Program-made: the position numbers and the translations under genes | Part shown: positions 1 through 64,000 of the stretch, piece by piece | Position numbering within the stretch: position 1 is the first letter of the stretch | How the letters are laid out: the number at the start of each line of letters is the position of its first letter | Sequence record: OQ870555.1 | DNA: 64,000 bases | Strand: one strand, 5' to 3' | From: Escherichia phage PECP14 | Notes under the pieces: model-generated | Databases searched by the model: none | What the model saw: only the letters and a program-made list of their open reading frames with translations | What the model was told of the DNA's origin: nothing

Positions 1-1565
1 TTAAATTTGGTGGAGTTCCTATCGGAGATTATAAGATCAGAATATCTGGTCAAGTAACTATGCCTGATGGTGTTACAGTTGATTCTTCTGGTTACTATGA
101 GTTCCCTAGTATTCTAACTGTAGCTTATAATTTTGTTCCTCCTACTGCACCTATCGATATTGTTTTTAAAGCTGCACGAATTGCTGATGGTAAAGAACGA
201 TATGATGTTAGAATTGAGTGGGATTGGGAACGCGGTGCTGGTGCTAATGTTCGTGAGTTCTTGGTTACTTATATAAACTCCGAAGAATACGCTAAGACTG
301 GCTGGGCTAAAGCTCAAAAGATAAACGTGGGGGCTGCTAGAGCTGCAACGATTATATCATTCCCATGGAAAGTTGAACATACCTTTAAGGTTTCATCAAT
401 TGCCTGGGGACCAAATAAGCAAGATATAACAGAATCAGCTCCTGTAACATTTATTCTGAATGAGGATACTCCTCTAGATAACAGTTTTGTCAATGAGACG
501 GGTATTGATGTTAACTATGCCTTTATTAAGGGTAGTATGAAAGATGGGGAAATCTGGAGACAGACATTCTTAATTGATGCAGCTACTGGTGCTATTAACA
601 TTGGTCTGCTCGATGAAGAAGGAAAAGCACCTATTTCTTTCGACCCTATAAATCGTGTTGTTAACGTTGATGGTAAAGTAATTACTAGAGATATTAATGC
701 TGCGAACTTTATCATGACTAACTTGTCTGGTAAAGATAATCCAGCAATTTACACTCAAGGTAAATCTTGGGGAGATAATAACTCTGGTATTTGGATGGGT
801 ATGGATAATACCTCTGCCAAAGCGAAACTAGACATTGGTAATGCTACACAATGGATACGTTATGATGGTACTACTCTGCGCATCTCTAGTGGTGTAGTAA
901 TTGGAACGCCAAATGGTGACGTAGATATTGGAACTGGTTTACAAGGTAAGCAAACAGTATTTGTTTATAAGTTAGCAACATCTTTACCGGCCAAACCGCT
1001 AGAACAAGATTATCCGCCTCCTGGTTGGTCAAAAACTCCACCTAACCGTACAGATATGACACAAAATATCTATGCGACTACAGGTACACTTGATCCAGTT
1101 ACTAACAAACTTCTTGAAGGTACTAGCTGGTCTGATGTAGTTCAGTGGAGTGGTACTGAAGGTACTATAGGACATGATGGACAGCGTGGTCCTGGGATGT
1201 ACTCCATGGGTATTCCTGGACTAGGTGGTTGGGATGATGGACAAGCTAACGCATTCTTCCAAAATAACTTTGGAAAACCTCCGGTTAAGTATGATGTTCT
1301 AACACAATTTAACAGTAATGCTCCGCAAACAGCATTTACCCGTCAATGGAACGGAGCTGGATGGATTAACCCTGCAATGGTTCTTCATGGCAATATGATT
1401 GTTAATGGGACTGTTACTGCGGATAAGATTGTGGCAGGAAATGCCTTCTTATCGCAAATCGGTGTTAATATAATCTACGATAGAAATGCTGCATTATCAG
1501 GGAACCCTGAAGCATACTACAAGATGAAGATAGACCTAAATAGTGGGTATATCCATATAAGGTAA
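1..1565 (+). CDS. tail/baseplate structural protein, 5'-partial (pb4-like by position)
   Basis: Frame of ORF 60..1565 is open to the window edge (no in-frame stop in 3..59), so the gene probably starts upstream; beta-rich FN3-like segments; sits just upstream of the fibre genes. Confidence 0.55.
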
Positions 1566-1570
1566 TTATA

Positions 1571-1993
1571 ATGAGTACAGAAAACCGAGTTATTGATATT
1601 GTTGTTGATGAAAAAGTACCTTATGGTCTTATCATGCAATTTATGGATGTTGATGATAGTGTATATCCACCAACAGAAGTTCCTGTTAACTTGACGGGGT
1701 ATTCTCTCCGAGGGACTATTAAGTCTAGTTTAGATGAGAACGCCGAGGTTCTAGCTAATTTTAAAGCTCGTGTTATTGATGCTGCTCAAGGTGCTGCTGC
1801 AATTAGTCTTTCTGTTGCAGACGTTACAAATATTGGTGAAAAAGCATCTAAAGAACGTGATAAGTACAACCCAAGACAACGTTTTGCAGGTTATTATGAT
1901 ATCCTAATGACTCGTGATGTGATTGGCTCTGAAGTCAGTTCTTTCCGTATTATGGAAGGTAAAGTATACATCAGCGATGGAGTAACTCAATAA
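1571..1993 (+). CDS. small tail protein (140 aa), p132/collar-like by size and position
   Basis: ATG at 1571 five nt after the upstream stop; ORF abuts the fibre gene (TAATG overlap at 1993). Confidence 0.45.
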
Positions 1994-4900
1994 TGGCACT
2001 TAAAACTAAAATTATTGTACAGCAGATTCTGAACATAGATGACACTACAACTACTGCTAGTAAGTATCCTAAATATACAGTAGTTTTAGGTAATTCTATT
2101 AGTTCTATTACTGCTGGTGAATTAACTGCTGCTGTAGAAGCCTCTGCTGCTTCTGCTGCGGCAGCAAAAGATTCTGAAATAGCAGCTAAGGAATCTGAAA
2201 CAAATGCTAAGGACTCGGAGAACCTAGCTGCAATTTATGCTACTTCTTCTGAAACATCTGCAACTCAATCTGCGGCATCTGCCGCGGAAGCTGAGAGACA
2301 AGCTGGTCTGTCACAAAAGAGTGCTGAAGCATCCGCTACATCGGCGGAAGAATCTAAAGGATTCAGGAATTCTGCTGAATTAGCTGCTCAAAATGCGGAG
2401 ACCAGTCGTAGACTTGCCGAACAAGCTAAAACTGCGGCTCAACAAGCTCAGACAGCTGCAGAAACTGCTAAGACTGGTGCTGAAACAGCAAAAGCAGGTG
2501 CAGAAGCTGCTGCTACAACTGCTGGAGAACATGCTGCTTCCGCTAAACAATCAGAATTAAATGCTAAAGAATCAGAAACTAATGCGGCTGGTTCTGCTGT
2601 AGAAGCAGGAGATAAGGCTGTAGATGCTACTACTGAGGCAAATCGTGCTAAGGCTGAAGCCGATCGCGCAGCTCAGATTGTAGATAGCAAGCTGGATAAA
2701 GAAGATATATCTGGTTTCATCAAAGTTTATAAGACAAAAGCAGAAGCTGATGCAGATGTTGCAAATCGTGTTCTGGGTGAAAAGATTCTAGTCTGGAACC
2801 AAACTGATTCAAAATATGGTTGGTATAAGGTTGCTGGTACTGCTGAGGCTCCTGTCCTAGAATTAGTAGAAATTGAACAGAAACTCGTATCAATCAATAA
2901 CGTTCATGCAGATGATGCTGGTAACGTACAGATCACTCTTCCAGGAGGTAACCCTTCTTTATGGTTAGGTGAAGTTACTTGGTTCCCTTACGATAAAGAT
3001 TCGGGTGTTGGATACCCTGGTGTTCTGCCAGCTGATGGTCGTGAAGTACTTCGTGTTGACTATCCTGATACTTGGGAAGCCATCGAAGCTGGTCTAATTC
3101 CTTCTGTTTCAGAAGCTGAATGGCAGGCCGGTGCAACTCTCTACTTCTCCACTGGTGATGGTTCCACAACCTTCCGTTTACCAGATATGATGCAAGGGCA
3201 GGCTTTTCGTGCACCTACTAAGGGAGAAGAAGACGGCGGTGCTATTAAGGAACAGATTCCTTATATCACTACTGTGAATGGAATTGGTCCTGCTGATGAT
3301 ACTGGAGCTATTAAGCTTCCTTACGTGGCAATGGTCAATGGAACTATTCGTCCAGATGAGAACGGAAATCTAGCACTAGGTAACGTAGTAACCAAAAACG
3401 TTTGGAACGGTACTGATGGAGAAGTCTTACTAAGGGGTGCATTTGGTTTAGGTGGTGCTGGTATAATTCTTAATGAACCAGATCTAGTATCCTTCTTTAA
3501 AGCAATGCGTGCTTTCGGTTCAGGGTATTATAGAAATGATAACGAGAGTAACTTAGTAATCCCTAAGTATTCTGCTGGATTCTACTCTAAAGTTGGAGAT
3601 ACCCATACCTTTATTTGTTCTGCCTATAGCAATGGTGTTGCTTTTGTAGCTTCTGCTTCTGATAGAGATTTAGATGAAGAATCTACAGTACATACTAATA
3701 TTCTTTATGGTACTGCAAATAAGCCTGATTTAAATAATGATACTCAAGGTGTCTTAGGTCTCGATAAAGGAGGAACAGGAGCTTCTACAGTTAGTTCTGC
3801 CAAAACTAACCTAGAAGTGGATAGAATAAAGCAGCTAGTAGGAGGAACACATATAACCTCTCAGGATCAAAATATAGTGTTTATGGTTCAGGACACTAAA
3901 ACCTGGGGGGTATACGACCATTCTGAAAACAAGTGGATATCTTTACCTGTTGAACATGGGGGTACTGGAGCTACTGAGCCAGTTCAAGCTAGAAAAAATT
4001 TAGGGGCTGCAAGTGCCGGTATTAACTCCGATATTACTCAGCTACGTAATATGGAGGGTTGGCCTCTTAGCATTAAGAACGGTGGTATTATTACTCGTAA
4101 ATACCACGCAGTTCCTTCGGATGGGTTTTACTTAGGATCGGAAGTTTTTTCTGCTCAGGTCCAACTGGATAATTCAGAGGATCCAGATACCCCTCGTTTA
4201 GAGGCATTATTTTACGCTGAAGGTAACTATGCCCAATCTCGTACTGAAAGGGCTACAGTAGCTGCTTATAGGCGTACTGCAGATGGTTCGTTAACTGCTA
4301 CTAAATATGCTAACCTGTACATGGATTCAGGGGCTTGGAATGCAGAACGTATGCAAGCTCTAGGGTATTCTAAAGGTTGGGACGATGATTCCTTTGGTTT
4401 CCTCGCTCCTTTTCAAGCTTCTGATGTAACGGGCAATGATCATGGATTCGTACCTATTATTAGTGCTATGACTCAATCCACAGGTGGCTACCCAATGAGG
4501 GCTACTACTGGATTAATATCTCGAGGTACTAGTACTTGGCCTGCCTATGCATTTAGACTTCGTGGAGATTCTAATTGGGGATGTACCTATCAGTTCCACA
4601 TGACAGGGGATATTGACGGATGGGGGTCAGACTATAATAACGTTGTCTTTAACTTTACTTACACAAAAAATGCGGTGTCGGATATCAATCTAAAAGATAA
4701 TATTCAAGACGTATCGGGTGAAGAATCTCTTGAAAACATTGAAAAAATGGAGTTCAAGAAATTCACCTATAAGTTTGATAAGAAAAAGAGTATTAGACGT
4801 GGTGTTATTGCACAACAAATAGAGTTGATTGATCCTCAATATGTTAAAGCTATTGGCAATCCTGAAACCGACGATATTACTTTAACCCTAGATACCAATC

Positions 4901-5076
4901 CATTGTTAATGGATGCTTTAGCTGCTATTAAGGTATTATCTGAAAGAAATAAGTCTCTTGAGACTAAACTACAAGAGATGTCTACTGTTATTGAAAACAT
5001 TAACGAAAAGCTTAATTTGATGACTAGATTATCAAATATAGAAGCAGAGTTAGATAAAATGAAAGGTACTAGTTAA
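1993..5076 (+). CDS. L-shaped tail fibre protein A with C-terminal intramolecular chaperone (S74-type) domain
   Basis: 1027 aa; N-terminal Ala/Ser/Glu-rich helical repeats; C-terminus ...SDINLKDNIQDVSGEESLENIEKMEFKKFTYKF...GVIAQQIELIDPQYV... matches the self-cleaving chaperone module of T5 pb1-type fibres. Confidence 0.8.
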   Translation: MALKTKIIVQQILNIDDTTTTASKYPKYTVVLGNSISSITAGELTAAVEASAASAAAAKDSEIAAKESETNAKDSENLAAIYATSSETSATQSAASAAEAERQAGLSQKSAEASATSAEESKGFRNSAELAAQNAETSRRLAEQAKTAAQQAQTAAETAKTGAETAKAGAEAAATTAGEHAASAKQSELNAKESETNAAGSAVEAGDKAVDATTEANRAKAEADRAAQIVDSKLDKEDISGFIKVYKTKAEADADVANRVLGEKILVWNQTDSKYGWYKVAGTAEAPVLELVEIEQKLVSINNVHADDAGNVQITLPGGNPSLWLGEVTWFPYDKDSGVGYPGVLPADGREVLRVDYPDTWEAIEAGLIPSVSEAEWQAGATLYFSTGDGSTTFRLPDMMQGQAFRAPTKGEEDGGAIKEQIPYITTVNGIGPADDTGAIKLPYVAMVNGTIRPDENGNLALGNVVTKNVWNGTDGEVLLRGAFGLGGAGIILNEPDLVSFFKAMRAFGSGYYRNDNESNLVIPKYSAGFYSKVGDTHTFICSAYSNGVAFVASASDRDLDEESTVHTNILYGTANKPDLNNDTQGVLGLDKGGTGASTVSSAKTNLEVDRIKQLVGGTHITSQDQNIVFMVQDTKTWGVYDHSENKWISLPVEHGGTGATEPVQARKNLGAASAGINSDITQLRNMEGWPLSIKNGGIITRKYHAVPSDGFYLGSEVFSAQVQLDNSEDPDTPRLEALFYAEGNYAQSRTERATVAAYRRTADGSLTATKYANLYMDSGAWNAERMQALGYSKGWDDDSFGFLAPFQASDVTGNDHGFVPIISAMTQSTGGYPMRATTGLISRGTSTWPAYAFRLRGDSNWGCTYQFHMTGDIDGWGSDYNNVVFNFTYTKNAVSDINLKDNIQDVSGEESLENIEKMEFKKFTYKFDKKKSIRRGVIAQQIELIDPQYVKAIGNPETDDITLTLDTNPLLMDALAAIKVLSERNKSLETKLQEMSTVIENINEKLNLMTRLSNIEAELDKMKGTS

Positions 5077-7061
5077 TGTCACGTAATTTAATGCCAAAAA
5101 GTGGGGCTATGGCCCCATATGTTGTAGTTAATAGAGACGCCGCAGTTGCCGGCGTTTTCTCTGTTGATGGAGAAGCTGGTGCTGTTGTGCTAACTTCCAA
5201 ATACCTGCAAATCTCTAAGTATACTACTGATAAAGCTGCTACTGATGCAGCTATCAATAATATTAACGAGTCGATTGGTAATATTAATACTGCATTAGGA
5301 GGTGTTAATACTACTTTAGATACTAAAGCTGCTAAAGGTGCCAATAACGATATTACAGAATTAAATGCACTTACTAAAGCTATTAAAATTTCTCAAGGTG
5401 GTACTGGGGCAGTAACGCTAGAAAATGCTAGAGCAAATCTACAAGTAGAACGCCTACGTCAGCAAGATAACGGAACTTTTATTACCTCTCCTGACGGTAA
5501 ATATTCTTTATTTATCTATAATAGTGGAGATTTTGGTTTAATTAATAGTGCTAGTACAGCAGTTAGTGCTATGAAAGTTGCTTTCGGTGGTACGGGTGGA
5601 ACTACTCCTAAAACTGCAAGAAAAGGCCTTAATGTCCCTGTTGGTGCCTTGGCTGAGATAGTACCTGATGGAGATAACGTATTGAACTATGTAGCTGTTG
5701 CTGGCCAGAGTGGGTATTATTCCTCTGGTGACGCAATAGTTAACGGGCCTCCCAAGCAAGAGGGTTGGTGGACGTATAACTTCCACTGTCATGGAGTAGA
5801 CATAAATGGTGTGGCACAATACGGTATACTTCGTGCAGTTGGATTGTCTGGTAGTTCCTGGGTTAACGTTCTTGATGGTACTGATAACTGGAGAGGATGG
5901 CAGGAACAATTTAATGTTCAAACTACTGTTCAAATCTCTAATGGGGGTACTGGTGCTCAGAGTGTAGGACAAGCAAGAAGTAATCTTGGAATTGGTGAAA
6001 CTGATATTCCTGTTTTTAGGGGTGTGAATCTTATTGAAAAGAATGGTGCTAATTCCGGCATTCTTTACCTAATAAACAAGAACGCAGAAGGTGTGCAACT
6101 TTCATATTCCAGGATCTACAATGAAATTCAAGGAGCGACCGCTAAAGCAACAATACAAGTAACAAGAGAAGGTGGTGATAATAACTATTATCAATTTGAC
6201 GAGCATGGTAATGCACTAAACTATAACTCTATAACAGTAGGTCGTGGTATTGGTAACGCTCTTGGTGATAATTCATTGGTTATTGGTGATACTGACACTG
6301 GCTTTAAATGGGGTGGTGATGGTATTATTCAAATTCATTGCAATGGTAGTAATATTGCATCTTATGAAGCGCACAATATGCATATTAATGGATTACTTAC
6401 AATATGGCCTACTGAGAATAACGCAAATGGGGTTAGAGTTTCAGGCGCTAGAACTGGTGGCGGTAATGCGTTAATTGGGGGTCAAATTGCTGGCGGCGGC
6501 TGGGATGGTTGGCGAGATCGCGCATCTGGTCTACTTGTTGAACTACCAGGTGATGATGCCGCATCAAACATATTCAAGGCTGTTAGGTGGGGCGGTGATT
6601 GGGCTGCTGGTCTTGATGTTGTAAGATATGGTGCTGGAGGTTGTGAGGCGCACCTTAATATAAGAGGTGCAACTTACACATTTAATGATGCTGGGTATGC
6701 GTCTGCTGTTCAGTGGGTTAACACATCCGATATTCGCCTGAAAGCAAATCTAAAAGAGATTGAAAGCGCTAAAGAAAAAGTGAAATCGATTAAGGGTTAT
6801 ACTTATTTTAAGCGTAATAATCTTGATGAAGATGAACACTCTATTTATTCTGAGGAAGCGGGTGTAATAGCTCAGGATGTGCAGGCTGTTTTGCCGGAGG
6901 CTGTTTATAAAATCTCTAACAGTGAGTATTTAGGTGTAAGTTATAGTGGTATTACCGCTCTCCTAGTTAACGCTTTTAATGAACTTAATGAAGTTGTTGA
7001 AAAGCAGCAGCAAGAAATTGATGAACTTAAGAAATTGGTAAAACAATTACTTGATAAGTAA
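5076..7061 (+). CDS. second L-shaped tail fibre protein (LtfB-like) with C-terminal intramolecular chaperone domain
   Basis: 661 aa; Gly-rich beta-helix-like body; C-terminus ...SDIRLKANLKEIESAKEKVKSIKGYTYFKRNN...AGVIAQDVQAVLPEAVYK... is a second copy of the chaperone module. Confidence 0.75.
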   Translation: MSRNLMPKSGAMAPYVVVNRDAAVAGVFSVDGEAGAVVLTSKYLQISKYTTDKAATDAAINNINESIGNINTALGGVNTTLDTKAAKGANNDITELNALTKAIKISQGGTGAVTLENARANLQVERLRQQDNGTFITSPDGKYSLFIYNSGDFGLINSASTAVSAMKVAFGGTGGTTPKTARKGLNVPVGALAEIVPDGDNVLNYVAVAGQSGYYSSGDAIVNGPPKQEGWWTYNFHCHGVDINGVAQYGILRAVGLSGSSWVNVLDGTDNWRGWQEQFNVQTTVQISNGGTGAQSVGQARSNLGIGETDIPVFRGVNLIEKNGANSGILYLINKNAEGVQLSYSRIYNEIQGATAKATIQVTREGGDNNYYQFDEHGNALNYNSITVGRGIGNALGDNSLVIGDTDTGFKWGGDGIIQIHCNGSNIASYEAHNMHINGLLTIWPTENNANGVRVSGARTGGGNALIGGQIAGGGWDGWRDRASGLLVELPGDDAASNIFKAVRWGGDWAAGLDVVRYGAGGCEAHLNIRGATYTFNDAGYASAVQWVNTSDIRLKANLKEIESAKEKVKSIKGYTYFKRNNLDEDEHSIYSEEAGVIAQDVQAVLPEAVYKISNSEYLGVSYSGITALLVNAFNELNEVVEKQQQEIDELKKLVKQLLDK

Positions 7062-7064
7062 AAG

Positions 7065-7096
7065 AAAACCCCAGTGGATTTCCACTGGGGTTTATT
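7065..7096. terminator. bidirectional rho-independent terminator between convergent tail and replication modules
   Basis: AAAA-CCCCAGTGG-ATTT-CCACTGGGG-TTTATT: perfect 9-bp stem, A-run before and T-run after, between the stop at 7061 and the minus-strand stop at 7098. Confidence 0.8.
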
Positions 7097-7097
7097 A

Positions 7098-7364
7098 TTA
7101 TCTGCTGCCAGCAATAACACCTAAGTTAAACACTGCTAACATAGCTCTAAGAGTAGGATCTTCTGAATTGCTACATAGTTCGACAAAAGCCTCTTCATCC
7201 CACTGGATTACATTGCCTTCACGATCTACCTTAAGAACTACGTTATTCACATCCGGTTCTGCTACCATAACATGATGATACGTAGCGGGATGTTCAAATG
7301 ATCCTATCATATTAGGATCAGCAAAATTATTTACTTCCTGAGCTTCCAAAGCCGCCTTCTCCAC
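7098..7364 (-). CDS. hypothetical protein (88 aa, GTG start)
   Basis: ORF track; overlaps the dUTPase 3' end; no recognisable domain. Confidence 0.4.
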   Translation of the reverse strand: MEKAALEAQEVNNFADPNMIGSFEHPATYHHVMVAEPDVNNVVLKVDREGNVIQWDEEAFVELCSNSEDPTLRAMLAVFNLGVIAGSR

Positions 7365-7773
7365 GATCAGTCTCCTCTAGTTCGTCAACGATTTCAAAAT
7401 GATGAGTTGAGTAGTGTGGTAGTACTACTAGCTGACAAAGTCTCTCGAAATTCTCCAGAGTTTGCATTTCAGAACCGTAGTTAAACAGGTTCATCTTAAT
7501 AGTACCACGGTAGTCTGAGTCGATCACTCCTGCGGTATTTGCGATCATTAGTTTACGCTTACCTAAAGAGCTGCGAGGAACTACCAAACCAAACCAACCT
7601 CGCGGAATTTCCACCGCGACACCGGTGTCAATCATAAGGGATTTGCCTGGTGCAATAGCACGTAAATCTGCCGCAAGGTTAGTACCAAAGAATGCACGCA
7701 GATCCATACCTGCGGCATCATCAGAACCAATCCTCGGCATGCAATCTGGATGAGTTAGTTTAATTTTAATCAT
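7327..7773 (-). CDS. dut: dUTP diphosphatase
   Basis: 148 aa; dUTPase motifs (..AGMDLRA.., ..IANTAGVIDSDYRG..); ATG at 7773 overlaps the upstream stop. Confidence 0.85.
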   Translation of the reverse strand: MIKIKLTHPDCMPRIGSDDAAGMDLRAFFGTNLAADLRAIAPGKSLMIDTGVAVEIPRGWFGLVVPRSSLGKRKLMIANTAGVIDSDYRGTIKMNLFNYGSEMQTLENFERLCQLVVLPHYSTHHFEIVDELEETDRGEGGFGSSGSK

Positions 7774-8645
7774 TGTCCTGCGATCTCCAAAATATCTTTC
7801 GTAAACTTATCTAATACGTCTTGACCCACAGCAGCAATAGCATCTACACAATAGGTCGGTAAATCAACCAGAATCAGATTTCGGAAAAGCAACTCCTCCG
7901 ATGCGTTCAGATTCTGTATATATTTCTGTTTCCCAGGCAGAGGGAGTTGATCAATAATATCCAGAACATTACCAAATTCACGGATAATATTATAACCACG
8001 TTTTGCACCGATGCCTTCAACACCACGGATGTTATCACCAAGATCTCCCATAATTGCTTTCAGAGAGATAAACTGATCTACATCGTCAACGTTATGATGT
8101 TCATACATATCACGAAGATGGTACTCACGACGTGTGGTGAAGGAGAAGCGAGAAACTCGATCAGTTAATAGAGTATCCCAGTCACCATCAGTAGAGATCA
8201 GCCAAACGTGATCATATAAATGACCAATGAGCTTAACAATATAAGCTGCCATATCGTCTGCTTCTACACCACGAATAGTGAAAGTTGGGAATGTGGTTTC
8301 ACACAACTCGAAAGCATCACGAAGATACTCGAAGAACTGTTCATCTAGTGCTTTCTCTTCTTCTGTACGTTGAGCATACTTTTCATCACGGTTGCCCTTA
8401 TAATCAGGAAGGTGCTCTAAACGGAATACAGACTTTCCTTTATCACCGAGAACGATTGTAGTTCTAGCTGAGTAGGATTTTGCGAGAGATTGAATTGTAG
8501 AAACATAACTTGAAGCGAAGGGTTTCTTACTATTATTATGTTTGAAGCGGAAGCCTAAGTTAGTTCCATCAACAATCATTAGGTTGCGACGAGAAGCCAG
8601 CTCAGCTTCTTCCTCTTCAATAAATTTTCCCCAGGATTTACTCAT
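7770..8645 (-). CDS. flap endonuclease / 5'-3' exonuclease (T5 D15-like)
   Basis: 291 aa; PIN-like N-terminus (MIVDGTNLGFR...), helix-3-turn-helix (...GDLGDNIRGVEGIGAKRG...). Confidence 0.8.
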   Translation of the reverse strand: MSKSWGKFIEEEEAELASRRNLMIVDGTNLGFRFKHNNSKKPFASSYVSTIQSLAKSYSARTTIVLGDKGKSVFRLEHLPDYKGNRDEKYAQRTEEEKALDEQFFEYLRDAFELCETTFPTFTIRGVEADDMAAYIVKLIGHLYDHVWLISTDGDWDTLLTDRVSRFSFTTRREYHLRDMYEHHNVDDVDQFISLKAIMGDLGDNIRGVEGIGAKRGYNIIREFGNVLDIIDQLPLPGKQKYIQNLNASEELLFRNLILVDLPTYCVDAIAAVGQDVLDKFTKDILEIAGQ

Positions 8646-9127
8646 TATTTAATTAAGTCCTCAACAGATGCGTGATGTAACCACGGTTCGAATAACCCGA
8701 TTACGATTTCCATGTCTTTCTTATTTAACACCATATGGGTACGACTCATTAAGTTGTCGACCATAGGGTCTGAGCTATCCAAAGCAATTAACCACTGTCC
8801 TCTGTCTTTCTTGAATATTAAGGCTGGTTTGGAGTTCATCTGTTCACCTTCACGGGAACACTGCTGCCACCACTTCTCTAGAGTGGATTCACCAACGTTA
8901 AATAAATTACTTGATATGTTATCATCTTTATACCACTTAACTTCGAAGCAGTATTTACTAATGTGTCCGCTTTGTGGTGGAAGGTAGATGTCACCCTTCA
9001 GTCCATGGCTCTGGCCAAAAGCACCAGAACCTGGAACACGTTCCCACTCAAGACCTGTACGTTCACGTAGTATATCTCTTACCTGATATTCACCACGTTT
9101 ACCTTTCTCTCTACTATCTACGGCCAT
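8645..9127 (-). CDS. hypothetical protein (D14-like position)
   Basis: 160 aa ORF coupled between the flap endonuclease and SbcC-like genes. Confidence 0.5.
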   Translation of the reverse strand: MAVDSREKGKRGEYQVRDILRERTGLEWERVPGSGAFGQSHGLKGDIYLPPQSGHISKYCFEVKWYKDDNISSNLFNVGESTLEKWWQQCSREGEQMNSKPALIFKKDRGQWLIALDSSDPMVDNLMSRTHMVLNKKDMEIVIGLFEPWLHHASVEDLIK

Positions 9128-9130
9128 GTT

Positions 9131-10969
9131 TTATTCTAAGTAGGAAAATCCTTCTGCATCTTTTTTGACAGTAATCTTATGGGCTACTGGATGCGTATGC
9201 CCATGAGAAACAATGATAGAATTCAGACTATCTTCCTCATTTAATAATTCAACGAGAGTATCAAGTCCTTTCGTATCAATAAAGCTAATAACTTCGTCAA
9301 GGAACAGAAGATTAATATTAACTTTACTAATAGATGTTAACAGCATTCGAATAGCTAACAGAGTTGCTAGGTTAATTCTACTCTGCTGACCAGTAGAGCA
9401 GTTCTCCATACTGGTGCGGTTTCCATCATTGAAGATTACTACTTGTAATTTAGTTTCATCAAGTTCAAATCCAAGTGCGAACTTACCACCAGTCATAATA
9501 GAAAGATATTTATTAATCAATTCCTCAAATACTTTCACACTATGCTCTAATTTATATCCTACCAGATTTTTCAATGCAGTGATCAGAATATCAAGATCAG
9601 CAACAGCTTCTGATACTCCATCCAGTTTGGACGTTATCTCAGACATTTCTGCCTCAGCTTTCTCAATCTGTTCTAGTTTCGCTTTATATTTTGCATTGGC
9701 TAACTCGACATTTGCATTATGCTCTTTGGCAATTGCAACTTTAGAACGTCCATCTGCGATTTCCTGTTCTAATTGTCGGATTTGCACCTGTAGGATTTGC
9801 ACATTGAGTTCTTCAAAAGAAGCATCACTCATTGAATTTTTGAACTCGTCCCTAGCTGCTATTGCCTTATCCAAAGCATCCTTAGCTCTAGTATATGCAG
9901 TGTACTCGACTTGTTCTTTCTTCAACTGCTCCAATGTAGCTTCAAGAGATTGTTTCTCTTTAAACAGAGGATCATATTCTGTTCTAGCCATATCCATTGC
10001 TTTTTGAGCAGCAGTTGTATCAAGATGCGTACCACAAGTAGGACATTCAGTATTTGAAGCCTCTTGCTTAAACTTCTGATAACGTTTCTTGACTTCTCCC
10101 GCACGTGAGGTAACAATCGTTAAGTCACGCGTAACACTTGAGATCTCTTCAGATTGGTCAGTGGGCGCAGGGAAATTTTTGAAAGGCTCGAAAGATTGTT
10201 CGGCAACTTGTACAGCTTTGTCCAAATTACGGAGTTTAGTAATATTAGCCTCTTGTGACTTGGCTAATGCCGCCTTAATTTTCGATTCAGTAAGTTCTTG
10301 TGCTAATGGTTCTTCATCAAACTCTGGAACTTCAACTGGCTCTTGTAAACTTCCGAGATTGCCTTTTCCGTTGAGGATCTTCGTAATTACGGCCATCTGG
10401 CCTTGCAAGTTACTTAACGTACTTGCCACTTCTTTACGATCAGCCTTAATAGTTTCTGACATCTCTTTATACTGTTCCTGATTGAACAGATTAACAAGAA
10501 AAGCTTTACGTGTCGCATCAGTTGCTTTGAGGAAGTCTAGATTGGAACCTACAGATTGATAGATCAGTTTAGTGAATGTTTGGAAGTCACCACCCATAAT
10601 CTCTTCAATCATCTTATACGTTTGAGTTGCTGTGTGTCCACTGATATCTTCTCCATTCTTAATCAGTGTAACCTTAGCAGTTGATTTAACTACTTTATGC
10701 AATTCATACTCATCTTCATCTTTCGAGAAGTAAGCATGCATATCATACTCTTTCTTCGGAGAACCCCAAGAGAATAGGGCGTCCTTCTTGATACCACGTG
10801 AGTTCTTGTTATAAAACAATTCCTCAATAACAGTAGCAATAGTGGACTTCCCTAGACCGTTTCCTCCGATTAACTGAGTAACTGGATTCTTATCGAAATG
10901 AATTACGATATCCTTACCGTAAGACATAACGTTGCTGAATTTTAGTGTCTTAATTATAATCTTTGACAT
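9131..10969 (-). CDS. SbcC/Rad50-like ATPase (D13-like)
   Basis: Walker A GGNGLGKST, long coiled coil, ABC signature CSTGQQSRINLA, Walker B LFLDEV; track ORF starts at a TTG at 11044, ATG at 10969 (MSKIIIKTL) preferred. Confidence 0.8.
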   Translation of the reverse strand: MSKIIIKTLKFSNVMSYGKDIVIHFDKNPVTQLIGGNGLGKSTIATVIEELFYNKNSRGIKKDALFSWGSPKKEYDMHAYFSKDEDEYELHKVVKSTAKVTLIKNGEDISGHTATQTYKMIEEIMGGDFQTFTKLIYQSVGSNLDFLKATDATRKAFLVNLFNQEQYKEMSETIKADRKEVASTLSNLQGQMAVITKILNGKGNLGSLQEPVEVPEFDEEPLAQELTESKIKAALAKSQEANITKLRNLDKAVQVAEQSFEPFKNFPAPTDQSEEISSVTRDLTIVTSRAGEVKKRYQKFKQEASNTECPTCGTHLDTTAAQKAMDMARTEYDPLFKEKQSLEATLEQLKKEQVEYTAYTRAKDALDKAIAARDEFKNSMSDASFEELNVQILQVQIRQLEQEIADGRSKVAIAKEHNANVELANAKYKAKLEQIEKAEAEMSEITSKLDGVSEAVADLDILITALKNLVGYKLEHSVKVFEELINKYLSIMTGGKFALGFELDETKLQVVIFNDGNRTSMENCSTGQQSRINLATLLAIRMLLTSISKVNINLLFLDEVISFIDTKGLDTLVELLNEEDSLNSIIVSHGHTHPVAHKITVKKDAEGFSYLE

Positions 10970-11927
10970 ATTTAGCAGCTCTAGCCAAGATTCTATCAAT
11001 GTCGTCTTGAGACAGCTTTTCAACTTCACGGAAGTAAAGCTCAAGCTCGCCTAACATATCAAGATCAACAAGATTTAACTTAGCATCTTTAGTAACTCGA
11101 TGGTTAATCTTTTTATCTAAGAGATCGGAATCTTTAATAGACTTTAACTGAACGACGTCACCAGTGACTTCATAAATTACACGGTCATAGTCACTAGGCT
11201 CCATTTCCTCACCAACTCCGATTGTTTTACGAATCAGTTGTGGTAAGTCACCAAGTTCAATCCATTCTACTTTTAATGTGTCGGTATCAATGATAAAACA
11301 ACCATTTGTACCTTTTGTTCGTTCTCTATGGAACGATGTAGTTAATGGAGATCCTGGATAAAGAAGTCTAGTAGAACCAACAGTTTGACTATTAGTATAA
11401 GAATGTAAATCGCCAGCAATTACAGTGTCATAACAGTTATACCTCGTTAGATCAATCTCTGGTTTTACATGTGGAGGGATTTCACCACGAACATGCGTGA
11501 AACATAGTTTTGATTCAGATGGTTTCCACTTTGGTTTGTGGATTTCATCATAAGGGATAATATCAAATTCAGGAGAACGATATGGTTTAGTAATGACTTC
11601 CCAATTTCCGTTTGTTACTTTATTAATAACTCCTGCATAATGATACAGACATGAAATAGTTTTAGTTAACATTTCATGGTTCCCAGTGAAGATCTTGCCT
11701 GAATGGTCAAGTCTTGACATGAACTGTTCAAGAAGTTCTATTTCTTCCGACGATGGGTCGGCAACATCAAGAATATCACCACCAGCAATATGCAGATCAC
11801 AGTTATGATTATGGAATATGTCATTTAACCGTTCTCCTAGCATCAGGAAGCGACGCTTCTGCCATTCCTTTGGAACTTTATCTTGTCCTAATTTGATATG
11901 ATGATCAGCACTAAATAGTATTCTCAT
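10950..11927 (-). CDS. SbcD/Mre11-like nuclease (D12-like)
   Basis: 325 aa; calcineurin-like phosphoesterase motifs (FSADHHI, GDILD, GNHE); directly upstream of the SbcC-like gene. Confidence 0.8.
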   Translation of the reverse strand: MRILFSADHHIKLGQDKVPKEWQKRRFLMLGERLNDIFHNHNCDLHIAGGDILDVADPSSEEIELLEQFMSRLDHSGKIFTGNHEMLTKTISCLYHYAGVINKVTNGNWEVITKPYRSPEFDIIPYDEIHKPKWKPSESKLCFTHVRGEIPPHVKPEIDLTRYNCYDTVIAGDLHSYTNSQTVGSTRLLYPGSPLTTSFHRERTKGTNGCFIIDTDTLKVEWIELGDLPQLIRKTIGVGEEMEPSDYDRVIYEVTGDVVQLKSIKDSDLLDKKINHRVTKDAKLNLVDLDMLGELELYFREVEKLSQDDIDRILARAAKYVKDYN

Positions 11928-11966
11928 AAGTTAAAAAGAAAGGGAGCCGTAGCTCCCCTTGGTTTA

Positions 11967-12740
11967 TTAGTCGTCCAGATCGCTAGCAGCTTCAGCGTCG
12001 ATGCCTTTCTGAGAACCAGCATCACCACCAGACTTAGTGTCACCGCCGTCTTGCTTCTCACGACCTTCCATGAAGGCGAGAATAGCTTCTTTCTGCTCTT
12101 CGTAGGACGGAACCGGGTAGGTTTCTTCCAGAGAAGGAACTTTTTCAAACTTGATGAACTCACCAGTATCATCACACATAGCTTCACCGAGAATATCGGC
12201 ATCTGCGGCGTGCAGTTTAGCTTCTGCGCTAGTAGGATCTTTCAGAGCCATCTGGAACTGCATTGCTGCGATCTGCTGTACATCGTACTCAGTATCGAAG
12301 CCTTTACCTTTCTTCTCGATAGAAATATCGATATCGAACGGGTCGGACAGTTTCAGCTGCTTCATGATAGACTGGATGCCTTTCAGGATAGTAGCTTTAA
12401 CTTCCATAACTTTCAGTTTGTTATCAGAACGGTCGATAACGAAAGCGATGTAGTTTTTCTTCGGTTTCAGCGGAACACGATTACCATCTTTGTCCAGCTC
12501 TTTCTCGAAGAAGCCCATTTCGTGAATCGGGTCAGCTTTACCGCGAACGAAGCTCTCTTTAGTACGGTTGAAACGCAGGCACTCAAACGGAGCTGCATTA
12601 CCATCTTTGTTAGTCAGCCAGTAGACATAACGTGGAAGAACACCAGAAACGATACGAACACGAGTTACACCGTTGTTGAATTTCAGGAAGTCGATTTTAT
12701 CGTTAGAACCGCCAGTAGTTTCGCCCCAAGACTTAGCCAT
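11967..12740 (-). CDS. putative ssDNA-binding protein (acidic C-terminal tail)
   Basis: 257 aa; strong RBS AGAGGAAA; acidic tail ending ...DAEAASDLDD; G+C-richer codon usage suggests high expression. Function is inference. Confidence 0.5.
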   Translation of the reverse strand: MAKSWGETTGGSNDKIDFLKFNNGVTRVRIVSGVLPRYVYWLTNKDGNAAPFECLRFNRTKESFVRGKADPIHEMGFFEKELDKDGNRVPLKPKKNYIAFVIDRSDNKLKVMEVKATILKGIQSIMKQLKLSDPFDIDISIEKKGKGFDTEYDVQQIAAMQFQMALKDPTSAEAKLHAADADILGEAMCDDTGEFIKFEKVPSLEETYPVPSYEEQKEAILAFMEGREKQDGGDTKSGGDAGSQKGIDAEAASDLDD

Positions 12741-13095
12741 ATTTTATTTCCTCTTTAAAGATTATCTTCGATTTATTGATTGCAATTAGTGGGTTAGTGT
12801 CGATTACAGAACGTGGTATCCATATGGGAACATATTGCATGTCCAAACTCGGATCGTTTGTAAACTTATATTCGGCATAATTTCGTAGACTTAGAATTCC
12901 TAGATATTCTGCCAGTTGTCTATTAGACAATTTGTAAGGGTTATCAACAATAGTTGATTCATTCAAGATGAATGAAGAACCGACCAGTAACTGGTGAGCA
13001 TCAGGCTCTGCAAGCATTCTATTAAATAGCTTGACAATCAGGTCGGAGTTTCCTCTAGCTAAGAGGTAAATTCTCTCGTAATCAAAGAATTTCAT
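12733..13095 (-). CDS. hypothetical protein
   Basis: 120 aa; preceded on the minus strand by a promoter module and RBS (..TTGATGAGAGACAAAAATG). Confidence 0.5.
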   Translation of the reverse strand: MKFFDYERIYLLARGNSDLIVKLFNRMLAEPDAHQLLVGSSFILNESTIVDNPYKLSNRQLAEYLGILSLRNYAEYKFTNDPSLDMQYVPIWIPRSVIDTNPLIAINKSKIIFKEEIKYG

Positions 13096-13235
13096 TTTTG
13101 TCTCTCATCAATTTATGTATATATTATACATTAAATCGGGAGGATTTGACAAGTACAATTTTTATTTTTCTGCTTCGGACTTTCTTATCAATCCGAAACT
13201 TTCTCTCTCAAATTTATGAGTATATTATACAATAA

Positions 13236-14588
13236 TTATGAGCAGTTGCCAAATGCAATTTTAGCTAATTGTACTGCTTTCTCCGGAGTCATAGTAATAG
13301 TTTTCCATGCATTATTGCGATACACGGCCATACGTCCAGAAGCCTGTCTTAAACCAGTACCTCCTTTCATAATTAAATCTACAACAATCGGATCTAGCTT
13401 TCCGTCAACAATACGTTGAACGCGGCCTGCTAACTGTTCTATGAGAGATTCATTATTAATGAGACTTCCCATTATTAAACAAGACAGCTCGTTAAGAGAA
13501 ATACCTTCTGAGAAGATACTCTGAGCTGCTGCAAGCACACAGGGTCCGCCCTCCGCTACATCTTTCTGGATTCTCAATCGGTCATCCAAAGGAGTTGCAC
13601 CTATAATCTCATAGGTTGTAACACCACGTTGTGCGAGAGCTTCTAATATTGTTTGGATTAGTTCCGTCCTATCACTTACAAAGAGAACCTTATGCCCCAT
13701 AGACACATATAAATGTGCTAGGTTTATAATAGTTTCCCGATATTCAGGATGATTATATACATCATTAGCACGTAGTGCCCACGGTACGTTCTGGTTTCCT
13801 GATAACTCGACAGGTACGGAGTACCTATGGATTGTGGGTGGAACAGTGTTATTAACAGGGGGACTAAAGATCTTATATCCAAAGAAATCTTTGAACATAA
13901 CTTGTAGCCCATCTTTACGTTTTAATGTACCTGATAGACCGATCTTGTAGCGAGCACATGAGATCTCTAGGAAATTAGTGAAAGTTGTAGCTACACAGTG
14001 GTGAACTTCATCAACTATAACAGTACCGAATACCTTAGAAAGATTATTCGCATGTTTGTTCACTGTTTGTATATTACTGACCACGATTGGTGGATCAATG
14101 TTATACTTTCCAGAACCTATAATACCCGGCTCGAATCCAAACCATTTACGAACTTCTGCAGCCCACATTTCACGAATGGATGTGTTAGTGCAGATTACCA
14201 GAGTTTTCTGGCCAAACTTATATGCAAGAGCTAGAGCTAGGATAGTTTTACCAAATCCAGGCTTACCATTAATAATACAGGTATCATCGCACTCTTCATA
14301 TATAGGAAGCTGATCTTCTTCACGTAGCTTGAACTGAGGTTCTGGTATTTCTACCGGAGCTAATGTGCGTTTATCAACTAATTCGTATTTTACTCCCTTA
14401 GCATCTAGTAAATCCAGACGCGTAATGGGAATCCACTTAATCTCTTTAGCAACAACACCACTATTCTTATACATAATAGGGTATTTACTAGTCATTGTCT
14501 CGATGTGATAAGTGGTTTGCTTACTACAATAATCCCAGAGTTCATCATCGGGCTTGAAATAGGCTTTATTAGATATAACAACCTTCAT
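13236..14588 (-). CDS. SF2 DNA helicase (D10-like)
   Basis: 450 aa; Walker A GKPGFGKT, DEVHH box, C-terminal helicase domain. Confidence 0.75.
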   Translation of the reverse strand: MKVVISNKAYFKPDDELWDYCSKQTTYHIETMTSKYPIMYKNSGVVAKEIKWIPITRLDLLDAKGVKYELVDKRTLAPVEIPEPQFKLREEDQLPIYEECDDTCIINGKPGFGKTILALALAYKFGQKTLVICTNTSIREMWAAEVRKWFGFEPGIIGSGKYNIDPPIVVSNIQTVNKHANNLSKVFGTVIVDEVHHCVATTFTNFLEISCARYKIGLSGTLKRKDGLQVMFKDFFGYKIFSPPVNNTVPPTIHRYSVPVELSGNQNVPWALRANDVYNHPEYRETIINLAHLYVSMGHKVLFVSDRTELIQTILEALAQRGVTTYEIIGATPLDDRLRIQKDVAEGGPCVLAAAQSIFSEGISLNELSCLIMGSLINNESLIEQLAGRVQRIVDGKLDPIVVDLIMKGGTGLRQASGRMAVYRNNAWKTITMTPEKAVQLAKIAFGNCS

Positions 14589-15082
14589 AATTTTATTCTA
14601 AGTCTAGGAATTTCAGGCTCCTCTTGATGGACTTGATAAATAACAGGGCTATTATTTACCAGAATATAGCTTATATAAGCTGGAACATAGGATAGCACGA
14701 ATGGATACGGGACTTTAGCCACATAGCATTGATACTTTCCATTATAAATTCTTGCAGAATGCAGAACTTTAGATGTGATAACATCATAGAACGTAGTTTT
14801 CTTCCAGTTAATGAGATTTCCATCAGAATCTATGAACTGGCTACGCTTTGACCCAACTAATTGGGACAACATTGATATTCTACCACGAATAGGATAGAGC
14901 TTATAAGGTAATTCTTTCCGCTTCTCAAATAAGGCTAACCTACGTTGAGAGAATGTGCCAGGCAACTCCCTGTTATCCAGCACATATTTATTATATCTTG
15001 TTGTAATTACGGAATAATCACCTTCCTGCTCAATTGATACAAACGCCCGTAAAGCATATACGGGCAATTTGAAATCAAGCAC
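14585..15082 (-). CDS. hypothetical protein (GTG start)
   Basis: 165 aa ORF starting 5 nt after the polymerase stop. Confidence 0.45.
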   Translation of the reverse strand: MLDFKLPVYALRAFVSIEQEGDYSVITTRYNKYVLDNRELPGTFSQRRLALFEKRKELPYKLYPIRGRISMLSQLVGSKRSQFIDSDGNLINWKKTTFYDVITSKVLHSARIYNGKYQCYVAKVPYPFVLSYVPAYISYILVNNSPVIYQVHQEEPEIPRLRIKL

Positions 15083-17642
15083 CTAAAATCCTTTTCACAT
15101 TATCCAGATCTTTACATACAGCAATAAACTTATCATCCTTGTACTTGCTGTGGTCTGGATGCTCTTTATCCATTGCAGCTAACTTCTTATACTCGAAATC
15201 TGCATCGAGTAATACACCCTTAACATAACGAGTATACTCATCATCATCAATACAAGCGATTGATGGGTGCTGTTTCTTCATCTTACCACAAGAGTAGTCA
15301 CGAGAACCACCTTTCTCAGAATCAGAATCAATACCGATTGGGCAGCCAGGGATACTAATACCACGATCCTTCTGGATGTTACGAATCAGAATCTCGTTAT
15401 ATTGATCAATCAGATCTTCACGTACAATAGCAACCACGGAGTCGTGAACCAACATGACGATCTTCATCTCTTTTCCTAGACCCAGGGACAGGATTTCCTC
15501 ATCCGCATCAATAGCACCTAACAACAGGCTATCAGAAGATGCAGACTGAATGATTGCGTTAAATCCAGAACGGATTTCTTCACCCTGAACACCGCGATCT
15601 TCGGAGTGGATATTGTGCAGACGACGCTTACGACCAAAGTGACTATAGATGAATCCAAAGTTCTTGATCTGATCGTGGCACTTATCAATCCAACGCTTAA
15701 GCTGAGGGAACTGACCGAAGTAAGTTTCGATATAGTCCTTCGCATCTGCAACGGTACATTCAACAAACGGTTCGCCTGTCTTAGCAGCCTGTTCCAGAAG
15801 AGCTTCGTTAACAGAATGAGCTACTTTAGCTGGGCCAGAACCATACAGAATACCGAAGGTAATTGCCTTAGCAGCCTGACGCAGAGCTGGGAACAGCTTC
15901 TTAACATCACGTGGTTCACAGGTCAGTTTAAATACCATGTGTGCGATGTTTGAGTGGAAGTCAGGGTATTTATCAGGCTCATTCTTCATGTTGATAAATA
16001 CTTGTTGCATGTTTCTGTCACCAGACAGTACAGCAGCGTAATAAACTTCCGCAGTTGTTAAGTCCCATGCGATTACACGATATCCAGGGGGAGCTACTAC
16101 ACAACCCTTAATAATAGATTCATCACGTGGTAACTGTTGCAGGTTTAGCTTACCAGAAGAACTCAGACGACCAGAAGTAGTCATGTGTTCGTGGAAACCG
16201 GTACGAATGCAACCATCTGCATCGATGCTCAGAAGAATCTTCTCAACATAAGTAGAGATCAGCTTAGTCAGCTTACGAATCTCTAGCAGAGTTTTCGCAA
16301 TCGGGTGCTGAGTAGCCAATTCATTCAGAGCTTCTGCGTTTGTAGAATCTGCACCTGTATCTGTCAGTTTACCAGTTGGAGTCAGACCAACATAATCAAA
16401 CAGAAGAACACGAAGTTGCTTAACAGAGTTCGGGTTAAATGCTTCGTTCTGATCTTTCTCTAGCTGAACGACTTCTGGATAAGTATACAGCTTTTCACGA
16501 GCCTTGTTCAGGTTGTGAGTTAACTGATACTGAGCTTCTTTCAAGCGATCAACAGAAATTGGTACACCACGATCTTCAACACGTTGCAGGAATACGCAAC
16601 CAGGCATCAGAACATCATAGTATAGACTGCGAAGTTTTTCATTCTTCTCAATTTTCGGTAAGAAGAAGTTATGCAGACGCAGAGTAGCATCGGTATCTTT
16701 TGCAGCATATGGCCACATAATATCAAATGGAATCAGATCATAGCTGAAATCCTCTTTTTTGATCTTATGTGCCTTGCAATAATCATCCTTGAACTTATCC
16801 AGTTCAAAGTCGTAATCGCCCATGTCAGTATACTTCATAGCCAGAGATTTCAGGCCGTGGGTACCACGACGTTCATCGAGAACATAGTGTTGTAACATGG
16901 TATCATGAAGTCTACGCTCTTTATGTGCTTTCTCAAAGGAAAGTCCTAAATGATAGGAATAAAAGTGCATATCGAACTTCAAGTTATGAAAAACGATCTG
17001 ATGATTCTTGCTATCCAGAATTTTCTGGAGATAATGTACAGCTACTTCGGTGATGCTGTCAGAGTCAATATAAACACCCTGATACTCTTGGTGAGACATA
17101 GAAACACCAAGCAGATAACCATCACGAGCGTACAAAGCTGAGGTTTCGGAGTCGAATGCGACAGGTCCGATAACCATGTTATACACCATCTTAATGTATT
17201 CTTCAGCTTCGTCTGGATCAGTAATAGGACGATAATCACCAGCTTTTGCAATCTTCTCACGACCATTAATAATGTCATGAATACTTTCTACAGTTGCATC
17301 GAAAACTGGTTTCATTTCAGGTTTAAAGTGTAGCTGAGCTGGACTAATACTTGCAATCCAGTTGGCATAGCCGCCATGCTCTACACGTTTACCAGTATAA
17401 TCACCGATACCTTTCTTACCTGCGAAATACAGGAAAGGTTCAGCACCAACTAGTACAACAAAATCGTAATCGTTCGGATCGAACGGGTTAACTGGAGTTC
17501 CGATTGTAATATGCTTTTTCAGCAAACGGCCAGATAACTTCTCGTTACACATATGGAATACATCAACTTCCTCACCGTAAAGCTGGAAGTGTTTATCATA
17601 ACGAGTGTTATTTAGAGCTTTATCAACTACTGCAATTTTCAA
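15075..17642 (-). CDS. DNA polymerase, family A (T5-type, with 3'-5' exonuclease domain)
   Basis: 855 aa; exo motif FDSETS, Pol A motifs (...RQAAKAITFGILYG..., ...LVHDS...); TTG start with strong RBS AAGGAG 7 nt upstream. Confidence 0.9.
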   Translation of the reverse strand: MKIAVVDKALNNTRYDKHFQLYGEEVDVFHMCNEKLSGRLLKKHITIGTPVNPFDPNDYDFVVLVGAEPFLYFAGKKGIGDYTGKRVEHGGYANWIASISPAQLHFKPEMKPVFDATVESIHDIINGREKIAKAGDYRPITDPDEAEEYIKMVYNMVIGPVAFDSETSALYARDGYLLGVSMSHQEYQGVYIDSDSITEVAVHYLQKILDSKNHQIVFHNLKFDMHFYSYHLGLSFEKAHKERRLHDTMLQHYVLDERRGTHGLKSLAMKYTDMGDYDFELDKFKDDYCKAHKIKKEDFSYDLIPFDIMWPYAAKDTDATLRLHNFFLPKIEKNEKLRSLYYDVLMPGCVFLQRVEDRGVPISVDRLKEAQYQLTHNLNKAREKLYTYPEVVQLEKDQNEAFNPNSVKQLRVLLFDYVGLTPTGKLTDTGADSTNAEALNELATQHPIAKTLLEIRKLTKLISTYVEKILLSIDADGCIRTGFHEHMTTSGRLSSSGKLNLQQLPRDESIIKGCVVAPPGYRVIAWDLTTAEVYYAAVLSGDRNMQQVFINMKNEPDKYPDFHSNIAHMVFKLTCEPRDVKKLFPALRQAAKAITFGILYGSGPAKVAHSVNEALLEQAAKTGEPFVECTVADAKDYIETYFGQFPQLKRWIDKCHDQIKNFGFIYSHFGRKRRLHNIHSEDRGVQGEEIRSGFNAIIQSASSDSLLLGAIDADEEILSLGLGKEMKIVMLVHDSVVAIVREDLIDQYNEILIRNIQKDRGISIPGCPIGIDSDSEKGGSRDYSCGKMKKQHPSIACIDDDEYTRYVKGVLLDADFEYKKLAAMDKEHPDHSKYKDDKFIAVCKDLDNVKRILGA

Positions 17643-17704
17643 ATTTAGTCTCCTTTTGGTAAGTAAGTATAACTTCAGTGTTTCTTCTCTAACTTACCAA
17701 TATA

Positions 17705-18595
17705 TTATACCAAATCTTTGAGCGATTCGGCAACTAAAATTTCAATACGTTGAGCCAACATATCGATCTCTTCTTTATTTAAATCACCTGGGTCTTTGCC
17801 TTCTGGAAGAAGGAAGTTACCAACTACAGGTGTTAAACGTGTTTTTGTACGAATTAGCTTCGCTAGTGCTTGAGCAGCTTTATTACCAGAGGCATCATTA
17901 TCTAATAGGATAACTACTACTCTTACTCCAGCAATAATGTAAGGACTGAACTTATCAGCAATGTTATCAGATGTAAACTGATGTGTACCAAAGCAGCAAG
18001 AAGCATAATCCACACCGTTATCTTCTAGATTTAACATATCAAAGATACCTTCAACTAGAACAAGAACTGGTGTATTATATCGTACAGGGAAAATCGGTGG
18101 TGAAACTTGTTTTGGTTTTACTAAGTATTTAGGAGGGGCAGAACCGTTTATAGAACGTCCCAGAAATAGGATATTGCGTCCAACAGCATCTGTTATTGGG
18201 AATACAATTCTGCCTTCCCAGTCTGCTTGATGTTGGAAAGCAAAATATTTCTTCAAGGTCTTAGAACTGATACCTCGGAAATCACCTTCGAAAAGGTAAG
18301 CAGATTCAGGAATTGCAAGATTCGTAGATCCATTCCTAATCTCTGAAATCTTTTTACGTACTTGTGACAATCTTGGTGACTGTCTGTACTGAGTCTCATT
18401 AAAATAATGGTAAATGCTCGGTATTCCTCTACCGAAGCCACAACTCAAGCAGTGCATAATACCTGATTCAGGATCAATACGCAAACTTGGGTGTTTATCA
18501 TCATGATCTGGATTGAGACAACAGATGAGGATGTCCCCACCTGTGTCTTTGTATTCAATGCCTTTCAGATCAAGTAGTTCTGTTATTCTACTCAT
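17705..18595 (-). CDS. DNA primase (DnaG-like, zinc finger + TOPRIM)
   Basis: 296 aa; Cys cluster CLNPDH...CLSCGFG, TOPRIM-like VLVEGIFD and LLDNDASG. Confidence 0.8.
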   Translation of the reverse strand: MSRITELLDLKGIEYKDTGGDILICCLNPDHDDKHPSLRIDPESGIMHCLSCGFGRGIPSIYHYFNETQYRQSPRLSQVRKKISEIRNGSTNLAIPESAYLFEGDFRGISSKTLKKYFAFQHQADWEGRIVFPITDAVGRNILFLGRSINGSAPPKYLVKPKQVSPPIFPVRYNTPVLVLVEGIFDMLNLEDNGVDYASCCFGTHQFTSDNIADKFSPYIIAGVRVVVILLDNDASGNKAAQALAKLIRTKTRLTPVVGNFLLPEGKDPGDLNKEEIDMLAQRIEILVAESLKDLV

Positions 18596-20064
18596 ATATC
18601 GCTGGCCTGTTCACCTGTTGAATTTTCAGCTTTGTCTTTCTTAGCACGTTTAGGTTGAGCTGGTTTATCCTTTTCAATAGGAATAACGAACTCAGCTTCC
18701 ATTTGCGCAATATCTTCCATTGCTAGGTTGGTAGTATTATCCATTCGCAGAGTTTCCCAGTTCATCTTAGGCATAAACTTCACACTATCAGAGGAACGAG
18801 TCTTAACGAAGTCAAACATAATAGCACCTTGACCGTTATCAGCTTTTGCAGCATTAAGATTAGCAGCCATATCTGCGGAATCAAGAATCCCTTTAGACAT
18901 ACGCGTTCTACCATCTTGGTCAATCTGGTAAGGGGCAACACCAGCCACGTTATGTTTCTGGCAGATAGATTTGAAAGATGAACTAACAACCATCTGTTCT
19001 TTCCAGTCATACATATCAATGGTCTTTGAATCTGGAAGTCTTGTTTGGTTAATATAGTCTAGAAGAGCTACAGTAACCTTATCACCATACTTAGCAACTA
19101 GTTTATTTAATTCTACGTCAACCGTCGTAATAGACAGTTCAGGATCGTAAACGATGATCATAGGAGTGTGAAGCTCATAGCCTTCAAGGAGTTTACTTTC
19201 CATATCATAGAAGTCACTCATTTTAGCCATAGTGTATTGCTTAACGAAGTTATCGAAAAGCTCTTCACCACCATTAAACATCCTAGCCCTAGTTCTGGCT
19301 AATCTCAACAGAGCAGCACCTTCAAGAGTGTTATTACGCATTGCTAATGCAGATACTCCAGCTAACATAGCCAGATTACGTCTAAACACTTCGTGCTCTT
19401 TCATCTCAATTGAGAAGTATGGAGCAATGTCTCCATTCAAATATTGCTGAACCTGTATGTTTGAACAGATAATGGATTTACCAGTACCACGCCAACCACC
19501 AAGCAGTAACGTTTCTGTGCGAGCTAAACCAATTTGAGCGTCGAACTCATTACAAATACCAAGAGCGATCAAGTTCAGTTTGGTATCTTCTTCTCTCTGG
19601 AAAATACGCATTGTGTCTGCGTTGAATACCTTTCCAGTATTCGTTACTTTCTCTTCTAATTTTAAGTGAAGGGAGGCAACTCGGTTGAGAATTTCTCCCT
19701 GATCCAGCATTGTTAAATCTTGAAGCACGTCTGTTTCTAGAAGTTTCAGGAATAGATCCTGTGTATATTCGGCTTCTAGGACTTCAAGCGCCTGTTCCAT
19801 GCTCACTTCTGGAATTTGAGTGTTAGCTAAGACGACAAGAGCTTGAGAAAGGCGGGCGTTCCTATTGGCCTCAAGCATCAGTGCGTCAATGGACGGCATT
19901 GCGTTATATTTCTTATAATAATTCTGGACGGCTTGGTAAATTGAGGAGAAAGCGTCATTAAAATGATCTTTATGCAGTTTTGAGAATGTTTCCAATGCTA
20001 TTTGCTTCTGTTCAGAAGCGAGAAGCATCTTCAACACTACAGCTTGCACGTTAAACAAGGTCAT
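18592..20064 (-). CDS. replicative DNA helicase (DnaB-like)
   Basis: Walker A GGWRGTGKS; track ORF starts at 20115 inside a terminator-like hairpin, so ATG at 20064 is preferred (start uncertain). Confidence 0.75.
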   Translation of the reverse strand: MTLFNVQAVVLKMLLASEQKQIALETFSKLHKDHFNDAFSSIYQAVQNYYKKYNAMPSIDALMLEANRNARLSQALVVLANTQIPEVSMEQALEVLEAEYTQDLFLKLLETDVLQDLTMLDQGEILNRVASLHLKLEEKVTNTGKVFNADTMRIFQREEDTKLNLIALGICNEFDAQIGLARTETLLLGGWRGTGKSIICSNIQVQQYLNGDIAPYFSIEMKEHEVFRRNLAMLAGVSALAMRNNTLEGAALLRLARTRARMFNGGEELFDNFVKQYTMAKMSDFYDMESKLLEGYELHTPMIIVYDPELSITTVDVELNKLVAKYGDKVTVALLDYINQTRLPDSKTIDMYDWKEQMVVSSSFKSICQKHNVAGVAPYQIDQDGRTRMSKGILDSADMAANLNAAKADNGQGAIMFDFVKTRSSDSVKFMPKMNWETLRMDNTTNLAMEDIAQMEAEFVIPIEKDKPAQPKRAKKDKAENSTGEQASDI

Positions 20065-20146
20065 TCTCCTTTGCACGCTTTCGTGCCTTCTAAATGCAAA
20101 AAGGGGAAGGAGCATAGCCCCCTCCCCTTAGGTTTAATTTACCAGA

Positions 20147-20914
20147 TTATTCAGCAGCCGCAGCTTTTGCATCCAGTTTAGCACGCTTAGCGGCACCATC
20201 ATAGTCCTTAGCAACCAGACCACGACGAGACAGCATAGATTTAACACCGCGCTCAGACTTACCAGTTTTCTCAGCGATCTCAGCAACAGTCATGTTAGCC
20301 AGATCCAGACCTTCTAACAGATCTTCACGAGTTTTAGCACTTGAAGTTTCCTGTACCGGCATAGCAGCGATACGACCTTCACGAAGCAGACTCAGAGCTT
20401 TACCACGGATCTGCTTAATATTGCGACCGAAGTGAGCAGCGATAGCTTCAATAGTAGCACCAGCAACAACCTGATTAACGAAATCAGTTTCTTCGTCAGG
20501 AGTGAAGGAACGAACAGCAGCAGCTTTTTCGGTTGGCTTAACAGAAGCAGTCATTTCCAGACTCAGGATCTTACCCTGTACCTGCTTAGCACCGAACTGA
20601 CCACCAGCTACAGCAGCAGCGATTTCAGCGTAAGTATACTGACCAGCATGAGCGTTCAGGAAATCAACCAGTTCAGCTTCCTGCTCAGGAGTCCACGGGG
20701 ATTTCTGTACTTCGTTTGCTTTCTGTACTTCGAAACCTTCTTTACGCAGCTTAGAGCCAACAGAGCGAGCGGTAACGTCTTTGCCAGTCTCGGTAGCCAA
20801 TTCAGCAGCGATAGCAGCTACTTGTTCTTGAGAGATTACAGCAACACCCAGAGCAGTGGCTTTTGCTTTCAGAGACTCGGTTACACCTTCTACGTTCCAG
20901 TTCAGTTTAGACAT
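20147..20914 (-). CDS. DNA-binding protein with four tandem helix-turn-helix-like repeats
   Basis: 255 aa; about 60-aa units each containing ..(T/Y)..AEIA..G.......G...S..G... ; strong RBS GGAGAAAAATAATAATG. Confidence 0.55.
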   Translation of the reverse strand: MSKLNWNVEGVTESLKAKATALGVAVISQEQVAAIAAELATETGKDVTARSVGSKLRKEGFEVQKANEVQKSPWTPEQEAELVDFLNAHAGQYTYAEIAAAVAGGQFGAKQVQGKILSLEMTASVKPTEKAAAVRSFTPDEETDFVNQVVAGATIEAIAAHFGRNIKQIRGKALSLLREGRIAAMPVQETSSAKTREDLLEGLDLANMTVAEIAEKTGKSERGVKSMLSRRGLVAKDYDGAAKRAKLDAKAAAAE

Positions 20915-21686
20915 TATTATTTTTCTCCAATAGTTCTTTAATCGACAGGATTTCTATCCCATTCGTTTCGGCTTTCTTATAAGATGAGGAAGAACGTTTT
21001 GATTCATCCTCACAGATTAGGTATTTGACGTCTTTGGTAACGGACTTCTTAACCGTATATCCTAGACTTTCTAAATAGTTTGTTGCATCCGTTCGATTTG
21101 CAAAATCTTGCAAAGATCCGGTAATACAGACCGTGATTCCATTTGGCTGGGTAACTAAATCATCTGTAATGATGATATCCGCTTTAGCACCTCGAATACC
21201 TGTTGAGAATTTCCACGGTAATTCAATAACATCCTTGCCTTGTGGGGAATTTAGCCAGGTTTTGTAATTTTCTCCAGCCTTGCCGTCAGCCTTCACATCG
21301 TGGAAGCTAGTGCAATTTTGGGACAGTTTCTTTGCTGCAACCTCTCCAATAAGAGGAATTCCTAAAGAACCGAGAACTGAACCAAAGTCAGTGTCTCCGC
21401 GAACCTTAGTATTTAACTCGCTAATCAATTTAGCGGCAACCTTGCTACCCACAGCTCCGACCAAATCTTCTTCGGTCAGGTAAAACAGTTCTGAGATCTT
21501 AGTCAGCTCCAGCTTCTCAATAGTTTTCGGGCCAAAGCCCTTTAACTTCATTTTTGTGCAGAAGTTCTCGATTAACTTACTTGATTGCGCTGGACAGTTG
21601 GACTTATTCCTACAGAATAATTGCCCGTTGACAAGATCTAGCTTAGAACCACAAGAGGGACATTGTGTTGGAATTTCGATTTTCAT
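20907..21686 (-). CDS. NAD-dependent DNA ligase, C-terminal subunit (Zn finger, HhH, BRCT-like)
   Basis: 259 aa from ATG at 21686; C4 zinc motif CPSCGSKL...C..C; complements the adenylation subunit upstream. Confidence 0.8.
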   Translation of the reverse strand: MKIEIPTQCPSCGSKLDLVNGQLFCRNKSNCPAQSSKLIENFCTKMKLKGFGPKTIEKLELTKISELFYLTEEDLVGAVGSKVAAKLISELNTKVRGDTDFGSVLGSLGIPLIGEVAAKKLSQNCTSFHDVKADGKAGENYKTWLNSPQGKDVIELPWKFSTGIRGAKADIIITDDLVTQPNGITVCITGSLQDFANRTDATNYLESLGYTVKKSVTKDVKYLICEDESKRSSSSYKKAETNGIEILSIKELLEKNNNV

Positions 21687-21716
21687 CAAATTTCTTCCTT
21701 ATCAATTTATATAAAT

Positions 21717-21745
21717 ATTATAACAAGTATTTAAGCATTTAGCAA
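21717..21745 (-). promoter_or_regulatory. early promoter module (minus strand) upstream of ligase C-terminal subunit
   Basis: Minus strand reads TTGCTA-17 nt-TATAAT followed by ATAAATTGATAAGGAAG RBS leader. Confidence 0.6.
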
Positions 21746-21809
21746 CTACAATTTTAACTAACTTTGCTTACCCTCGCCATAACTTTCTATCCCTCAACTG
21801 AATGATAAT

Positions 21810-21838
21810 AGTATATACCTAAGCGGCGAAAATGTCAA
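21810..21838 (-). promoter_or_regulatory. near-consensus sigma70 promoter (TTGACA-17-TATACT), minus strand, in the ligase inter-subunit spacer
   Basis: Minus strand reads TATTGACATTTTCGCCGCTTAGGTATATACT. Confidence 0.55.
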
Positions 21839-21888
21839 TAACCACTTTATAATTCCGACATGGTAAACGGGTAGCAAAGGGTTACGAA

Positions 21889-22860
21889 TTAGTCGTATAC
21901 TCGCTCTACTATACAAGGGATTACACCACCAGCACGAATCACTCGAATCTGGCAACCGATCTCTAAATCGAGAGCGTTAATATAATCAACGTTATTAAGA
22001 GTTGCTTTAACGATTGTGGCATCATCAATAATCACCGGCTCGAAATAACCAACTGGAGTTACTTTACCAGAAGCCCCTACTTGCCATTCAACTTTAACAA
22101 GTGTGGTAATTTCGCCTTCTTCATCCTCTTTAATAGCAAATGCGCCACGAGGAAATTTATTAGTCCAACCTTCACGGAAGAATTTGTTGTTATCATTAAT
22201 ACGAACAACTTTACCATCTGTCGGAATCCATTTAAAGAAGGAACGAACATTAACAACTGTCAAGAAGTTCTCATTCTCTAGCCAAAGCATATCTTTTAAA
22301 TAGGCTTCTGTAATACCGACTGTTTCCGCTGAACACTGGATACCATATGCAACGAAGATTAAACCACCTTCACCAATACGTTGGATGAAATCATCGCTGT
22401 CTTTCAGGTTAATAGCACCTGAAGCGTAGTTACGTTTGTTCTCTACTTCTTTAGTAATGAGAACTTCACCAGTGATTTGAGTTGGAACTTTTTGGGAAAT
22501 AGTTTTAGGGATGTTCAGCATTTTAACATTATGCGTTACATCATTCCCTAGAATACCGTTACCACGAGTTAACGCTTGAACAAATTCACCATTAATATAT
22601 AATAGAGAAATCGCACAACCATCTAACTTATCAGTTTCAACCTGACCTAATGGATTGAATGGAGCTTTATCACCGCGACCGTAATAGACTTTCTGCAAAG
22701 AATACATACGATACAAATGAGGAATATCACCTTTCGGTCCGATTTCTTCCTCCAGTGGGAATCTTTTAATCAGACGATCATATTCTTCATCGGAAATAAG
22801 ACTCATTCCCTGGTAGTACGCTTCTTGACAACGTTTGATAAAGTCTTTTACATTATTCAT
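21889..22860 (-). CDS. NAD-dependent DNA ligase, N-terminal adenylation subunit
   Basis: 323 aa; adenylation lysine motif KLDG (VETDKLDGCAISLLY); OB-fold region. Confidence 0.8.
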   Translation of the reverse strand: MNNVKDFIKRCQEAYYQGMSLISDEEYDRLIKRFPLEEEIGPKGDIPHLYRMYSLQKVYYGRGDKAPFNPLGQVETDKLDGCAISLLYINGEFVQALTRGNGILGNDVTHNVKMLNIPKTISQKVPTQITGEVLITKEVENKRNYASGAINLKDSDDFIQRIGEGGLIFVAYGIQCSAETVGITEAYLKDMLWLENENFLTVVNVRSFFKWIPTDGKVVRINDNNKFFREGWTNKFPRGAFAIKEDEEGEITTLVKVEWQVGASGKVTPVGYFEPVIIDDATIVKATLNNVDYINALDLEIGCQIRVIRAGGVIPCIVERVYD

Positions 22861-23053
22861 CGTCTGCGATTTCCATTTTGAGTTCTTTGTTATACTGAGC
22901 AGCCATACCAGCTAAATCAGCAGCTTCTTTCAACCACGCATCTTTGTACGCTTTCTGGTTTGGAGTGCCGATACTATCCTGGTAATTGATTCTTGCTATG
23001 GAGAGCAAATTAAGTTTTGCTTGAATCTTTGGAAGTGTTATTGTCATTGCCAT
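22853..23053 (-). CDS. hypothetical small protein
   Basis: Start moved to ATG at 23053 (MAMTITLPK) behind a promoter module and GAGAGGAT RBS. Confidence 0.45.
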   Translation of the reverse strand: MAMTITLPKIQAKLNLLSIARINYQDSIGTPNQKAYKDAWLKEAADLAGMAAQYNKELKMEIADDE

Positions 23054-23138
23054 AATTGATCCTCTCATCAATTTATATAAATATTATATATGAAAACTGA
23101 GTCGAAAGCAAGTACATTTATAAAGAAAAAGCCAAGAA

Positions 23139-23447
23139 CTAGGCATTCTTGGCTTTGAGTTCTTCAGCTCGTTTCTGTACTTCATGCAAGACCTCGGATT
23201 CACTGAGGATTTGCGTAAAAGCGTAGAATAGCTGTGATGTAGTTTCTAGGGTATAAGGAAAAGAGAAGCCGGATTTCGTTGGAAACCACTCTCCAGTAAT
23301 ATCTTGGAGCCAGTAACGAATTCCCATGTATAGATTCCCACGAAATTCAGATACGGTTAGTCTTACTTGTTCCCCCTCCTTCTCCCAAAGCATGATGGAC
23401 TGGTCGTCAACGTGTCCTTCATAGTTTTGATTTACCTGATCGCTCAT
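23139..23447 (-). CDS. hypothetical protein
   Basis: 102 aa ORF with ATG start. Confidence 0.5.
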   Translation of the reverse strand: MSDQVNQNYEGHVDDQSIMLWEKEGEQVRLTVSEFRGNLYMGIRYWLQDITGEWFPTKSGFSFPYTLETTSQLFYAFTQILSESEVLHEVQKRAEELKAKNA

Positions 23448-23497
23448 TTACATATCCCAAATACACAAAAAGCCCCATATAGGGGCTAATTGGTTTC

Positions 23498-23794
23498 TTA
23501 TCGGCCTACTGGAGAAGCACGATCTAACTCTGACTGGAGGCTCGTCACACGGCGAACTTTCGCAACAGGAATGAAACGGAAGCTATCGTTAGTACGAGAG
23601 AAAACGAGGATTTCATCTTCTTTCGGCTTACGGATGCGCTCACGTTTAATACGCTCAGCCAGGTATTTATCCTGAGCTGGATCAAATTCCATTGTACCCT
23701 GAAGGTACGTGGTTCCTTTCTGACGAAGTTTTTCGTAATGAAGATAAAACTCACCAAATTTTTCGCATTGAGCAATAATTTCAGCTTTATTCAT
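23498..23794 (-). CDS. hypothetical protein
   Basis: 98 aa ORF with RBS AAGGAAT. Confidence 0.5.
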   Translation of the reverse strand: MNKAEIIAQCEKFGEFYLHYEKLRQKGTTYLQGTMEFDPAQDKYLAERIKRERIRKPKEDEILVFSRTNDSFRFIPVAKVRRVTSLQSELDRASPVGR

Positions 23795-23830
23795 AACTGT
23801 ATTCCTTGTGTTGGTGGATTTATCTAAGAA

Positions 23831-24241
23831 TTACTTAGTGATAGCTCGGATAGCTTCTGCCAGATGAGCAGCTGCTTTACCGGTCAGCTTGTCGATGATT
23901 GCGTCGTCCAGGAAGTCCGGTGCTAAGCCAGCATCAGAGAATGCAGAGCGAAGATCGGAGTGAGCCTGAGCTTTGGAAGTACGAGAACCACCAGAAGCTT
24001 TTTCTCCAGTAGATGCGCTTGATTTAGAAGTAGAGCCAGCAGCTTTCTTGATATACAGACCTGCTTTGGTCAGCTTCATACGGAAACCGTTCGGAGTTAC
24101 ACCATTTTCCTGAGCAATTTCGCTAACAATTTCCATGCTAACGCCCGGACGCTCATCTTCTGGGAATTGCTCCATACGAGCAACGTAGTCGGAAGACATT
24201 TTTTCGAACAGTTCATCAGTCCACTGAGTTGGAGTAGTCAT
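23831..24241 (-). CDS. hypothetical protein
   Basis: 136 aa ORF with ATG start. Confidence 0.5.
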   Translation of the reverse strand: MTTPTQWTDELFEKMSSDYVARMEQFPEDERPGVSMEIVSEIAQENGVTPNGFRMKLTKAGLYIKKAAGSTSKSSASTGEKASGGSRTSKAQAHSDLRSAFSDAGLAPDFLDDAIIDKLTGKAAAHLAEAIRAITK

Positions 24242-24348
24242 ATTTTTCGATTTCCTTAATTAAGAATTAAACAGAATAGTTCTTTCAAACTATGAGAATA
24301 TTATATCAAGAATTACAGGATTAAGCAACTGAAATTTTTCAGTAACTG

Positions 24349-24603
24349 CTACACATCTAGTTCAACGATCTCCCAATCGTTGGCCAGAGCTTCGTCTAGA
24401 GTTAGCTCAGTGGTTTTCCACGATGCATCGTCTAGCGTGAGTTTAGTGCGTCCATCTTTAGACCACCACCATGTAAATTCTACGATGTCATTATTATCAA
24501 CATCTACTTTGATAATAGTAGTAGAATAAGTATTGTTTTCCCAGCTATCTCGCTGGAGATATTTTACATCTCCAGCTTTTAACAGATCAGTTAGTTTACT
24601 CAC
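24349..24603 (-). CDS. hypothetical protein (GTG start)
   Basis: 84 aa ORF coupled to the upstream gene. Confidence 0.45.
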   Translation of the reverse strand: MSKLTDLLKAGDVKYLQRDSWENNTYSTTIIKVDVDNNDIVEFTWWWSKDGRTKLTLDDASWKTTELTLDEALANDWEIVELDV

Positions 24604-25300
24604 GGCGTTTTCCTTTCTCTTTATCGAGTTTCAGGGCAGCTTTAACAGCTTCATTAACCAACGTGATAACTTCTTCACGACTCCACTTAAAGCCTAGAGC
24701 TTTAACGTCAACACCCAGCTTTTCCAGATGTTTAACAGAAGCTAATTCGTAGTGCATATAGTGCACGTTCTGTTGTTTACCTTCTGATAACAACCAAACA
24801 CGATAACAACCAACTGGATTAGTCATTGCTTTCTTGATCTCACCAATACACTGATAGCCAGGAACCCAAACAAGTTCACCAACTTCAAACTCTTCTGCCA
24901 TTGCATCATCAGGAATCAGCGGAGGATTCAATGGATCAACAATATCGTTTAAACGAAGCAGAGCACCATAACGTTCCAGAACAGATTTAATCATCGCTAC
25001 AGAACGATAGTTACGATCAGCAATTTCTTCAAAAGAATCACCAGAAAGATACTGTTCAATTACGTTTGCAAGCTCAACACCCTCAATCAGTGTTCCGCGC
25101 TTCTTCTTTTTCATTTCCGCAACTTGAACCTGACGATCTCTCCATTCTTCGATCATTCGTTCCATAGTTGGGTTAGAAGAAACACCGAGCATTTCACATG
25201 CTGCTTTCTTAGTACCACCATTCTCCAGATGTTCAATAACCTTTTTAAAGGTTTCATCAGGGATTTCATGGATAAGTTTCTTTCTACGAGAACCAGCCAT
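24596..25300 (-). CDS. hypothetical protein (234 aa)
   Basis: ATG start; N-terminal HTH-like segment (..GGTKKAACEMLGVSSNPTM..). Confidence 0.55.
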   Translation of the reverse strand: MAGSRRKKLIHEIPDETFKKVIEHLENGGTKKAACEMLGVSSNPTMERMIEEWRDRQVQVAEMKKKKRGTLIEGVELANVIEQYLSGDSFEEIADRNYRSVAMIKSVLERYGALLRLNDIVDPLNPPLIPDDAMAEEFEVGELVWVPGYQCIGEIKKAMTNPVGCYRVWLLSEGKQQNVHYMHYELASVKHLEKLGVDVKALGFKWSREEVITLVNEAVKAALKLDKEKGKRRE

Positions 25301-25369
25301 ATTTAAACTCCTCTCTCAAATTTATGAATCTATTATACAGAAAATTTTTCCTGAAAGCAAATAAAATTT

Positions 25370-25603
25370 TTATGATTCTTTGAGCAAAGAAGCAAGTTCA
25401 GCATAGACTTTATCTAACTCAAAGCCAATGCGAAGAGACACACGAGTCTTCCGTTGTTTAAGTAACCATATGGAGACATTAGGGATGCCAGCGAGACGAG
25501 GTGGTACAACCCTACATAGTTTCTCCGCAGTATCGTAAACAGAAGTTTTACGTTCTTTTATGGGAAACTTCCTTGTTTCCCACTTTTTATTCTTCACTGT
25601 CAT
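25370..25603 (-). CDS. hypothetical small basic protein
   Basis: Start moved to ATG at 25603 with RBS GGGAG; overlaps upstream gene end by 17 nt. Confidence 0.4.
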   Translation of the reverse strand: MTVKNKKWETRKFPIKERKTSVYDTAEKLCRVVPPRLAGIPNVSIWLLKQRKTRVSLRIGFELDKVYAELASLLKES

Positions 25604-28376
25604 TTCTAGCTCCCAATTCAGCAAGAGCTTCCTCATGCATCTGACGTTCTTCATCTGTCATAAACTTAACTGGAATCGGCATACATTCGATCTTACAGTA
25701 AGTTCTGTACCAGTCCACAATCTTTTCCGTATCCAGATCTTTACCGATACCCATCATGCCAAGATACATACGAGCATATTTTGGGTTAGCGCTCTGACCT
25801 GTCTTAAGGAAGAAATCCTTCTTCTTATTCTTAAGAGCTTCGATAAACGGTTTGATTGTTACGTTTGAACACTTTTTAATATCTTCCCAGAACATCTCGT
25901 GCATCTTATGGAAAAATGCAGCTCGATCATTCGGTTTATCCTTGATATACTGTTCAACGTGTTCCACTGTTACATCTTTAATAGAATCCAGATGATAATA
26001 GCGAACCAGAAGTAACTTGGCTTCATAGGCATCTGCATGACGTGGTGCGCAATATTCAGGAGTTGAGTGCAGAATAGCTTTGATTCGCTCTTCTGTATAC
26101 TCTTTGCCTGCACCTTCGATAGTCCCCCAGCTTTCACTGAAGATATCAATAGTTGCACCTTGATCGAGAAGATAATAACGCAAAGTACTGGTATAGTTTC
26201 TAGATTCCAGCTCACGACGGCGTGCGTACAGTTGCTGAGCTAACTCAATCCAACCCTCGTCAATATTATATTGCTCGGAACCCGCAGAGAATCCACTCGT
26301 AGATTTATCAATAAAATAATAAATGTTCTGAGCACCACGGTCGCGCCTGATTGCTTGAAAACGCATGTTTGGCGCTTGGTTTGAGGTTCTAGTGATTACG
26401 AATACGTTATCAAAATAGTTAAAGTCAACACCACTCGTTACAGATGGACTACATAATAAACAATCAATCTGTTGATCAATTAGCTCATTAGTTGTATAAT
26501 CCAGAATACGTCGGATATCTACATCAGACGTAGAGTTTGAGTGAATTTCTTTAACTAACGCACCAGTATTACGACGTAATGCCATTCCCTTCTCATTCAG
26601 TTCATCCGGGCCACAGTCAGATACTAGGATTGATTTCTCCCCCATCTCTAAAGATGTTTGAAGTGCAACCCAAATACTGGATTCATCAGGGAATTCATAA
26701 GCATGAGCTTTCGCCAGCATTTTACGGTGGTGATTATAAAATGCGACTGGTTTATCAAAATCAATCAAAGAACCATAGGCTTCAATCGTTTCTGCACTGA
26801 TATCACCATCGGATAAGATAACAGTTTTAGCAGTAATAAGGATATCACGAAGAACCTGAATACATTCACGACGGTTTTTAACAACCGGAGCGAATAACAG
26901 ATCATTCATTACTGCGTCACATTCATCAATAAAGATCGTATCAATCTGACCCACAAAGCTCTTGAACTTATGGATAGAGTGAATAGTTGAAGACATACGA
27001 TCAATGGCACCACGTTTGAAGTTCAGCATATCAACTGACTTATCATACTGACCAGCACCGAATTTCTTCGCGTTAGAAGATACAAGTGCCCTAGTATTTG
27101 TGATTGCAATAAAGTTTCCTGGAAGAACACCTGCATCTAGCCACTTAGTTACTGCTGTAGTTTTACCCGTACCAAGACTTGCCTTAACAAATGTTAAATG
27201 TCCTTTTGGGGGTACAATGTTAATTTTCAGGTACGGAACTTCTGGTGGAGAATCTGTGTCTAGACGTTTTAATGGTACACCTTTTAAGTTTGGTGGAATC
27301 TCACGTTTGGAGTTATTTACAAAGGCTTTGAGAGCCTGCTTACGACCGTTATTAAAGTAATCTTGAATATTACGACTATTATCTTTAGTCGCAATATACT
27401 CAGATAAAGCTGGTTTAATCTCACGTTCTAACCACGTAAAGTCAACACCATCTTCTAACGCTCTGTGATAAAGTTTTGGGATAATACGCAGGTACACTCC
27501 ATCCTCAGCTTCTTCTAGTTCGCTGATGGTTTCTTCCACTTTATCAGATGCAGCCTTCTTGCCTTTAATTTGATCAAGTAAGGAGTAGAACTCTTCTTTA
27601 AACTCACCTCTAGTTGTTTCAAAGTCAACTAGGTTATTAGGTAGATTCACCTTCGAACCCTTAACATATACAAGACGTGGTTTATTCTCCGCTTTAAACG
27701 GATCGACTATACCATCATCAAATAAGGGATCTGCAAAATAGTGAAGCTGAACAGAAGAATAATAAGCTAAGTCAGCAATATCAAAGCCATACTTTTGCTT
27801 ACTACTGTCATTGATAGATGTAAATAAGAACTTTAACTGTCCCTGCGTTACCTTGACATTAGATTCTAGCATTAAGTGCATTCGGATACCTGGTTTTAAT
27901 CCAGCCGAAGACGATGCATGGGCAATAAACCCTGCATCAAGAGGAAACATATCCTCACTAATACTATTCAACATCTTAATAATATGACGTGCCATGCCAA
28001 CAAGATTAAACTTGTCATAGCCACCAGTATCTACAATACCATCCACGTCCATAGCAATAATATGACTAGGATTGGATACGTTAAAGTTTCCCCTGGTACG
28101 ACGCACATTATCTTTTGGAGCTAAACATTTACCACGAATAGCTACAATATGCGGGTCTTTGGTAAGACGACGCATGATAGGTAACATTTCAGCAAGGTTT
28201 TGCGGGTCAAGTTCTTCAAGTACATCAAATTTGAAGGGCATGGAAGCTGGTTTACCTTCTGGATGCTCTTTAGAGAATCGCTTTGCAAAGGTGTAATCTT
28301 CCACTTTGATCTCTTTCCAGATGCCAGTGGCTTTATCTCTGGAAAATCCTGCGTGACCTTGTAGGATTGAGAACAC
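25587..28376 (-). CDS. large Walker-A/B ATPase, putative replication-initiation or helicase-like protein
   Basis: Walker A SLGTGKTT, Walker B IFIDECD; first 41 codons of the track ORF are low-complexity, GTG at 28376 with RBS AGGAG is the likelier start. Confidence 0.65.
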   Translation of the reverse strand: MFSILQGHAGFSRDKATGIWKEIKVEDYTFAKRFSKEHPEGKPASMPFKFDVLEELDPQNLAEMLPIMRRLTKDPHIVAIRGKCLAPKDNVRRTRGNFNVSNPSHIIAMDVDGIVDTGGYDKFNLVGMARHIIKMLNSISEDMFPLDAGFIAHASSSAGLKPGIRMHLMLESNVKVTQGQLKFLFTSINDSSKQKYGFDIADLAYYSSVQLHYFADPLFDDGIVDPFKAENKPRLVYVKGSKVNLPNNLVDFETTRGEFKEEFYSLLDQIKGKKAASDKVEETISELEEAEDGVYLRIIPKLYHRALEDGVDFTWLEREIKPALSEYIATKDNSRNIQDYFNNGRKQALKAFVNNSKREIPPNLKGVPLKRLDTDSPPEVPYLKINIVPPKGHLTFVKASLGTGKTTAVTKWLDAGVLPGNFIAITNTRALVSSNAKKFGAGQYDKSVDMLNFKRGAIDRMSSTIHSIHKFKSFVGQIDTIFIDECDAVMNDLLFAPVVKNRRECIQVLRDILITAKTVILSDGDISAETIEAYGSLIDFDKPVAFYNHHRKMLAKAHAYEFPDESSIWVALQTSLEMGEKSILVSDCGPDELNEKGMALRRNTGALVKEIHSNSTSDVDIRRILDYTTNELIDQQIDCLLCSPSVTSGVDFNYFDNVFVITRTSNQAPNMRFQAIRRDRGAQNIYYFIDKSTSGFSAGSEQYNIDEGWIELAQQLYARRRELESRNYTSTLRYYLLDQGATIDIFSESWGTIEGAGKEYTEERIKAILHSTPEYCAPRHADAYEAKLLLVRYYHLDSIKDVTVEHVEQYIKDKPNDRAAFFHKMHEMFWEDIKKCSNVTIKPFIEALKNKKKDFFLKTGQSANPKYARMYLGMMGIGKDLDTEKIVDWYRTYCKIECMPIPVKFMTDEERQMHEEALAELGARNDSEE

Positions 28377-28992
28377 AACAATACTCCTATGTTGGTTATT
28401 CGGATATCTTTCTTTAGGACTATTCAAAAGAATAGAACAACTATTACTACCATTTACACAAACATTAATCATCATCAAGCAGTATGAATAAGTTATCATA
28501 CCTCAGTGCTGCGCTCTCTTAACTCTTATCCAGATCAGAACCTAGGTCATTGGCCGCTAAGCCGATTCTGATTGCCCTCACTATCCTATTGGTAGGTGGC
28601 TACTGGACGTGTCACCATTCGCTGCTCTTTTCGTTCGCACCCCCATATAAAGCTCTGCCTATATAACGAGCTAAATATGCACGGTTTGGATTTACCTTTC
28701 CGAATTCAGGGTACGCAGATCACTTAATTGATAATTAACTAATGCAGTATAAACACTAGTAATAGTTAAAACAACCCTTAATGGGGCAGCCTAACTGTTC
28801 CGTATTGCGGATTGTAAACAAGAAAAATTAGCAAAATCAATTTTTACTAATGTCTCTCAATTCAATATAAATATTATATCAAGATTTTGAGCATCCTGCA
28901 AGTAAAATTTTTCCGAAGGTGCTATCAGTGTCTTTGAGCACAGAGAAAACCGAGTCAAAACGACTCGGTAATCAGGATTGAGCTAATGAAAA

Positions 28993-29388
28993 TCAATCAT
29001 CATTTAGGCCTGGGACATAGATTCCAATGCGATTTAATCGACCTTTAGCTTCTTCGAGAATATCTTCGGTGTACTCCCAAATATCATCTTCTACTTGCAA
29101 AAGATAAGGGGATTCACCAGTTTCGGGGTCACGTGTAATGGCTAAACCACGTGGATGGAATATAGAGAAGTTGAGGGCAACAATCAAGCCCATGCTGGAC
29201 AATTCATTCCAGTCAGCTTCCCAACCATCATCTTCATCTTCGTCCACAAAGACACCTACACTAGGGTCTGTTACAGAAGTAAACGGAAATGTTACACTAA
29301 CCTTGTCAACCCCCAACCAACGTGCAAGGAGCCCCTCAGCACGCTCTACCAAACTAGGATCTATCTGACGCCAAAATACTTGTTCCAT
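28993..29388 (-). CDS. hypothetical protein, tandem paralogue A
   Basis: 131 aa; RBS AGGAGG; shares ...G(L/M)(I/V)(V/F)ALN...R.G..(V/I)PGL... with the next gene. Confidence 0.55.
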   Translation of the reverse strand: MEQVFWRQIDPSLVERAEGLLARWLGVDKVSVTFPFTSVTDPSVGVFVDEDEDDGWEADWNELSSMGLIVALNFSIFHPRGLAITRDPETGESPYLLQVEDDIWEYTEDILEEAKGRLNRIGIYVPGLNDD

Positions 29389-29397
29389 TCTGCCTCC

Positions 29398-29826
29398 TTA
29401 AGCAGTTAAACCTGGGATCATATACCCGAAACGACGAAGTTTCTGAATCCCCTCATTTACTTCTTCGGGCGAGTATGACCAGCCCTCACGTTCATTTACC
29501 TGGAAAGCAGGAGCTTCACCAGTGCGATAATTTACAATAAGACGGTGATTTGCAGGCATAAACAGCTTATGGTTCAAGGCAAAAACCAGACCCATTTCAT
29601 CAAGTTCTTTCCAGTCTACAATCTCTTCTACTCCCTCGCCTAAATCCACACTAACTCCAATACACGGAGCTTCCTCTAGCGGGCCTTTAAAGGATAAGAA
29701 GATATCGTTATTCTCACACCAAATCTTGAGCAGATTGATGGTTTCATTATACATACCATTAGGGAGAGAGCGCCAGAAGTTGAGAAGCATAGGATTTACC
29801 TCTTTCATGAAAATATTATTGAACAT
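29398..29826 (-). CDS. hypothetical protein, tandem paralogue B
   Basis: 142 aa; same conserved blocks as the 131-aa neighbour. Confidence 0.55.
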   Translation of the reverse strand: MFNNIFMKEVNPMLLNFWRSLPNGMYNETINLLKIWCENNDIFLSFKGPLEEAPCIGVSVDLGEGVEEIVDWKELDEMGLVFALNHKLFMPANHRLIVNYRTGEAPAFQVNEREGWSYSPEEVNEGIQKLRRFGYMIPGLTA

Positions 29827-29828
29827 GC

Positions 29829-30344
29829 TTATACCTTAAGTTTCTGAAGAGCCTTACACATTTCAAGATCTGGACTAAATTCCAGCATATAGCTGATAGC
29901 ATTTAAATCTTGAAGGTTTATTCCAGTCCTGCCATTTACAATAACAGTAGGAAATTGGTACATCATAGCACCAGCATCATCTAGGACGCACCAATGCTTG
30001 AGCTTATGTTTTTCTACGAAACGTAAGACAGAATTACCCCGAGATAAACCACCTCCAGTAAAATCTGTTGTACCAAGAAAACGATCGATCAAACCGAGTC
30101 CGGTCATAATCTGAACGTTCTCCATTTCATTTCGTACAGAAAACCATGAAGATACCCCAACAATCATTATTGGGGATGGCTTAAGAAAGTTCTGAAAAGC
30201 CTGGAGTAATGGCTTGTAAACCCAATCACCACCAAAGAATAGCTTCTCACTATCTGGAGCATGATGGTGAGAGATGCTCGAATTGAGCACCCCATCAATA
30301 TCCAGGAAAATCACAGGAGTATTACTTATTTCCACCAGTAGCAT
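29829..30344 (-). CDS. HAD-superfamily phosphatase-like protein
   Basis: Motif VIFLDIDGVLN near the N-terminus; start uncertain (30368 or 30344). Confidence 0.55.
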   Translation of the reverse strand: MLLVEISNTPVIFLDIDGVLNSSISHHHAPDSEKLFFGGDWVYKPLLQAFQNFLKPSPIMIVGVSSWFSVRNEMENVQIMTGLGLIDRFLGTTDFTGGGLSRGNSVLRFVEKHKLKHWCVLDDAGAMMYQFPTVIVNGRTGINLQDLNAISYMLEFSPDLEMCKALQKLKV

Positions 30345-30507
30345 CCCACGTCCAGACTTTAACTTCATCAGTAAAAGGAACTGGAACCTTCAATTCACCT
30401 TTACCCCACATAACAGATAGGAACAGAGAATAAATGGTAATCATACCGATTAGGTTGACAAACCATACTAGACCTTTCCAGATACCCTTAAAAATCTTCT
30501 TCACCAT
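30322..30507 (-). CDS. small membrane protein
   Basis: Start moved to ATG at 30507 with RBS AAGGAGGGAG; one hydrophobic helix. Confidence 0.4.
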   Translation of the reverse strand: MVKKIFKGIWKGLVWFVNLIGMITIYSLFLSVMWGKGELKVPVPFTDEVKVWTWDATGGNK

Positions 30508-30670
30508 ATTCTCCCTCCTTAATAAGGAACTCTTTCCATTCTGCTGTATCCTCATAGATAACGCAGAAATCATCACTCTTCCATGAGAAGTCATCAGTAG
30601 CAAATTCGAAACGGTAGCACCAACTACCGTCTGGCCATACTAAAAGATCACACATGCTTTTCTGGGACAT
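30488..30670 (-). CDS. hypothetical small acidic protein
   Basis: Start moved to ATG at 30670 with RBS GGAGGG inside the end of the Sir2-like gene. Confidence 0.4.
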   Translation of the reverse strand: MSQKSMCDLLVWPDGSWCYRFEFATDDFSWKSDDFCVIYEDTAEWKEFLIKEGEYGEEDF

Positions 30671-31499
30671 AAATATTTCCCTCCATAAAAGCTTCAACTT
30701 GATCAATAAAGTGTTTATTACCAAAAACTTCGGCAGCTCCAGCACGCCATACAGTAACACCACGTTTCTCATACTCAAGCTGTTCGTCATAACGAACTTG
30801 TGGGTTAACAACCATCATCTTAGTTCCACGACATACAGCAGGAAATAGCTCCCAGTTGAAGTCGATTACTTGGTTGCTACAACCTACTACAATAACCATA
30901 TCATTGCTAGTAAGTGTATCAAACAGGTTAATCTGACCCATATACCACGGAGCCGTCTCACCAAAGAATGTTACGTTTGGTTTTACCCATTCGTAATCCT
31001 CAGGGGCAATCGCAGTATACCCAACATCTTCGATGATTTGGTTGCGACCCTGACGATAGATCACCTCTTTCAAGTACCCGTGAGCGTGAATGATTTCATC
31101 ACGAGGGATACCAGCACGTTCCAGAAGGTCATCAACGTTAGTAGTGAAGTTCTTCACGCTATCCTCACCATAACGCTGGAACCATTCTGCAATTCGCAGA
31201 TGGGCAATGTTAGGCTCAACAGTCTGTAATTCCTGACGACGCATGTTGTAGAACTCATGAGTCTTGAGATACAGATCGTTACCATCTTTATCAATGCCAG
31301 GGAAACGAGCACTGAAGTAGTTAGGATCATCTTCACCACAGAAGCGACGGAAGCCAGCTTCAAAGTTAGGCAAGCTACATACTTCCTCTAGATCGTACTC
31401 ATCCCACAAGGATTTCCCACTAGCAGTATCAGTACGGAAAGCACGAACACCACTATCTACACTCAAACCTGCACCACTAACAACGATTAGTCTACGCAT
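30648..31499 (-). CDS. Sir2-family (sirtuin-like) NAD-binding protein
   Basis: 283 aa; N-terminus VVSGAGLSVDSGVRAFR matches the sirtuin GAG(I/L)S..SGI..FR motif; later TTNVDDL...HG resembles the NID/HG block; no Zn-Cys cluster seen. Confidence 0.7.
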   Translation of the reverse strand: MRRLIVVSGAGLSVDSGVRAFRTDTASGKSLWDEYDLEEVCSLPNFEAGFRRFCGEDDPNYFSARFPGIDKDGNDLYLKTHEFYNMRRQELQTVEPNIAHLRIAEWFQRYGEDSVKNFTTNVDDLLERAGIPRDEIIHAHGYLKEVIYRQGRNQIIEDVGYTAIAPEDYEWVKPNVTFFGETAPWYMGQINLFDTLTSNDMVIVVGCSNQVIDFNWELFPAVCRGTKMMVVNPQVRYDEQLEYEKRGVTVWRAGAAEVFGNKHFIDQVEAFMEGNIYVPEKHV

Positions 31500-31693
31500 T
31501 ATACGATTCCTTGCTTGAATCCTTCGATGATATTTTGGAGCAGAATTGCTTCTTCTGGGCGAACCTTCTCTTGCTTAATAAGCATATCCAAACCAGCAAT
31601 ACAGGTAGCTACTCCAGCATTATACCCAGCATTCCACTGCTCCATGAGCATATTTTCTAAATTACTTTTTAGATTCTGATTCAAGAAGTCCAT
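31499..31693 (-). CDS. hypothetical small protein
   Basis: Start moved to ATG at 31693 with RBS GGAGG; stop overlaps the Sir2-like start (TAATG). Confidence 0.4.
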   Translation of the reverse strand: MDFLNQNLKSNLENMLMEQWNAGYNAGVATCIAGLDMLIKQEKVRPEEAILLQNIIEGFKQGIV

Positions 31694-31865
31694 AAAGTTT
31701 TTCCTCCAATTCCATAATACGATTTTCGTAAGAAGCACGCAGCTTCTCGATGGACAAAGCACGAACTGTAACTTCATCTGAATTGATCGCTAGCTGAGCT
31801 AGATCTTCTGTTTCCATACGTCCGTTGTAAATTAAGCGATATTTAAGATGTTTTACGTTTTTCAT
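31662..31865 (-). CDS. hypothetical small protein
   Basis: 67 aa ORF with ATG start. Confidence 0.4.
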   Translation of the reverse strand: MKNVKHLKYRLIYNGRMETEDLAQLAINSDEVTVRALSIEKLRASYENRIMELEEKLYGLLESESKK

Positions 31866-31874
31866 TCTTGTTCC

Positions 31875-32156
31875 TTAGTTCTGTACTGTAAATTCATTCT
31901 TATCACAGTGAGCATAATAATACCCATACATACGATAAATTTTCACAGCCTTAGTAGACCCCTTCGATTCTTCATAATCAATCCAGAGCCACTTGTCTTT
32001 ACCTACATAATGTACCCGAAACTTCTTAACTTTCTTATCATTCCATGTTGCAACAACACGACGATAATCAAATCCGCCCAACCAATCTAGAGCCTTACGT
32101 TCTTCACTAGGCTCTCCAAGATGGGAAACATCTACTTTTGGAAGCAATTCGCTCAT
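31875..32156 (-). CDS. hypothetical protein
   Basis: 93 aa ORF just downstream of nrdD on the minus strand; no radical-SAM CxxxCxxC motif, so not an NrdG activase. Confidence 0.5.
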   Translation of the reverse strand: MSELLPKVDVSHLGEPSEERKALDWLGGFDYRRVVATWNDKKVKKFRVHYVGKDKWLWIDYEESKGSTKAVKIYRMYGYYYAHCDKNEFTVQN

Positions 32157-32254
32157 AGCTTTCTCCTCTCAAATTTATAAATCAATTATACATAAGTTTT
32201 AGCTCGAAAGCAAATAAAATAAAAGCCAGGTCGACTAGCAACCTGGCTGATTCA

Positions 32255-34129
32255 TTATTTAGCGCGAATGTCTTGATGTTTCACTCGACCCATAACCTCA
32301 TGTTGTTTACCTGGGTTAAACGGACGAGCACCTGGATTTCCAAGATATCCACAAACTCGACGAGTTACCTCAAGAGTCTCAGGATCATGATTGCCACAAA
32401 TTGGGCATTTGAAACCATCCTCAGAAGCTATAGTTTCACCCAAGAACCCACATTCCCCACAAGAGTCTACTGGAGTATTAATACCGAAGTAATGAACTTT
32501 ACTTGCAGCATAGTTAATAACCCATTCCAGTGCATCAGGGAATCGTTTCATATCCGGTAATTCCACATAGGAAATGCACCCACCAGAAGCAATAGGAGTA
32601 AAGTTAGACTCATAATCAAACTTCACATTTGGAGCAACCTTACGTTCTACATCAAGGTGATGGGAATTAGTGTAATATCCTTTAGCCAGAATATCTTCAT
32701 GCTCTGGGAAATACTCACGGTCTAGGCGACAGAAGCGATCACATAGAGATTCAGATGGTGTAGCATACAGACTATACCCTAATTGAGTCTCTTCCTTCTT
32801 CTGATCAGCACGATCACGCATGTATTGTAGCACACGTTGAACGAACTTGATACAAGACTCAGACATTGTATCTACATCTTTACCAAACATGAGCTGCAAC
32901 ATTTCGTGGCAACCAATATATCCTAGAGATACAGAAGCACGCTTGTAGAAATGATCAAATACATATTCATCTGGCCCCAGACGTAATCCAAAGGCTCCTG
33001 ACATATAGAGGATGGGCGCAGCTTTAGCTTGAATGTATTTTAAGCGATCAACCCTCCACTCCAATGCTTTTAACGCGGTATCCACACGCAGCTCAAGCAG
33101 ATCGAAGAATAGATCAATATTTCCTTCCGCTTCGATAGCGATTCGAGGAAGGTTTACGGAAACAACGCCTAAGTTGTTACGACCAGAAGTTTCACCATCT
33201 TCCGCAGCAGCCAGGAACGAACGACAGCCCATAGAGACTTTGTAGTCCCCCGTAACTTCTACAACCTTATCATAACTGATGTAGTCAGGATACATACGTT
33301 CAGCAGTACATTTCATAGCTAACTTCTTGATATCATAGTTAACATCACCAGGTTTCATGTTTACGCCCTCACGCAAAACAAATACCAGTTTAGGGAAGAT
33401 AGCTGTACGTTTATTGATACCCAAACCATCCATACGTACTTCTAGTATTGCTTTCTGTACAAGACGTGCTTCCCAAGAAGTTCCTAGACCAAAACCAAAG
33501 GTAATAAACGGACTTTGACCATTAGAGTTGAACATCGTATTGATTTCATACTCCAGGCCCTGACAGGCATCGTAAACTTCTTTCTCAGTCATTTCCGTAG
33601 CCATTACAGATGCTTTGGCTTCATCCTTAGTCCAACGCTTTGCAAACGCATGATTCTTATCATAAGACTTACGAACATAAGGAGCCAATACTTCATCTAA
33701 TCGGTCTACAGAAGTACCCCCATATTGATGTGAACTAACCTGAGTGATAATCTGAGCTGTGATAGCAGCCGCAGTAGTAATAGAGTTTGGTGTACTGATT
33801 TCAGCATTACCAACCTTCATACCATTCTTCAACATATCTTCCAAAGCAACCAGGCAACAGTTAGTCATACCTAATGCAGCGTAATCAGCATCATGGAAGT
33901 GAATATCACCAATCATGTGAGCATTTCGAATCTGGATTGGCATTTCTTCCAGAATCAGATATTTACTCAATTCCCCTGCAAGCATATCCCTTTGTGTAGG
34001 GAAACGTTCTGAGGGCTTATTGGCATTATTAAACAGCAGCTCTTCATCTGCTGAACCTTCGATAATTTCTTTGCAGTTTCGAATCAAGGACTGCATTCCT
34101 TTATACTTTAGTTCTTCATTGCGATTCAT
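32255..34129 (-). CDS. nrdD: anaerobic ribonucleoside-triphosphate reductase
   Basis: 624 aa; C-terminal glycyl-radical motif RVCGYLG and Zn-ribbon cysteines (CGECG...CPICG); RBS GAAGGAGGG. Confidence 0.9.
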   Translation of the reverse strand: MNRNEELKYKGMQSLIRNCKEIIEGSADEELLFNNANKPSERFPTQRDMLAGELSKYLILEEMPIQIRNAHMIGDIHFHDADYAALGMTNCCLVALEDMLKNGMKVGNAEISTPNSITTAAAITAQIITQVSSHQYGGTSVDRLDEVLAPYVRKSYDKNHAFAKRWTKDEAKASVMATEMTEKEVYDACQGLEYEINTMFNSNGQSPFITFGFGLGTSWEARLVQKAILEVRMDGLGINKRTAIFPKLVFVLREGVNMKPGDVNYDIKKLAMKCTAERMYPDYISYDKVVEVTGDYKVSMGCRSFLAAAEDGETSGRNNLGVVSVNLPRIAIEAEGNIDLFFDLLELRVDTALKALEWRVDRLKYIQAKAAPILYMSGAFGLRLGPDEYVFDHFYKRASVSLGYIGCHEMLQLMFGKDVDTMSESCIKFVQRVLQYMRDRADQKKEETQLGYSLYATPSESLCDRFCRLDREYFPEHEDILAKGYYTNSHHLDVERKVAPNVKFDYESNFTPIASGGCISYVELPDMKRFPDALEWVINYAASKVHYFGINTPVDSCGECGFLGETIASEDGFKCPICGNHDPETLEVTRRVCGYLGNPGARPFNPGKQHEVMGRVKHQDIRAK

Positions 34130-34481
34130 TATACCCTCCTTCTCTAACTAAGACTACTATTATAACTCATTCGAAGGCGGATGTCAACAATATTTTACTA
34201 TAAAGTTCTGTAACATGATCTGAGTCAAAAAATTTTATTTGCCAACCTCTACTAAAAATAGTATAATCACGCACCCGTGTACGCGATATAAAATGATTAT
34301 CTAGTACCATACATCTCCCAGTAAAAGCAAGTAAATTTTTTATTTAAATGCAATATCATAGGCTTATTTAAAATTGTAGTTGCCTTTTACTGTATATAAT
34401 GGTATAATATATTTGTAAGTTGATAAACAAGATCTTTTTGTTGATCCTCTGTTAGCGAAGTACACTATAGGAGTGTTATTT

Positions 34482-35234
34482 ATGGGAAAACCGCGTCAGA
34501 AAAGAGAGAACCGTAATGGTTCAAGAAAGCGTAGCAACAAGTACGAGAGTAACGTAATTCAGGCTGACTTTTCGAATGATTACGCCAATCCAGTTGCTAA
34601 ATCCCTAGTTGGTAAAAACCGTGAGCAAAAATCATATATCAATATGATCAAGAATAACACAGTGACTGTGGGTATTGGTGAACCAGGTACTGGTAAAACC
34701 TTCATCCCGTCAGTTCTTGCAGCTCAGGAACTCGTAGACATTCACTCAGATATTGAGCAAGTGATCCTCGTGCGTCCGAACGAACCTCTAGGTAAATCTC
34801 TTGGTATGCTCCCAGGTGATCTGGCAGAAAAGCTAGAGCCTTGGTTGGAACCAATAGCCGATGGCATGAAATGGGCAATCGGTGATCACGCCTACAAAGG
34901 ATATGTCGAACGCCAGAAAATTAAATTCCTGGCTATCGAACATGCCCGTGGCCGAACTTTCAACAACTCCTATGTAATTGTCGATGAAGCTCAGAATATC
35001 TCCGTTGAAGCAATGATCTGTCTCCTGACTCGTGTCGGACAGGATTGCCGTTTAATCATCTGTGGAGATATCGCTCAGAAAGACATTAAGGGTGACTCCG
35101 GTCTAGCACTTCTTATGGAAGTCTATGAGAAGTACGAGAACGCCCCTTTCTCAATGATCGAACTAATTGATAACGTTCGTTCTGTTGAGTCTAAAGCATT
35201 CTACGATATCTTTAAGGATATGGGGAAGGTATAA
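34482..35234 (+). CDS. phoH: PhoH-like ATPase
   Basis: Walker A GEPGTGKTF, Walker B VIVDEAQN; ATG at 34482 with RBS AGGAG. Confidence 0.85.
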   Translation: MGKPRQKRENRNGSRKRSNKYESNVIQADFSNDYANPVAKSLVGKNREQKSYINMIKNNTVTVGIGEPGTGKTFIPSVLAAQELVDIHSDIEQVILVRPNEPLGKSLGMLPGDLAEKLEPWLEPIADGMKWAIGDHAYKGYVERQKIKFLAIEHARGRTFNNSYVIVDEAQNISVEAMICLLTRVGQDCRLIICGDIAQKDIKGDSGLALLMEVYEKYENAPFSMIELIDNVRSVESKAFYDIFKDMGKV

Positions 35235-35235
35235 T

Positions 35236-35478
35236 ATGGGAAACGTCGTACATCTGCACCGCAAAACTAAGATCCACCGTACTTCACTGAGTGCTGCTAA
35301 TATGATTACACGCAAAGAAGGGGAAGAAAGTCCAAAGACTTCCCTAGCGTGGAAAATTGTAGCCTCTAACCCAAACCGGCCATTCAATTATAACGAACTT
35401 TCAACATCAGTAGATATTCTTCTGAGGGCGAATGCGAAAGCAAAAGTAATTAATCAAGCCGAAAAACTAGACTGGTAA
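35236..35478 (+). CDS. hypothetical small basic protein
   Basis: ATG at 35236 (MGNVVHLHRK) with RBS GGGGAAGG. Confidence 0.5.
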   Translation: MGNVVHLHRKTKIHRTSLSAANMITRKEGEESPKTSLAWKIVASNPNRPFNYNELSTSVDILLRANAKAKVINQAEKLDW

Positions 35479-35599
35479 TATAGAAGGCCTGGGTATGAAA
35501 ATACTCGGGCCTTTTCTATCAGAAAATTTTATTTGCCAAATGACTGAGAATAAAGTAAACTATTTCCTTAATCCTGATAATTACAAAAAGGAAAGCCAA

Positions 35600-37930
35600 A
35601 TGAGCCATCGCATCGAAAAAGTAATTAAACGTGACGGTACTGTTCAGGACTTTGCTCCTGAAAAACTCAATGATTGGGCCGCATGGGCATGTAAAGATAC
35701 TGACGTAAGTTGGTCTGCCGTAGTTATGGCTGCCCTGAAAAATCTACCCAAAGGTGTTGTAGACTCCGATACACTCCAAGATGTGTTAATTAAAGCCGCT
35801 GAAGGTCTTATCAAAGACAATCCAGCATATGATACTGTAGCAAAGGAATTACGTCTTGCGCAGATGCGTAAACGCCTATATGATTCCTTCGAACCACCTT
35901 CTCTGCGTTTCTTCCACGATCATATGGTTCGTGTTGGCGCTTGGGAAGACATGAGTGCATGGATTAGCGATGATCAGTTTGACGCTCTGAATCAAGTTAT
36001 TGACCATGATCGCGATCGTTTATTCACCAGTGGTGGACTGAAACAGTTCTTCGACAAGTATTCCCGTCGTAATATTGCAACTGGTGAAATTTATGAAACC
36101 CCGCAGTTTGCCTACATGGGTATGGCAATGGCGATGTTATCTCAACCTAACTGGACAATTCTAGATGCAATCGACCTCTACAATGCAATGTCGCTCCACA
36201 AAATCAACGTTCCTACGCCGCCACTGGTTGGCCTGCGCTCTAGTGACCGTGGATTTGCTAGTTGCTGCCTCGTGGATTCCACTGACACTCTGGATTCAAT
36301 CGACACAGCCGAGCACATCGTCTTCAAAATGGTCGCAGCCAGAGCGGGAATCGGGTATCATCTTGAAAGCCGATCAATTGCTGATCCGGTGCGAAATGGG
36401 GCATTCCCGCATTCCGGAAAACTGCCATATTATCGACACATTGACCGTTCAGTAAAAGCTAACACTCAGCAAACCCGTGGCGGTTCTGCTACTGTGTCTT
36501 ATCCATACTTCGATCCTGAAATCATTCAGTTGATGCAGGTTAAACAGCAACGTGCTACAGACGAGAATAAAATCGATAAAATGGATTACTCTCTGAGCTT
36601 TAACAACCTTCTGTTAAAACGTTACCTGAAAAACGAAGATATTACGCTAATGTCCTACTTCTACGCACCAGAAGTTCATGAAGCGTTTTATGGCGAAGAT
36701 GAGGCTAAGTTTGAAGAAATCTACATGGCAGCGGAGAAACGTGTGGCATCTCTTACAAAGATCGACCACGAAGGGAAAACAATTCCAGCAGCTCCTAGAA
36801 TCTCTGCAAAAGAAATCCTAGATACTTGGTTACGCATCCGTATGGAAACAGGGCGTATGTACGCTCATCATATTGGTGAATCTAACCGTCATGGTAACTT
36901 CCTTGACCCGATTCGTATGACCAACCTTTGTGTAGAGATTACTCAGCCTACTCGTCCATTCCAGCACATTACGGAACTGTACAAAACTGCGGATCAATTA
37001 GATGATATGCGTCCAGAAGATATTGGTGAAGTATCTCTGTGTAACTTAGGTGGTGTTGTACTTGGACGCATGGAATCTCTGGCTGAGTGGGAAAAAACTT
37101 GCTACATCCTACTGAAATTCGTTGATACAATTATTGAAATTCAGGATTATCCGTTCCCAACTATGGAATATACAGCTAAGAAACGTCGTAATGTTGGTAT
37201 TGGCCTGATGAACGCAGCAGGTGCAATGGCAGCAGAAGGTCTGGCTTATGAAGGTATTGAAGCCCGTAACTGGATTCACCGTGAGGCTGAAAAACTGTCT
37301 TACTTCCTGCATAAAGCCTCTGTACGCCTAGCTAAAGAACAGGGTGCATGTGAGTGGTTTGATCGTACTAAACCATCTAAAGGAATTCTGGTAATCGACA
37401 CGTACAAGAAAACTGTTGATGAACTGGTATCCGTAGGTCTAGAAATGGATTGGGAGTCTCTGCGTGCAGATATTCTGAAATATGGTATGCGTAATTCTGT
37501 TCTGACTGCTCAGATGCCAGGAGAAAGTTCTTCTGTTCTGCTAGGAGTTACTAACTCTATCGAACCGCCTCGTAAGATTGTATCTATCAAGGGTAGTGCA
37601 GTGAATAAAGTAATTGCAATTGCTCCAGGTGCAACCGATTGGGAAACGTTAATGAGCTATAAACTGGCTTATGATGTAGATCGTATCGAGTGGATCAAAT
37701 GGGTAGCAACTATGCAGAAATTCTTCAGTCAGTCTATCAGTACGAATATGTACTATGACTACACCAAGTTTGATAATGAAATCATTCCTGGCCCAGTAGT
37801 AGTTCGTGATTTCATGACTGCTGTTAAGTATGGGTGGAAAACTTTCTACTATGCAAACTTCAATACCGCAAATGGTGGAGGTGCTGGAGAAGAAGCAGCC
37901 GGTTGTGCATCCGGCGGTTGTACTATTTAA
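35600..37930 (+). CDS. nrdA: ribonucleoside-diphosphate reductase alpha subunit
   Basis: ATP-cone N-terminus (MSHRIEKVIKRDGTVQDF), catalytic region with NLCVEI; ATG at 35600 with RBS AAAGGAAAG. Confidence 0.9.
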   Translation: MSHRIEKVIKRDGTVQDFAPEKLNDWAAWACKDTDVSWSAVVMAALKNLPKGVVDSDTLQDVLIKAAEGLIKDNPAYDTVAKELRLAQMRKRLYDSFEPPSLRFFHDHMVRVGAWEDMSAWISDDQFDALNQVIDHDRDRLFTSGGLKQFFDKYSRRNIATGEIYETPQFAYMGMAMAMLSQPNWTILDAIDLYNAMSLHKINVPTPPLVGLRSSDRGFASCCLVDSTDTLDSIDTAEHIVFKMVAARAGIGYHLESRSIADPVRNGAFPHSGKLPYYRHIDRSVKANTQQTRGGSATVSYPYFDPEIIQLMQVKQQRATDENKIDKMDYSLSFNNLLLKRYLKNEDITLMSYFYAPEVHEAFYGEDEAKFEEIYMAAEKRVASLTKIDHEGKTIPAAPRISAKEILDTWLRIRMETGRMYAHHIGESNRHGNFLDPIRMTNLCVEITQPTRPFQHITELYKTADQLDDMRPEDIGEVSLCNLGGVVLGRMESLAEWEKTCYILLKFVDTIIEIQDYPFPTMEYTAKKRRNVGIGLMNAAGAMAAEGLAYEGIEARNWIHREAEKLSYFLHKASVRLAKEQGACEWFDRTKPSKGILVIDTYKKTVDELVSVGLEMDWESLRADILKYGMRNSVLTAQMPGESSSVLLGVTNSIEPPRKIVSIKGSAVNKVIAIAPGATDWETLMSYKLAYDVDRIEWIKWVATMQKFFSQSISTNMYYDYTKFDNEIIPGPVVVRDFMTAVKYGWKTFYYANFNTANGGGAGEEAAGCASGGCTI

Positions 37931-37938
37931 TAAAAACA

Positions 37939-37964
37939 AGGAGATCTTCGGGTCTCCTTTTTCT
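37939..37964 (+). terminator. rho-independent terminator after nrdA (UUCG tetraloop)
   Basis: AGGAGATC-TTCG-GGTCTCCT followed by TTTTTC. Confidence 0.7.
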
Positions 37965-37976
37965 TTGAAATTTTAC

Positions 37977-38005
37977 TTGCTAATCGCTACCAGATTTGCT
38001 ATAAT
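37977..38005 (+). promoter_or_regulatory. early promoter module ending 6 nt before the HNH endonuclease ATG
   Basis: TTGCTA-17 nt-TATAAT, then ATCTAT-ATG; implies a leaderless or very short-leader transcript. Confidence 0.6.
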
Positions 38006-38011
38006 ATCTAT

Positions 38012-38509
38012 ATGAAATTAACACAGAGTAGATTAAAAGAGCTAATCTCCTATGACCCTGAAACTGGCGAATTTACCTGGCTCCCAAGAAAAACTTTAGC
38101 AAAGCATTTATGGAACGCTAAAGCAGGAACCTATGATAAATTAGGGTATCTTCGTATAAAAGTTGAAGGAGTTCAATATTTAGCTCATCGCCTAGCCTTC
38201 TTGTATATGACTGGAGAAATACCAGAAGGAAAAATTGACCATAAAGATACTAATCCGTCTAATTGCGCCTGGGATAATCTCCGTGAAGCCACGAGTTCTC
38301 AAAATTCTATGAACTCGTGTGCAAGATCGGATAACCAGCTTGGAATGAAAAATATTCGTGTAAAAGGCACTTCATTTCAGGTTAGGATAGGCAAAGACGG
38401 CAAATCTTATACAAAAACTTTTAAAACCCTAGAAGAAGCTATAGAATGGAGAGACACCAAACTACTAGAACTTCATGGGGACTTTGCAAACAACGGAGAA
38501 GCTAAATGA
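38012..38509 (+). CDS. free-standing HNH homing endonuclease with AP2-type DNA-binding domain
   Basis: 165 aa; HNH core (...LAHRLAF...KIDHKDTNPSNCAWDNL...), AP2-like C-terminus (NIRVKGTSFQVRIGKDGKSYTKTFKTLEEAIEWRD); between nrdA and nrdB, 4-nt overlap with nrdB. Confidence 0.8.
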   Translation: MKLTQSRLKELISYDPETGEFTWLPRKTLAKHLWNAKAGTYDKLGYLRIKVEGVQYLAHRLAFLYMTGEIPEGKIDHKDTNPSNCAWDNLREATSSQNSMNSCARSDNQLGMKNIRVKGTSFQVRIGKDGKSYTKTFKTLEEAIEWRDTKLLELHGDFANNGEAK

Positions 38510-39651
38510 CTACTTTACTTAACTTAGAATGGGATCATACTAACGCTGATCTTTTCCTCGGTGATTCTTTGGGTATCGCAGATTATGTGCGTGTGGCACA
38601 CCCCGAACTAGAGCGATTAGCTCTGTTGCAGCGTTCCCAGTTCTGGACTGAAACTGAAATTAGTCTTGAAGCTGATAAAAAGCAGTGGGGTAATCTCCCA
38701 CGTGATATTCAGGAAATTACTCTCCTGAACTTAGCATGGCAGACCCAAACAGATTCTTTCATTAGCCGTGCTCCTGAAGCAGCTATTATGCCGCTTGTAA
38801 GCCGTCCTGAATTGGAGGGTATGCTCAAGCAGTGGAGCTACTTCGAAGATCTGCACAGCCGTGCGTATAGTAATATTATTCGTAACGTTCTGACTGATCC
38901 AGCAGAATTTATTGATTCTGTAACTAAAAACCAAGAAGCATTTGCACGTATCGCAGATTCTGTTGAACTGTTTGATGAATTGTATCTGTTAGGTCAGTAT
39001 TTCCTTGCAGTACGTGATCATCGTGGTGATAATACTTATCCAGAAACTGAGTTCCCTGAAGTTAAACGTGAAACTCAGGCTAAGCTGTTAGATGCTTACT
39101 TTGCAATCTACGGTCTGGAAGCAATGCAGTTCTACGCATCCTTTGCATGTACCTTTGCTCTAGCAGAGAACGATATTCTGCAAGGTATTGCTAAGAACCT
39201 GCAATTAATCGCTAAAGATGAAGCTCTACATACTCAAATGTCTAAAGCTATCATCCAGATTATGTTCCAGCAGTTTGATAAAGATCTGGTAGACGAAGCA
39301 TTAGCTAAAGCACCAGCACAACTCCTAAAAACTCTGAAAACTGAGATTGAATGGGGTCACTTTATCTTTAAAGGCCGTAGTCTGATTGGTTTGAACGCAG
39401 AACTGCTTGAAGAATACCTTTACTTTGTAGGACGTAACGCATTTATGCACATTGGTGTAGAATGGCCAAGCCACTTACCTGTAATTACTAAGAATCCGAT
39501 TCCGTGGATCATGAACTGGTTGGATACTACTTCTCTACAACCTGCTCCGCAAGAGATTCAGATTGGTGCAGCCTACCGCGTAGGTCAAGTCACAGAAACC
39601 TCTGCTGATACTCTGAAAGATCTTGGCAACGAATTTGAGGGTATGTTCTAA
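38506..39651 (+). CDS. nrdB: ribonucleoside-diphosphate reductase beta subunit
   Basis: 381 aa; diiron/tyrosyl-radical ferritin-like fold (..EDLHSRAYS.., ..KDEALHT..). Confidence 0.9.
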   Translation: MTTLLNLEWDHTNADLFLGDSLGIADYVRVAHPELERLALLQRSQFWTETEISLEADKKQWGNLPRDIQEITLLNLAWQTQTDSFISRAPEAAIMPLVSRPELEGMLKQWSYFEDLHSRAYSNIIRNVLTDPAEFIDSVTKNQEAFARIADSVELFDELYLLGQYFLAVRDHRGDNTYPETEFPEVKRETQAKLLDAYFAIYGLEAMQFYASFACTFALAENDILQGIAKNLQLIAKDEALHTQMSKAIIQIMFQQFDKDLVDEALAKAPAQLLKTLKTEIEWGHFIFKGRSLIGLNAELLEEYLYFVGRNAFMHIGVEWPSHLPVITKNPIPWIMNWLDTTSLQPAPQEIQIGAAYRVGQVTETSADTLKDLGNEFEGMF

Positions 39652-40181
39652 TGATAGCAGCAATCTATGCAACTGGGCCGAATGGGGAGTTCGGCCTCAA
39701 TGGTAAGCTCCCCTGGGGTTCTTTCAAAGAAGAACTAGATATCTTCTATGCTACATTGGATTCTCTAGCACCTGATAATATTATTGTAGGAGCAGGAACT
39801 TGGTTAGCCTTCCCTGAGACTCTGCAAAAAAGAATACTAGGAGATTCTGACCTATTTATTTATGCAAATAGACCACTACCTAACTCTGTAGGATCAGCTA
39901 CACGCATAAGCAACATTGGATACCGTCTGCCTGATTTTCTCAAGGAAGAGGTAACTGTAGTATTAGGGGGAGCAACTCTGCTTCTTGAAATGTATGTCAA
40001 AAATCATCTAGATATGGCGTATATCTCTACTATTACTTCAGCCACACCATTATCCGCTGATGTACATCTGCATCATCATATTACTTTAACTAATTCAATG
40101 GCAACTAGAATGGACTATGTGGCAGGACAGAATGCAGATAAAACGCTTTCATTCTTACAAGAATTGGTGATATTTAAATGA
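39651..40181 (+). CDS. frd: dihydrofolate reductase
   Basis: 176 aa; N-terminal DHFR pattern ([22 protein letters not shown]); lies beside thyA. Confidence 0.75.
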
Positions 40182-41032
40182 AGCAATATATTGAAACTGG
40201 AAAACGTATTCTTGAAGAGGGTGTATGGGTAACGAATCCTAGAACAGGGGTTCGTTGCCTAACCATTATTGATGCAGACTTTACCTTTAACGTAGGGGCG
40301 GGAGAACTGCCGCTAGTAACTACTCGTAAAGCATTTGCTAAACAAGCAATAATGGAAATGATCGGATATCTCCGTGGGTACGACTCAGCAGCACAATTCC
40401 GCGCTATTGGTGTTAATACATGGAATGCTAATGCAAATGAAAATATTGCCTGGCTAGGTAATCCATTCCGTAAAGGCGAGGATGATATGGGACGAGTCTA
40501 TGGTGTTCAAGGACGTCATTGGACTAATTCTGATGGTATGGTATTTGATCAGTTAGCCAAAGTCTATCATAATTTGAAGAAAGGGATTGACGATCGTGGA
40601 GAAATTTTAACTTTTTGGAACCCTGGGGAATTTCGTAAAGGATGCTTACGTCCATGTATGCATACCCATCAATTCTCTATTTTAGGTGATACACTATACC
40701 TAAACTCTTTCCAGAGGTCTAATGATTTCTTGCTGGGCCAAGTATTTAATATGGTGCAATGTTATGCACTTCTAGCTATTATGGCACAGATTACAGGTCT
40801 TAAGCCAGGTATTGCTCGTCAAAAGATTATCAATCTTCATATCTATGAAGATCAGTATAATGTTCTGATGGAGCACAAGCAATTCGATCGTAAACCTTTT
40901 GCATCTCCTACTTTAGAAATCAATCCAAATATCCAAACTTTGGATGATGTATTAACGTGGGTAAATAAGGATGATTTTACTGTTCGTGGCTATGAACACC
41001 ATCCTGCTATTGCATACCCATTCACAGTCTAA
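40178..41032 (+). CDS. thyA: thymidylate synthase
   Basis: 284 aa; ThyA blocks (...[10 protein letters not shown]..., ...SNDFLLG...). Confidence 0.9.
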
Positions 41033-41037
41033 TTCAA

Positions 41038-41062
41038 ATAGCCCTTCGGGGCTATTATATTT
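41038..41062 (+). terminator. rho-independent terminator after thyA (UUCG tetraloop)
   Basis: TAGCCC-TTCG-GGGCTA followed by TTATATTT. Confidence 0.7.
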
Positions 41063-41071
41063 AAATTTCAT

Positions 41072-41100
41072 TTGCTTACTGAGTGAAATTCAAATATAAT
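41072..41100 (+). promoter_or_regulatory. early promoter module
   Basis: TTGCTT-17 nt-TATAAT, then ..ATAAATTGGAGACACTT-ATG. Confidence 0.65.
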
Positions 41101-41124
41101 ATATTTTATAAATTGGAGACACTT

Positions 41125-41379
41125 ATGGGACTCTTTAAAAAGAAAGTTTATTTAACACAAAGTCAAGAACGCAGGTTCTTAGCTCTGTCTCAGTATTACC
41201 ATTTACCTTTCGATCATTTCATAGAACGGGCGTTAGAACAATTCCTAGAAAAGGAATTAAGGGCAATTAGACCTGAACCGCCAAGAGCACCAAATGATGC
41301 ACAGAGAGGTCATCCACGTATCCCACCTATGCCGCCAGTTCCACCAGCGACTAGGGTCATTATAGAAGGTGATAAATAA
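41125..41379 (+). CDS. hypothetical protein, possible ribbon-helix-helix DNA-binding protein with Pro-rich tail
   Basis: ATG at 41125 (MGLFKKKVYLTQSQERRF...) downstream of the promoter; C-terminal PEPPRAPND...PPMPPVPP. Confidence 0.5.
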   Translation: MGLFKKKVYLTQSQERRFLALSQYYHLPFDHFIERALEQFLEKELRAIRPEPPRAPNDAQRGHPRIPPMPPVPPATRVIIEGDK

Positions 41380-41648
41380 TGTCTATTCTTTTATCTGCTT
41401 TAGAAGCAAAGCAAAATACTATTGCTAGTATTAAAAAGGAAGTAATTGATCTGGAATCACTTATCGCCGTAGAAATCGATAAAGCCATTAAAGATAAAGA
41501 ATTTAACTGCCACATCCAGGGACTGACTGAATACTCAGAAAACGCTAGAAATAGCGTTATGCAAAAACTTAGCAAACTAGGTTATGTTGTAGAAGCTAAG
41601 TATGAACAGCGTGAAGGTTTTTGGCTTGAAATTGATTGGAGCAAATAA
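41379..41648 (+). CDS. hypothetical protein
   Basis: 89 aa ORF coupled by TAATG to the upstream gene. Confidence 0.5.
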   Translation: MSILLSALEAKQNTIASIKKEVIDLESLIAVEIDKAIKDKEFNCHIQGLTEYSENARNSVMQKLSKLGYVVEAKYEQREGFWLEIDWSK

Positions 41649-42124
41649 TGTCGGTTTTCCACATATATACAGATGGTGCATGTAAAGGCAATCCTGGTTT
41701 AGGTGCGTGGGGATTTGTTGTCTATAATGATAATGATGATCGTATTGGCTCTAAATCTGGCTTTAGCCCTAAAACTACTAATAACGAAATGGAACTTACT
41801 GCAATTGTAGAAGTTCTTCGTTGGTCTACTAAGAAAGATAATCGTCCAGTAATTATCTACACTGATTCTGCTTACTGCAAAAATGGTATGGAAAGCTGGA
41901 TGTGGTCTTGGCAGAAGAAAGGCTGGAAGAAGGGAGATGGTGAAACTCCTCTCAATTTAGAACTCTGGCAAGAAGCGTTTAAACTAACTCAACAGTATAT
42001 TAATTTCCATGATACTAACCCAACCTTTGTTAAGGTTAAAGGTCACTCAGGTATTCGTGGTAATGAAGAAGTTGATGCTCTATGCAATACTGTAATTACT
42101 GAGCAAGAACTTGATGAGATGTAA
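41648..42124 (+). CDS. rnhA: ribonuclease H (RnhA-like)
   Basis: N-terminus HIYTDGACKGNPG, then ELTAI..., ...YTDS..., ...GHSG...NEEVD; ATG at 41648 with RBS GGAG. Confidence 0.8.
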   Translation: MSVFHIYTDGACKGNPGLGAWGFVVYNDNDDRIGSKSGFSPKTTNNEMELTAIVEVLRWSTKKDNRPVIIYTDSAYCKNGMESWMWSWQKKGWKKGDGETPLNLELWQEAFKLTQQYINFHDTNPTFVKVKGHSGIRGNEEVDALCNTVITEQELDEM

Positions 42125-42144
42125 TAAATAAATTAAAAATTCAC

Positions 42145-42173
42145 TTGCTTAAAGCCCTCGAATTTAGTATAAT
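42145..42173 (+). promoter_or_regulatory. early promoter module
   Basis: TTGCTT-17 nt-TATAAT upstream of the 92-aa gene. Confidence 0.65.
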
Positions 42174-42200
42174 ATTCGTATTGAAAGTGAGGAGGGCTTT

Positions 42201-42479
42201 ATGCGAATTTACAACTCAAATTCATTAGGATTTAAACCTTTGAGAAAACGCGCACAATCTCCGCGTCAGATCAGAAAGGCAAATATTGGTGAGCCAGAAA
42301 CTAGGCTTCCACCACCTCCGGAGCAACGTCTAGTTTACCTAGACGAAGAATTAGCCGAAAGGGAACGCAAAGCTCAAGAAGAAATTGAGCGTAAGAAACT
42401 ATGTACTGCTCCTGCATATAATAAGGGTGGTTATCAGTACGTTTCCAGTGAGGAACAAGCTAAGATGATCGGCAGATAA
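42201..42479 (+). CDS. hypothetical protein
   Basis: 92 aa ORF with RBS GGAGGG. Confidence 0.5.
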   Translation: MRIYNSNSLGFKPLRKRAQSPRQIRKANIGEPETRLPPPPEQRLVYLDEELAERERKAQEEIERKKLCTAPAYNKGGYQYVSSEEQAKMIGR

Positions 42480-42495
42480 TTTTTAAAAAATTCAT

Positions 42496-42524
42496 TTGCT
42501 AAACGCTTCAAAATTTCGTATAAT
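42496..42524 (+). promoter_or_regulatory. early promoter module
   Basis: AAAAATTCATTTGCTAAACGCTTCAAAATTTCGTATAAT. Confidence 0.65.
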
Positions 42525-42563
42525 ATATCTCATAAATTGATTAACAAAAAAGGAAAACAAATA

Positions 42564-43079
42564 ATGGCTAAGCAGAAAAACGCAAAAACTCAGGCAGCTC
42601 CGGCAGTTAAAACTTTCGCTCAGACCGAAGCCAATCGTAAGGCTCGTCTGGAACGTCATCTGCGTAAGCATCCTACTGATGCTCAGGCTCAGACTGCCCT
42701 GAAGTCTGCGGCTCCGGTTCGCCAGAAGCCGAAGGCCAAGAACTCTACTCGCGCAACTGCTAAGCAGGTTGTGTTCATCAAGGGTGAAGGTCATAAGTCT
42801 GTACCGGTAACTCTGAGCTTTAACGGCGGTGCTGAGATGTTCGCCCGCAACGGTATGGCTCTGAAAGACTACGAAAAAGCAGTCAATCAGAAGCGTAAGC
42901 CAATGGCTGACGTAATACGTGAATCCCGTGGACAGTTTGGCTCCGTTAAACCGAATATTTTCGGTGTAGAGTATAGCCGTGACAACGTTCGCGCTCTGTG
43001 CTACGGTATCGGTATTAAGTTTACTGGTGCTTCTGATCGTAAATCCGCTAAACCTACTCGTAAGCGTAAAGCGAAGTAA
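42564..43079 (+). CDS. hypothetical basic protein (171 aa)
   Basis: ATG at 42564 (MAKQKNAKTQ...) with RBS AAAAGGAAAAC; Lys/Arg-rich ends. Confidence 0.55.
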   Translation: MAKQKNAKTQAAPAVKTFAQTEANRKARLERHLRKHPTDAQAQTALKSAAPVRQKPKAKNSTRATAKQVVFIKGEGHKSVPVTLSFNGGAEMFARNGMALKDYEKAVNQKRKPMADVIRESRGQFGSVKPNIFGVEYSRDNVRALCYGIGIKFTGASDRKSAKPTRKRKAK

Positions 43080-43140
43080 TGATTGATGGGGCGAAAGCCC
43101 CATATACTAACTCTTTCTCTGACTAATTAAGGATATTTTT

Positions 43141-43356
43141 ATGTTCTCTAAGAAACCACGTTCCGTTACTGAAATCGTTGCTTCCTTTACCACTATTACT
43201 GATGAACTTCAAGCTCGTATTGAAGCTGACCAGAAAACTGCTGCTGATATTCAGAAACAGCAGGAAGAACTCGCTCTGAAACTGGCTGAAACCAATAAGA
43301 GTGAAAAATCTGCTCAAACTATTAAGGAAAATATCCTTAAACTGCTGGACAAGTAA
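43141..43356 (+). CDS. hypothetical coiled-coil protein
   Basis: 71 aa ORF, ATG start. Confidence 0.5.
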   Translation: MFSKKPRSVTEIVASFTTITDELQARIEADQKTAADIQKQQEELALKLAETNKSEKSAQTIKENILKLLDK

Positions 43357-43364
43357 TTTAAATC

Positions 43365-43390
43365 AGGGGGCGAAAGCCCCTCTTATTTGG
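43365..43390 (+). terminator. rho-independent terminator (GNRA-type GAAA loop)
   Basis: AGGGGGC-GAAA-GCCCCT followed by CTTATTT; a sister hairpin GGGGCGAAAGCCCC sits near 43087-43103. Confidence 0.6.
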
Positions 43391-43397
43391 AGAAACT

Positions 43398-43610
43398 ATG
43401 CGTAACTTCGTTGCAAAGAATGATTTTAACCGTGCTAGCACTCACAAGTCTGCTAGAGACTACACTCGTCTTTCTAAACATGAGCTTCTAGAAGAAATCA
43501 TGGAAGAAAACTGGGATGTTAGTGAAAATGGAACAGACCTGTTTGAAGAAGAGGAACTTCCTCTGAAAGACCCCAAACAGTGGGAGTCTATTAAAGAGAC
43601 AGCTCTTTAA
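43398..43610 (+). CDS. hypothetical acidic protein
   Basis: 70 aa ORF with RBS GGAGAAA. Confidence 0.5.
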   Translation: MRNFVAKNDFNRASTHKSARDYTRLSKHELLEEIMEENWDVSENGTDLFEEEELPLKDPKQWESIKETAL

Positions 43611-43640
43611 TAGTTTTCTACAACAATAAAGGACATAATT

Positions 43641-44342
43641 ATGAAATTCAAGCCCTTTGGTATGCTGGACATTGAATCTCTAGGTACTCCAGGAAATTGC
43701 GGTACTACTCATATTGCAATGCCTTCTTTCGCTTTTGTAGCGATGCACGGAATTGATAAAGATCCTGATCTGGTATTCGTTACTCTAGACGTTCAAGATC
43801 AGCTTAATGCGGGTGCTAAGGTAACTGCCTCTACTATTGCATTCTGGATGGATCAAGCTAAAAACAGTCCATCTGCGCTCCATATTATGGAGGCTCTAAA
43901 TGGTCGTAATCCTAAACTGATTGCCTTCCGTGATGGTAAGCATCACTGCACTAATGACGTAGGCTCTAATTATGCTGCCTTCTCTATGGCTCAGAACATT
44001 ATGGAATTGTCTCTAGGAGATAATGCTCTGTATTACGGCAATGGCCCAGAGTTTGATATGACAATCTACTCTGCAAATACGTTCCATGCCGGAACCCATG
44101 AAGAAATAGTTCCGTGGAAATTCTGGAACTTAGGTAACGTTCGATCTTTCCGTAATCAGTGGATGCAAGCTGGTTATAGCTATAAAGATCTAGAAGCCGA
44201 AGGTGCTAGCTGGGCAAAAGCTAAAATGGAAAAGATGGACACCATTCGTTATGGAATCTATCCTGTGAAGCATGATCCAGCATTCGATGCTTTAGTTGAA
44301 AGTTATTGTGTAGCCGTCATGATCGAAAAAATCAAAATTTGA
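43641..44342 (+). CDS. DEDDh-family 3'-5' exonuclease-like protein
   Basis: 233 aa; Exo I MLDIESLG, Exo II YYGNGPEFDMTIY, Exo III KHDPAFDALVESY (H-x4-D). Confidence 0.65.
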   Translation: MKFKPFGMLDIESLGTPGNCGTTHIAMPSFAFVAMHGIDKDPDLVFVTLDVQDQLNAGAKVTASTIAFWMDQAKNSPSALHIMEALNGRNPKLIAFRDGKHHCTNDVGSNYAAFSMAQNIMELSLGDNALYYGNGPEFDMTIYSANTFHAGTHEEIVPWKFWNLGNVRSFRNQWMQAGYSYKDLEAEGASWAKAKMEKMDTIRYGIYPVKHDPAFDALVESYCVAVMIEKIKI

Positions 44343-44343
44343 T

Positions 44344-44372
44344 TTGCTTTCAGCTCCAAAATTCTGTATAAT
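44344..44372 (+). promoter_or_regulatory. early promoter module
   Basis: TTGCTT-17 nt-TATAAT, then ..ATAAATTTGAGAGAACAACAAAAGGAAAACAATT-ATG. Confidence 0.65.
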
Positions 44373-44412
44373 ATATTCATAAATTTGAGAGAACAACAAA
44401 AGGAAAACAATT

Positions 44413-44595
44413 ATGCCAGTATCTAAAAACGTCCGTAAAAATGGTAAAGTAGCAAAACGTAACCTGGGTCTGCGTCGTATGGCTGAACGTCAGTCCGGCA
44501 TCCAGAAAATCTTTAACGTACTGAATCGCGCCAATCCGAATATTGATAACAGTTCTGATACTGTTCTGCGCACTCTGCTGGCAATCGGTCTGTAA
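44413..44595 (+). CDS. hypothetical small basic protein
   Basis: 60 aa ORF downstream of a promoter module. Confidence 0.45.
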   Translation: MPVSKNVRKNGKVAKRNLGLRRMAERQSGIQKIFNVLNRANPNIDNSSDTVLRTLLAIGL

Positions 44596-44649
44596 TAGAC
44601 CGTTTTTAAAACAAATTCAAATCTCAAACTTCATATAAGGAAGCAAATA

Positions 44650-45288
44650 ATGACTACTCGTATCTCTAAAACTCGTGCTCTGGCAACTATCAAGTCTCTG
44701 GAAGCTAAAATCCGTAAAGCTACTGAACAACAGCTTTTGATTGCTGTTGGTGAAGGTAAAGACAAGAATCAAGTTGTCGTTGGTGCTGCAATCGAAGTAG
44801 ATGCTCTGTCTACTCGTATTAAAACTGATTTCCAGTCTCTGCTGGATATGATGACCCAGCGTGATCATCTGAAAGCAGCGCTGATCAAGAGCAATGCTGA
44901 AACTGTTGTAGAGATCGGTTCCCGCTCTATGACTGTTGCGGAAGCAATCGAAGCTAAGCGTTCTATGGAACTCAAAGCTCAGTTGCTGGCTAACATGCGT
45001 AAGCAGTTCCATGCTGCTACTGTTAAGTTTAACACTCAGAAGGCTCAGTTTGATGCCAAGTATGAGCGTTTGCAGGATACCATGGCTACCCGCGACAAGA
45101 AGACTTCCGAGGATGAAGTTAAGATGCAGCTTAACCTGCTGGAACTCAAGAACACTCCGTTCCTGATCGATCCGCTGGAGCTGGAAAAGCTGATCAAGCA
45201 ACACGACGAAGAATACCAGGACTTTGCAACCAACGTTGACTTTGTTCTGTCTGAGTCCAACGCCTCTACTTTTATCGAAGTAGAGTAA
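44650..45288 (+). CDS. hypothetical alpha-helical protein
   Basis: 212 aa ORF with RBS AAGGAAG. Confidence 0.55.
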   Translation: MTTRISKTRALATIKSLEAKIRKATEQQLLIAVGEGKDKNQVVVGAAIEVDALSTRIKTDFQSLLDMMTQRDHLKAALIKSNAETVVEIGSRSMTVAEAIEAKRSMELKAQLLANMRKQFHAATVKFNTQKAQFDAKYERLQDTMATRDKKTSEDEVKMQLNLLELKNTPFLIDPLELEKLIKQHDEEYQDFATNVDFVLSESNASTFIEVE

Positions 45289-45672
45289 TAATTTAAAAGA
45301 CTAGTAAATCGGTAGACGAAAGCCCAAGCATCTTACCTCGCAGCAGCGGTTGAAATACGAGGTTAAATAAGACCGCTGACCATACTATAAAGTATAATCT
45401 ATTGGAGATTATGTTTATTACATCAGACATTTAATCTGACACGTAAAAACAAAAGGTCGTTGGTAGTACCAACACAACTTCAAAGATCAACGCTCAAGTA
45501 TGAAAGCTGAAAAGTTAAAAGCACTCAAACTTCTAACCTTCTAAAGCTAAAAGATGCAAAGTATTCGTTGATGATTCAAACCCTAGATCAAAGGTACATG
45601 GCTCATAAGATATGGCCTGTGGCGCCTCTAGGCTGTTTATCGGTTTACTAGTCTCTCAATTTAAAAATGTAT

Positions 45673-45701
45673 TTGCTAATTAGTTTAGTTTTCTGTATAA
45701 T
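45673..45701 (+). promoter_or_regulatory. early promoter module
   Basis: TTGCTA-17 nt-TATAAT, then ..TTTAAATTGATGAGACGAGG..ATG. Confidence 0.65.
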
Positions 45702-45731
45702 ATATTTTTAAATTGATGAGACGAGGCTATT

Positions 45732-46049
45732 ATGATTTTTCATATTCTGATTGATGATGTGCGTAACCTTCATGGAATGGACATTATCATTCGAACCCCC
45801 GAAGCCGCTGTTGAGTTTCTGAATAAAACCGATACCACAGGTCATTTCGTTTATATGGATAACGATCTGGCTGTAGATGGTATGGAAGGTTATCAAATTC
45901 TTCGTTTACTCCTAGAATTTGGTCAGAGACCCAAGAAAGTGGTACTAGTAACCTCGAACCCAGTAGCTAAAGAGACCATGCGTAATGATCTCTTAGACGA
46001 AGGGTATCAAGAAAGCCCTAATCGTATTGAGTACGATTGGCCGGAGTAA
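45732..46049 (+). CDS. hypothetical protein, possible receiver (CheY-like) fold
   Basis: 105 aa; alternating hydrophobic/acidic pattern (IFHILIDDV...YMDNDLAVDGMEGYQILRLL...VVLVTSNP) resembles a stand-alone receiver domain. Inference only. Confidence 0.5.
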   Translation: MIFHILIDDVRNLHGMDIIIRTPEAAVEFLNKTDTTGHFVYMDNDLAVDGMEGYQILRLLLEFGQRPKKVVLVTSNPVAKETMRNDLLDEGYQESPNRIEYDWPE

Positions 46050-46054
46050 ATAAA

Positions 46055-46504
46055 ATGAAGGCAGCTTTGCTTTTAATAGCTGCCCTAACCTATAGCTTCA
46101 ATAGTCATGCGACCTACGACTCAAAGCAGATTGATTGCATTGCAAAAAATATCTACTTCGAAGCACGAGGTGAGGGCACTAAAGGAATGATCGCAGTTGC
46201 ACAGGTTACTAAAAACCGTGTTAACTCTGGTACTTTTCCTGATTCTTACTGTAAAGTAGTATATCAGTCTAACCAGTTCTCTTGGGTGGCCAAGAGACCA
46301 AAAGTTGATAAAACCGATGAGGCTTGGCAAGTTGCTAAGAATTTAGCTAGAGTGATATACTACGTTGATTTACCACAAGATCCAACACATGGAGCGTTAT
46401 ACTTCCATAGTGGTAAAGATAAACCGTACTGGACAAAGAAGTTTAAGAAAACAACGAAGATTCAAGGCCATACGTTTTACAAGCCTGTGGTTAAGAAAAC
46501 TTAA
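46055..46504 (+). CDS. secreted cell-wall hydrolase, SleB/Hydrolase_2-like
   Basis: ATG at 46055; signal peptide MKAALLLIAALTYSFNSHA; domain ...CIAKNIYFEARGEGTKGMIAVAQVTKNR...SYCKVVYQSNQFSW.... Confidence 0.65.
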   Translation: MKAALLLIAALTYSFNSHATYDSKQIDCIAKNIYFEARGEGTKGMIAVAQVTKNRVNSGTFPDSYCKVVYQSNQFSWVAKRPKVDKTDEAWQVAKNLARVIYYVDLPQDPTHGALYFHSGKDKPYWTKKFKKTTKIQGHTFYKPVVKKT

Positions 46505-46513
46505 AAAATTCGA

Positions 46514-46542
46514 TTGCTTAAAGCCTTAAATTTCTGTATAAT
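46514..46542 (+). promoter_or_regulatory. early promoter module
   Basis: TTGCTT-17 nt-TATAAT, then ..ATAAATTAATGAGAGGAAGCG..ATG. Confidence 0.65.
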
Positions 46543-46573
46543 ACTTTCATAAATTAATGAGAGGAAGCGAAAT

Positions 46574-46744
46574 ATGAAATCAGTTGTAATTATTGGTGTT
46601 AATACTCGTGGTATCCGTACTACGAAAACAGTTAAAACTACTAACGTTGCTGAAATTACTACAAACCCTAAGAAGTTTGATTTCGCCAAAGTCTCGGCAG
46701 TTATGACAGAACAATCTTTTAACCAAGCACTGGGAATTAAATAA
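46574..46744 (+). CDS. hypothetical small protein (56 aa)
   Basis: Not in the supplied track (under 60 aa); ATG with RBS GAGAGGAAG; coupled by TAATG to the next gene. Confidence 0.4.
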   Translation: MKSVVIIGVNTRGIRTTKTVKTTNVAEITTNPKKFDFAKVSAVMTEQSFNQALGIK

Positions 46745-47193
46745 TGGAAGAGAATATTCTAGATGTTTTGCGTAGGGCTTTGCAGGAATCTAAGGTTGAT
46801 GGTTCTGATAAAGAAGTAGCTAAAAGCTACCAGACCATAATCGGAGATCTTCAGCGTGTTGATAAAGACTTCATTACTTCTGAACAGTTTGTATCTTATC
46901 TAAAAGCTCAACTGAAAAGCATTAATCAGACGAAAGCTAAACTTCACGGTCAAGACCTTGATAATTATAGCTTGCAGTCTGCTCAGTATGAATATATACT
47001 GAACAAATGGTTACAACAGTATCTGCCGCCTCAGCTTTCTGATTCTGAGATTCGCAAATACTTTGCAGAATTAGTTAAGTTGAACCCTGGGATTACGAAG
47101 GGTATGCTGATGAAAGCGATTAAGGAAGAATTCCCTGGTCGTTATGATGGTGGTATTGCTGCTCAAGTTGCTGGCGAATTCAATAAAAATTGA
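46744..47193 (+). CDS. GatB/YqeY-domain protein
   Basis: 149 aa; ...NKWLQQYLPPQLSDSEIRKYFAELVKLNPGITKGMLMKAIKEEFPGRYDGGIAAQVAGE... matches the YqeY pattern (yLPqqLs.eE...GRaDG). Confidence 0.6.
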   Translation: MEENILDVLRRALQESKVDGSDKEVAKSYQTIIGDLQRVDKDFITSEQFVSYLKAQLKSINQTKAKLHGQDLDNYSLQSAQYEYILNKWLQQYLPPQLSDSEIRKYFAELVKLNPGITKGMLMKAIKEEFPGRYDGGIAAQVAGEFNKN

Positions 47194-47194
47194 T

Positions 47195-47223
47195 TTGCTA
47201 AACGCTTCAAAATTCTGTATAAT
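47195..47223 (+). promoter_or_regulatory. early promoter module directing transcription into the ORF-free segment
   Basis: TTGCTA-17 nt-TATAAT; the -35 overlaps the YqeY-like stop codon. Confidence 0.65.
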
Positions 47224-48057
47224 AGATTCATAAATTAGAGAACAGCGAGCCGATTACGCTGAGTGAGTTTAGTGATTCCTAATAGGATAGCTATTCCACT
47301 GAATAGAGTCGGTGAGTTGGAGACTAGTAAGTACTCTGAGAGAGGCTACGAGCTAACGCTTATTGCTATTGATAGGGAACTGAAAATCTGCGGAAAACTC
47401 GGGAGCTGTCCCGAAATCTCGTAAACTCTTCTCTAGTTTATGTTAGTGGGGTGTCGAACTGACTTATGTGATAACACTGCCAGATGCTCACAGGCTGACA
47501 TTGAGCTTTACTGCTCCTTCTGGAAAGAATCGGATAACTCGGGCTTATACCGGATAAGCATTCGCTGCTGGAGTACATACTATGACGGTTCAGGAGGTAC
47601 GCCACCTGATCAGTATTAGGTTAGAATCGAAACAGCTAAACCACGAGGAAACCTGACGGCCTCAACCAAACTCGGAACTCGGGATCACTGCCTAGTGTGT
47701 ACCCCGTTTAACCTGAGACTAGGCATCCAGCTTCGCATCGAAAATCGGAGGTGCGATTCTAACAGACCGCGTAACTATGAGAGTGGGAAACGCTGACATG
47801 AGAGATGTCACTAATGGTGCCCAATAGTACAGGTAATTCGCGATAATTCCTGTTGAGCGGCAGCAGTAGGCTGGGAGTCATGACCTAAGCCTAACCGAGT
47901 TCTTCACATACGGAGAACATAACCACAAAGTCACCCTGACTTAAACTGGAAGATATTGTCTGACGGAAGGGCTGCAGAGCTTAATCTGAGGGGGCTGACC
48001 CTACCTACCGTCGGGTATCTTTAAGAGCTTTTATAAGAGTTCTTAAAAATACCTAAA
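47224..48057 (+). ncRNA. candidate large structured non-coding RNA (ORF-free, promoter-driven, ends at tRNA-Arg)
   Basis: No ORF of 60 aa or more in any frame between 47194 and 48158; visibly more G+C-rich than flanking DNA; recurring AACTCGG(G) motif and several short hairpins. Identity unknown. Confidence 0.4.
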
Positions 48058-48132
48058 CGGGGTGTAGTCTAAGGGATAGGCAGGAGTCTTCTAAATTCCT
48101 TTATGCAGGTTCGAATCCTGTCACCTCGGCCA
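48058..48132 (+). tRNA. tRNA-Arg (anticodon UCU)
   Basis: Hand-folded: acceptor CGGGGTG/CACCTCG, anticodon arm GGAGT-CTTCTAA-ATTCC, T-arm GCAGG-TTCGAAT-CCTGT, encoded CCA. Confidence 0.75.
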
Positions 48133-48158
48133 ATTTTATTAACTGCTAGGAAAATAAA

Positions 48159-48359
48159 GTGAAAACACGATATATAGTAAAAGTAGTAGGTGAACATTCA
48201 CAAGTAAATACCACCGATGTTACAGCGCTAGCATTTGAAGTAGTCTCCGGTATAGTCATATTTCATAACGGAGATATCAAAGCTCCTGAATTTGCTGTGG
48301 ATGCTAGCCTGTTTATTTCTGCAACTAAAGTAACTGTAGTAGCTAACTCTTCTAAATAA
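48159..48359 (+). CDS. hypothetical small beta-rich protein upstream of the SPFH gene (GTG start)
   Basis: 66 aa ORF ending 11 nt before the SPFH gene. Confidence 0.45.
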   Translation: MKTRYIVKVVGEHSQVNTTDVTALAFEVVSGIVIFHNGDIKAPEFAVDASLFISATKVTVVANSSK

Positions 48360-48370
48360 TAAGGAAATAT

Positions 48371-49315
48371 ATGTTTACTAAAAACACTAAAGAACTGACT
48401 TCCGATCAAAAAGTAATTCGTACTATTAAACGTTGGGGTGTTGGTGCTGTAGTTGGTCTTGGCGCTCTTATTCTGGCTCTCAATTCCTATACAGTTGTTC
48501 AGGACGGTACGGTTAAAACTCAGACTTTCCTGGGTAAAGTTAGTCCTAATCCTGTATTGCCGGGGTTCCATATTGTCAACCCATTCGCCTCTTTTGATAC
48601 TTTTAGTACGAAAGATATTTCTATGAAACTGGATAAACTTCAGGTTCCTAGCCAGGATAAGTTTAAGTCTACAGTTGACATTACCGTTATGTTGCAGTTT
48701 GATGGTGCTAAAGCTCCTATGAACCGTGTTAACGCAGGTACTCAGGATCAAGCTCTGAACAAGTACGTTGAAGAGAAGATGCTGTCTACGATTCGTGAGT
48801 TTGGTAAGTCTGTACCAAAAGCACAAGATCTGTTCGACGCTAAGATTCAGGCTCAACTGCAAACCGCTATTCAGCAAGAAGTAGAAGAGTATGCGCGTCC
48901 TTATGGTTACACCGTTAAGCAAGTATTCCTTCAGGATATTACTCTGCCACCGGTAATCATGGAACAGGTACAGAACACCAAAGTTCGTGAAGAACAAGTT
49001 AACGCTGCAAAAGCTGAACTGGCTCGTGTTGAACAAGAAGCACAGCAGAAAGTTAAGCAAGCTGAGGCAGATCGTTCCGCTCGTGAAAACATGGCAGTAG
49101 CTAACGAACGTGACGCAGATGCTAAACTGTACGCAGCTAAGAAAGAAGCTGAAGCTAACGCCGCTCTGCAACGTACCATTACTCCTGAAATGATTCGTTG
49201 GAAGCAGCTGGAAGTTGAAATGCTTCGTGCTGAAAAATACCAAGGGGGTGTACCACAGACTGTTGTCGGTACTGGCTACGATGGTCAAATGATCATGGAT
49301 ATGCGTAACAAGTAA
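48371..49315 (+). CDS. SPFH/band-7 (stomatin/prohibitin-like) membrane protein
   Basis: 314 aa; N-terminal TM helix (WGVGAVVGLGALILAL), SPFH body, C-terminal Ala/Glu/Gln-rich coiled coil; RBS AAGGAAAT. Confidence 0.75.
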   Translation: MFTKNTKELTSDQKVIRTIKRWGVGAVVGLGALILALNSYTVVQDGTVKTQTFLGKVSPNPVLPGFHIVNPFASFDTFSTKDISMKLDKLQVPSQDKFKSTVDITVMLQFDGAKAPMNRVNAGTQDQALNKYVEEKMLSTIREFGKSVPKAQDLFDAKIQAQLQTAIQQEVEEYARPYGYTVKQVFLQDITLPPVIMEQVQNTKVREEQVNAAKAELARVEQEAQQKVKQAEADRSARENMAVANERDADAKLYAAKKEAEANAALQRTITPEMIRWKQLEVEMLRAEKYQGGVPQTVVGTGYDGQMIMDMRNK

Positions 49316-49338
49316 TAGTTACACGTAATCTTCGAACC

Positions 49339-49375
49339 AAGCCCGCGTTTCCTTCGAGAGCGCGGGCTTTTCTGT
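49339..49375 (+). terminator. rho-independent terminator after the SPFH gene
   Basis: AAGCCCGCG-(13-nt loop)-CGCGGGCTT followed by TTCTGTATTT. Confidence 0.7.
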
Positions 49376-49385
49376 ATTTAAGGCA

Positions 49386-49430
49386 AAAGAAAAAGCCCCT
49401 TACCTTTCGGCAGGGGCTTTTGTTTTTTGG
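49386..49430. terminator. bidirectional terminator between convergent plus- and minus-strand genes
   Basis: AAAAAGCCCCT-(loop)-AGGGGCTTTTGTTTTTT, A-run upstream and T-run downstream. Confidence 0.7.
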
Positions 49431-49635
49431 TTTAGAACCATACTCTCTTGTTACAACAACCACTCATACGGGAGACCAATCTTGACTGAAAATCTACTCT
49501 AGGGGGCAGGATAAGAGTAGGCTTAAAGGCAAACGGATTGAACACCGGTATTTGTGTAAACATTGCTGGAGAGCAACAACGTGCTACAGGTATTGGGCAG
49601 CACGAAACAGATTTTCTGCAACACATAATTCCTCC

Positions 49636-50052
49636 TTAGGAGTTATTACCGCCATTTTGAGCTTTTGCAACTTGGCTTTGGCAGAAGCTATTAAACTTAC
49701 CCATAAGTGCTACAAGCTGTTTCCCATCCTCTGTCTTTGCGAAGTCTTCGAAAAGGGCTAGTACTGCCTGTCCTTCCGCAGAAACCTGCGGTTGTTGGGT
49801 TTGTTGCTGAACTTGCTGCTGAGGCACCTGTTGCTGCATTTGTTGAGGCATTTGCGACTGCCCGCTCATTTGCTGCATCATTTGCATAGGACTCACACTT
49901 CCAGGGTTTTGCTGGAGTTGCTGCTGCATCTGTTGCGCTTCTGCTAAACGCTGTTGCAACTGTTGTAGGTAAGGGTTATCCAGACCCGGAATGGGCTGCT
50001 GAGAGCCCATTGGTTGATTAAATCCGTTGTTCACAAAACCATATTTACTCAT
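49636..50052 (-). CDS. Gln-rich low-complexity protein
   Basis: 138 aa, about 35 percent Gln; RBS GGGGAGGAG before the ATG. Confidence 0.5.
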   Translation of the reverse strand: MSKYGFVNNGFNQPMGSQQPIPGLDNPYLQQLQQRLAEAQQMQQQLQQNPGSVSPMQMMQQMSGQSQMPQQMQQQVPQQQVQQQTQQPQVSAEGQAVLALFEDFAKTEDGKQLVALMGKFNSFCQSQVAKAQNGGNNS

Positions 50053-50074
50053 AATGGGCTCCTCCCCTTAAAGA

Positions 50075-51076
50075 TTAGGCTGGTACTTTAGCCTGTAGAG
50101 CTGCTAGAGTCTGAGTAATTGCACCCAGGCTTACAGCGATTTGATTGATTACCTGACCGTTTGCACCGCTACCTGCAGCGATTGCTTCACGCAGACGGCA
50201 TTCATTCAGTTCGTCTTGGATACGCGCAGTAGTTACACCAGCAATCGCAGTCTGAAGTTCGCAGCAGCACTCAGCAAGCTGACGTTCGATAGCGTTCTGG
50301 TTAGCACACATCTGAGCCTGAACAGCGGCAAACTGGTTGTTAGTCTGAAGAGACTGCTGGAAAGCAATCTGGGCAGAGTCAAACTTGTCTTGTGCACGAG
50401 CGATCTGGTTAGCAGCGAAAGCTTGATCCATCTGGCGAGAAAGATCGAACTGACCCTGAATAACGTTACGAGTTTCCTGACAGATCTGGTTGGACAGGTT
50501 AGCACCAGTACCATACACAGTAGTCAGAATCTGTTGAGTGCTAGAAGCTTGAGCAGCACCTACACCATTAACAGCGCTCAGAACAGCACCAGTACCTTGA
50601 TTCGCTTCGGTACGAGCAGTGTTGATTGCAGCTAGAATACTTGCAGTATCCTGGTTAGATAGGATAGCATCCACAGCAGTTCCCTCAGCGGCAACACCAG
50701 CACCACGTCCGAAACCACCGAAACCACCGAATCCGCCTGTTAATAGAGCACCAATCAGGATAGCTCCGAATAGACCCATACCTTCACCGCCGAAAGCACC
50801 ATTTGCTACTGCTGGGTAACCACCCATCAGACCTGGGAAGCCGCTAGTGAATACGTTTACTGGTTCTTGCATTTTATGTTTCCTATGTTTATGACAGCCC
50901 TCATGGTCGTCATCTTCATCATCTTCATCGTCATCATCGTGATCACGATGTTTCTTTTCGTAGGCCTTGACCTTCTCCCACTTATGTTTGTCTGATTCCT
51001 CATGACGTCTCAGTTCTGCTGCGACTTCACTGACGGTCTCAGGTTTCTTAGTTGCTTCTTCTGTCATTTTTGACAC
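50075..51076 (-). CDS. acidic His/Asp-rich protein with glycine-zipper membrane segment and Gln/Ala-rich C-terminal region
   Basis: 333 aa; HRDHDDDDEDDEDDDHEGCHKHRKHK; LFGAILIGALLTGGFGGFGGFG; C-terminal ECCCELQ and CRLRE; RBS AGGAGGTG. Confidence 0.55.
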   Translation of the reverse strand: MSKMTEEATKKPETVSEVAAELRRHEESDKHKWEKVKAYEKKHRDHDDDDEDDEDDDHEGCHKHRKHKMQEPVNVFTSGFPGLMGGYPAVANGAFGGEGMGLFGAILIGALLTGGFGGFGGFGRGAGVAAEGTAVDAILSNQDTASILAAINTARTEANQGTGAVLSAVNGVGAAQASSTQQILTTVYGTGANLSNQICQETRNVIQGQFDLSRQMDQAFAANQIARAQDKFDSAQIAFQQSLQTNNQFAAVQAQMCANQNAIERQLAECCCELQTAIAGVTTARIQDELNECRLREAIAAGSGANGQVINQIAVSLGAITQTLAALQAKVPA

Positions 51077-51273
51077 CTCCTAGTATATAGAAAATGTGTG
51101 TCTCTTTGATCACTCATCTATAACATATACTTTACACTACCCCAGCGAAAATGTCAAGGGGTCTTTAAAAATTGCCCCCGGATTTTTAGTGGGATAACAA
51201 TTTCTGGACCTCACCACTCACCTGCTACCCTTAAGTGCCCTGCGATTTTCCACTAAAAAGTTTAAAAATTCGA

Positions 51274-51302
51274 TTGCTTGAATGCTAAATTCTCTGTATA
51301 AT
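51274..51302 (+). promoter_or_regulatory. early promoter module upstream of the NadR-like gene
   Basis: TTGCTT-17 nt-TATAAT, then ..ATAAATTTGAGAGAGGAATCAAAT-ATG. Confidence 0.65.
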
Positions 51303-51332
51303 ATATTTATAAATTTGAGAGAGGAATCAAAT

Positions 51333-52388
51333 ATGATTAAGACTGGTCTAGTAATTGGTAAGTTCGCACCATTAACGCGTGGTCATATTAACCTAATAAA
51401 CACAGCAGCAACTATGTGTGAACGAGTTATTGTTGTAGTTAGTCATGATAATCGTTGGCTGGATAAGCAGAACACACGTGATCAGGAAGTATTACAGTTA
51501 AAGAATCGACTTCGTTGGTTAGAACAAACTTACGCGGATATTGAGCACGTTTCGGTAGAGTACATTATTGAAGATGATATTCCTGAATATCCGAATGGTT
51601 GGCCGGAATATGCTAGAATCCTTAATGAAAATTATGGACATTTGCCTGAGATCACCATTTTCTCTAGCGAACTAGACTATGATGCAGAATATAAGAAATA
51701 TCTGCCGAAGTTTGGTCATTATATTGTAGATTCTGATCGGACTCGTGTTCCAATCTCAGCTACAATGATTCGTAATGATCTTATGAAGTATTGGGAGTTT
51801 CTTCCTAGCGTAGTTCGTAAAGATTACGTGCGTAAGGTTGTAATCATTGGGACTGAAAGCTCAGGCAAAACAACTTTAACAAAGTACCTTGCGAAATTAT
51901 ATAATACTTCGTGGGTAGAAGAATATGGTCGTACTTACTGCGAAGTTGATCTAGTTGGTAATGAAGAACTCCTGACTAGCGAGGACTATAATAAAATTGC
52001 ATTCAGGCACAAAGAGCTAGAGTTTGAGGCAGAACGTACTGCAAATAAGATCATGTTTGTAGACACAAATGCTTTCATTACAGAGTTTTATCACAGACTT
52101 TACGAGCATCGTAAAAATCCGGTTGTAACAGCTATTGCTAAAGAAGAGCATTATGATTTAGTTATAGTTTTAGCACCTACTGTTAAGTGGGTAGATGATG
52201 GTTTACGTATTAACTCCGATCGTTCAATTACTTCTGAACTGTTCGAGCAGATGAAGAAAGAATTTCCTAATCAGTTTCCAGAAGGGCGTACTGTATATAT
52301 TGACTCCCCGGACTATAAGGTTCGTATGGACGAAGCAGTAAACGCAGTAGACTGGCTGATTCATCACTTTAACGTTGGAGAGTTTTAA
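51333..52388 (+). CDS. nadR: bifunctional NMN adenylyltransferase / ribosylnicotinamide kinase (NadR-type)
   Basis: N-terminus GLVIGKFAPLTRGHINLI (nucleotidyltransferase H-x-G-H); central P-loop VVIIGTESSGKTTL (kinase); ATG at 51333. Confidence 0.8.
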   Translation: MIKTGLVIGKFAPLTRGHINLINTAATMCERVIVVVSHDNRWLDKQNTRDQEVLQLKNRLRWLEQTYADIEHVSVEYIIEDDIPEYPNGWPEYARILNENYGHLPEITIFSSELDYDAEYKKYLPKFGHYIVDSDRTRVPISATMIRNDLMKYWEFLPSVVRKDYVRKVVIIGTESSGKTTLTKYLAKLYNTSWVEEYGRTYCEVDLVGNEELLTSEDYNKIAFRHKELEFEAERTANKIMFVDTNAFITEFYHRLYEHRKNPVVTAIAKEEHYDLVIVLAPTVKWVDDGLRINSDRSITSELFEQMKKEFPNQFPEGRTVYIDSPDYKVRMDEAVNAVDWLIHHFNVGEF

Positions 52389-52389
52389 T

Positions 52390-53067
52390 ATGACTAACTA
52401 TCTTGTAAATGACTTTAAAAACTGGAAACCTTTGGAATATCTGTGGCTGTTTATAGCAGTCGCCTTTATTAGTTTAGCTAACTATAATGGTACAGCTCTA
52501 GATTGGGCTACTGCAATAACCAACGTGGTTTGTGTTATTCTGGTTGCAAAAGGACGTGTTTCCAACTATATTTGGGGCTTAGTTGGTGTTCTTACCTATG
52601 GTATTACAGCTTTAAACGCAGATCTTTATGGTAACGCTGCACTAAACCTGCTATACTACGTTCCTATGCAGTTTTATGGAATGTACTTATGGCATAAAAA
52701 TAAGCCAAGTAATCTGCCAGATGTTCCAACTAAGGTTCTGACTAAAGCCCAAGCTCTGCTGACTCTAGGGATTCTAGCAGTAGCCACGTTAGGGTATGGT
52801 AGTTTCTTAGCTACTACGGCTGATCCATTCCCAATGTTGGATGCATTTACTGCGGTAGGTAGTGTGATCGCTATGTGGCTTATGGTTAAGCAGTATGCCG
52901 AGCAGTGGCTGATCTGGATTGCTATTAACATTGGTACTGTATATATTTGGCTTGTAACTGCCCAGTCTACGGGTGCTTCTTATGCAATCCTAGCAATGTG
53001 GCTGGTGTTCTTAGGTAACTCTATTATGGGAGCCTATAAAGGCTACTTTGTAAGAGTTAACAAATAA
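52390..53067 (+). CDS. pnuC: nicotinamide riboside transporter (PnuC-like)
   Basis: About 225 aa with multiple TM helices and a WxxxxP-type region; start overlaps the nadR stop (TAATATG). Confidence 0.7.
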   Translation: MTNYLVNDFKNWKPLEYLWLFIAVAFISLANYNGTALDWATAITNVVCVILVAKGRVSNYIWGLVGVLTYGITALNADLYGNAALNLLYYVPMQFYGMYLWHKNKPSNLPDVPTKVLTKAQALLTLGILAVATLGYGSFLATTADPFPMLDAFTAVGSVIAMWLMVKQYAEQWLIWIAINIGTVYIWLVTAQSTGASYAILAMWLVFLGNSIMGAYKGYFVRVNK

Positions 53068-53074
53068 AGTAGTT

Positions 53075-53100
53075 ATAGCCCTCTAAGCGAGGGCTATTAT
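53075..53100 (+). terminator. rho-independent terminator after pnuC
   Basis: ATAGCCCTC-TAAGC-GAGGGCTAT followed by TATAC. Confidence 0.65.
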
Positions 53101-53114
53101 ACAGAAATTTTCAC

Positions 53115-53143
53115 TTGCTTTATATAGAAAATTTCTGTATAAT
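53115..53143 (+). promoter_or_regulatory. early promoter module
   Basis: TTGCTT-17 nt-TATAAT, then ..ATAAATTTGAGAGAGGAATCAAAC-ATG. Confidence 0.65.
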
Positions 53144-53173
53144 ATATTTATAAATTTGAGAGAGGAATCAAAC

Positions 53174-53470
53174 ATGAAACACATTGTACTTGCATTGACT
53201 CTAGTATCTACTTCTGTATTTGCTGCTCCACAACAGGAACTTTGTCAAGTTCAAGTTTGTAATAAGCTAGAACGATTTACTCTAGACATTTGGTCGCACA
53301 TTAAAGATAATATGGGTGAACAGTGTTTTGATATTGTTCTGCCAAAAGAACAAGCTGTTCCTGGGGCTGTTCTCAGCTCAGAATCACGTTGGTGGCAGGG
53401 TTCTTCTATCAACCCAACTAAGAAGTCAGTGACACGTATCAAACAAGTATATCAGTGCAATGTTCAGTAA
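53174..53470 (+). CDS. secreted small protein with signal peptide
   Basis: ATG at 53174; MKHIVLALTLVSTSVFAAPQQ signal peptide, several Cys. Confidence 0.5.
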   Translation: MKHIVLALTLVSTSVFAAPQQELCQVQVCNKLERFTLDIWSHIKDNMGEQCFDIVLPKEQAVPGAVLSSESRWWQGSSINPTKKSVTRIKQVYQCNVQ

Positions 53471-53478
53471 AATTTCAC

Positions 53479-53507
53479 TTGCTTAATGCCGAAATTTTCT
53501 GTATAAT
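53479..53507 (+). promoter_or_regulatory. early promoter module upstream of the tRNA-Ser/tRNA-Met pair
   Basis: TTGCTT (53479-53484), 17-nt spacer, TATAAT (53502-53507). Confidence 0.65.
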
Positions 53508-53521
53508 ATATTCATAAATTC

Positions 53522-53615
53522 GGAAGATTAACCCTAAAGGTAAGGGAGCTGTTTGCTAAACAGCCAGTAGCTGTGGAGACACGGTGTGCCAGTTCGAATC
53601 TGGCATCTTCCTCCA
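53522..53615 (+). tRNA. tRNA-Ser (anticodon GCU), class II
   Basis: Acceptor GGAAGAT/ATCTTCC, anticodon arm GCTGT-TTGCTAA-ACAGC, long variable arm, T-arm GCCAG-TTCGAAT-CTGGC, CCA. Confidence 0.75.
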
Positions 53616-53620
53616 AATTT

Positions 53621-53698
53621 GGTTCTCAAGCTCATTTGGTATGAGCCGTCGCCTCATAAGCGAAAGGTAGGTAGGTTCGAATCCTCCGGGAGCCACCA
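53621..53698 (+). tRNA. tRNA with CAU anticodon (Met, fMet or Ile-lysidine), copy 1
   Basis: Acceptor GGTTCTC/GGGAGCC with G-U pairs, loop CTCATAA, T-arm GTAGG-TTCGAAT-CCTCC (one mismatch). Confidence 0.7.
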
Positions 53699-53715
53699 AT
53701 TAACTAGGAGACTAT

Positions 53716-53901
53716 ATGTCTAGATTCTATGAAATGAAGAAAGCATTAGAAGAATGTCGGTGTAAGGATTGTCATGGTGGTGGTAGGCAGGATGATGCAG
53801 AACCTGGGGATATTTTCTGTAGAGAATGGGAATGTCCTACATGTAAAGGTACTGGTATCAACCCTGAATATGCAATTTGTCTAGACATTGAGCGAGGCTA
53901 A
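53716..53901 (+). CDS. hypothetical small Cys-rich protein (possible zinc ribbon)
   Basis: 61 aa; CRCKDCHGG...CPTCKG. Confidence 0.5.
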   Translation: MSRFYEMKKALEECRCKDCHGGGRQDDAEPGDIFCREWECPTCKGTGINPEYAICLDIERG

Positions 53902-54241
53902 GATGGATATTTTTACTACTCCGGCAATAAACCTTTTAGGTGTTGGCTTGTTCCAAGCTACGGTGTATCGTACTGATGATTCTACTGATGTGGTAACGTT
54001 CATCGTACCTGAGTTCTTCCTAGAAAAGTTCTTTGAAGAGTTTGAGCAGTTCCGTGAAGAACACAATGCTCATTCCGATATGGAAGATCTAGCAGCTATG
54101 TTCCCTGTGGTTTACGGCTATATCTTTGAAGGTAATGGCCTAGATCTTAATAAATCTGAACTCGTTGAACTTAATTGGGGCATCAATTTTGAAGTTGGCT
54201 CTCCATTCCCTCGATATTTCCAGGGTTTAGAGATTCGCTAA
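53888..54241 (+). CDS. hypothetical protein
   Basis: 117 aa ORF overlapping the upstream gene by 14 nt. Confidence 0.5.
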   Translation: MSEAKMDIFTTPAINLLGVGLFQATVYRTDDSTDVVTFIVPEFFLEKFFEEFEQFREEHNAHSDMEDLAAMFPVVYGYIFEGNGLDLNKSELVELNWGINFEVGSPFPRYFQGLEIR

Positions 54242-54249
54242 GATTACAT

Positions 54250-54326
54250 GGGGGTGTAATCGAATTGGCATAGGTACTGGACTTAAAATTCAGGTTTTGT
54301 GGGTTCGAATCCCACCACCCCTACCA
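54250..54326 (+). tRNA. tRNA, anticodon loop CUUAAAA (UAA, Leu-type) with short variable arm; isotype uncertain
   Basis: Acceptor GGGGGTG/CACCCCT, anticodon stem CTGGA/TTCAG, T-arm GTGGG-TTCGAAT-CCCAC, CCA; D-arm folds poorly by hand. Confidence 0.5.
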
Positions 54327-54477
54327 AATTAAGGAAATAAAATGAAAGCTATTAAGAAAGCACTACGTAAATTTATGTACTGTCGTTTTCATAGCATCAA
54401 GACTTCAACTAATGGTACGACTTATGATCGCTATGATCCTAAGTTTGGCTTACATTCTAAATAACTGGAGATAATAA

Positions 54478-54684
54478 ATGGCTAATCCTGAAATTACTGC
54501 ACAGCGCTTTATGCTGAAAGGTATTATTGCTGAAGCAGGCATGACAGAAGAAGTTGCAGATTTTCAAAAGCAGTTCCTAAATATTCTCACTCAAGCCAAA
54601 GAGCTAGGAGAGAAAGAACATGGCGCGGCTATTATGGCAATCACATTGGTTGGGCTTGATCTGGCAGAAGAATCAGGAGTTTAA
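54478..54684 (+). CDS. hypothetical protein
   Basis: 68 aa ORF with RBS GGAGATAATAA. Confidence 0.45.
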   Translation: MANPEITAQRFMLKGIIAEAGMTEEVADFQKQFLNILTQAKELGEKEHGAAIMAITLVGLDLAEESGV

Positions 54685-54714
54685 CTCCTCCAAGCAGAAA
54701 TTTTAAAAATGTAC

Positions 54715-54744
54715 TTGCTTTTTACTTAAGATTTCTGCTATAAT
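54715..54744 (+). promoter_or_regulatory. early promoter module
   Basis: TTGCTT-18 nt-TATAAT, then ..ATAAATTGATGAAGGAGTTAACGA-ATG. Confidence 0.6.
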
Positions 54745-54774
54745 AGTTATATAAATTGATGAAGGAGTTAACGA

Positions 54775-55050
54775 ATGTCAAAACGTGTTACTGCAACTGG
54801 TGTTGAAAGTGCTGTTTGTAAATCCTGGGGTGGCTGGGAAGGTGAGATTGAATGGCTTTATTTCTACGATGTAGAACTTCTGCCGGAAGTCAAAGCTAAA
54901 TGTGTGGAAGCTGGTATGGCTCCTGATGCAAAGGCTGATATCGAAATCACCATGACTAAGCTAGAAGGTCGTGTAATTACGCTCAATGATGATTATGAAG
55001 AAGTGTTCGAGCTTCCATTCAAACTGAGTGTCACCCCTAGCTTCGAGTAA
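54775..55050 (+). CDS. hypothetical protein
   Basis: 91 aa ORF with RBS GAAGGAG. Confidence 0.5.
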   Translation: MSKRVTATGVESAVCKSWGGWEGEIEWLYFYDVELLPEVKAKCVEAGMAPDAKADIEITMTKLEGRVITLNDDYEEVFELPFKLSVTPSFE

Positions 55051-55086
55051 CTGATATAGCACTGAGCAAGTTCTTTAAAATTTGAC

Positions 55087-55115
55087 TTGCTCAGTCCTTC
55101 AAAACTTGATATAAT
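55087..55115 (+). promoter_or_regulatory. early promoter upstream of a four-tRNA cluster
   Basis: TTGACTTGCTC...TGATATAAT; -35 read as TTGCTC, 17-nt spacer. Confidence 0.6.
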
Positions 55116-55179
55116 AGTTATCTAATTTGGAAAACATATTTAAAAGTGTTTAAACTAGTATTTGAATATTTCTAAATAT

Positions 55180-55270
55180 GTTGGATTAGTATCGTAGAGG
55201 TAGCGAAGCAGACTGTAAATCTGCCGACTCGGAAGGGTCTCGGGTGGTTCGACTCCATCATCCAACACCA
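55180..55270 (+). tRNA. tRNA-Tyr (anticodon GUA), class II
   Basis: Acceptor GTTGGAT/ATCCAAC, anticodon arm GCAGA-CTGTAAA-TCTGC, long variable arm, T-loop TTCGACT, CCA. Confidence 0.75.
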
Positions 55271-55277
55271 AATTTAA

Positions 55278-55354
55278 GTCCTGTTAGACAAACTGGTAAA
55301 GTCACTACCCTTTCAAGGTAGGATTTGCGGGTTCGATCCCCGCACAGGACGCCA
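55278..55354 (+). tRNA. tRNA-Glu (anticodon UUC)
   Basis: Acceptor GTCCTGT/ACAGGAC, anticodon arm CTACC-CTTTCAA-GGTAG, T-arm GCGGG-TTCGATC-CCCGC, CCA. Confidence 0.8.
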
Positions 55355-55362
55355 AATTCTGC

Positions 55363-55439
55363 ATTCCTAGAGTGTTACTGGACAGCATGTCGGTCTCCAA
55401 AACCGTACGGTCTAGGTTCGAGTCCTAGTAGGTTTGCCA
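55363..55439 (+). tRNA. tRNA-Trp-like (anticodon CCA) with imperfect acceptor stem; possible pseudo-tRNA
   Basis: Loop CTCCAAA, T-arm CTAGG-TTCGAGT-CCTAG, encoded CCA, but the best acceptor pairing carries two U-U mismatches. Confidence 0.4.
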
Positions 55440-55445
55440 ATATTT

Positions 55446-55520
55446 GCACCTTTAGCTGAGATGGATTAGCGCTTGCCTGAAGAGCTTGAGAGGTTGGATC
55501 GTTACCAACGGGGTGCACCA
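55446..55520 (+). tRNA. tRNA-Phe-like (anticodon GAA) with atypical stems
   Basis: Acceptor GCACCTT/GGGGTGC, D-stem GCTG/TAGC, loop CTGAAGA, unusual T-loop ATCGTTA, CCA; anticodon stem has two mismatches. Confidence 0.45.
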
Positions 55521-55537
55521 ATTTGAAGGAGATGCTG

Positions 55538-55810
55538 ATGCATCCTGAAAACTTCTTTATTTACTGTGCGGATAAGTCACTGAAACGCAGAATTAACAAA
55601 GTCTATCATTATCGTGCTAGTCAACAGCCTTATGTTTATGCTTTTGATGGAGAAACCATTCCACTAGAGCAGTTGGCTTGTGATTACATGGTATTGAAGA
55701 ACTTTGATGAGACAAAGATCTCAAGCGTTCATAATCGACAGAACCCATTAACGTGGAAGTATAAGAAGAAAAAGAAAGGCATCATATTTCTGAAAAATGT
55801 AGTTGCTTAA
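55538..55810 (+). CDS. hypothetical protein
   Basis: Track ORF starts at a TTG at 55523; ATG at 55538 follows RBS GAAGGAG. Confidence 0.5.
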   Translation: MHPENFFIYCADKSLKRRINKVYHYRASQQPYVYAFDGETIPLEQLACDYMVLKNFDETKISSVHNRQNPLTWKYKKKKKGIIFLKNVVA

Positions 55811-55831
55811 CCGCTTAAAGTTCTGTATAAT
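55803..55831 (+). promoter_or_regulatory. early promoter module
   Basis: TTGCTT-17 nt-TATAAT; overlaps the stop of the upstream gene. Confidence 0.65.
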
Positions 55832-55860
55832 TATTACATAAATTGAACTGGAGAAGCAAC

Positions 55861-56085
55861 ATGACAGAACAAGAATTGAAAGAACGTAAGCTGGTAATGC
55901 TTCGCTTACTAAACATTTTCTCTGGTATGGATGGTGGTATTGACTTCGTTAATCTACGTTGCTTTGTAGAAGAAGCAGAAGGTGAGGCTATCACTAGGAT
56001 TCTTAAACATATGGGTTTGTTATTAGATGTTGCTAATGTGGCTACTCAATATAAGCTCGAAGATTTACCGGAGCGTGTTAAATGA
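55861..56085 (+). CDS. hypothetical protein
   Basis: ATG at 55861 (MTEQELKERK) with RBS GGAGAAGC. Confidence 0.5.
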   Translation: MTEQELKERKLVMLRLLNIFSGMDGGIDFVNLRCFVEEAEGEAITRILKHMGLLLDVANVATQYKLEDLPERVK

Positions 56086-56273
56086 AAATGTTAGTTAAAT
56101 TTAAGTGTTGTGGTTCTGAACATATTTTCACTCGTTATAGAGAGTTTAAGATGTGTGAGTGTGGTAAGTCAGGCTATGATGCTGGAGATGGCTATTATGC
56201 TAGATCTATAGGACATTATAAAGATCTAGAGTTTACTAATCTCGAAAAGCAAGATAAATCGACCGTTGGCTGA
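56082..56273 (+). CDS. hypothetical small protein, possible zinc ribbon
   Basis: 63 aa; CCGSEH...CECG; 3' end overlaps the tRNA-Cys 5' end. Confidence 0.45.
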   Translation: MKMLVKFKCCGSEHIFTRYREFKMCECGKSGYDAGDGYYARSIGHYKDLEFTNLEKQDKSTVG

Positions 56274-56335
56274 ATGGCTTAGGCGGAGGCCTGCAAAACC
56301 TCCTTATGTGAGTTCGAATCTCATGCGGTCGTCCA
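56260..56335 (+). tRNA. tRNA-Cys (anticodon GCA)
   Basis: Acceptor CGACCGT/GCGGTCG, loop CTGCAAA, T-arm GTGAG-TTCGAAT-CTCAT, CCA. Confidence 0.65.
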
Positions 56336-56342
56336 AATTTTA

Positions 56343-56425
56343 GGGTCGTTAGCCAAGCGGTTTGGCGGTGGACTGTTAATCCATGTCGAAAGACAACGTA
56401 GGTTCGAATCCTACACGGCCCGCCA
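56343..56425 (+). tRNA. tRNA-Asn (anticodon GUU) with an unusually long (about 13 nt) variable region
   Basis: Acceptor GGGTCGT/ACGGCCC, D-stem GCCA/TGGC, anticodon arm GTGGA-CTGTTAA-TCCAT, variable GTCGAAAGACAAC (mini-hairpin), T-arm GTAGG-TTCGAAT-CCTAC, CCA. Confidence 0.65.
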
Positions 56426-56528
56426 TATTCTGTGTAGAGTTAAGTAAACCGGTAGCCAACCAGCTATCATTACTGATATCGAATTCAGTCACAGATACCA
56501 TTTTTCATTAACAACTGAGGAAATAGAT

Positions 56529-56714
56529 ATGACAACTCGTGCAATTGCTCGACTAGAAGCTGATCGTGATAATCTGATTAATAATATTAAGGTTCGTGGT
56601 AATATTATTAAGGCTCTGAAAGCTGAACTTCTTGAAGAACTTCAAGGTCAAGTAGAGCGTCGTGAAGCTCTAAAAGAGGTTGAGGAAGCTATCGAAAAAC
56701 TCAAAACTGAGTAA
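56529..56714 (+). CDS. hypothetical coiled-coil protein
   Basis: 61 aa ORF with RBS GAGGAAATAG. Confidence 0.45.
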   Translation: MTTRAIARLEADRDNLINNIKVRGNIIKALKAELLEELQGQVERREALKEVEEAIEKLKTE

Positions 56715-56723
56715 ATAAATTAT

Positions 56724-56800
56724 GCGATCGGGGCTGGCTTGGTAATGGTACTCCCCTGTCACGGGAGAGAATGTGGGTTCGAATCCCATCGGTCGCGCCA
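56724..56800 (+). tRNA. tRNA-Asp (anticodon GUC)
   Basis: Acceptor GCGATCG/CGGTCGC, anticodon arm CTCCC-CTGTCAC-GGGAG, T-arm GTGGG-TTCGAAT-CCCAT, CCA. Confidence 0.8.
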
Positions 56801-56814
56801 ATTTAGGCTATAGT

Positions 56815-57006
56815 ATGACACGCAAATATTTAGTTATTAAAGGTGAACATGCAGGACAAACTGTATACTCATTGAAATTTCATGATTATGGTTTAGCCTC
56901 AGATGATACTCGATATACTGGAATAGAGCATACAAGTGTAACATTAGACGAAACAGGTGATTATCCTAGTTTTACTATTCCTAAAGATTTCTTAAAAGAG
57001 ATTTAA
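56815..57006 (+). CDS. hypothetical protein
   Basis: Track ORF (from 56773) begins inside tRNA-Asp; ATG at 56815 (MTRKYLVIKG) preferred. Confidence 0.45.
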   Translation: MTRKYLVIKGEHAGQTVYSLKFHDYGLASDDTRYTGIEHTSVTLDETGDYPSFTIPKDFLKEI

Positions 57007-57007
57007 T

Positions 57008-57084
57008 GCTTCCATAGCTCAACTGGTTAGAGCTACCGCCTCTTAAGCGGAGGGTTGAAGGTTCAAGTCCTTCTGGGAGTACCA
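57008..57084 (+). tRNA. tRNA-Lys (anticodon CUU)
   Basis: Acceptor GCTTCCA/TGGGAGT (two G-U), D-stem GCTC/GAGC, loop CTCTTAA, T-arm GAAGG-TTCAAGT-CCTTC, CCA. Confidence 0.7.
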
Positions 57085-57287
57085 AACAAATAGAGTAAAG
57101 GCTACAGTAGGTGCACCCTTACGGACTGCTACACCGGACTCTATTCATTAACAAACATTCTAGCGTGGTGGAGAGGGGACACCAGCTTGCCGAGGGTAGA
57201 AGCTCGTTCGATTCGAGTGAAAGAATGGTTCTCGTAAATCCGCACAAGTGATAGCAGGTTCAAGTCCTGCCTAGATTGACTTATTAT
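57085..57287 (+). other. tRNA-like remnants / unassigned structured segment
   Basis: Two T-arm-like hairpins (GCTCG-TTCGATT-CGAGT near 57202-57218; GCAGG-TTCAAGT-CCTGC at 57254-57270) and an acceptor-like pairing ATAGAGT/ACTCTAT (57090-57146), but no complete cloverleaf or CCA in my folds. Confidence 0.35.
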
Positions 57288-57361
57288 GCGTTCGTAGTTA
57301 AAAGGTATAATTTTTGGTTGCCAACCAGAAGTTGAGGGTTCGATTCCCTCCGACCGCACCA
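57288..57361 (+). tRNA. tRNA-Gly (anticodon GCC)
   Basis: Acceptor GCGTTCG/CGACCGC, loop TTGCCAA, T-arm GAGGG-TTCGATT-CCCTC, CCA. Confidence 0.7.
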
Positions 57362-57609
57362 AATTTAGGTTTCTGCTTCCTAGAGAACGAACTCCTAGAT
57401 AAACAAGGTGATGAGTTTCCGGCCGGTTCTAGTCGCTGAAAATCCTCCCGACCAGGTAGGTGTAAGTAAACGAAAGTTTACTTATTAAGTAAGTCCGACA
57501 CATCGGCGGGTGTGTTCTAGTACTTAAAGAAGGTCTAGCAAACTTTCTCGCTAGCATGAGTTGATAGCTCGGTGACTTACCTAATAAGTAAATTTATTAA
57601 AAAATGTAG

Positions 57610-57638
57610 TTGCTATTTAGCTTAATTCTCTGTATAAT
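57610..57638 (+). promoter_or_regulatory. early promoter module upstream of tRNA-Pro / tRNA-CAU
   Basis: TTGCTA-17 nt-TATAAT. Confidence 0.65.
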
Positions 57639-57670
57639 ATATTTTATAAAGTGAGTTAACAAAGAATATT

Positions 57671-57748
57671 CTCCGTGTAGCTCAGTTTGGCCAGAGCGTT
57701 TCGTTTGGGGCGATAGGGTCGGGGGTTCAAATCCTCCCACGGAGACCA
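57671..57748 (+). tRNA. tRNA-Pro (anticodon UGG)
   Basis: Acceptor CTCCGTG/CACGGAG, D-stem GCTC/GAGC, loop TTTGGGG, T-arm GGGGG-TTCAAAT-CCTCC, CCA. Confidence 0.75.
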
Positions 57749-57754
57749 AACAAT

Positions 57755-57832
57755 TGCGGGTTAGATCTCTGGTAGAGATCGCTAGTCTCATAAGCTAGAA
57801 AGAGGTAGGTTCGATTCCTGCACCCGCTTCCA
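57755..57832 (+). tRNA. tRNA with CAU anticodon (Met, fMet or Ile-lysidine), copy 2
   Basis: D-stem GATC/GATC, anticodon arm CTAGT-CTCATAA-GCTAG, T-arm GTAGG-TTCGATT-CCTGC, CCA; first acceptor pair is a mismatch. Confidence 0.7.
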
Positions 57833-57853
57833 ATTCAATAGAAGGATTTCGAA

Positions 57854-58018
57854 ATGAAATTATTTCGCTTAAAAGTAAGTGATCTACGTTCTAGTAAAGA
57901 TCGTAAGAAGTATCTATTAGCCCATTACGGTAAAGATAAAAATGAAGTAATGGCGGAATTTGGTATTAATCATCCTTACTTGAAAGTCTACTCTATTAAA
58001 GAAGTATACATGTACTAA
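57854..58018 (+). CDS. hypothetical small protein (54 aa, not in supplied track)
   Basis: ATG at 57854 after GAAGGATTTCGAA; reads MKLFRLKVSDLRSSKDRKKY.... Confidence 0.35.
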   Translation: MKLFRLKVSDLRSSKDRKKYLLAHYGKDKNEVMAEFGINHPYLKVYSIKEVYMY

Positions 58019-58020
58019 AT

Positions 58021-58099
58021 AGATCGCTAGCTCAATTGGTTTAGCAGCACCCGGCTTTTAACCGGAAGGTTCTGGGTTCGAGTCCCAGGCGGTCTACCA
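58021..58099 (+). tRNA. tRNA-Lys (anticodon UUU)
   Basis: Acceptor AGATCGC/GCGGTCT, loop CTTTTAA, T-arm CTGGG-TTCGAGT-CCCAG, CCA. Confidence 0.7.
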
Positions 58100-58116
58100 A
58101 TTTAAAGGAATTTGTT

Positions 58117-58434
58117 ATGAATATTAACAAAGTTCTAGAAACAATATCAGAAATGTCTGGTAGAGCTGGAAAACGCTTTACTGAACTATGTATTAAAAAT
58201 CAAAAAGTACCAGAACATCAATGTCATTATTGTCGAGATTGTGAACAATACCATGAAATGTGTATGGTTGAAGATTGGGTCTGGAATCAGATAAGAAAAG
58301 AACAACCCAAAGATATTGTTCTATGTTTTACTTGTATGGAACGACGTTTAGGACGTAAAATTACTCTTAAAGATCTTAAACATGTTCCCTGTAACGCTCC
58401 TTACTTCATTGGCTTTAGAATGGAGAGATTTTAA
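58117..58434 (+). CDS. hypothetical Cys-rich protein (possible zinc-binding)
   Basis: 105 aa; CHYCRDCEQYHEMC...CFTCMERR; RBS AAAGGAA. Confidence 0.5.
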   Translation: MNINKVLETISEMSGRAGKRFTELCIKNQKVPEHQCHYCRDCEQYHEMCMVEDWVWNQIRKEQPKDIVLCFTCMERRLGRKITLKDLKHVPCNAPYFIGFRMERF

Positions 58435-58567
58435 TGACTATCTGGTTTTACTTAATGAAGCAGAAAATAAAAGATCCCTATGTATTCTCTGCCGATTTTA
58501 CAATAGGTATGTTTATAGCAGGTTTCTGTGAATTTGTAGTTGAAGCCTACATTATAGGAAGTCTTTT

Positions 58568-58641
58568 GCTCGGTTAGTTTAATGGGAGAACCCCGTCTTT
58601 ACACGGCGGTTGCGATAGTTCGATTCTATCACCGAGTACCA
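58568..58641 (+). tRNA. tRNA-Val (anticodon UAC)
   Basis: Acceptor GCTCGGT/ACCGAGT, anticodon arm CCGTC-TTTACAC-GGCGG, T-arm GATAG-TTCGATT-CTATC, CCA. Confidence 0.7.
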
Positions 58642-58660
58642 ATTAACTCAAAATAAGGAA

Positions 58661-59020
58661 TTGCAAATGCAATTATCAAGCAAGGTTCAAGGCTATTTCG
58701 GACATGTAACAATGGAGTTCGCTATCTCTAAAGGTTGGGACTTCGAACAAGATTTAGCTGAGTTCTACAAAGATATTGATCTGAACGTACCGTACATGGG
58801 ACTCTCAACTGGTCAAGAGATCACAGAAGCCGACGTGTTCAAGGCAAGTCAAGGTGAGGTAACACCTAGTTTTGCCGAGTTCTGGTTAGGTATCACACTG
58901 AAAGAAGATGCACCGGATAGTGGAGTACTAATGACTAGTATGCACTCTGGAAGCTCTGATTACCTTTTCGTTAGTGACGTTAAGGAAATACAAGAAATCT
59001 GCAAAAATGTACTTGCTTGA
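58661..59020 (+). CDS. hypothetical protein (TTG start per track; ATG 6 nt downstream)
   Basis: 119 aa ORF with RBS AAGGAATTG. Confidence 0.5.
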   Translation: MQMQLSSKVQGYFGHVTMEFAISKGWDFEQDLAEFYKDIDLNVPYMGLSTGQEITEADVFKASQGEVTPSFAEFWLGITLKEDAPDSGVLMTSMHSGSSDYLFVSDVKEIQEICKNVLA

Positions 59021-59041
59021 TGCTTAATTTCTTGTTATAAT
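59013..59041 (+). promoter_or_regulatory. early promoter module directing transcription into an ORF-free 0.36-kb segment
   Basis: TTGCTT-17 nt-TATAAT; overlaps the stop codon of the upstream gene. Confidence 0.6.
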
Positions 59042-59401
59042 ATTTATATAAATTGATGTGAAAATAGCTGCCTAGATATTAGGTGTATGACGTCTACACT
59101 AGCAGAGCTACCGAAAAAAGAGATCCTCAGGATAAACGCCGTAGCAAAATTAGTCTGATATCCATCAATTTAGTTCACTAAGGTATTAGCTCGACCTAGG
59201 ACTGGCTGCCAAAAAGCACGGTTGCAATTAGACCCATAATGGCGGGGGATACTTTGCAAGAAGTTCTAGATTAGTCCACTAGATTCAGCGGCAACTGAAT
59301 AGTGTATCGGGTTTGTGGAGAGCGGTTATCCTCTACTGGCTAATGTCTGAGGGTAATACGCACACCGAGCTAATAGCCTTAGTAAACTAGAAGGAATATC
59401 T

Positions 59402-59665
59402 ATGTTTGATCTTAAAGATATGGCTAAGAAACTAATGTCGCAACGTTATCAACAAAGAACCCTCCATAAACGAGTTTCCGATATGAAGAAACGTTGCAAT
59501 AATGCTAAGTATTATAATAGTCTTAATAAACTATCTGATATAGATCTTGCTAAAACTGAAGCAATATATAATCACTTAGTAGTAGAATCTGATATAGTGA
59601 ATAAAGATATTGCTAGGCTAGAAGCTCAGATTGTAGCAACTGTTCTCGATATGTATAGAGAATAA
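59402..59665 (+). CDS. hypothetical coiled-coil protein
   Basis: 87 aa ORF with RBS GAAGGAATATCT. Confidence 0.5.
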   Translation: MFDLKDMAKKLMSQRYQQRTLHKRVSDMKKRCNNAKYYNSLNKLSDIDLAKTEAIYNHLVVESDIVNKDIARLEAQIVATVLDMYRE

Positions 59666-59674
59666 ATAAATTTT

Positions 59675-59753
59675 GGGGAATGGGTCTGCATGGAGTGGAC
59701 ACCTCGCTTGCACCGAGGACATCAGAACGGTTCGATTCCGTTATTCTCCACCA
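59675..59753 (+). tRNA. tRNA-Ala (anticodon UGC)
   Basis: Acceptor GGGGAAT/ATTCTCC with G3-U70, anticodon arm CCTCG-CTTGCAC-CGAGG, T-arm AACGG-TTCGATT-CCGTT, A73, CCA. Confidence 0.75.
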
Positions 59754-59759
59754 AAATTC

Positions 59760-59835
59760 GGGGTCATAGGTTATTTGGTTAAACTTACTGCCTTGCAAGC
59801 AGTGGAACTCAGTTCAATTCTGAGTGACTCCACCA
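59760..59835 (+). tRNA. second tRNA-Ala-like (anticodon UGC), divergent sequence
   Basis: Acceptor GGGGTCA/TGACTCC also with G3-U70, anticodon arm ACTGC-CTTGCAA-GCAGT, T-arm CTCAG-TTCAATT-CTGAG, A73, CCA. Confidence 0.65.
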
Positions 59836-59854
59836 AACAAATTAAGGAAATAAT

Positions 59855-60073
59855 ATGGTATTCTTAGCAGCCTCTGTAGTTCTTGCAGCTTTAGCACTAG
59901 CTATCTATTTTAGAACTATTAAAGATTTAGCTAAAGAAAAGAAAACTTTCTTTACTGATTATTCTTGGGGCGCTCCATATACCGTCCGCTTTATCAGCTT
60001 AGAAGCTATGCTGATAATGGTATTCAGTGGTATAGGTTCCGTTGTTACAGGGTTACTATTTATTTCTAACTAA
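59855..60073 (+). CDS. hypothetical small membrane protein
   Basis: 72 aa; two hydrophobic segments; RBS AAGGAAATAAT. Confidence 0.5.
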   Translation: MVFLAASVVLAALALAIYFRTIKDLAKEKKTFFTDYSWGAPYTVRFISLEAMLIMVFSGIGSVVTGLLFISN

Positions 60074-60080
60074 ATAAAAT

Positions 60081-60161
60081 GGGGATGTGGCGAAATTGGC
60101 AGACGCGCTAGATTTAGGTTCTAGTCTTCGGGTGTGGGTTCGAGTCCCTCCATCCCTACCA
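60081..60161 (+). tRNA. tRNA-Leu (anticodon UAG)
   Basis: Acceptor GGGGATG/CATCCCT, anticodon arm CTAGA-TTTAGGT-TCTAG, about 9-nt variable region, T-loop TTCGAGT, CCA. Confidence 0.65.
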
Positions 60162-60335
60162 AACATTGGATTAACTCATGATGAAAACTCCTATAACTGA
60201 TATCTGGTTAGCTGTTAATACATTAACTAAAGAGTATGTGTTTATAGAGTATGGTCAGAGGTATGACCAAAAGATGTATAATCTCATACTTCCAGTATCC
60301 GCTAATGAAGTTTATGATTTAATCCTGAGATCTAC

Positions 60336-60426
60336 GGAAGAGCAAATCGATTAGGTGACGAAAACCACTTGGAAAGTGGCTGACTGGTAAAACGGCTTGA
60401 GAGTTCGAATCTCTCTTCTTCCGCCA
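60336..60426 (+). tRNA. tRNA-Ser (anticodon GGA), class II
   Basis: Acceptor GGAAGAG/TTCTTCC, loop TTGGAAA, long variable arm, T-arm GAGAG-TTCGAAT-CTCTC, CCA; 5' end overlaps a sub-60-aa ORF. Confidence 0.6.
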
Positions 60427-60433
60427 AACAACT

Positions 60434-60523
60434 GGAAGGTAGGACATAGTGGTATGTAACAGGTCTTGAAAACCTGCCCGCTGTAGCGATATGGTGATGG
60501 TTCGACTCCATTACCTTCCTCCA
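60434..60523 (+). tRNA. tRNA-Ser (anticodon UGA), class II
   Basis: Acceptor GGAAGGT/ACCTTCC, anticodon arm CAGGT-CTTGAAA-ACCTG, long variable arm, T-arm GATGG-TTCGACT-CCATT, CCA. Confidence 0.75.
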
Positions 60524-60541
60524 ACTAATAAGGAAAACCTT

Positions 60542-60745
60542 ATGAAACACATTGTTAAGTATACCGAAAGCGAACGTGGCTGGGGTGGTGAAATCTGGTA
60601 TCGTCCATTTGACACCGAGGCCGAAGCCTTGATGGAAGTTAATGATGTAAATAAAGATCTACCTAAAGATCATGTGCCAACATACTACATCCAAGCTGAG
60701 TATATTGGTGTTAAGGATAAGGTTCCCGAAGGTTACAAGTTTTAA
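60542..60745 (+). CDS. hypothetical protein
   Basis: Track ORF (from 60491) begins inside tRNA-Ser; ATG at 60542 (MKHIVKYTES) follows RBS AAGGAAAACC. Confidence 0.5.
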   Translation: MKHIVKYTESERGWGGEIWYRPFDTEAEALMEVNDVNKDLPKDHVPTYYIQAEYIGVKDKVPEGYKF

Positions 60746-60749
60746 ATAA

Positions 60750-61064
60750 TTCTTGAAGTATGCCGGAATCGGTAGACGGGGCTTCCTAAAGGGCGTAAGG
60801 GGAACATCCACTCCTCATAAGATACCCGAAAACGAGGCTGAGATAAATGGTCTATCTCGTGAAGGTTCAAGTCCTTCTGCTTCTTGATACATCAATGGCT
60901 CAAAGAGTAACGGTGCACCTTTCTAGAGAATTTCCTGGGCGAGAATCCAGGTGTAATCAACTAGTTGTTAGTGTGATGAGTTTCGGAGAGCCGCCACAAT
61001 TGAAGTCTTTAGAATGGGTATCGCCCTTTAGCCCCTCCGAAAGGGATAACTAGAGATTTCAATT
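60750..61064 (+). other. ORF-poor structured segment with an orphan T-arm-like hairpin and a 12-bp inverted repeat abutting tRNA-His
   Basis: GAAGG-TTCAAGT-CCTTC at 60861-60877 with no matching acceptor or CCA; arms GCCACAATTGAA (60993-61004) and TTCAATTGTGGC (61058-61069) separated by 53 nt; the 3' arm overlaps tRNA-His. Confidence 0.35.
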
Positions 61065-61141
61065 GTGGCTATATCATAATTGGTTAATGATCCTGATTGT
61101 GAATCAGGCCTATGTGGATTCGAATTCCACTAGCCACCCCA
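61065..61141 (+). tRNA. tRNA-His (anticodon GUG)
   Basis: Acceptor GTGGCTA/TAGCCAC, anticodon arm CCTGA-TTGTGAA-TCAGG, T-arm GTGGA-TTCGAAT-TCCAC, CCA. Confidence 0.8.
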
Positions 61142-61148
61142 AATATTG

Positions 61149-61222
61149 CGTCCTTATTTCAATGGAAAGAATGTAAAGCTACGAACTTTACGATCGGGGT
61201 TCGATTCCCTGAGGATGCACCA
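61149..61222 (+). tRNA. tRNA-Arg (anticodon ACG)
   Basis: Acceptor GCGTCCT/AGGATGC, anticodon arm TAAAG-CTACGAA-CTTTA, T-arm CGGGG-TTCGATT-CCCTG, CCA. Confidence 0.75.
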
Positions 61223-61246
61223 ATTAACTTATATAGGAACTAAAAT

Positions 61247-61447
61247 ATGGCTGATTTCTGCAAAGAATGCTCTATCGATATGTGGGGCAAAGATACTGGT
61301 GATCTTTCTGGTCTGATTACAGAAGCCGAAGTTAAAGAAGGCTATGGTGCTGTTGTAATCTGTGAAGGTTGTGGTATTATTCGTGTTGATCATAATGGTA
61401 AACGTCTAGAAGAACCAGATCCAATTGCCACGGTTCCTGTAGAATAA
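61247..61447 (+). CDS. hypothetical small Cys-containing protein
   Basis: 66 aa; CKEC...CEGCG; RBS ATAGGAAC. Confidence 0.5.
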   Translation: MADFCKECSIDMWGKDTGDLSGLITEAEVKEGYGAVVICEGCGIIRVDHNGKRLEEPDPIATVPVE

Positions 61448-61454
61448 AAATTAT

Positions 61455-61530
61455 TGGGATGTAGATCAATTGGCAGATCGTCGGCCTCTGACTCCGAAGG
61501 TTCCACGTTCGATCCGTGGCATCCCAGCCA
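61455..61530 (+). tRNA. tRNA-Gln (anticodon CUG)
   Basis: Acceptor TGGGATG/CATCCCA with U1-A72, loop CTCTGAC, T-arm CCACG-TTCGATC-CGTGG, CCA. Confidence 0.7.
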
Positions 61531-61536
61531 AATACT

Positions 61537-61612
61537 TGGAGAGTAGTGTAACGGTTAGCACAACGGCCTTTGACTCCGTTAATGGTAGGTTCGATTCCTC
61601 CTTCTCCAGCCA
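61537..61612 (+). tRNA. tRNA-Gln (anticodon UUG)
   Basis: Acceptor TGGAGAG/TTCTCCA with U1-A72, loop CTTTGAC, T-loop TTCGATT, CCA. Confidence 0.7.
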
Positions 61613-61618
61613 ATTTAT

Positions 61619-61693
61619 GCGTGATTAGTTCAGTGGCTAGAATAACTGGCTTCCAACCAGTAGACACGAGTTCGACTCTCGTATCCCGCACCA
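61619..61693 (+). tRNA. tRNA-Gly (anticodon UCC)
   Basis: Acceptor GCGTGAT/ATCCCGC, anticodon arm ACTGG-CTTCCAA-CCAGT, T-arm ACGAG-TTCGACT-CTCGT, CCA. Confidence 0.75.
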
Positions 61694-61709
61694 AATATAA
61701 GGAAACGTT

Positions 61710-61931
61710 ATGCACGTTTTTGAGTTTCGTAATAAAAACCCTAATAGACGAGTTTTAATTATTGGTGAAACATATCGAGCTTATGAGCAAGAAGATGGTT
61801 CGGTTTTATTAAATGATGAAAAGCAAGGCTATAGTTTTCATCCAGAAGAAACATATGAGGAATTTCGTACTAAGTTTCTTTTACCAGACTGGCTAGCAAT
61901 AGCTGAGCAAAGAGAACCCGAAGATGGCTGA
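61710..61931 (+). CDS. hypothetical protein
   Basis: 73 aa ORF with RBS AAGGAAACGTT. Confidence 0.5.
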   Translation: MHVFEFRNKNPNRRVLIIGETYRAYEQEDGSVLLNDEKQGYSFHPEETYEEFRTKFLLPDWLAIAEQREPEDG

Positions 61932-62098
61932 TAATCTAAAGCTAAAGGTAGATAAACAAATGAAGTGCGTTGAGGTTGAGTTGGGTGAAGAACGTTTAAA
62001 ACTCTCCTTCGAATTCTTACAACAGTTGGCTATGACAGTAATGTCTGATAAGTCTCCTGTATTTGAAAAAGAAATTCCGTTGAAATAACGGGTTTATT

Positions 62099-62173
62099 GC
62101 TCCTAAAGCATTGCTGGCAATGCAGTTGCCTTGTAAGCATCTGAACCGGGTTCGATTCCTGGTGGGAGCACCA
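62099..62173 (+). tRNA. tRNA-Thr (anticodon UGU)
   Basis: Acceptor GCTCCTA/TGGGAGC, loop CTTGTAA, T-arm CCGGG-TTCGATT-CCTGG, CCA; one mismatch in the anticodon stem. Confidence 0.65.
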
Positions 62174-62188
62174 AATTTAAAAATTCAT

Positions 62189-62217
62189 TTGCCTTCTCTC
62201 TTATTTCTTGTTATAAT
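62189..62217 (+). promoter_or_regulatory. early promoter module
   Basis: TTGCCT-17 nt-TATAAT, then ..TATAAATTAATGAGAGGGAAGGCAA-ATG. Confidence 0.6.
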
Positions 62218-62247
62218 ATTTATATAAATTAATGAGAGGGAAGGCAA

Positions 62248-62541
62248 ATGAAACGTTATCTTTCTGTCGTATTCCAAACGGGTGGTCAACGCTACACTTA
62301 CGAATTTCCTGAGTCTTGGAAAATCAAAGAGGGTGATCAAGTTGTTGTGCTAACACCTCGTGAAGGCTTCAAAGTAGTAACGGTTAAACAAGTATTTCCA
62401 AAAGATCACGAACCATCTAAGTCTATTAACTATAAGATGATTCATGGTCTGGTACGAAAAGTACCTAGAACAGAAGTCGAAGTAGATAAAACTGGAGAAG
62501 CTAAATACCAGTATACCTCTTACTTAGACGAAATGATGTAA
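62248..62541 (+). CDS. hypothetical protein
   Basis: 97 aa ORF downstream of a promoter module. Confidence 0.5.
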   Translation: MKRYLSVVFQTGGQRYTYEFPESWKIKEGDQVVVLTPREGFKVVTVKQVFPKDHEPSKSINYKMIHGLVRKVPRTEVEVDKTGEAKYQYTSYLDEMM

Positions 62542-62542
62542 T

Positions 62543-62618
62543 GCTCCGATAGTTCAAACGGTTAGAACAGGCGACCGATAATCATCAAATCTTGGTTCGA
62601 TCCCAAGTCGGAGTACCA
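62543..62618 (+). tRNA. tRNA-Ile-like (anticodon GAU), C at position 33 in my fold
   Basis: Acceptor GCTCCGA/TCGGAGT, loop CCGATAA, T-arm CTTGG-TTCGATC-CCAAG, CCA; anticodon stem has one mismatch. Confidence 0.55.
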
Positions 62619-62624
62619 AATTAT

Positions 62625-62700
62625 AGTTAGTTGGCAGAGTGGTTATGCACCTCCTTCATACGGAGTGACTACAGTGGTTCAAATCCACTACTAACTACTA
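62625..62700 (+). tRNA. tRNA with CAU anticodon, copy 3; 3'-CCA not encoded
   Basis: Acceptor AGTTAGT/ACTAACT, loop TTCATAC, T-arm AGTGG-TTCAAAT-CCACT; sequence after the discriminator is CTA. Confidence 0.6.
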
Positions 62701-63069
62701 AACAGAGGATCAGGTCATTGTACCAGATCCTGCTGAGAAGAGAGTCCACATTCTATAAATGCCCGGGCGTGACAGCAGGAAGTAGACTGCAACTCCATGC
62801 TATCCAGGAGTATAAATGTAGAAGCTAGGACTTTAGATAGACATTGTCTTAGCGTGAGCAATCACGTAGTTGCAACAGACCTGGAAGATCGCAACGTTAA
62901 AATCAAAGTTCCAGTGCTTATTTATCTAATCGAGACCATCAATCTCACCGGAATGCTAGCACCCCAACAGTAGCTAGTGATTAGATAATAAGCAAGCCTG
63001 CCTTCCAGTTTTTATCTTGCTTCTGGGTTAACAAAAAGCTGAGCCAAATTCTAACATCAGGGAGATCTA

Positions 63070-63438
63070 ATGAAAGCATATCAAAGTCTTAAGTCTGGCG
63101 TAATTAACATTGTTCATAACAATCAGATCATTCAACTATATTCTAAAGATGGTGAACTTAAACAGAAAGTTCTAGTCGAAGATCTAGAAGGTATCACACC
63201 TCACTTTGACCCTGAGGCCTTTCGCATTGTAGATGTGGAAGTGGTTCCTCAAGTCGAGGGTGGTCAGCACCTAAATGTCAATGTGTTAAGCCGTGATCAG
63301 CTTTTGGATGCACAGAAACATCCTGAAAAATATCCTCAGTTGACCATCCGTGTCTCTGGCTATGCTGTTCGATTTAACGCATTGACGCGTGAACAACAGA
63401 ACGACGTTATTAGTCGTACATTTACTCAGGCGATATAA
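63070..63438 (+). CDS. hypothetical protein
   Basis: 122 aa ORF with RBS AGGGAGATCTA. Confidence 0.5.
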
Positions 63439-63519
63439 TGGGGTTTGGATACGATTTCTCCCAGCTACGCAAGGTAGTCGAGCAAACTCCATTTATCTCC
63501 CAAGTTTTAGGAGAAATGT

Positions 63520-63813
63520 GTGGATCGAGCATTAAGACGCCATCACCGGCAACGTGTGAAAAACAATCGCAAGAAGTATTGGACAGTCTTCCCACATGAA
63601 GAAAGCCCTAAGCGGTTAGGCATTATCACTACCACTCCTTGCATCTGTTCTTGTTGGATGTGTGGGAATCCTCGCAAATACCATAAGAATAGTAAAGCAG
63701 GCATGAAAATCTCGGAGATTAAAAAGATGGATGCAATGATCTTAGGTATCGGATACGGCGAAGGTATTTCAAATGATGAATTTGATGGCTTCGTAGGTTT
63801 CGGTGAAGGTTAA
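63520..63813 (+). CDS. hypothetical basic, Cys-containing protein
   Basis: 97 aa; basic N-terminus RRHHRQRVKNNRKKY; CICSCWMCGNPRKYHK. Confidence 0.5.
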   Translation: MDRALRRHHRQRVKNNRKKYWTVFPHEESPKRLGIITTTPCICSCWMCGNPRKYHKNSKAGMKISEIKKMDAMILGIGYGEGISNDEFDGFVGFGEG

Positions 63814-63822
63814 TTAATAACA

Positions 63823-63858
63823 AACCCCAGCTATTGAATAAGTAGTCTGGGGTTTTCT
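63823..63858 (+). terminator. rho-independent terminator
   Basis: AACCCCAG-(16-nt loop)-CTGGGGTT followed by TTCTTG. Confidence 0.6.
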
Positions 63859-63877
63859 TGTATATAGGATTTTCGAA

Positions 63878-64000
63878 ATGAAAATTTTTAAAGTGAACTA
63901 TAGCGGCCTGTGGTTAGGTGGTACAGCTATTGTTGTTGCGGAAACTGCGGAAGAAGCAATCGAACTGGCTAGAAACCATAGAAGTTCTATAGAATTCGAG
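63878..64000 (+). CDS. hypothetical protein, 3'-partial (runs off the window end)
   Basis: ATG at 63878 after TTTCGAA; open to position 64000. Confidence 0.4.
   Translation, partial: MKIFKVNYSGLWLGGTAIVVAETAEEAIELARNHRSSIEFE

What the first reader, a model, noticed from the sequence alone, without database searches (positions are those of the whole stretch)
1993..7061. Two tandem tail-fibre genes, each with its own C-terminal intramolecular chaperone domain
Both the 1027-aa and 661-aa products end in the self-cleaving chaperone module (SDINLKDNIQDVSGEE...; SDIRLKANLKEIESAKEK...), with different receptor-binding bodies. Branched or dual fibres are a known route to expanded O-antigen or host range in some T5-like phages. 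The 1027-aa protein also has a long Ala/Ser/Glu-rich repetitive N-terminal region (about 2100-2700) that may be recombination-prone.
Basis: partly seen in the sequence, partly recalled or inferred. Interest (0 to 1): 0.5.

Follow-up and report, generated by a model that had tools for sequence, protein, structure and literature searches.

The report
Two-gene branched tail fibre, T5-like phage
This is the already described two-protein (LtfA/LtfB) side tail fibre locus of a T5-like Salmonella phage, in which each protein carries its own self-cleaving folding domain; it is real and correctly read, but ordinary.

Summary
ORFs 1993-5076 (1027 aa) and 5076-7061 (661 aa) exist. Each ends in a Pfam Peptidase_S74 intramolecular chaperone domain (E=3e-12 and 1.3e-14). 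The catalytic Ser/Lys pair (LtfA S896/K901, LtfB S551/K556) aligns with S1264/K1269 of T5 pb1.

The window is an Epseptimavirus (T5-like). This locus is 98-99% identical to deposited phages (STK8t, KFSSM, UTK0010, "A148").

The genes are orthologues of ltfA and ltfB of phage DT57C:
- LtfA 1-458 is 85% identical to the DT57C LtfA chain in PDB 8HQZ.
- LtfB 1-174 is 57% identical to DT57C LtfB.
- The kuravirus-like docking module of LtfA and the attachment module of LtfB are both present.

The second ORF is not a frameshifted continuation of the first.

The Ala/Ser/Glu-rich stretch is the heptad coiled-coil shaft. It carries only short, imperfect 21-nt repeats. Relatives differ there by multiples of 7 residues.

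Side findings: homology breakpoints cluster at GGTGA...NLG motifs, and the LtfB tip is 83% identical to a T1-like phage fibre.

Branching, cleavage and O-antigen binding are inferred by homology, not shown here. Verdict: already known (Golomidova 2016; Ayala 2023); low interest.

The parts
1571..1993 (+). ltfC: 140-aa collar protein that anchors the lateral fibres.
   Evidence: Pfam PF23926 LtfC, E=8.6e-16. 94% identical to DT57C LtfC. Its TAA overlaps the ltfA ATG as TAATG.
1993..2109 (+). LtfA aa 1-39: N-terminal strands that insert into the LtfC ring.
   Evidence: Lies within the 1-458 stretch that is 85% identical to DT57C LtfA, PDB 8HQZ. The role is taken from the DT57C cryo-EM structure (PMC10713586).
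2110..2688 (+). LtfA aa 40-232: Ala-rich heptad coiled-coil shaft.
   Evidence: Hydrophobicity power at period 3.5 is reached by 0.8% of shuffles, and Ala occupies a fixed heptad position. 21-nt repeats. 49% identical to T5 Ltf 1-215. In DT57C the helix starts at T40 and forms a trimeric coiled coil. Indels in relatives come in 7-aa multiples.
2689..3366 (+). LtfA aa 233-458: domain shared with kuravirus proximal long-tail-fibre proteins; inferred docking site for LtfB. Contains a sub-threshold tail-collar-like motif.
   Evidence: Matches SU10 gp12 (PDB 7Z47_D) at E=1.4e-45 over 234-441. 32% identity to EP335 gp12. tblastn finds it in 245 phage records, T5-like and kuraviruses. Pfam Collar 17.8 bits, below the 24-bit cut-off. 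The docking role comes from Golomidova 2016.
3367..3759 (+). LtfA aa 459-589: shaft segment.
   Evidence: Residues 479-578 are 42% identical to T5 Ltf 386-487. Homology with DT57C LtfA ends at 452-458.
3760..4008 (+). LtfA aa 590-672: hinge module bounded by two GGTGA...NLG motifs.
   Evidence: 37% identical to LtfB 105-185. Modelled at pLDDT 71-88. Homology breakpoints at 609-612 and 670-677.
4009..4677 (+). LtfA aa 673-895: allele-specific distal body, the putative receptor-binding domain of LtfA.
   Evidence: Only 12 of 120 homologue clusters share it at 70% identity or more. No similarity to the LtfB tip. The AF2 model is unreliable here, pLDDT below 50. Function is inferred from position.
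4678..5073 (+). LtfA aa 896-1027: intramolecular chaperone / Peptidase_S74 domain. Predicted cleavage V895|S896; catalytic pair S896/K901.
   Evidence: PF13884 E=3e-12. Invariant Ser/Lys columns in alignment A1. Long C-terminal helix in the model.
5076..5387 (+). LtfB aa 1-104: N-terminal attachment module (aa 1-56) followed by a helix (aa 49-101).
   Evidence: 68% identical over 56 aa to EP335 gp13, and 57% over 1-174 to DT57C LtfB. Found in 283 phage records, 148 of them covering at least 80% of the 129-aa query. The model has residues 1-45 disordered and a helix at 49-101.
5388..5927 (+). LtfB aa 105-284: GGTGA hinge module (105-187) and a beta domain (188-284).
   Evidence: Hinge similarity to LtfA. 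LtfB 212-378 is 35% identical to EscoHU1 LtfA 510-682. pLDDT 79-89 over about 190-280.
5928..6725 (+). LtfB aa 285-550: distal receptor-binding body, a cassette shared with T1-like (Drexlerviridae) lateral fibres.
6726..7058 (+). LtfB aa 551-661: intramolecular chaperone / Peptidase_S74 domain. Predicted cleavage T550|S551; catalytic pair S551/K556.
   Evidence: PF13884 E=1.3e-14. Alignment A1. 6F45_A match E=3e-21. Helix 623-660 in the model.
7066..7093 (.). Bidirectional intrinsic terminator that closes the fibre operon.
   Evidence: 12-bp stem with 7 GC pairs, detected on both strands. RNA fold -23.4 kcal/mol, z=-4.9. T5 has an annotated bidirectional terminator at the same position.

Best explanation
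The region is the ltfC-ltfA-ltfB lateral (L-shaped) tail-fibre operon of an Epseptimavirus (T5-like siphophage), of the DT57C type.

Shown here:
- Three translationally coupled genes joined by TAATG overlaps, closed by one bidirectional terminator.
- The LtfA modules in order: a T5/DT57C-type N-terminus, an Ala-rich heptad coiled coil, a kuravirus-like central domain, a hinge, an allele-specific distal body, and a C-terminal S74 chaperone domain.
- The LtfB modules in order: a kuravirus/DT57C-type N-terminal attachment peptide, a helix, a hinge, a beta domain, a distal body, and its own S74 chaperone domain.
- A conserved Ser/Lys dyad in both chaperone domains.

Inferred by homology with DT57C, T5 pb1 and SU10:
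- Three LtfA trimers thread their N-termini into the dodecameric LtfC collar.
- The LtfB trimer docks through its N-terminus onto the central LtfA domain, giving a branched fibre with two different tips.
- Each C-terminal chaperone drives trimer folding and is then removed by Ser-Lys autoproteolysis, at V895|S896 in LtfA and T550|S551 in LtfB. This unmasks the receptor-binding tips.
- The two tips bind different surface glycans reversibly, most probably O-antigen types of Salmonella/E. coli. That lets the phage pass the O-antigen shield before pb5 binds its outer-membrane protein receptor.
For: ORFs and overlaps. Terminator. S74 domains. Ser/Lys aligned with T5 S1264/K1269: with PMC4690869. 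The S-[DG]-x3-K motif is found in the last 200 residues of 226 of 239 homologues. LtfA 1-458 is 85% identical to the DT57C LtfA chain of PDB 8HQZ, and LtfC is 94% identical. LtfB 1-174 is 57% identical to DT57C LtfB and 1-56 is 68% identical to EP335 gp13. The central LtfA domain matches SU10 gp12 and EP335 gp12. Counts are similar for T5-like records with the docking domain (154 at 60% identity or more) and with the LtfB N-module (148). The same locus is annotated as two tail fibre genes in 98-99% identical phages and as LtfA/LtfB in EscoHU1. Published genetics shows that LtfB depends on LtfA, that the two have different O-antigen specificities, and that both carry pfam13884: PMC4728585. The LtfC-LtfA cryo-EM structure is in PMC10713586.
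Against: No experiment on this phage exists. Even for DT57C the LtfA-LtfB junction has never been resolved; cryo-EM gave only weak density. The receptor-binding bodies here differ from those of DT57C, so the glycans bound are unknown. The AF2 monomer model of the LtfA distal body is unreliable, mean pLDDT 53, so its fold could not be examined. One relative, SIY1lw, is reported to have an LtfA-like protein but no LtfB (PMC12887010). The docking domain therefore does not strictly require a partner.
Confidence: 0.88

Rival explanations
1. Serial rather than branched fibre. LtfA would be a proximal half-fibre and LtfB the distal half joined at an elbow, as in kuravirus SU10 gp12/gp13. Only LtfB would contact the host, and the LtfA C-terminal body would be structural.
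For: The LtfA central domain and the LtfB N-terminus are the modules of the SU10/EP335 proximal and distal fibre proteins. Some T5-like relatives have a short LtfA without an S74 domain (IrmaTschudi, 679 aa). The BASEL paper describes that arrangement as a proximal fibre carrying a distal receptor-binding protein.
Against: Here LtfA continues for 570 residues beyond the docking domain. It ends in a variable body plus its own S74 chaperone, the hallmark of a free receptor-binding tip. In DT57C/DT571/2, swapping the LtfA C-terminal region switches host specificity.
Confidence: 0.08
2. ORF2 is a frameshifted or decayed continuation of ORF1, that is, one ancestral fibre gene split by a sequencing error or mutation.
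For: The ORFs abut with a 1-nt overlap in different frames. A laboratory deletion can fuse ltfA and ltfB into one ORF (DT530(1) and DT571/2-ABF).
Against: LtfA has a complete C-terminal chaperone domain that ends like its homologues. LtfB is homologous from Met1 to LtfB and gp13 proteins. The same boundary is present in independent genomes, and a spacer separates the genes in DT57C and EscoHU1.
Confidence: 0.01
3. Redundant or vestigial second fibre. LtfB would be assembled, but its tip would bind no receptor relevant to current hosts; it would be a cassette carried along after horizontal transfer.
For: The LtfB tip is a cassette shared at 83% identity with T1-like coliphages. [quoted passage not shown]
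Against: The ORF is intact, and the catalytic dyad and IMC are conserved. It is maintained at 93-99% identity in several independent isolates. In DT571/2 loss of LtfB abolishes growth on one host and destabilises the whole fibre.
Confidence: 0.03

Closest known systems
LtfA/LtfB branched L-shaped tail fibres of T5-like phages DT57C and DT571/2 (Golomidova et al. 2016, PMC4728585; Ayala et al. 2023, PMC10713586, PDB 8HQZ)
   Same: Gene order pb4-ltfC-ltfA-ltfB. LtfC is 94% identical. LtfA 1-458 is 85% identical, covering the collar-insertion strands, the coiled coil and the docking domain. LtfB 1-174 is 57% identical. Both proteins end in pfam13884 with the S..K motif.
   Different: The distal bodies are unrelated to those of DT57C. 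The genes overlap by 1 nt instead of having a 38-nt spacer. There are no long ltfA/ltfB nucleotide repeats; the longest shared exact word is 13 nt. LtfB lacks the collar-type domain present in DT57C LtfB. The host genus is probably Salmonella.
Phage T5 pb1 (Ltf), single-protein L-shaped fibre with an intramolecular chaperone (Garcia-Doval et al. 2015, PMC4690869; PDB 4UW7/4UW8)
   Same: Homologous N-terminal 230 aa (49% identity), a shaft segment (42%) and a C-terminal chaperone whose Ser1264/Lys1269 equivalents are conserved.
   Different: T5 has one 1396-aa protein and no ltfB. The polymannose-binding 'bullet' domain (970-1263) has no counterpart here.
Kuravirus / Gordonclarkvirinae long tail fibre pair (SU10 gp12+gp13, phiEco32 gp14+gp15, EP335 gp12+gp13)
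   Same: LtfA 233-458 matches the central domain of the proximal protein, and LtfB 1-56 matches the N-terminus of the distal protein.
   Different: Those are podoviruses in which the proximal protein binds the adaptor. The N-terminus and the virion attachment are unrelated.
Endosialidase-type C-terminal intramolecular chaperone domain (Peptidase S74; K1F endoNF, GA-1 gp12, MYRF)
   Same: Pfam family, Ser-Lys dyad, C-terminal position, trailing coiled-coil helix. A profile of these domains retrieves GA-1 gp12 (3GUD) and MYRF (7DC3).
   Different: It is attached to non-enzymatic fibre bodies rather than a sialidase. No depolymerase fold was detected in LtfB.
Lateral tail fibres of T1-like phages (Drexlerviridae, e.g. 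PaulSarasin, SRT8, tiwna Stf)
   Same: LtfB 285-658 (tip plus chaperone) is 60-83% identical to these proteins.
   Different: The N-terminal attachment parts differ, and the virion families differ.

Membership tests
Peptidase S74 / C-terminal intramolecular chaperone domain | Match to Pfam PF13884 above the gathering score | tested here: met
   LtfA 47.1 bits and LtfB 54.6 bits against a 22-bit cut-off.
Peptidase S74 / C-terminal intramolecular chaperone domain | Scissile/catalytic Ser with a Lys five residues downstream, aligned to an experimentally defined site | tested here: met
   S896/K901 and S551/K556 fall in the invariant columns with T5 S1264/K1269. The T5 site is defined in PMC4690869.
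Peptidase S74 / C-terminal intramolecular chaperone domain | Located at the extreme C-terminus and followed by a long (coiled-coil) helix | tested here: met
   AF2 models show helix 623-660 in LtfB and helix 529-584 of the fragment, equal to LtfA 968-1023.
Peptidase S74 / C-terminal intramolecular chaperone domain | Upstream residues that sense trimer folding (T5 Arg1250/Asp1239 equivalents) | tested here: inconclusive
   The alignment upstream of the Ser is too divergent to assign equivalents.
Peptidase S74 / C-terminal intramolecular chaperone domain | Autoproteolytic release after trimerisation | not testable with these tools
   Needs protein expression or virion mass spectrometry.
LtfA/LtfB two-protein lateral tail fibre of T5-like phages (DT57C type) | Gene order ltfC-ltfA-ltfB downstream of pb4 in a T5-like genome | tested here: met
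   Relatives are classified as Epseptimavirus.
LtfA/LtfB two-protein lateral tail fibre of T5-like phages (DT57C type) | LtfA N-terminus homologous to the part that inserts into the LtfC ring and forms the trimeric coiled coil | tested here: met
   85% identity over 1-458 to the LtfA chain of 8HQZ, and 49% to T5 Ltf 1-215.
LtfA/LtfB two-protein lateral tail fibre of T5-like phages (DT57C type) | LtfA central domain related to phiEco32 gp14-type proximal fibres | tested here: met
   SU10 gp12 E=1.4e-45, EP335 gp12 32% identity, phiEco32 45%.
LtfA/LtfB two-protein lateral tail fibre of T5-like phages (DT57C type) | LtfB N-terminal ~45 aa related to phiEco32 gp15-type distal fibres | tested here: met
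   68% identity over 56 aa to EP335 gp13, and 71-76% over 45-47 aa in many kuraviruses.
LtfA/LtfB two-protein lateral tail fibre of T5-like phages (DT57C type) | LtfB physically attached via LtfA (branch), with the two tips binding different O-antigens | not testable with these tools
   Inferred from DT57C/DT571/2 genetics. Needs mutants or cryo-EM.
T5 pb1-type single-protein L-shaped fibre | One ltf gene encoding the whole fibre | tested here: not met
   There are two genes.
T5 pb1-type single-protein L-shaped fibre | pb1 970-1263 polymannose-binding domain | tested here: not met
   No BLASTP similarity beyond T5 Ltf 1-215 and 386-487.
Kuravirus proximal/distal long tail fibre | Proximal protein N-terminus that binds the podovirus adaptor | tested here: not met
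   The LtfA N-terminus is T5-type. EP335 gp12 aligns only from LtfA residue 223 onward.

The most novel reading that the evidence does not exclude
The short GGTGA...AR.NLG hinge motif is encoded by a conserved ~17-nt word present in both ltfA (3956-3972) and ltfB (5941-5957). It may act as a portable recombination junction through which receptor-binding cassettes are exchanged between ltfA, ltfB and the lateral-fibre genes of unrelated phage families (Drexlerviridae, kuraviruses). If so, the two-gene locus would serve as a two-slot cassette holder. Homology breakpoints among about 240 relatives do cluster at these motifs. This could equally reflect domain boundaries tolerated by selection rather than a preferred crossover site.
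Probability: 0.35. Interest if true: 0.3.

Novelty: already known. Interest (0 to 1): 0.12.

Why it matters
The locus determines which O-antigen types this phage can penetrate, so it matters in practice for host-range prediction and for engineering Salmonella/E. coli biocontrol phages. Scientifically it adds nothing new. The two-gene arrangement, the paired chaperone domains and the branched-fibre model were published in 2016. Near-identical loci are already in GenBank. The only modestly useful products of this check are a residue-level module map, the predicted cleavage sites, and the observation that cassette boundaries sit at GGTGA hinge motifs.

Tried and rejected
(1) Frameshift or continuation hypothesis: rejected.

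(2) Long direct repeats between ltfA and ltfB, as in DT57C, which would make the locus deletion-prone: not found. The longest shared exact word is 13 nt.

(3) True tandem DNA repeats in 2100-2700: only 21-nt-period arrays of 1.9-3.1 copies at 71-84% match.

(4) AF2 monomer model of LtfA 440-1027: mean pLDDT 52.9, with the distal body below 50. It was therefore not used for fold comparison.

(6) Pfam scan of the hinge modules at E up to 10: no family. Only a sub-threshold Collar hit appeared in the LtfA docking domain.

(7) Attempt to link the published phi37 Ltf deletion A56-A97 and the host-range mutations at 468-556 to this LtfA. The paper gives no sequence or accession, so homology of positions could not be verified.

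(8) Promoter scan: no more sigma-70-like sites than in shuffles, so it was uninformative.

Full report

Yes, exactly as written. The ORF listing gives a 1027-aa ORF at 1993..5076 and a 661-aa ORF at 5076..7061, both on the + strand and both starting at ATG. The quoted peptides are LtfA 896-911 and LtfB 551-568.

Pfam-A finds PF13884 (Peptidase_S74, 'chaperone of endosialidase') at the C-terminus of each protein. LtfA 896-951 scores 47.1 bits (E=3e-12) and LtfB 551-611 scores 54.6 bits (E=1.3e-14), against a curated cut-off of 22 bits. PHROGs places both proteins in tail-fibre families.

BLASTP of one protein against the other finds only two shared pieces: an 81-residue hinge module (LtfA 590-670 vs LtfB 105-185, 37% identity) and the chaperone domains (27%). 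Nothing links LtfA 673-895 to LtfB 285-550. The 'different receptor-binding bodies' are therefore real.

**2. Context**

Upstream lie the C-terminal part of the straight-fibre protein pb4 (60-1565; PF24168 and PF24171) and a 140-aa LtfC collar protein (1571-1993; PF23926). Downstream, convergently transcribed, are a small ORF, dUTPase, flap endonuclease D15, D14 and the SbcCD-like D13/D12 genes. This is the T5 gene order.

Megablast of 1500-7300 finds 376 phage records. The best are 'Campylobacter phage A148' (99.1%) and the Salmonella phages STK8t (98.9%), KFSSM (98.9%) and UTK0010 (97.9%). In STK8t (genus Epseptimavirus) the same two ORFs are annotated as tail fibre proteins. In EscoHU1 the syntenic genes are named L-shaped tail fiber protein A and B.

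ltfC/ltfA and ltfA/ltfB are each joined by a TAATG stop/start overlap. A 12-bp-stem bidirectional terminator at 7066-7093 closes the unit (z=-4.9). It sits where T5 has an annotated bidirectional terminator.

**3. What the two proteins are**

Against PDB sequences, LtfA 1-458 matches chain d of 8HQZ, the LtfA protein of phage DT57C, at E=2.5e-251. BLASTP gives 85% identity. LtfC is 94% identical to DT57C LtfC.

Other LtfA matches:
- LtfA 1-230 is 49% identical to T5 Ltf (pb1) 1-215.
- LtfA 479-578 is 42% identical to T5 Ltf 386-487.
- LtfA 223-670 is 32% identical to the proximal fibre protein gp12 of kuravirus EP335.
- LtfA 234-441 matches SU10 gp12 (7Z47_D) at E=1.4e-45.

LtfB matches:
- LtfB 1-174 is 57% identical to DT57C LtfB.
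- LtfB 1-56 is 68% identical to the distal fibre protein gp13 of EP335.

These are precisely the relationships that Golomidova et al. (2016, PMC4728585) used to propose that LtfB is hung on the virion through LtfA, giving a branched fibre with two receptor-binding tips. That paper also notes that LtfA and LtfB both end in pfam13884. Their genetics shows three things. LtfA-null phages lose all fibres. LtfB-null phages lose one host and have unstable fibres. Swapping the LtfA C-terminal region switches O-antigen specificity.

Ayala et al. (2023, PMC10713586) solved the LtfC dodecamer with nine LtfA N-termini threaded into it. In that structure a trimeric coiled coil starts at T40. LtfB could not be resolved.

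In the phage collection the LtfA docking domain occurs in 245 records. Of these, 154 are at 60% identity or more (T5-like) and 91 are below 60%, mainly kuraviruses. The LtfB N-module occurs in 283 records, 148 of them covering at least 80% of the query. The near-equal T5-like counts fit co-inheritance. One reported exception is SIY1lw, which has an LtfA-like protein without LtfB.

**4. The chaperone domains and the cleavage motif**

I aligned the C-termini of eight proteins: the window's LtfA and LtfB, DT57C LtfA and LtfB, EscoHU1 LtfA and LtfB, EP335 gp13 and T5 Ltf. Only four columns are invariant. Two of them are the Ser and the Lys five residues after it. They correspond to T5 Ser1264 and Lys1269.

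For T5, S1264A blocks autoproteolysis. The mature protein ends at residue 1263, and only the cleaved tip competes for the receptor (PMC4690869).

The predicted processing sites here are V895|S896 in LtfA and T550|S551 in LtfB. The released domains would be 132 aa and 111 aa.

A profile built from this alignment retrieves independent chaperone structures: S16 gp37 (6F45), MYRF (7DC3) and GA-1 gp12 (3GUD). An S-[DG]-x3-K motif is present in the last 200 residues of 226 of 239 homologues. The AF2 models show the expected long terminal helix. Cleavage itself is inferred, not shown.

**5. Not a frameshift**

- LtfA ends with a complete chaperone domain of the same length class as its homologues.
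- LtfB is homologous from Met1 to LtfB and gp13 proteins.
- The boundary is the same in independent genomes.
- DT57C and EscoHU1 have an intergenic spacer at this point.

**6. The Ala/Ser/Glu-rich region**

Residues 36-235 are 31.5% Ala, 12.5% Glu, 12% Ser and 9% Thr. Written in rows of seven, Ala occupies a fixed position. Hydrophobicity power at period 3.5 is reached by only 0.8% of shuffles. This is the trimeric coiled-coil shaft seen in DT57C.

At DNA level, TRF finds three 21-nt-period arrays (21 nt = one heptad) of 1.9-3.1 copies at 71-84% match. The longest exact repeat is 13 nt. The genome therefore offers little substrate for homologous recombination here. It also lacks the long ltfA/ltfB repeats that make the DT57C locus deletion-prone.

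Even so, among 87 N-termini aligned (86 homologue clusters plus T5 Ltf), every indel inside the coil proper (up to about residue 204) is a multiple of seven residues: 7, 3+4 or 14. The only non-heptad gaps lie at the C-terminal edge of the coil, around residues 220-230. Forty-six of the 87 have no indel at all.

A preprint on the Epseptimavirus phi37 reports an evolved Ltf deletion A56-A97, which is 42 aa or six heptads. In the window's LtfA both 51-56 and 93-98 read SAASAA. I could not verify that the positions are homologous.

**7. Module map and mosaicism**

BLASTP of 120 homologue clusters per protein gives the following conserved blocks and breakpoints.
- LtfA 1-201 is shared with single-fibre Epseptimaviruses at 76% identity.
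- LtfA 1 to about 456 is shared with DT57C-type LtfA.
- Further LtfA breaks fall at 609-612 and 670-677.
- Only 12 clusters share the distal body 673-895 at 70% identity or more.
- LtfB breaks fall at 174 and 306-310, and HSP starts fall at 268-290.

These positions coincide with GGTGA...AR.NLG motifs, at LtfA 593 and 656 and at LtfB 108, 171 and 290. The DNA word ATGGGGGTACTGGNGCT occurs at 3956-3972 and at 5941-5957. The megablast matches of 13 of the 30 best phages stop at query position 4458, which is window position 5957.

LtfB 285-658 is 83% identical to the lateral tail fibre of the T1-like phage PaulSarasin and 60-78% identical to many ~50-kb Drexlerviridae contigs. LtfB 212-378 is 35% identical to a segment of EscoHU1 LtfA. 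Modules therefore move between the two slots and between phage families.

This is consistent with what is generally known about tail-fibre mosaicism. I list it as a side observation rather than a discovery.

**8. Structure prediction**

The LtfB monomer model has mean pLDDT 75. It shows a disordered N-terminal 45 residues (as expected for a docking peptide), a helix at 49-101, beta-rich domains, and the chaperone domain with a terminal helix.

The model of LtfA 440-1027 is poor, with mean pLDDT 53. Only the hinge and the chaperone domain are credible, so the fold of the LtfA tip remains unknown.

**9. Mechanism, with status of each step**

Shown here: gene structure, domain order, conserved catalytic dyad, homology to DT57C, T5 and kuravirus modules, and the operon terminator.

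Inferred by homology:
- LtfA trimers anchor in the LtfC ring.
- LtfB docks on LtfA 233-458 by its N-terminus.
- Both chaperone domains assist trimer folding and are removed autocatalytically.
- The two tips bind different O-antigen-type glycans reversibly, ahead of pb5 binding its outer-membrane receptor.

The identity of the glycans is unknown. The closest isolates were propagated on Salmonella Typhimurium and Enteritidis.

**10. Comparison and verdict**

The locus meets every sequence-testable criterion of the DT57C-type LtfA/LtfB system and of the S74 chaperone family. It fails the criteria of the single-protein T5 pb1 fibre. It shares two modules with the kuravirus fibre pair but not their attachment.

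The arrangement is published, and near-identical loci are deposited and annotated. Novelty: already known. Interest: low (0.12).

Noticed in passing
window 3760-4008 (LtfA aa 590-672); 5388-5636 and 5928-5996 (LtfB); 17-nt word at 3956-3972 and 5941-5957: Homology breakpoints among about 240 LtfA/LtfB relatives cluster at GGTGA...AR.NLG hinge motifs. The megablast matches of 13 of the 30 best phages end exactly at the 17-nt motif copy, window position 5957.
   Followed up: partly
window 5928-7058 (LtfB aa 285-661): The LtfB tip plus chaperone is 83% identical to the lateral tail fibre of the T1-like phage PaulSarasin and 60-78% identical to many ~50-kb Drexlerviridae contigs. This is a receptor-binding cassette shared across phage families.
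   Followed up: partly
window 1500-7300 vs GenBank MG065642.1: The best database match (99.1%) is a record named 'Campylobacter phage A148', host Campylobacter jejuni. Everything else this similar is a Salmonella/E. coli Epseptimavirus, so the host label of that record looks doubtful.
   Followed up: no
window 30000-50000 vs 1500-7300: The replication and nucleotide-metabolism region is closest to other phages (PYC03 98.0%, Stitch 97.2%) than the fibre locus is (A148, STK8t). The genome is therefore mosaic, and the fibre locus has its own history.
   Followed up: partly
window 2110-2688 (LtfA aa 40-232): Among 87 aligned N-termini (86 homologue clusters plus T5 Ltf), the indels inside the coiled coil proper are multiples of 7 residues (7, 3+4, 14); small non-heptad gaps occur only at its C-terminal edge near residues 220-230. 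SAASAA occurs at aa 51-56 and 93-98, 42 residues apart. That is the same span as a deletion (A56-A97) reported for phage phi37 Ltf in bioRxiv 2023.11.08.566301.
   Followed up: partly
related proteins P0146 (IrmaTschudi, 679 aa) and P0137 (EH7, 1020 aa): Some LtfA homologues have no Peptidase_S74 hit on record (precomputed Pfam). IrmaTschudi's 679-aa protein stays homologous only up to the first hinge motif (LtfA 1-609). This suggests a third architecture: a proximal-only LtfA carrying LtfB, beside the single-Ltf and the two-tip forms.
   Followed up: no
window 1571-1993: LtfC is one intact 140-aa ORF here. The T5 reference record splits it into T5.135 and T5.136, which Ayala et al. attribute to a frameshift error in the T5 sequence.
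   Followed up: no
window 5069-5344 (-), 5538-5972 (-), hairpin 5102-5117 (-): Antisense ORFs of 91 and 144 aa and a terminator-like hairpin lie inside ltfB. The T5 record annotates an antisense gene (T5.134) with its own promoter inside the 3' part of ltf. No evidence was gathered that anything comparable is expressed here.
   Followed up: no
window 3007-3243 (LtfA aa 339-417): A tail-collar-like motif (...STGDGSTTFRLPDMMQG...) sits inside the presumed LtfB-docking domain. It is below the Pfam threshold (17.8 vs 24 bits). It resembles second copies in DT57C LtfA 609-685 and DT57C LtfB 273-348.
   Followed up: partly

What the first reader, a model, noticed from the sequence alone, without database searches (positions are those of the whole stretch)
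20907..22860. NAD-dependent DNA ligase split into two genes by a 0.2-kb spacer carrying tandem promoters
The adenylation half (KLDG motif, 21889-22860) and the Zn-finger/HhH/BRCT half (20907-21686) are separate ORFs. The 200-bp spacer has no ORF, no intron-like fold that I could see, and no HNH remnant, but carries two minus-strand promoters including a near-consensus TTGACA-17-TATACT. The C-terminal subunit can therefore be transcribed independently.
Basis: partly seen in the sequence, partly recalled or inferred. Interest (0 to 1): 0.5.

Follow-up and report, generated by a model that had tools for sequence, protein, structure and literature searches.

The report
Known split T5-type DNA ligase
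This is the two-gene NAD-dependent DNA ligase of T5-like phages, with the named T5 early promoters P-K28b and P-K28a in the gap between the genes; it is real and conserved, but already annotated and structurally solved, so it is ordinary.

Summary
On the minus strand, ligA (21889-22860: domain Ia, adenylation, OB) and ligB (20907-21686: Zn finger, HhH, BRCT) are separate genes. A 202-nt spacer between them has stop codons in all three frames and two sigma-70 promoters.

The window is a T5-like phage (Demerecviridae), and all of this is already on record:
- A 2006 paper credits the discovery of the T5 split ligase to Wang et al. 2005.
- The T5 st0 record names the two spacer promoters "P-K 28b" and "P-K 28a".
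- PDB entries 9hu3 and 9i5i hold both subunits of a homologue; the B chain is identical to Providencia phage PR1 LigB.

My survey adds detail:
- All 69 loci whose LigB is at least 35% identical are split, with gaps of 56-1965 nt. The fused relatives recovered were about 28% identical.
- In 31 of 32 representative split loci scanned, a promoter match sits just upstream of ligB.
- Extra genes (GIY-YIG, NADAR, DprA-like, glutaredoxin) insert upstream of the promoters.
- The 160-nt promoter module is the most conserved stretch in 8.7 kb of T5-like genomes.

Verdict: real, functional, already known, low interest.

The parts
23068..23121 (-). Early-promoter-like element upstream of the ORF72-ligA pair. 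It includes an exact copy of the 21-nt 'repeat b' element TATAATATTTATATAAATTGA.
   Evidence: This is repeat family D2. There are 8 copies of the 21-mer in the window against 0.03 expected. T5 AY587007 annotates the equivalent site as putative early promoter T5P35 plus repeat b copy 4.
22853..23071 (-). 72-aa ORF of unknown function. Its stop overlaps the ligA start by 8 nt (ATGAATAA).
   Evidence: ORF list and sequence; phrog_8267 at 6e-44. No such ORF is annotated in T5 or S114, where the promoter abuts ligA.
21889..22860 (-). [quoted passage not shown]
   Evidence: Pfam. PDB 9hu3_A at 2e-106. K78 aligns with E. coli K115, and residue 320 aligns with E. coli residue 390. Annotated as subunit A in many records.
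21687..21888 (-). 202-nt non-coding spacer between ligA and ligB.
   Evidence: Stops in all frames; no Rfam hit; no terminator-like site on the minus strand.
21784..21858 (-). Promoter P-K28b (T5P36): -35 TTGACA at 21838-21833, -10 TATACT at 21815-21810.
   Evidence: Promoter scan. AY692264 annotates 'promoter P-K 28b' at -172 to -98 relative to the ligB ATG. The hexamers are conserved in T5, Yersinia, Klebsiella, Pectobacterium, Proteus, Providencia and Vibrio phages.
21754..21780 (-). 8-codon mini-ORF (MARVSKVS) preceded by GAGGGA, in the leader of P-K28b. Probably not a conserved peptide.
   Evidence: Sequence and translation. It is present in T5 and the Yersinia phage but differs or is absent in Klebsiella, Pectobacterium and Vibrio phages.
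21691..21765 (-). Promoter P-K28a (T5P37): -35 TTGCTA at 21745-21740, TG-extended -10 TATAAT at 21722-21717, repeat b at 21702-21722.
   Evidence: AY692264 annotates 'promoter P-K 28a'; AY587007 annotates T5P37 plus repeat b copy 5. TATAATATT contains the ATATT motif reported for T5 early promoters (PMC7472727).
21694..21700 (-). Shine-Dalgarno sequence AAGGAAG of ligB, 7 nt before the ATG.
   Evidence: Sequence. Purine-rich equivalents occur in all aligned relatives.
20907..21686 (-). ligB: NAD-dependent DNA ligase subunit B (C4 Zn finger, HhH, BRCT).
   Evidence: Pfam. PDB 9hu3_B at 1.3e-79 and E. coli LigA residues 402-529 at 1.3e-12. Invariant C9, C12, C25 and C31.
20147..20914 (-). D5-like putative transcription factor (homologue of T5p116). 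Its start overlaps the ligB stop by 8 nt, so it belongs to the same transcription unit.
   Evidence: ORF list; Sigma70_r4_2 at 7.8e-07; annotations. It is tightly linked to ligB in all relatives inspected.
20101..20129 (-). Terminator-like hairpin (13-bp stem, 8 G-C pairs, T run) just after the D5-like gene. It is the likely end of the ligB-D5 unit.
   Evidence: Terminator scan.

Best explanation
This is the naturally split, two-subunit NAD+-dependent DNA ligase of T5-like phages (family Demerecviridae).

Subunit A carries the NMN-binding domain Ia, the adenylyltransferase domain with the catalytic lysine (K78 in KLDG) and the OB fold. Subunit B carries the Zn finger, the helix-hairpin-helix DNA clamp and the BRCT domain. 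The break lies in the OB-to-Zn-finger linker, at about E. coli LigA residues 393-400. The two proteins are translated separately and assemble non-covalently into a LigA-like enzyme that seals nicks during phage replication.

Transcription runs in two overlapping units. An upstream early promoter drives ORF72-ligA. No terminator is predicted after ligA, so that transcript probably continues into ligB. The two host-sigma-70 early promoters in the spacer, P-K28b and P-K28a, add transcripts that cover only ligB and the overlapping D5-like regulator gene, up to the hairpin at 20129-20101.

Shown here: the gene structure, the homology, the split point, the family-wide conservation of the split and of a promoter in front of ligB, and the existence of a solved entry holding both subunits of a homologue. 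Inferred: promoter activity and read-through in this particular phage, a higher output of B and D5 than of A, and assembly of this phage's own two subunits.
For: Identity and annotation
- The region is 98-99% identical to many Epseptimavirus genomes that annotate ligase subunits A and B.
- T5 ligA is AAU05253 and ligB is AAU05254 (PMC3632103; AY692264).
[quoted passage not shown] 2005.

Domains and split point
- LigA K78 aligns with E. coli K115, and LigA 214-320 aligns with E. coli 284-390.
- LigB residues 3-122 align with E. coli 402-529.

Physical association
- PDB 9hu3 and 9i5i contain both a chain A (2e-106 to LigA) and a chain B named 'DNA ligase subunit B' (1.3e-79 to LigB).
- The B chain is 100% identical to Providencia phage vB_PreS_PR1 and PSTCR5.
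- A truncated LigN containing only domain Ia, the adenylation domain and the OB fold still self-adenylates (PMC1684257). That fits A being the catalytic half.

Promoters
- Matches of 11 of 12 and 10 of 12.
- Named 'promoter P-K 28b' and 'promoter P-K 28a' in AY692264, T5P36 and T5P37 in AY587007, and 'P-K 28b-like' and 'P-K 28a-like' in S114.
- The hexamers are invariant across seven genera while the flanks diverge.
- 31 of 32 representative split loci have a promoter match between the end of ligA and the ligB ATG: 52-71 nt upstream, about 145-155 nt upstream, or both.

Conservation
- All 69 loci with at least 35% LigB identity are split, with gaps of 56-1965 nt.
- The 160-nt module is as conserved as the flanking coding DNA, or more so, in 7 of 8 pairwise comparisons. 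The exception, phage My1, was extracted about 21 nt out of register.
- Among 26 distinct T5-like sequences, 3% of module columns vary, against 57% of ligA third codon positions.
- It is the most conserved 160-nt window in 8.7 kb.

Operon structure
- There are 8-nt overlaps between ORF72 and ligA and between ligB and D5.
- No terminator is predicted in the spacer, and a strong hairpin follows D5.
Against: - Nothing was measured for this phage. Promoter firing, read-through from ligA and subunit stoichiometry are all inferred.
- I could not find or read a paper describing 9hu3. That the deposited chains form a functional heterodimer is therefore inferred from their presence in the same entries.
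- I could not read the original paper on the T5 promoters. The experimental status of P-K28a and P-K28b rests on the GenBank feature names and on my memory of the Bujard laboratory's T5 promoter work.
- The count of promoter-like hexamers in the region is no higher than in shuffled sequence.
- The motif IV lysine of E. coli LigA (K290) is an arginine here and in the Providencia enzyme. I did not evaluate the effect of this change.
Confidence: 0.9

Rival explanations
1. The split is an artefact or a decayed gene: a sequencing frameshift or a pseudogenised ligase.
For: Only the general point that split ORFs are often assembly errors.
Against: - The gap is 202 nt with 5-7 stops in every frame.
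- 456 records match the stretch and 429 cover at least 80% of it; the annotated ones list two ligase genes. All 69 diverse loci are split.
- Both halves are conserved as proteins, with the catalytic and Zn-binding residues intact.
- ligB has its own Shine-Dalgarno sequence and ATG.
- A homologue is deposited in the PDB as two separate chains.
Confidence: 0.01
2. A single ligase polypeptide is restored after transcription or translation, by a self-splicing intron, a split intein, or ribosomal bypass of the spacer.
For: Phage genes are known to be interrupted by introns, inteins and the T4 gene 60 bypass (general knowledge). The spacer RNA of this window folds somewhat better than shuffles, with z = -2.7.
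Against: - No Rfam family, group I or II introns included, matches at an E-value up to 10.
- No consensus structure or covariation appears across 7 genera.
- The gap varies from 56 to 1965 nt and can hold unrelated genes: GIY-YIG, NADAR, DprA-like, glutaredoxin.
- Pfam finds only ligase-type domains in A and B and no intein domain. A ends where the E. coli OB fold ends, and B begins at the Zn finger.
- The PDB homologue is deposited as a separate 'subunit B'.
- The window-only fold pairs the leader with the -10 box of P-K28a and is not conserved.
Confidence: 0.02
3. The spacer promoters exist mainly to drive the downstream D5-like regulator (and possibly a ligA-independent role of LigB). Independent expression of the ligase C-terminal half is then a by-product of an operon boundary that happens to fall inside the ligase. 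This refines the best explanation rather than excluding it.
For: - The ligB stop overlaps the D5 start by 8 nt, and the pair is tightly linked in every relative inspected.
- The terminator-like hairpin follows D5, not ligB.
- Insertions always fall upstream of the promoter module, so promoter-ligB-D5 behaves as one unit.
- The module is far more conserved than other promoter-bearing intergenic regions nearby.
Against: - No expression data are available.
- LigB is itself well conserved and is deposited together with LigA. Ligase function is therefore sufficient reason for its expression.
- Nothing here shows that D5 needs more transcription than ligA.
Confidence: 0.3

Closest known systems
Bacteriophage T5 LigA/LigB (T5p114 AAU05253 and T5p115 AAU05254; dnlj1 and dnlj2 in AY587007)
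   Same: Same gene order: promoter, ligA, 202-nt spacer, ligB, D5-like gene. Protein identity is 95-96% for LigA and LigB. The 160-nt module upstream of ligB is 99% identical at the nucleotide level.
   Different: The window carries an extra 72-aa ORF between the upstream promoter and ligA. No such ORF is annotated in T5. The window is closer to Epseptimavirus genomes such as Sepoy (98.9%) than to T5.
PDB 9hu3 / 9i5i: NAD-dependent DNA ligase chain A plus 'DNA ligase subunit B' (B chain identical to Providencia phage vB_PreS_PR1 / PSTCR5)
   Same: The same two-subunit architecture and the same split point. Full-length matches: A at 2e-106 and B at 1.3e-79. The Providencia phage also has a 192-nt gap with tandem promoters.
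   Different: About 55% protein identity to the window. No paper describing the entries was found in the held library.
Bacterial single-chain LigA (E. coli LigA, PDB 2owo)
   Same: The same six-domain set in the same order. The catalytic KxDG lysine, the OB fold, the C4 Zn finger, HhH and BRCT are all alignable.
   Different: E. coli LigA is one polypeptide of 671 aa. Here there are two (323 + 259 aa), broken at about E. coli residues 393-400. The nucleotidyltransferase region is shorter, and an arginine replaces K290.
T5 early promoters P-K28b and P-K28a (T5P36 and T5P37)
   Same: Same position and essentially the same sequence: hexamers, TG extension, ATATT after the -10 box, and the repeat b element.
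   Different: None of substance. Activity in this phage was not tested.
Fused phage LigA genes (Acinetobacter phage Ab1-TPeters, 613 aa; IMG/VR loci L070-L072 and L074)
   Same: Homologous to both halves, at about 28% identity.
   Different: A single ORF. These are the closest unsplit relatives recovered, which places the split at or before the base of the T5-like clade.

Membership tests
NAD+-dependent DNA ligase (LigA) family | Nucleotidyltransferase domain with the KxDG adenylation motif | tested here: met
   Pfam DNA_ligase_aden at 3e-23, above its cut-off. KLDG is at residues 78-81, and K78 aligns with E. coli K115.
NAD+-dependent DNA ligase (LigA) family | N-terminal domain Ia (the NMN-binding domain that specifies NAD+) | tested here: inconclusive
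   The segment ISDEEYDRLIKRF aligns with E. coli IPDAEYDRLMREL, but only as a weak, non-significant stretch. It is conserved in the 9hu3_A homologue. NAD+ use itself cannot be tested here.
NAD+-dependent DNA ligase (LigA) family | OB-fold domain following the nucleotidyltransferase domain | tested here: met
   Pfam DNA_ligase_OB at 9e-22. It aligns with E. coli residues 284-390.
NAD+-dependent DNA ligase (LigA) family | C4 zinc finger, HhH domain and BRCT domain | tested here: met
   C9, C12, C25 and C31 are invariant in 6 LigB sequences. LigB residues 3-122 align with E. coli 402-529 at 1.3e-12. BRCT scores 1e-08, above its cut-off. HHH_2 scores only 2.5e-4, below its cut-off.
NAD+-dependent DNA ligase (LigA) family | All domains on one polypeptide (the canonical bacterial form) | tested here: not met
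   There are two ORFs in different frames, 202 nt apart, with stops in all frames. This is the defining difference of the T5-type enzyme.
T5-type split ligase (LigA subunit A + subunit B of Demerecviridae) | A break at the OB/Zn-finger linker, with ligA upstream of ligB on the same strand and a D5-like gene directly after ligB | tested here: met
   The same layout is seen in T5, S114, smaug, My1, and Proteus, Klebsiella, Yersinia and Vibrio phages. All 69 loci surveyed are split.
T5-type split ligase (LigA subunit A + subunit B of Demerecviridae) | The two subunits associate to form the active enzyme | not testable with these tools
   Indirect only: both chains of the Providencia phage homologue are in PDB 9hu3 and 9i5i. 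No paper was found.
T5 early promoters P-K28b / P-K28a | Sequence and position equivalent to the named T5 features, with sigma-70 -35 and -10 elements | tested here: met
   AY692264 features lie at -172 to -98 and -79 to -5 relative to the ligB ATG. The window module is 99% identical to T5. Hexamer matches are 11 of 12 and 10 of 12.
T5 early promoters P-K28b / P-K28a | Transcription initiation by host RNA polymerase at these sites | not testable with these tools
   The original promoter paper could not be read. Support here is conservation and the ATATT early-promoter signature (PMC7472727).
Intron- or intein-interrupted gene | A self-splicing RNA fold or intein domains at the junction | tested here: not met
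   No Rfam match. No conserved structure. The gap content is variable and unrelated between phages. Pfam finds no intein domain in either subunit.

The most novel reading that the evidence does not exclude
A block of about 230 nt, from roughly -170 to +62 relative to the ligB ATG, may do more than host two promoters. Among 26 distinct T5-like sequences it has only 7 variable columns, each with a minor-allele count of 1 or 2. It also contains the most conserved 160-nt window in 8.7 kb of replication genes. By contrast, ligA third codon positions vary at 57%, and other promoter-bearing intergenic regions nearby vary at 25% or more. The block could be an operator or leader through which the D5-like regulator or the phage's RNA-polymerase modifiers time ligB-D5 expression. 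It could also be a conserved linker at which ligA-side and ligB-side modules recombine. No conserved RNA structure was found, and all deeply conserved positions can be read as promoter elements (UP-like A tracts, -35, TG-extended -10, ATATT, Shine-Dalgarno), so plain promoter constraint remains the simpler reading.
Probability: 0.15. Interest if true: 0.35.

Novelty: already known. Interest (0 to 1): 0.1.

Why it matters
For the scan, this removes a false lead: the split ligase and its internal promoters are textbook features of T5-like phages, annotated since 2004-2005 and now backed by a deposited structure.

The biology still has some interest. It is a natural example of a multi-domain replication enzyme cut at a domain linker and kept that way across a whole phage family. 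The cut coincides with an operon boundary, and that boundary tolerates insertion of mobile and accessory genes.

My survey adds three small points beyond the annotations I saw, which a specialist could use:
- the family-wide range of gap sizes;
- a promoter match in front of ligB in nearly every split locus scanned;
- the unusual conservation of the promoter module.

None of these changes the verdict.

Tried and rejected
- **Rfam scan** of 20500-23300 at an E-value up to 10 returned only three chance-level hits and no intron or sRNA family.
- **RNA structure of the P-K28b leader.** In this window it folds with z = -2.7. RNAalifold on 7 genera gave no consensus pair. I rejected it as a conserved structured RNA.
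- **Leader peptide.** The 8-codon mini-ORF (21780-21754) is not conserved outside close relatives, so I rejected it as a conserved peptide.
- **Small ORFs directly after ligA** in smaug, Proteus and Vibrio phages could have been one lost gene whose remnant fills the spacer here. They do not align convincingly (25-26% identity with many gaps) and share no family, so I rejected this.
- **The Vibrio-phage DNA match to the spacer** lies about 20 kb from their ligase genes. It reflects the shared early-promoter consensus rather than synteny. The Vibrio ligB gene nevertheless has its own copy of the tandem module.
- **Literature.** Searches for 9HU3/9I5I, for 'split DNA ligase' phrases, for PK28a/PK28b and for T5 transcription-start mapping found nothing usable. 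Gentz & Bujard 1985 (PMC214212) is not held, and the supplement of PMC7472727 does not contain the promoter alignment as text.
- **Not run.** I did not run structure prediction or the large protein searches. The sequence matches to solved structures and to annotated genomes already settle identity.
Full report
**What is there**

On the minus strand the window has a 323-aa ORF at 21889-22860 and a 259-aa ORF at 20907-21686 (ATG start; a TTG one codon upstream is also open).

- The first ORF matches the Pfam NAD-dependent ligase adenylation and OB-fold domains.
- The second matches BRCT and, weakly, HhH.
- The ORFs are 202 nt apart and in different frames. Every frame of the spacer carries 5-7 stop codons.
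- The spacer holds TTGACA-17-TATACT (21838-21810) and TTGCTA-17-TATAAT with a TG extension (21745-21717).

One caution: the number of promoter-like hexamer pairs in this 4-kb region is no higher than in shuffled sequence (7 against 7.4). The hexamers alone prove nothing. Their credibility comes from conservation and prior annotation, described below.

**Where it comes from**

The 2.4-kb region matches 456 phage records. 429 of them cover at least 80% of it, at up to 99.4% identity. [quoted passage not shown]

- In T5 itself the genes are ligA (T5p114, AAU05253) and ligB (T5p115, AAU05254) (PMC3632103).
[quoted passage not shown] 2005 (PMC1684257).
- The same paper shows that a LigN truncation containing only domain Ia, the adenylation domain and the OB fold still forms the enzyme-adenylate. 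That fits subunit A being the catalytic half.

**The split point**

LigA K78 (in KLDG) aligns with the adenylated K115 of E. coli LigA, and LigA residues 214-320 align with E. coli 284-390. LigB residues 3-122 align with E. coli 402-529. The break therefore falls in the linker between the OB fold and the Zn finger, at about E. coli residues 393-400. The four Zn-finger cysteines (C9, C12, C25, C31) are invariant in LigB from six genera.

**Physical evidence for a two-subunit enzyme**

PDB entries 9hu3 and 9i5i each contain a chain matching LigA over its full length (2e-106) and a chain named 'DNA ligase subunit B' matching LigB (1.3e-79). The B chain is 100% identical to the LigB of Providencia phages vB_PreS_PR1 and PSTCR5, which belong to the same family. 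I found no paper for these entries in the held library. The conclusion that the chains form a complex rests on their being deposited together.

**The promoters are known**

- The T5 st0 record AY692264 annotates 'promoter P-K 28b' and 'promoter P-K 28a' between ligA and ligB. Neighbouring sites in that record are only 'putative promoter'.
- AY587007 calls the two sites early promoters T5P36 and T5P37, and marks a 'repeat b' copy in the second.
- Salmonella phage S114 labels them 'P-K 28b-like' and 'P-K 28a-like'.
- The window's 160 nt upstream of ligB are 99% identical to T5.
- From memory, not verified here because the paper is not held: these names come from the Bujard laboratory's collection of cloned strong T5 promoters (Gentz & Bujard 1985).
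- P-K28a reads TATAATATT, which contains the ATATT motif reported for all known T5 early promoters (PMC7472727).
- The 21-nt repeat b element occurs 8 times in the window against 0.03 expected. It marks a family of early promoters.

**How general the arrangement is**

I fetched 64 IMG/VR loci with a LigB profile and analysed them together with the GenBank loci.

- All 69 loci whose LigB is at least 35% identical to the window's are split. The gaps are 56, 57, 71, 83-107, 189-202, 344-358, 460, 677, 794-801, 961-1374 and 1965 nt.
- Four loci at about 28% identity, and Acinetobacter phage Ab1-TPeters, have one fused ORF.
- I scanned 32 representative split loci. In 31 of them a promoter match (near-consensus in most) lies between the end of ligA and the ligB ATG, 52-71 nt upstream, about 145-155 nt upstream, or both. 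The exception is L063, with a 57-nt gap.
- The T5, Yersinia, Klebsiella, Pectobacterium, Proteus, Providencia and Vibrio phages share the tandem module. Its hexamers are invariant while the surrounding DNA diverges.
- Where the gap is long, the extra genes lie between ligA and the module.

The promoter-ligB-D5 segment thus behaves as one conserved unit. The ligA/ligB junction behaves as an operon boundary that tolerates insertions.

**Conservation of the module**

- In 7 of 8 pairwise comparisons with other genera, the 160 nt upstream of ligB are at least as similar as the coding DNA on either side. For example: 97% against 81% and 89% in Yersinia phage phiR2-01, 78% against 72% and 72% in a Klebsiella phage, and 73% against 67% and 64% in Vibrio phage Ceto. 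The exception is phage My1, whose module I extracted about 21 nt out of register.
- Among 26 distinct T5-like sequences, 3% of module columns vary. The figures for ligA are 7.6% at first and second codon positions and 57% at third positions.
- In a 25-genome alignment of 8.7 kb, the module is the most conserved 160-nt window. Other promoter-bearing intergenic regions vary far more.
- The quiet block runs from about -170 to +62 relative to the ligB ATG, with only singleton or doubleton variants.
- The positions that stay invariant across the whole family can all be read as promoter parts: A tracts upstream of the -35 box, the -35 box, the TG-extended -10 box, ATATT, and the Shine-Dalgarno sequence.
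- No conserved RNA structure was found, and no Rfam family matches.

**How it most likely works**

An upstream early promoter (23121-23068) drives the 72-aa ORF and ligA, which overlap by 8 nt. No terminator is predicted after ligA, so this transcript probably continues. P-K28b and P-K28a add transcripts that begin inside the spacer. These cover ligB and the D5-like regulator gene, whose start overlaps the ligB stop by 8 nt, and they end at the strong hairpin at 20129-20101.

LigA and LigB are translated separately, each from its own Shine-Dalgarno sequence, and assemble into a LigA-like enzyme. The expected consequence is more B and D5 than A. That is inference, not measurement.

**Rivals**

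- *Sequencing artefact or pseudogene.* This is excluded by the number and diversity of genomes with the same split, by the stops in all frames, and by the intact catalytic and metal-binding residues.
- *Restoration of one polypeptide by splicing, an intein or bypass.* This is very unlikely. No intron model matches, the gap varies thirty-fold in length and holds unrelated genes, Pfam finds no intein domain, and the PDB homologue is deposited as separate chains.
- *The module mainly serves the D5-like gene, or LigB has a role apart from LigA.* This is compatible with everything seen and cannot be separated from the main explanation without expression data.

**Verdict**

The survey of gap sizes, the near-universal promoter in front of ligB and the unusual conservation of the module are small additions. 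Interest is low.

Noticed in passing
window 22853-23071 (-): A 72-aa ORF (phrog_8267, unknown function) sits between the upstream early promoter and ligA, and overlaps the ligA start by 8 nt. No such ORF is annotated in T5 or Salmonella phage S114, where the promoter abuts ligA. Phage smaug has a different 90-aa ORF at that spot.
   Followed up: partly
window 13108-23088 (-) and 45696-62232 (+): The 21-nt 'repeat b' early-promoter element (TATAATATTTATATAAATTGA, up to 3 mismatches) occurs 8 times against 0.03 expected. All copies below 24 kb are on the minus strand and all copies above 45 kb are on the plus strand. This suggests two diverging blocks of early transcription in the window.
   Followed up: partly
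window 20101-20129 (-), with the helicase ORF start at 20115: The strong terminator-like hairpin after the D5-like gene overlaps the first ATG of the 507-aa DnaB-like helicase ORF (18592-20115). Either the helicase starts at a later Met (for example M18, MTLFNVQ...), or the hairpin also affects its translation.
   Followed up: no
They are always inserted upstream of the promoter module. In Proteus and Pectobacterium phages the DprA-like gene sits before ligA instead.
   Followed up: partly
window 20147-20914 (-): The D5-like protein gives a match to sigma-70 region 4 (PF08281, 7.8e-07) near its C-terminus, plus several weaker helix-turn-helix hits. Some phage records annotate this protein as a late gene transcription factor.
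   Followed up: no
window 21889-22860 (-), LigA residue R219: The motif IV lysine of E. coli LigA (K290 in DGVVIK) is an arginine in this LigA (DGKVVR) and in the Providencia phage enzyme of PDB 9hu3 (DGLVRR).
   Followed up: no
whole window; best database hit MG065642.1: The closest record (99.4% over 2.4 kb) is named 'Campylobacter phage A148' with host Campylobacter jejuni. Every other close relative is a Salmonella or Escherichia T5-like phage, so the host label of that unannotated record looks doubtful.
   Followed up: no
L033 and L036 versus the other T5-like loci: LigA and LigB identities to the window are uncoupled in some genomes (L033: A 83%, B 95%; L036: A 92%, B 96%). This hints at recombination between the ligA side and the ligB side across the ultra-conserved promoter block.
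   Followed up: no

What the first reader, a model, noticed from the sequence alone, without database searches (positions are those of the whole stretch)
30648..31499. Sir2-family protein in the replication module
The N-terminal GAGLS..SGV.AFR motif and later HG block fit the sirtuin Rossmann fold, with no zinc-ribbon cysteines. Sir2 domains act as NAD+-consuming deacylases, ADP-ribosyltransferases or NADases. In a phage that also encodes NadR-PnuC and a NAD-dependent ligase, this suggests coordinated NAD+ handling.
Basis: partly seen in the sequence, partly recalled or inferred. Interest (0 to 1): 0.5.

Follow-up and report, generated by a model that had tools for sequence, protein, structure and literature searches.

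The report
Zinc-less Sir2 enzyme of T5-like phages
This is the long-annotated "Sir2-like" gene of T5-type phages: an apparently active NAD+-using enzyme from a phage-only, zinc-less branch of the sirtuin family, whose real substrate has never been tested.

Summary
Window 30648-31499 (minus strand) encodes a 283-aa Sir2-family protein (Pfam E=1e-21; PHROG 2162 E=1e-107). It keeps the NAD+-binding motifs, the catalytic His140 and the Asn/Asp pair. It has no zinc-ribbon cysteines. The window is a T5-like phage (Tequintavirus), and the gene is 99.9% identical to genes already annotated "Sir2-like protein". It belongs to a clade found in about 980 phage records and almost absent from 185,579 bacterial and archaeal genomes. 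By sequence and fold it is closest to the CobB/SIRT5-type deacylases, not to the defence NADases.

It lies in a tightly packed unit with an RNA-repair-type HAD phosphatase (HAD_SAK_2). In rV5/PVP-SE1-like phages its orthologue directly follows a phosphoesterase, RNA ligase and kinase trio. This reproduces a 2022 published prediction of a Tpt1/KptA-like role in RNA repair.

That reading is my leading hypothesis, at about 0.35. Protein deacylation (about 0.3) and another counter-defence role are not excluded.

NadR-PnuC (now called NARP3) and the NAD+ ligase are present, but they lie about 8-20 kb away in other units. T5 itself keeps Sir2 without NARP3 at the syntenic site.

The gene is already known and dispensable in at least one lab phage. 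Its function is untested.

The parts
30648..31499 (-). Sir2-family CDS, 283 aa, ATG start. Its A at 31499 is shared with the TAA stop of the upstream small ORF.
31434..31475 (-). Residues 9-22, GAGLSVDSGVRAFR: Rossmann P-loop and cofactor-binding loop. G9, A10, G11, S13, S16, G17, F21 and R22 are invariant in the clade.
31272..31361 (-). Residues 47-76: a variable insertion in the helical small domain. It is present in this allele and in Phapecoctavirus-type relatives, and absent in T5, Erwinia phage KEY and PVP-SE1-type relatives.
31236..31250 (-). Residues 84-88, YNMRR. This is the class III sirtuin YxxR motif, which binds the acidic acyl group in CobB and SIRT5 (my own knowledge). Y84, R87 and R88 are invariant.
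31125..31145 (-). Residues 119-125, TTNVDDL, corresponding to CobB TQNIDNL. Catalytic-pocket Asn121 and Asp123 are kept. The Gln is replaced by Thr throughout the clade.
31077..31088 (-). Residues 138-141, HAHG. His140 aligns with the catalytic His of CobB.
30984..31076 (-). Residues 142-172. This is the position of the sirtuin zinc ribbon. It is predicted as strands 141-150 and 153-158, with a third strand at 172-176, at block-mean pLDDT 93. It contains no cysteine.
29829..30368 (-). HAD phosphatase of the HAD_SAK_2 family ('Swiss Army Knife RNA repair' HAD). It has D23-x-D25 and a DD motif. It lies two small ORFs downstream of Sir2.
29398..29826 (-). DUF7415 protein (first of two paralogues), same unit.
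28993..29388 (-). DUF7415 protein (second paralogue), last gene of the unit.
30322..30670 (-). Two overlapping small ORFs between Sir2 and HAD: 30488-30670, and 30322-30507, whose sequence looks hydrophobic (possibly membrane; not tested). PHROGs 5116 and 11166, function unknown. They are part of the segment that differs from T5.
31499..32156 (-). Three small ORFs upstream of Sir2 in the same unit: 31875-32156, 31662-31865 and 31499-31693. PHROGs 7953, 5236 and 5827, function unknown.
32224..32248 (-). Terminator-like hairpin after nrdD (10-bp stem, T-run). Upstream boundary of the Sir2 unit.
28949..28969 (-). Terminator-like hairpin after the second DUF7415 gene. Downstream boundary of the unit.

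Best explanation
Shown: the gene encodes a structurally intact member of the sirtuin family. It keeps every residue needed to bind NAD+ and break its nicotinamide-ribose bond. It belongs to a clade found almost only in virulent phages. That clade derives from CobB/SIRT5-type sirtuins and has lost the zinc ligands. The gene lies in a tightly packed unit, bounded by terminator-like hairpins, with a HAD_SAK_2 phosphatase and two DUF7415 genes.

Inferred mechanism: ordinary sirtuin chemistry. An oxygen nucleophile on the substrate attacks C1'' of NAD+ and nicotinamide leaves. His140 then activates the ribose 2''-OH to resolve the adduct.

Inferred substrate (the least secure step): a phosphate on damaged RNA rather than an acyl-lysine. 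On this reading the enzyme is a sirtuin-fold analogue of RNA 2'-phosphotransferase (Tpt1/KptA). It would strip 2'-phosphates and release ADP-ribose cyclic phosphate. The neighbouring HAD would remove a remaining terminal phosphate from the RNA or from the ADP-ribose by-product. The cassette would then be an accessory repair and counter-defence module against host nucleases that cut tRNA or mRNA. This phage carries 28 tRNA genes.
For: Catalytic competence:
- GAGxS, F21/R22, N121/D123, H138/H140/G141, FFGE, G-C-S and N232 are invariant in 22 diverse clade members. They are also kept across the 26 Sir2 lineages aligned.

Context:
- The neighbour at 29829-30368 is HAD_SAK_2 (PF18143, E=4e-19).
- A HAD lies within 3 kb of Sir2 in 30 of 32 T5-like loci. 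It stays adjacent in Erwinia phage KEY even though the gene order is inverted there.
- In five other Sir2 lineages (PVP-SE1- and rV5-like phages) Sir2 lies beside or within a few genes of Metallophos, an Rnl1-like RNA ligase (PF09511) and an AAA_33 kinase. In four of them it lies downstream on the same strand. In rV5 itself the ligase and Sir2 are about 370 nt apart.
- In Serratia phage BF, Sir2 lies between a 2H phosphoesterase and a Nudix-cREC protein, near PIN-PhoH.
- Phosphatase and 2H neighbours fit a phosphorylated substrate or by-product, and deacylation needs neither. This is my inference.
- The invariant YxxR motif binds an anionic group in CobB and SIRT5 (my own knowledge).

Literature: Iyer et al. 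2022 (PMC9503650, section 3.7.3) made this prediction for this clade. They named the T5-like phage SP15 with its HAD neighbour.
Against: - No biochemistry exists for any member of the clade.
- T5-like phages appear to lack the Rnl1-type ligase: it is in 718 phage records, but only 15 are Salmonella phages. No polynucleotide kinase was looked for in the window. A post-ligation 2'-phosphate therefore has no obvious source in this phage.
- The ligase-kinase-phosphoesterase trio occurs mostly without Sir2: 11 of 79 ligase loci have Sir2.
- No KptA homologue takes the Sir2 position in the other loci, so the expected non-orthologous displacement was not seen.
- Klebsiella T5-like phages have Sir2 without the HAD. 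In Phapecoctavirus-type phages Sir2 lies about 30 kb from the ligase.
- The 2H neighbour in phage BF passes the Pfam Acb1 (anti-CBASS) model. Those neighbourhoods also hold NAD+ rebuilding genes, so they may be general counter-defence islands rather than RNA-repair operons.
- The clade is acidic: median pI 5.0, and net charge -16 for this protein, against pI 9.4 for E. coli KptA. This is weak evidence, because the co-located RNA ligase is also acidic.
- Sequence and fold are closest to true deacylases.
Confidence: 0.35

Rival explanations
1. It is what its annotation says: an NAD+-dependent protein lysine deacylase of the CobB/SIRT5 type, possibly a desuccinylase or demalonylase as well as a deacetylase. 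It would be made early in infection to strip acyl groups from host or phage proteins, tuning metabolism, transcription or translation for the phage.
For: - The best sequence matches are E. coli CobB (E=1.3e-16), Sir2Af and SIRT5.
- The peptide-binding 'FFGE' strand and the class III YxxR motif are invariant.
- The best NCBIfam hits are all deacylase models.
- The acidic surface charge would suit basic, lysine-rich substrates (inference).
Against: - The four zinc-ribbon cysteines are absent from the whole clade. Every characterised sirtuin deacylase has them (my own knowledge).
- All seven NCBIfam CobB-type models score far below their cutoffs, for example 87.8 against 243 bits.
- No acetyltransferase or other acylation-related gene appeared among the neighbours in any lineage. 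The recurring neighbours are phosphatases, phosphoesterases, an RNA ligase and a kinase.
- The host already has CobB.
- The clade is essentially phage-only and carries its own invariant substitutions: Thr for the Gln of QNID, and Cys41.
Confidence: 0.3
2. It is a counter-defence enzyme acting on something other than RNA ends or acyl-lysine. It might ADP-ribosylate a host immune protein. Or, together with the HAD phosphatase, it might convert phosphorylated NAD+-breakdown or ADP-ribose-based immune molecules into forms the phage can tolerate or recycle.
For: - In three phage groups the orthologue lies among genes with known or family-level counter-defence roles. One group has a gene with the Acb2/Tad1 hairpin domain 4 kb upstream (L002). 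A second has a PRPP-synthetase-like plus Nampt-like pair, which the literature identifies as NARP1 Adps/Namat, about 5 kb away in PVP-SE1-like phages. The third, phage BF, has Nampt, NMNAT-Nudix and an Acb1-family 2H protein beside Sir2.
- The body of the gene is a mosaic hot spot: 52% protein identity to T5 Sir2 inside flanks whose proteins are mostly 89-98% identical. This is as expected for a gene under conflict.
- The gene is dispensable: DT57C carries a defective copy.
- Accessory phosphatases that feed NAD+ rebuilding have precedent in Adpp (bioRxiv 10.64898/2026.01.28.702374).
Against: - No specific target can be named.
- PADLOC has no match, and no anti-defence paper found here mentions this protein.
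- Neighbourhood in phage early regions is partly inherited synteny.
- T5-like phages carry NARP3, which starts from nicotinamide riboside, not ADP-ribose. A feed-in role for the HAD is therefore not obvious in this phage.
Confidence: 0.15
3. One reading: Sir2 is one arm of a coordinated phage NAD+ economy together with NadR-PnuC (import and synthesis) and the NAD+-dependent ligase (consumption).
For: - All three are in the window.
- NARP3 does raise NAD+ (PMC13464706).
- In other phages Sir2 lies beside Nampt and NMNAT genes, which could recycle its nicotinamide product.
Against: - The genes are about 8-20 kb apart, in separate units. NadR-PnuC is on the opposite strand.
- The T5 stretches searched (about 35 kb of the st0 record and 15 kb of the wild-type record, including the syntenic site) keep Sir2 and the ligase but hold no NadR or PnuC.
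- The tblastn counts are consistent with this, although overlap between the hit lists was not computed. About 434 records hold the T5-type HAD at 80% identity or more, and only about 206 hold this NadR at 80% or more.
- This reading names no substrate, so it is a context rather than a mechanism.
Confidence: 0.1
4. It is a plain NADase that depletes host NAD+, like the SIR2 effectors of Thoeris, DSR or SIR2-HerA. It could, for example, exclude competing phages.
For: - The zinc ribbon is lost, as in the defence SIR2 domains (my own knowledge).
- The NAD+-binding residues are intact.
Against: - There is no PADLOC match.
- There is no sensor or partner domain.
- The same phage invests in NAD+ import and synthesis and depends on an NAD+ ligase.
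- The substrate-side motifs (YxxR, FFGE) are invariant, which is not expected of a simple hydrolase.
Confidence: 0.05

Closest known systems
E. coli CobB and human SIRT5 (class III sirtuin deacylases)
   Different: There are no zinc-binding cysteines. Thr replaces the Gln of QNID. The helical domain carries a 30-residue insertion in this allele. Scores fall far below the NCBIfam CobB cutoffs. The clade is confined to phages.
The 'distinct clade of viral sirtuins' predicted to act in RNA repair (Iyer, Burroughs, Anantharaman and Aravind 2022, PMC9503650, section 3.7.3)
   Same: This is that clade. It is a T5-like phage Sir2 with a HAD_SAK_2 neighbour, their type 3 neighbourhood. Its orthologues sit with RNA ligase, kinase, MazG and calcineurin-like genes (type 2) and with 2H, Nudix-cREC and PIN genes (type 1). 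I reproduced all three.
   Different: Nothing differs in kind. I add caveats the paper does not give: the T5-like phages lack the ligase, most ligase modules lack Sir2, no KptA displacement was found, and counter-defence and NAD+ rebuilding genes share these neighbourhoods.
Tpt1/KptA RNA 2'-phosphotransferase
   Same: Only the proposed chemistry is shared: an NAD+-dependent attack by an oxyanion on C1'', nicotinamide release, and then 2''-OH transesterification (PMC11417386 abstract). The association with RNA-healing genes is also similar.
   Different: The fold is unrelated and there is no sequence similarity. KptA is basic (pI 9.4) whereas this protein is acidic (pI 4.8). The resemblance is functional analogy and remains untested.
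Defence SIR2 NADases (ThsA, DSR1/2, SIR2-HerA, Avs5)
   Same: They share the SIR2 Rossmann core and lack a zinc ribbon (the latter from my own knowledge).
SirTM, the macrodomain-linked ADP-ribosylating sirtuins
   Different: No Macro-domain hit was found among the window genes flanking Sir2 that were scanned against Pfam. In the ligase loci, Macro genes occur only where Sir2 is absent, and they belong to NARP1 operons. Sequence identity is only 14%.

Membership tests
SIR2/sirtuin superfamily (Pfam PF02146) | Profile match above the curated gathering score | tested here: met
   77.9 bits against a cutoff of 24, E=1.2e-21; PHROG 2162 E=1.4e-107
SIR2/sirtuin superfamily (Pfam PF02146) | Rossmann fold with the GAGxS loop and the sirtuin mode of NAD+ binding | tested here: met
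SIR2/sirtuin superfamily (Pfam PF02146) | Catalytic His in the HG motif, and Asn/Asp of the (Q)NxD motif | tested here: met
   H140-G141 aligns with CobB HG. N121 and D123 align with CobB N and D. All are invariant in the clade
Canonical sirtuin protein deacylases (CobB / class III) | Zinc ribbon with four cysteines (CxxC...CxxC) in the small domain | tested here: not met
   No cysteine in residues 142-172 of this protein or of any main-clade member. Distant viral lineages 9 and 13 do have CxxC...CxxC
Canonical sirtuin protein deacylases (CobB / class III) | Class III YxxR motif for acidic acyl groups | tested here: met
   Y84-N-M-R87 aligns with CobB Y-N-A-R and is invariant
Canonical sirtuin protein deacylases (CobB / class III) | Score above the NCBIfam equivalog or subfamily cutoff | tested here: not met
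   Best score is 87.8 bits against a cutoff of 243. All seven models fall far below their cutoffs
Canonical sirtuin protein deacylases (CobB / class III) | NAD+-dependent removal of acyl groups from lysine | not testable with these tools
   Needs an enzyme assay
Viral RNA-repair-associated sirtuin clade (Iyer et al. 2022) | Phage-encoded clade distinct from cellular sirtuins | tested here: met
   978 phage records. Clade-specific motifs found one weak hit (36% identity, on a metagenome-assembled contig) in 185,579 species genomes
Viral RNA-repair-associated sirtuin clade (Iyer et al. 2022) | Conserved neighbourhood with RNA-end-processing genes and no adjacent Macro gene | tested here: met
   HAD_SAK_2 lies two small ORFs downstream and within 3 kb in 30 of 32 T5-like loci. 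Orthologues lie next to the Rnl1-kinase-Metallophos trio. No Macro-domain hit among the window genes flanking Sir2 that were scanned against Pfam
Viral RNA-repair-associated sirtuin clade (Iyer et al. 2022) | Actual activity on RNA 2'-phosphate or RNA ends | not testable with these tools
   This is a prediction only. No experimental paper was found
Tpt1/KptA family (considered as a functional analogue only) | Sequence or fold homology to KptA | tested here: not met
   The protein is a sirtuin by every profile and fold search. phmmer with E. coli KptA found no homologue in the 79 ligase loci
Defence-type SIR2 NADases | Match to a defence-system SIR2 model, or fusion or operon with a sensor or partner (SLOG, HerA, STAND, pAgo) | tested here: not met

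The most novel reading that the evidence does not exclude
The sirtuin fold has been recruited in phages for a chemistry never demonstrated for it. On this reading the enzyme uses NAD+ to take phosphate groups off RNA 2'-phosphates or ends, or off phosphorylated ADP-ribose-type products of host immunity. It would act as a zinc-less, non-homologous replacement for Tpt1/KptA, working with a HAD phosphatase in a phage repair and counter-defence cassette. The sharp allele swap inside the gene would then reflect an arms race with host defences.
Probability: 0.35. Interest if true: 0.7.

Novelty: already known. Interest (0 to 1): 0.3.

Why it matters
As a finding it is ordinary. The gene is 99.9% identical to GenBank entries labelled "Sir2-like protein". 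T5's copy is annotated in the T5 records, and the clade and its RNA-repair reading were published in 2022.

What stays open is the substrate of a conserved enzyme found in about 980 phage records, including model and therapy-candidate phages (T5-, rV5- and PVP-SE1-like). If it proves to be a Tpt1 analogue, or another NAD+-dependent enzyme that removes damage or modifications, three things would follow. It would add a new activity to the sirtuin fold. It would add a new consumer to the phage-host struggle over NAD+. And it would explain why these phages pair it with phosphatases and NAD+ rebuilding pathways. If it is a plain deacylase, it is a modest auxiliary gene.

Tried and rejected
1. PADLOC scan for defence-type SIR2 models: no hit.

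2. Test for non-orthologous displacement. I fetched 79 phage loci holding the Rnl1-like ligase and searched them for Sir2 and for E. coli KptA homologues. Sir2 was in 11 and KptA in none, so the expected 'KptA where Sir2 is absent' pattern did not appear.

3. Macro-domain genes looked mutually exclusive with Sir2 in those loci (14 against 0). The literature shows they are Adpp, the accessory phosphatase of NARP1 operons. The exclusivity therefore says nothing about Sir2.

4. Overall charge as a discriminator. The clade is acidic and KptA is basic, but the co-located RNA ligase and kinase are acidic too, so the test is inconclusive.

5. PDB sequence searches for the HAD and for DUF7415 gave only noise.

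6. Promoter scan. There is no strong sigma-70 consensus between the nrdD terminator and Sir2, only 9-of-12 matches, and the region has no more such sites than shuffled sequence. The T5 record annotates a putative promoter directly upstream of its Sir2.

7. Literature searches for any experiment on a T5-like or other phage Sir2 of this clade found only genome annotations and the 2022 survey.

I could not measure distances between Y84/R87 and His140 or map surface charge.

Only the segments that one search prints are relied on.

Caveat: my neighbourhood statistics use a crude ORF caller and single-linkage BLAST clusters.
Full report
**1. The observation**

Window 30648-31499 holds, on the minus strand, an ATG-started ORF of 283 aa. 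Its N-terminus reads MRRLIVVSGAGLSVDSGVRAFR, and residues 138-141 read HAHG. The four cysteines (41, 54, 207, 223) form no CxxC pair. None lies between the HG motif and KPNV, where sirtuins carry their zinc ribbon.

The protein matches Pfam SIR2 at E=1.2e-21, 77.9 bits against a cutoff of 24. It matches PHROG 2162 'Sir2 (NAD-dependent deacetylase)' over its full length at E=1.4e-107. Seven NCBIfam CobB-type models hit, but all far below their cutoffs; the best is 87.8 against 243 bits. PADLOC has no match.

**2. Where the window comes from, and what is already annotated**

Megablast finds the gene in 223 phage records. Identity reaches 99.9% (Klebsiella phage 150049, E. coli phage NG_S8) and 99.8% (Salmonella phages Stitch and Seabear, Escherichia phage DaisyDussoix/Bas31). 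Most carry the label 'Sir2-like protein'. DaisyDussoix is a Tequintavirus of the family Demerecviridae. Its map matches the window: PhoH, nrdD, three small ORFs, Sir2, small ORFs, three hypothetical genes, primase, and so on to the split NAD+ ligase. The T5 record annotates its own copy (T5p100) as a SIR2-family deacetylase with a putative promoter directly upstream. The gene is therefore already known as an annotation.

**3. Catalytic anatomy**

The best solved relative by sequence is E. coli CobB (1s5p, E=1.3e-16), followed by Sir2Af and SIRT5. I aligned 22 diverse homologues with 55-79% identity to the query. The invariant positions are:
- G9, A10, G11 and S13;
- S16, G17, F21 and R22;
- Y84, R87 and R88;
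- P96, N97, A99 and H100;
- T119, T120, N121, V122 and D123;
- E127, R128 and G130;
- H138, H140 and G141;
- K173, P174, F178, F179 and E181;
- G206 and S208;
- N232.

Against CobB these correspond to the P-loop, the cofactor loop, the YxxR motif of class III sirtuins, PNxAH, (Q)NxD, the catalytic HG, FGE, GxS and the adenine-ribose Asn. Two differences mark the clade. Thr replaces the Gln of QNID. No member has a cysteine in the zinc-ribbon stretch. More distant viral sirtuins (lineages 9 and 13) do have CxxC...CxxC.

The reading is a catalytically competent NAD+-cleaving sirtuin, derived from the CobB/SIRT5 branch, that has dispensed with zinc.

**4. Distribution**

tblastn finds homologues in 978 of 50,697 phage records. 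These are T5-like, rV5-like, Phapecoctavirus-like, PVP-SE1-like, Erwinia, Vibrio and jumbo phages. A scan of one genome for each of 185,579 bacterial and archaeal species with clade-specific motifs found a single weak hit, at 36% identity on a metagenome-assembled contig. The clade is effectively confined to virulent phages.

**5. The local cassette**

On the minus strand a terminator-like hairpin follows nrdD (32248-32224). Another follows the second DUF7415 gene (28969-28949). Between them the genes are packed with overlaps or gaps of a few bases:
- three small ORFs;
- Sir2, whose ATG overlaps the preceding TAA;
- two small ORFs;
- a 179-aa HAD phosphatase (29829-30368);
- two DUF7415 paralogues.

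The HAD passes Pfam HAD_SAK_2, 'HAD domain in Swiss Army Knife RNA repair proteins', at E=4.4e-19. It has the DxD nucleophile motif. The small ORFs and DUF7415 have no known function.

**6. Neighbourhoods elsewhere**

I fetched 66 IMG/VR loci with relatives. I called ORFs, clustered all proteins, and grouped the Sir2 proteins into 26 lineages at 75% identity.

*T5-like lineages.* A HAD is within 3 kb of Sir2 in 30 of 32 T5-like loci. In Erwinia phage KEY the order is inverted (HAD, a 118-aa ORF, Sir2) yet the two stay adjacent. Klebsiella T5-like phages have Sir2 and DUF7415 but no HAD.

*PVP-SE1- and rV5-like lineages.* In five lineages Sir2 lies beside or within a few genes of a calcineurin-like phosphoesterase, an Rnl1-like RNA ligase (PF09511, E=2.9e-13) and an AAA_33 P-loop kinase. 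In four of them it lies downstream on the same strand. It precedes an ATP-dependent DNA ligase and a MazG-like protein. In rV5 itself the ligase ends about 370 nt before Sir2.

*Serratia phage BF.* The order is NMNAT-Nudix, Nampt, a 2H protein, Sir2, Nudix-cREC, PIN-PhoH.

These are the three neighbourhood types described by Iyer, Burroughs, Anantharaman and Aravind in 2022. They proposed that this viral sirtuin clade removes RNA 2'-phosphates the way KptA/Tpt1 does, and they named the T5-like phage SP15 with its HAD neighbour (PMC9503650).

**7. Tests of the RNA-repair reading**

I fetched 79 loci holding the Rnl1-like ligase. The phosphoesterase-ligase-kinase trio is widespread: the kinase is in 54 loci and the phosphoesterase in 53. 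Sir2 accompanies it in only 11 loci. No homologue of E. coli KptA occurs in any of them. Sir2 is therefore an accessory of that module, not a core part, and it does not visibly replace KptA.

The same loci often carry a PRPP-synthetase-like plus Nampt-like pair (30-34 loci) and sometimes a Macro gene (14 loci, all without Sir2). The literature identifies these as NARP1 (Adps and Namat) and its accessory ADP-ribose-1''-phosphate phosphatase Adpp.

The 2H protein beside Sir2 in phage BF passes the Pfam model for the anti-CBASS enzyme Acb1. A gene with the Acb2/Tad1 hairpin domain lies 4 kb from Sir2 in a Phapecoctavirus-like contig. These regions are therefore also counter-defence islands.

The Rnl1-like ligase is in 718 phage records, but only 15 are Salmonella phages. 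This suggests the T5-like phages lack it. The window's phage then has no evident ligase to create a junction 2'-phosphate. No polynucleotide kinase was looked for in the window.

Finally, the clade is acidic (median pI 5.0; this protein has net charge -16), while KptA is basic (pI 9.4). The co-located ligase and kinase are acidic too, so this is weak evidence.

**8.

The window does encode a NadR-like enzyme (CTP_transf_like plus AAA_28) and PnuC (PF04973, E=3e-43) at 51282-53067. It also encodes a split NAD+ ligase. A 2026 paper shows that this pair from the T5-like phage Bas30 imports nicotinamide riboside and rebuilds NAD+ against Sir2-HerA defence (NARP3; PMC13464706). That paper does not mention the phage's own Sir2.

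The genes are about 20 kb from Sir2 and on the other strand. T5 has Sir2 at the same locus. It has no NadR or PnuC in the T5 stretches held (record positions 18-53 kb of the st0 strain and 30-45 kb of wild type). Only the first 18 codons of nadR survive, 100% identical, next to T5.076.

The tblastn counts point the same way, although overlap between the hit lists was not computed. About 434 records hold the T5-type HAD at 80% identity or more. About 206 hold this NadR at 80% or more. Sir2 does not depend on NARP3. Its recurrent proximity to NAD+ rebuilding genes in other phages keeps a looser link plausible.

**9. Dispensability and mosaicism**

Phage DT57C carries only a 90-codon remnant annotated 'Sir2-like (defective)'. 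It fuses a C-terminal piece of Sir2 to the C-terminus of the HAD. Both genes can therefore be lost in a viable lab phage.

Between this window and T5 the flanking proteins are mostly 89-98% identical: nrdD 89, HAD 91, primase 94, PhoH 98, RNR subunits 95-98. The two DUF7415 proteins are lower, at 73% and 68%. Sir2 is 52% identical, which is less than its identity to rV5-, KEY- or Klebsiella-phage copies (57-63%).

At the DNA level, identity is 85% through Sir2 codon 41. It falls to 68% from 31271 to 30840. It is undetectable from 30840 to 30334, where the HAD gene resumes at 85%. The body of Sir2 and the two small ORFs after it have been exchanged as a block.

**10. Verdict**

The finding is real and correctly classified, but already known. 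The step from 'active sirtuin' to a substrate is inference.

| Reading | Weight |
|---|---|
| Tpt1-like RNA-end repair with the HAD | about 0.35 |
| Protein deacylation | about 0.30 |
| Another counter-defence role | about 0.15 |
| Plain NADase | about 0.05 |

The repair reading leads because phosphatase and phosphoesterase neighbours recur in independent phage groups, which deacylation does not explain. Its weakness is that this phage has no ligase. Protein deacylation has the best sequence and fold match but lacks zinc and any supporting context. A short set of enzyme assays would settle the question.

Noticed in passing
window 30334-31375 (minus strand), compared with T5 locus L034: There is a block exchange inside a conserved backbone. 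Sir2 codons 1-41 and the flanks are 85-89% identical to T5 at the DNA level. The rest of Sir2 is 68% or unalignable, and the two downstream small ORFs have no T5 counterpart. Two Sir2 alleles, 52% identical as proteins, therefore occupy one locus among T5-like phages.
   Followed up: partly
L071 (Escherichia phage DT57C, NC_027356.1 46493-46765): A natural 'defective sir2' of 90 codons fuses a Sir2 C-terminal fragment to the C-terminus of the HAD. This shows that both genes are dispensable in a lab phage.
   Followed up: partly
window 29829-30368; PHROG 18062: PHROG 18062 is labelled 'Sir2 (NAD-dependent deacetylase)' but matches residues 88-179 of the HAD phosphatase (E=1.6e-54). It probably derives from the DT57C fusion. 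This seems to explain why several RefSeq T5-like records label the HAD gene as Sir2.
   Followed up: partly
L075 7796-7849 (T5 NC_005859 about 37795-37848), against window 51282-51335: T5 retains only the first 18 codons of nadR, 100% identical, next to the Toprim gene T5.076. The NadR-PnuC (NARP3) cassette has been lost or replaced at that site in T5.
   Followed up: partly
loci L077-L155 (for example L089, L092, L103, L110): A recurrent phage supermodule combines Metallophos, an Rnl1-like RNA ligase and an AAA_33 kinase. Directly beside them is a PRPP-synthetase-like plus Nampt-like pair (NARP1-type), often with a Macro (Adpp-type) gene and an ATP-dependent DNA ligase. I found no explanation for why an RNA-repair trio and NAD+ reconstitution are so often adjacent.
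   Followed up: partly
L002 3942-4211 (Phapecoctavirus-like contig), 4 kb upstream of its Sir2: A gene with the Acb2/Tad1 hairpin domain (anti-CBASS/anti-Thoeris sponge family) lies in the same-strand gene block as Sir2. A calcineurin-like phosphoesterase lies 6 kb upstream.
   Followed up: no
L074 5281-5727 (Serratia phage BF gp110, annotated 'RNA ligase'): The 148-aa 2H protein next to Sir2 passes the Pfam Acb1 (anti-CBASS) model at 56 bits. It only weakly matches the 2'-5' RNA ligase family. Its annotation as an RNA ligase is probably wrong.
   Followed up: no
window 28993-29826: Two tandem DUF7415 paralogues close the Sir2-HAD unit. They persist next to Sir2 in Klebsiella T5-like phages that lack the HAD. 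The T5 record notes homologues in P2-like phages (L-413C, phiCTX) and in Aeromonas phage Aeh1, where a HAD homologue is also noted. Their function is unknown.
   Followed up: no
window 48058-62698: There are 28 tRNA genes on the plus strand, one at 48058 and the rest in a cluster from 53522. The cluster starts immediately after NadR-PnuC.
   Followed up: no
window 20907-22860: The NAD+-dependent DNA ligase is split into two ORFs. The adenylation and OB domains are at 21889-22860. The HhH and BRCT domains are at 20907-21689, after a gap of about 200 nt. The same split is annotated in DaisyDussoix.
   Followed up: no
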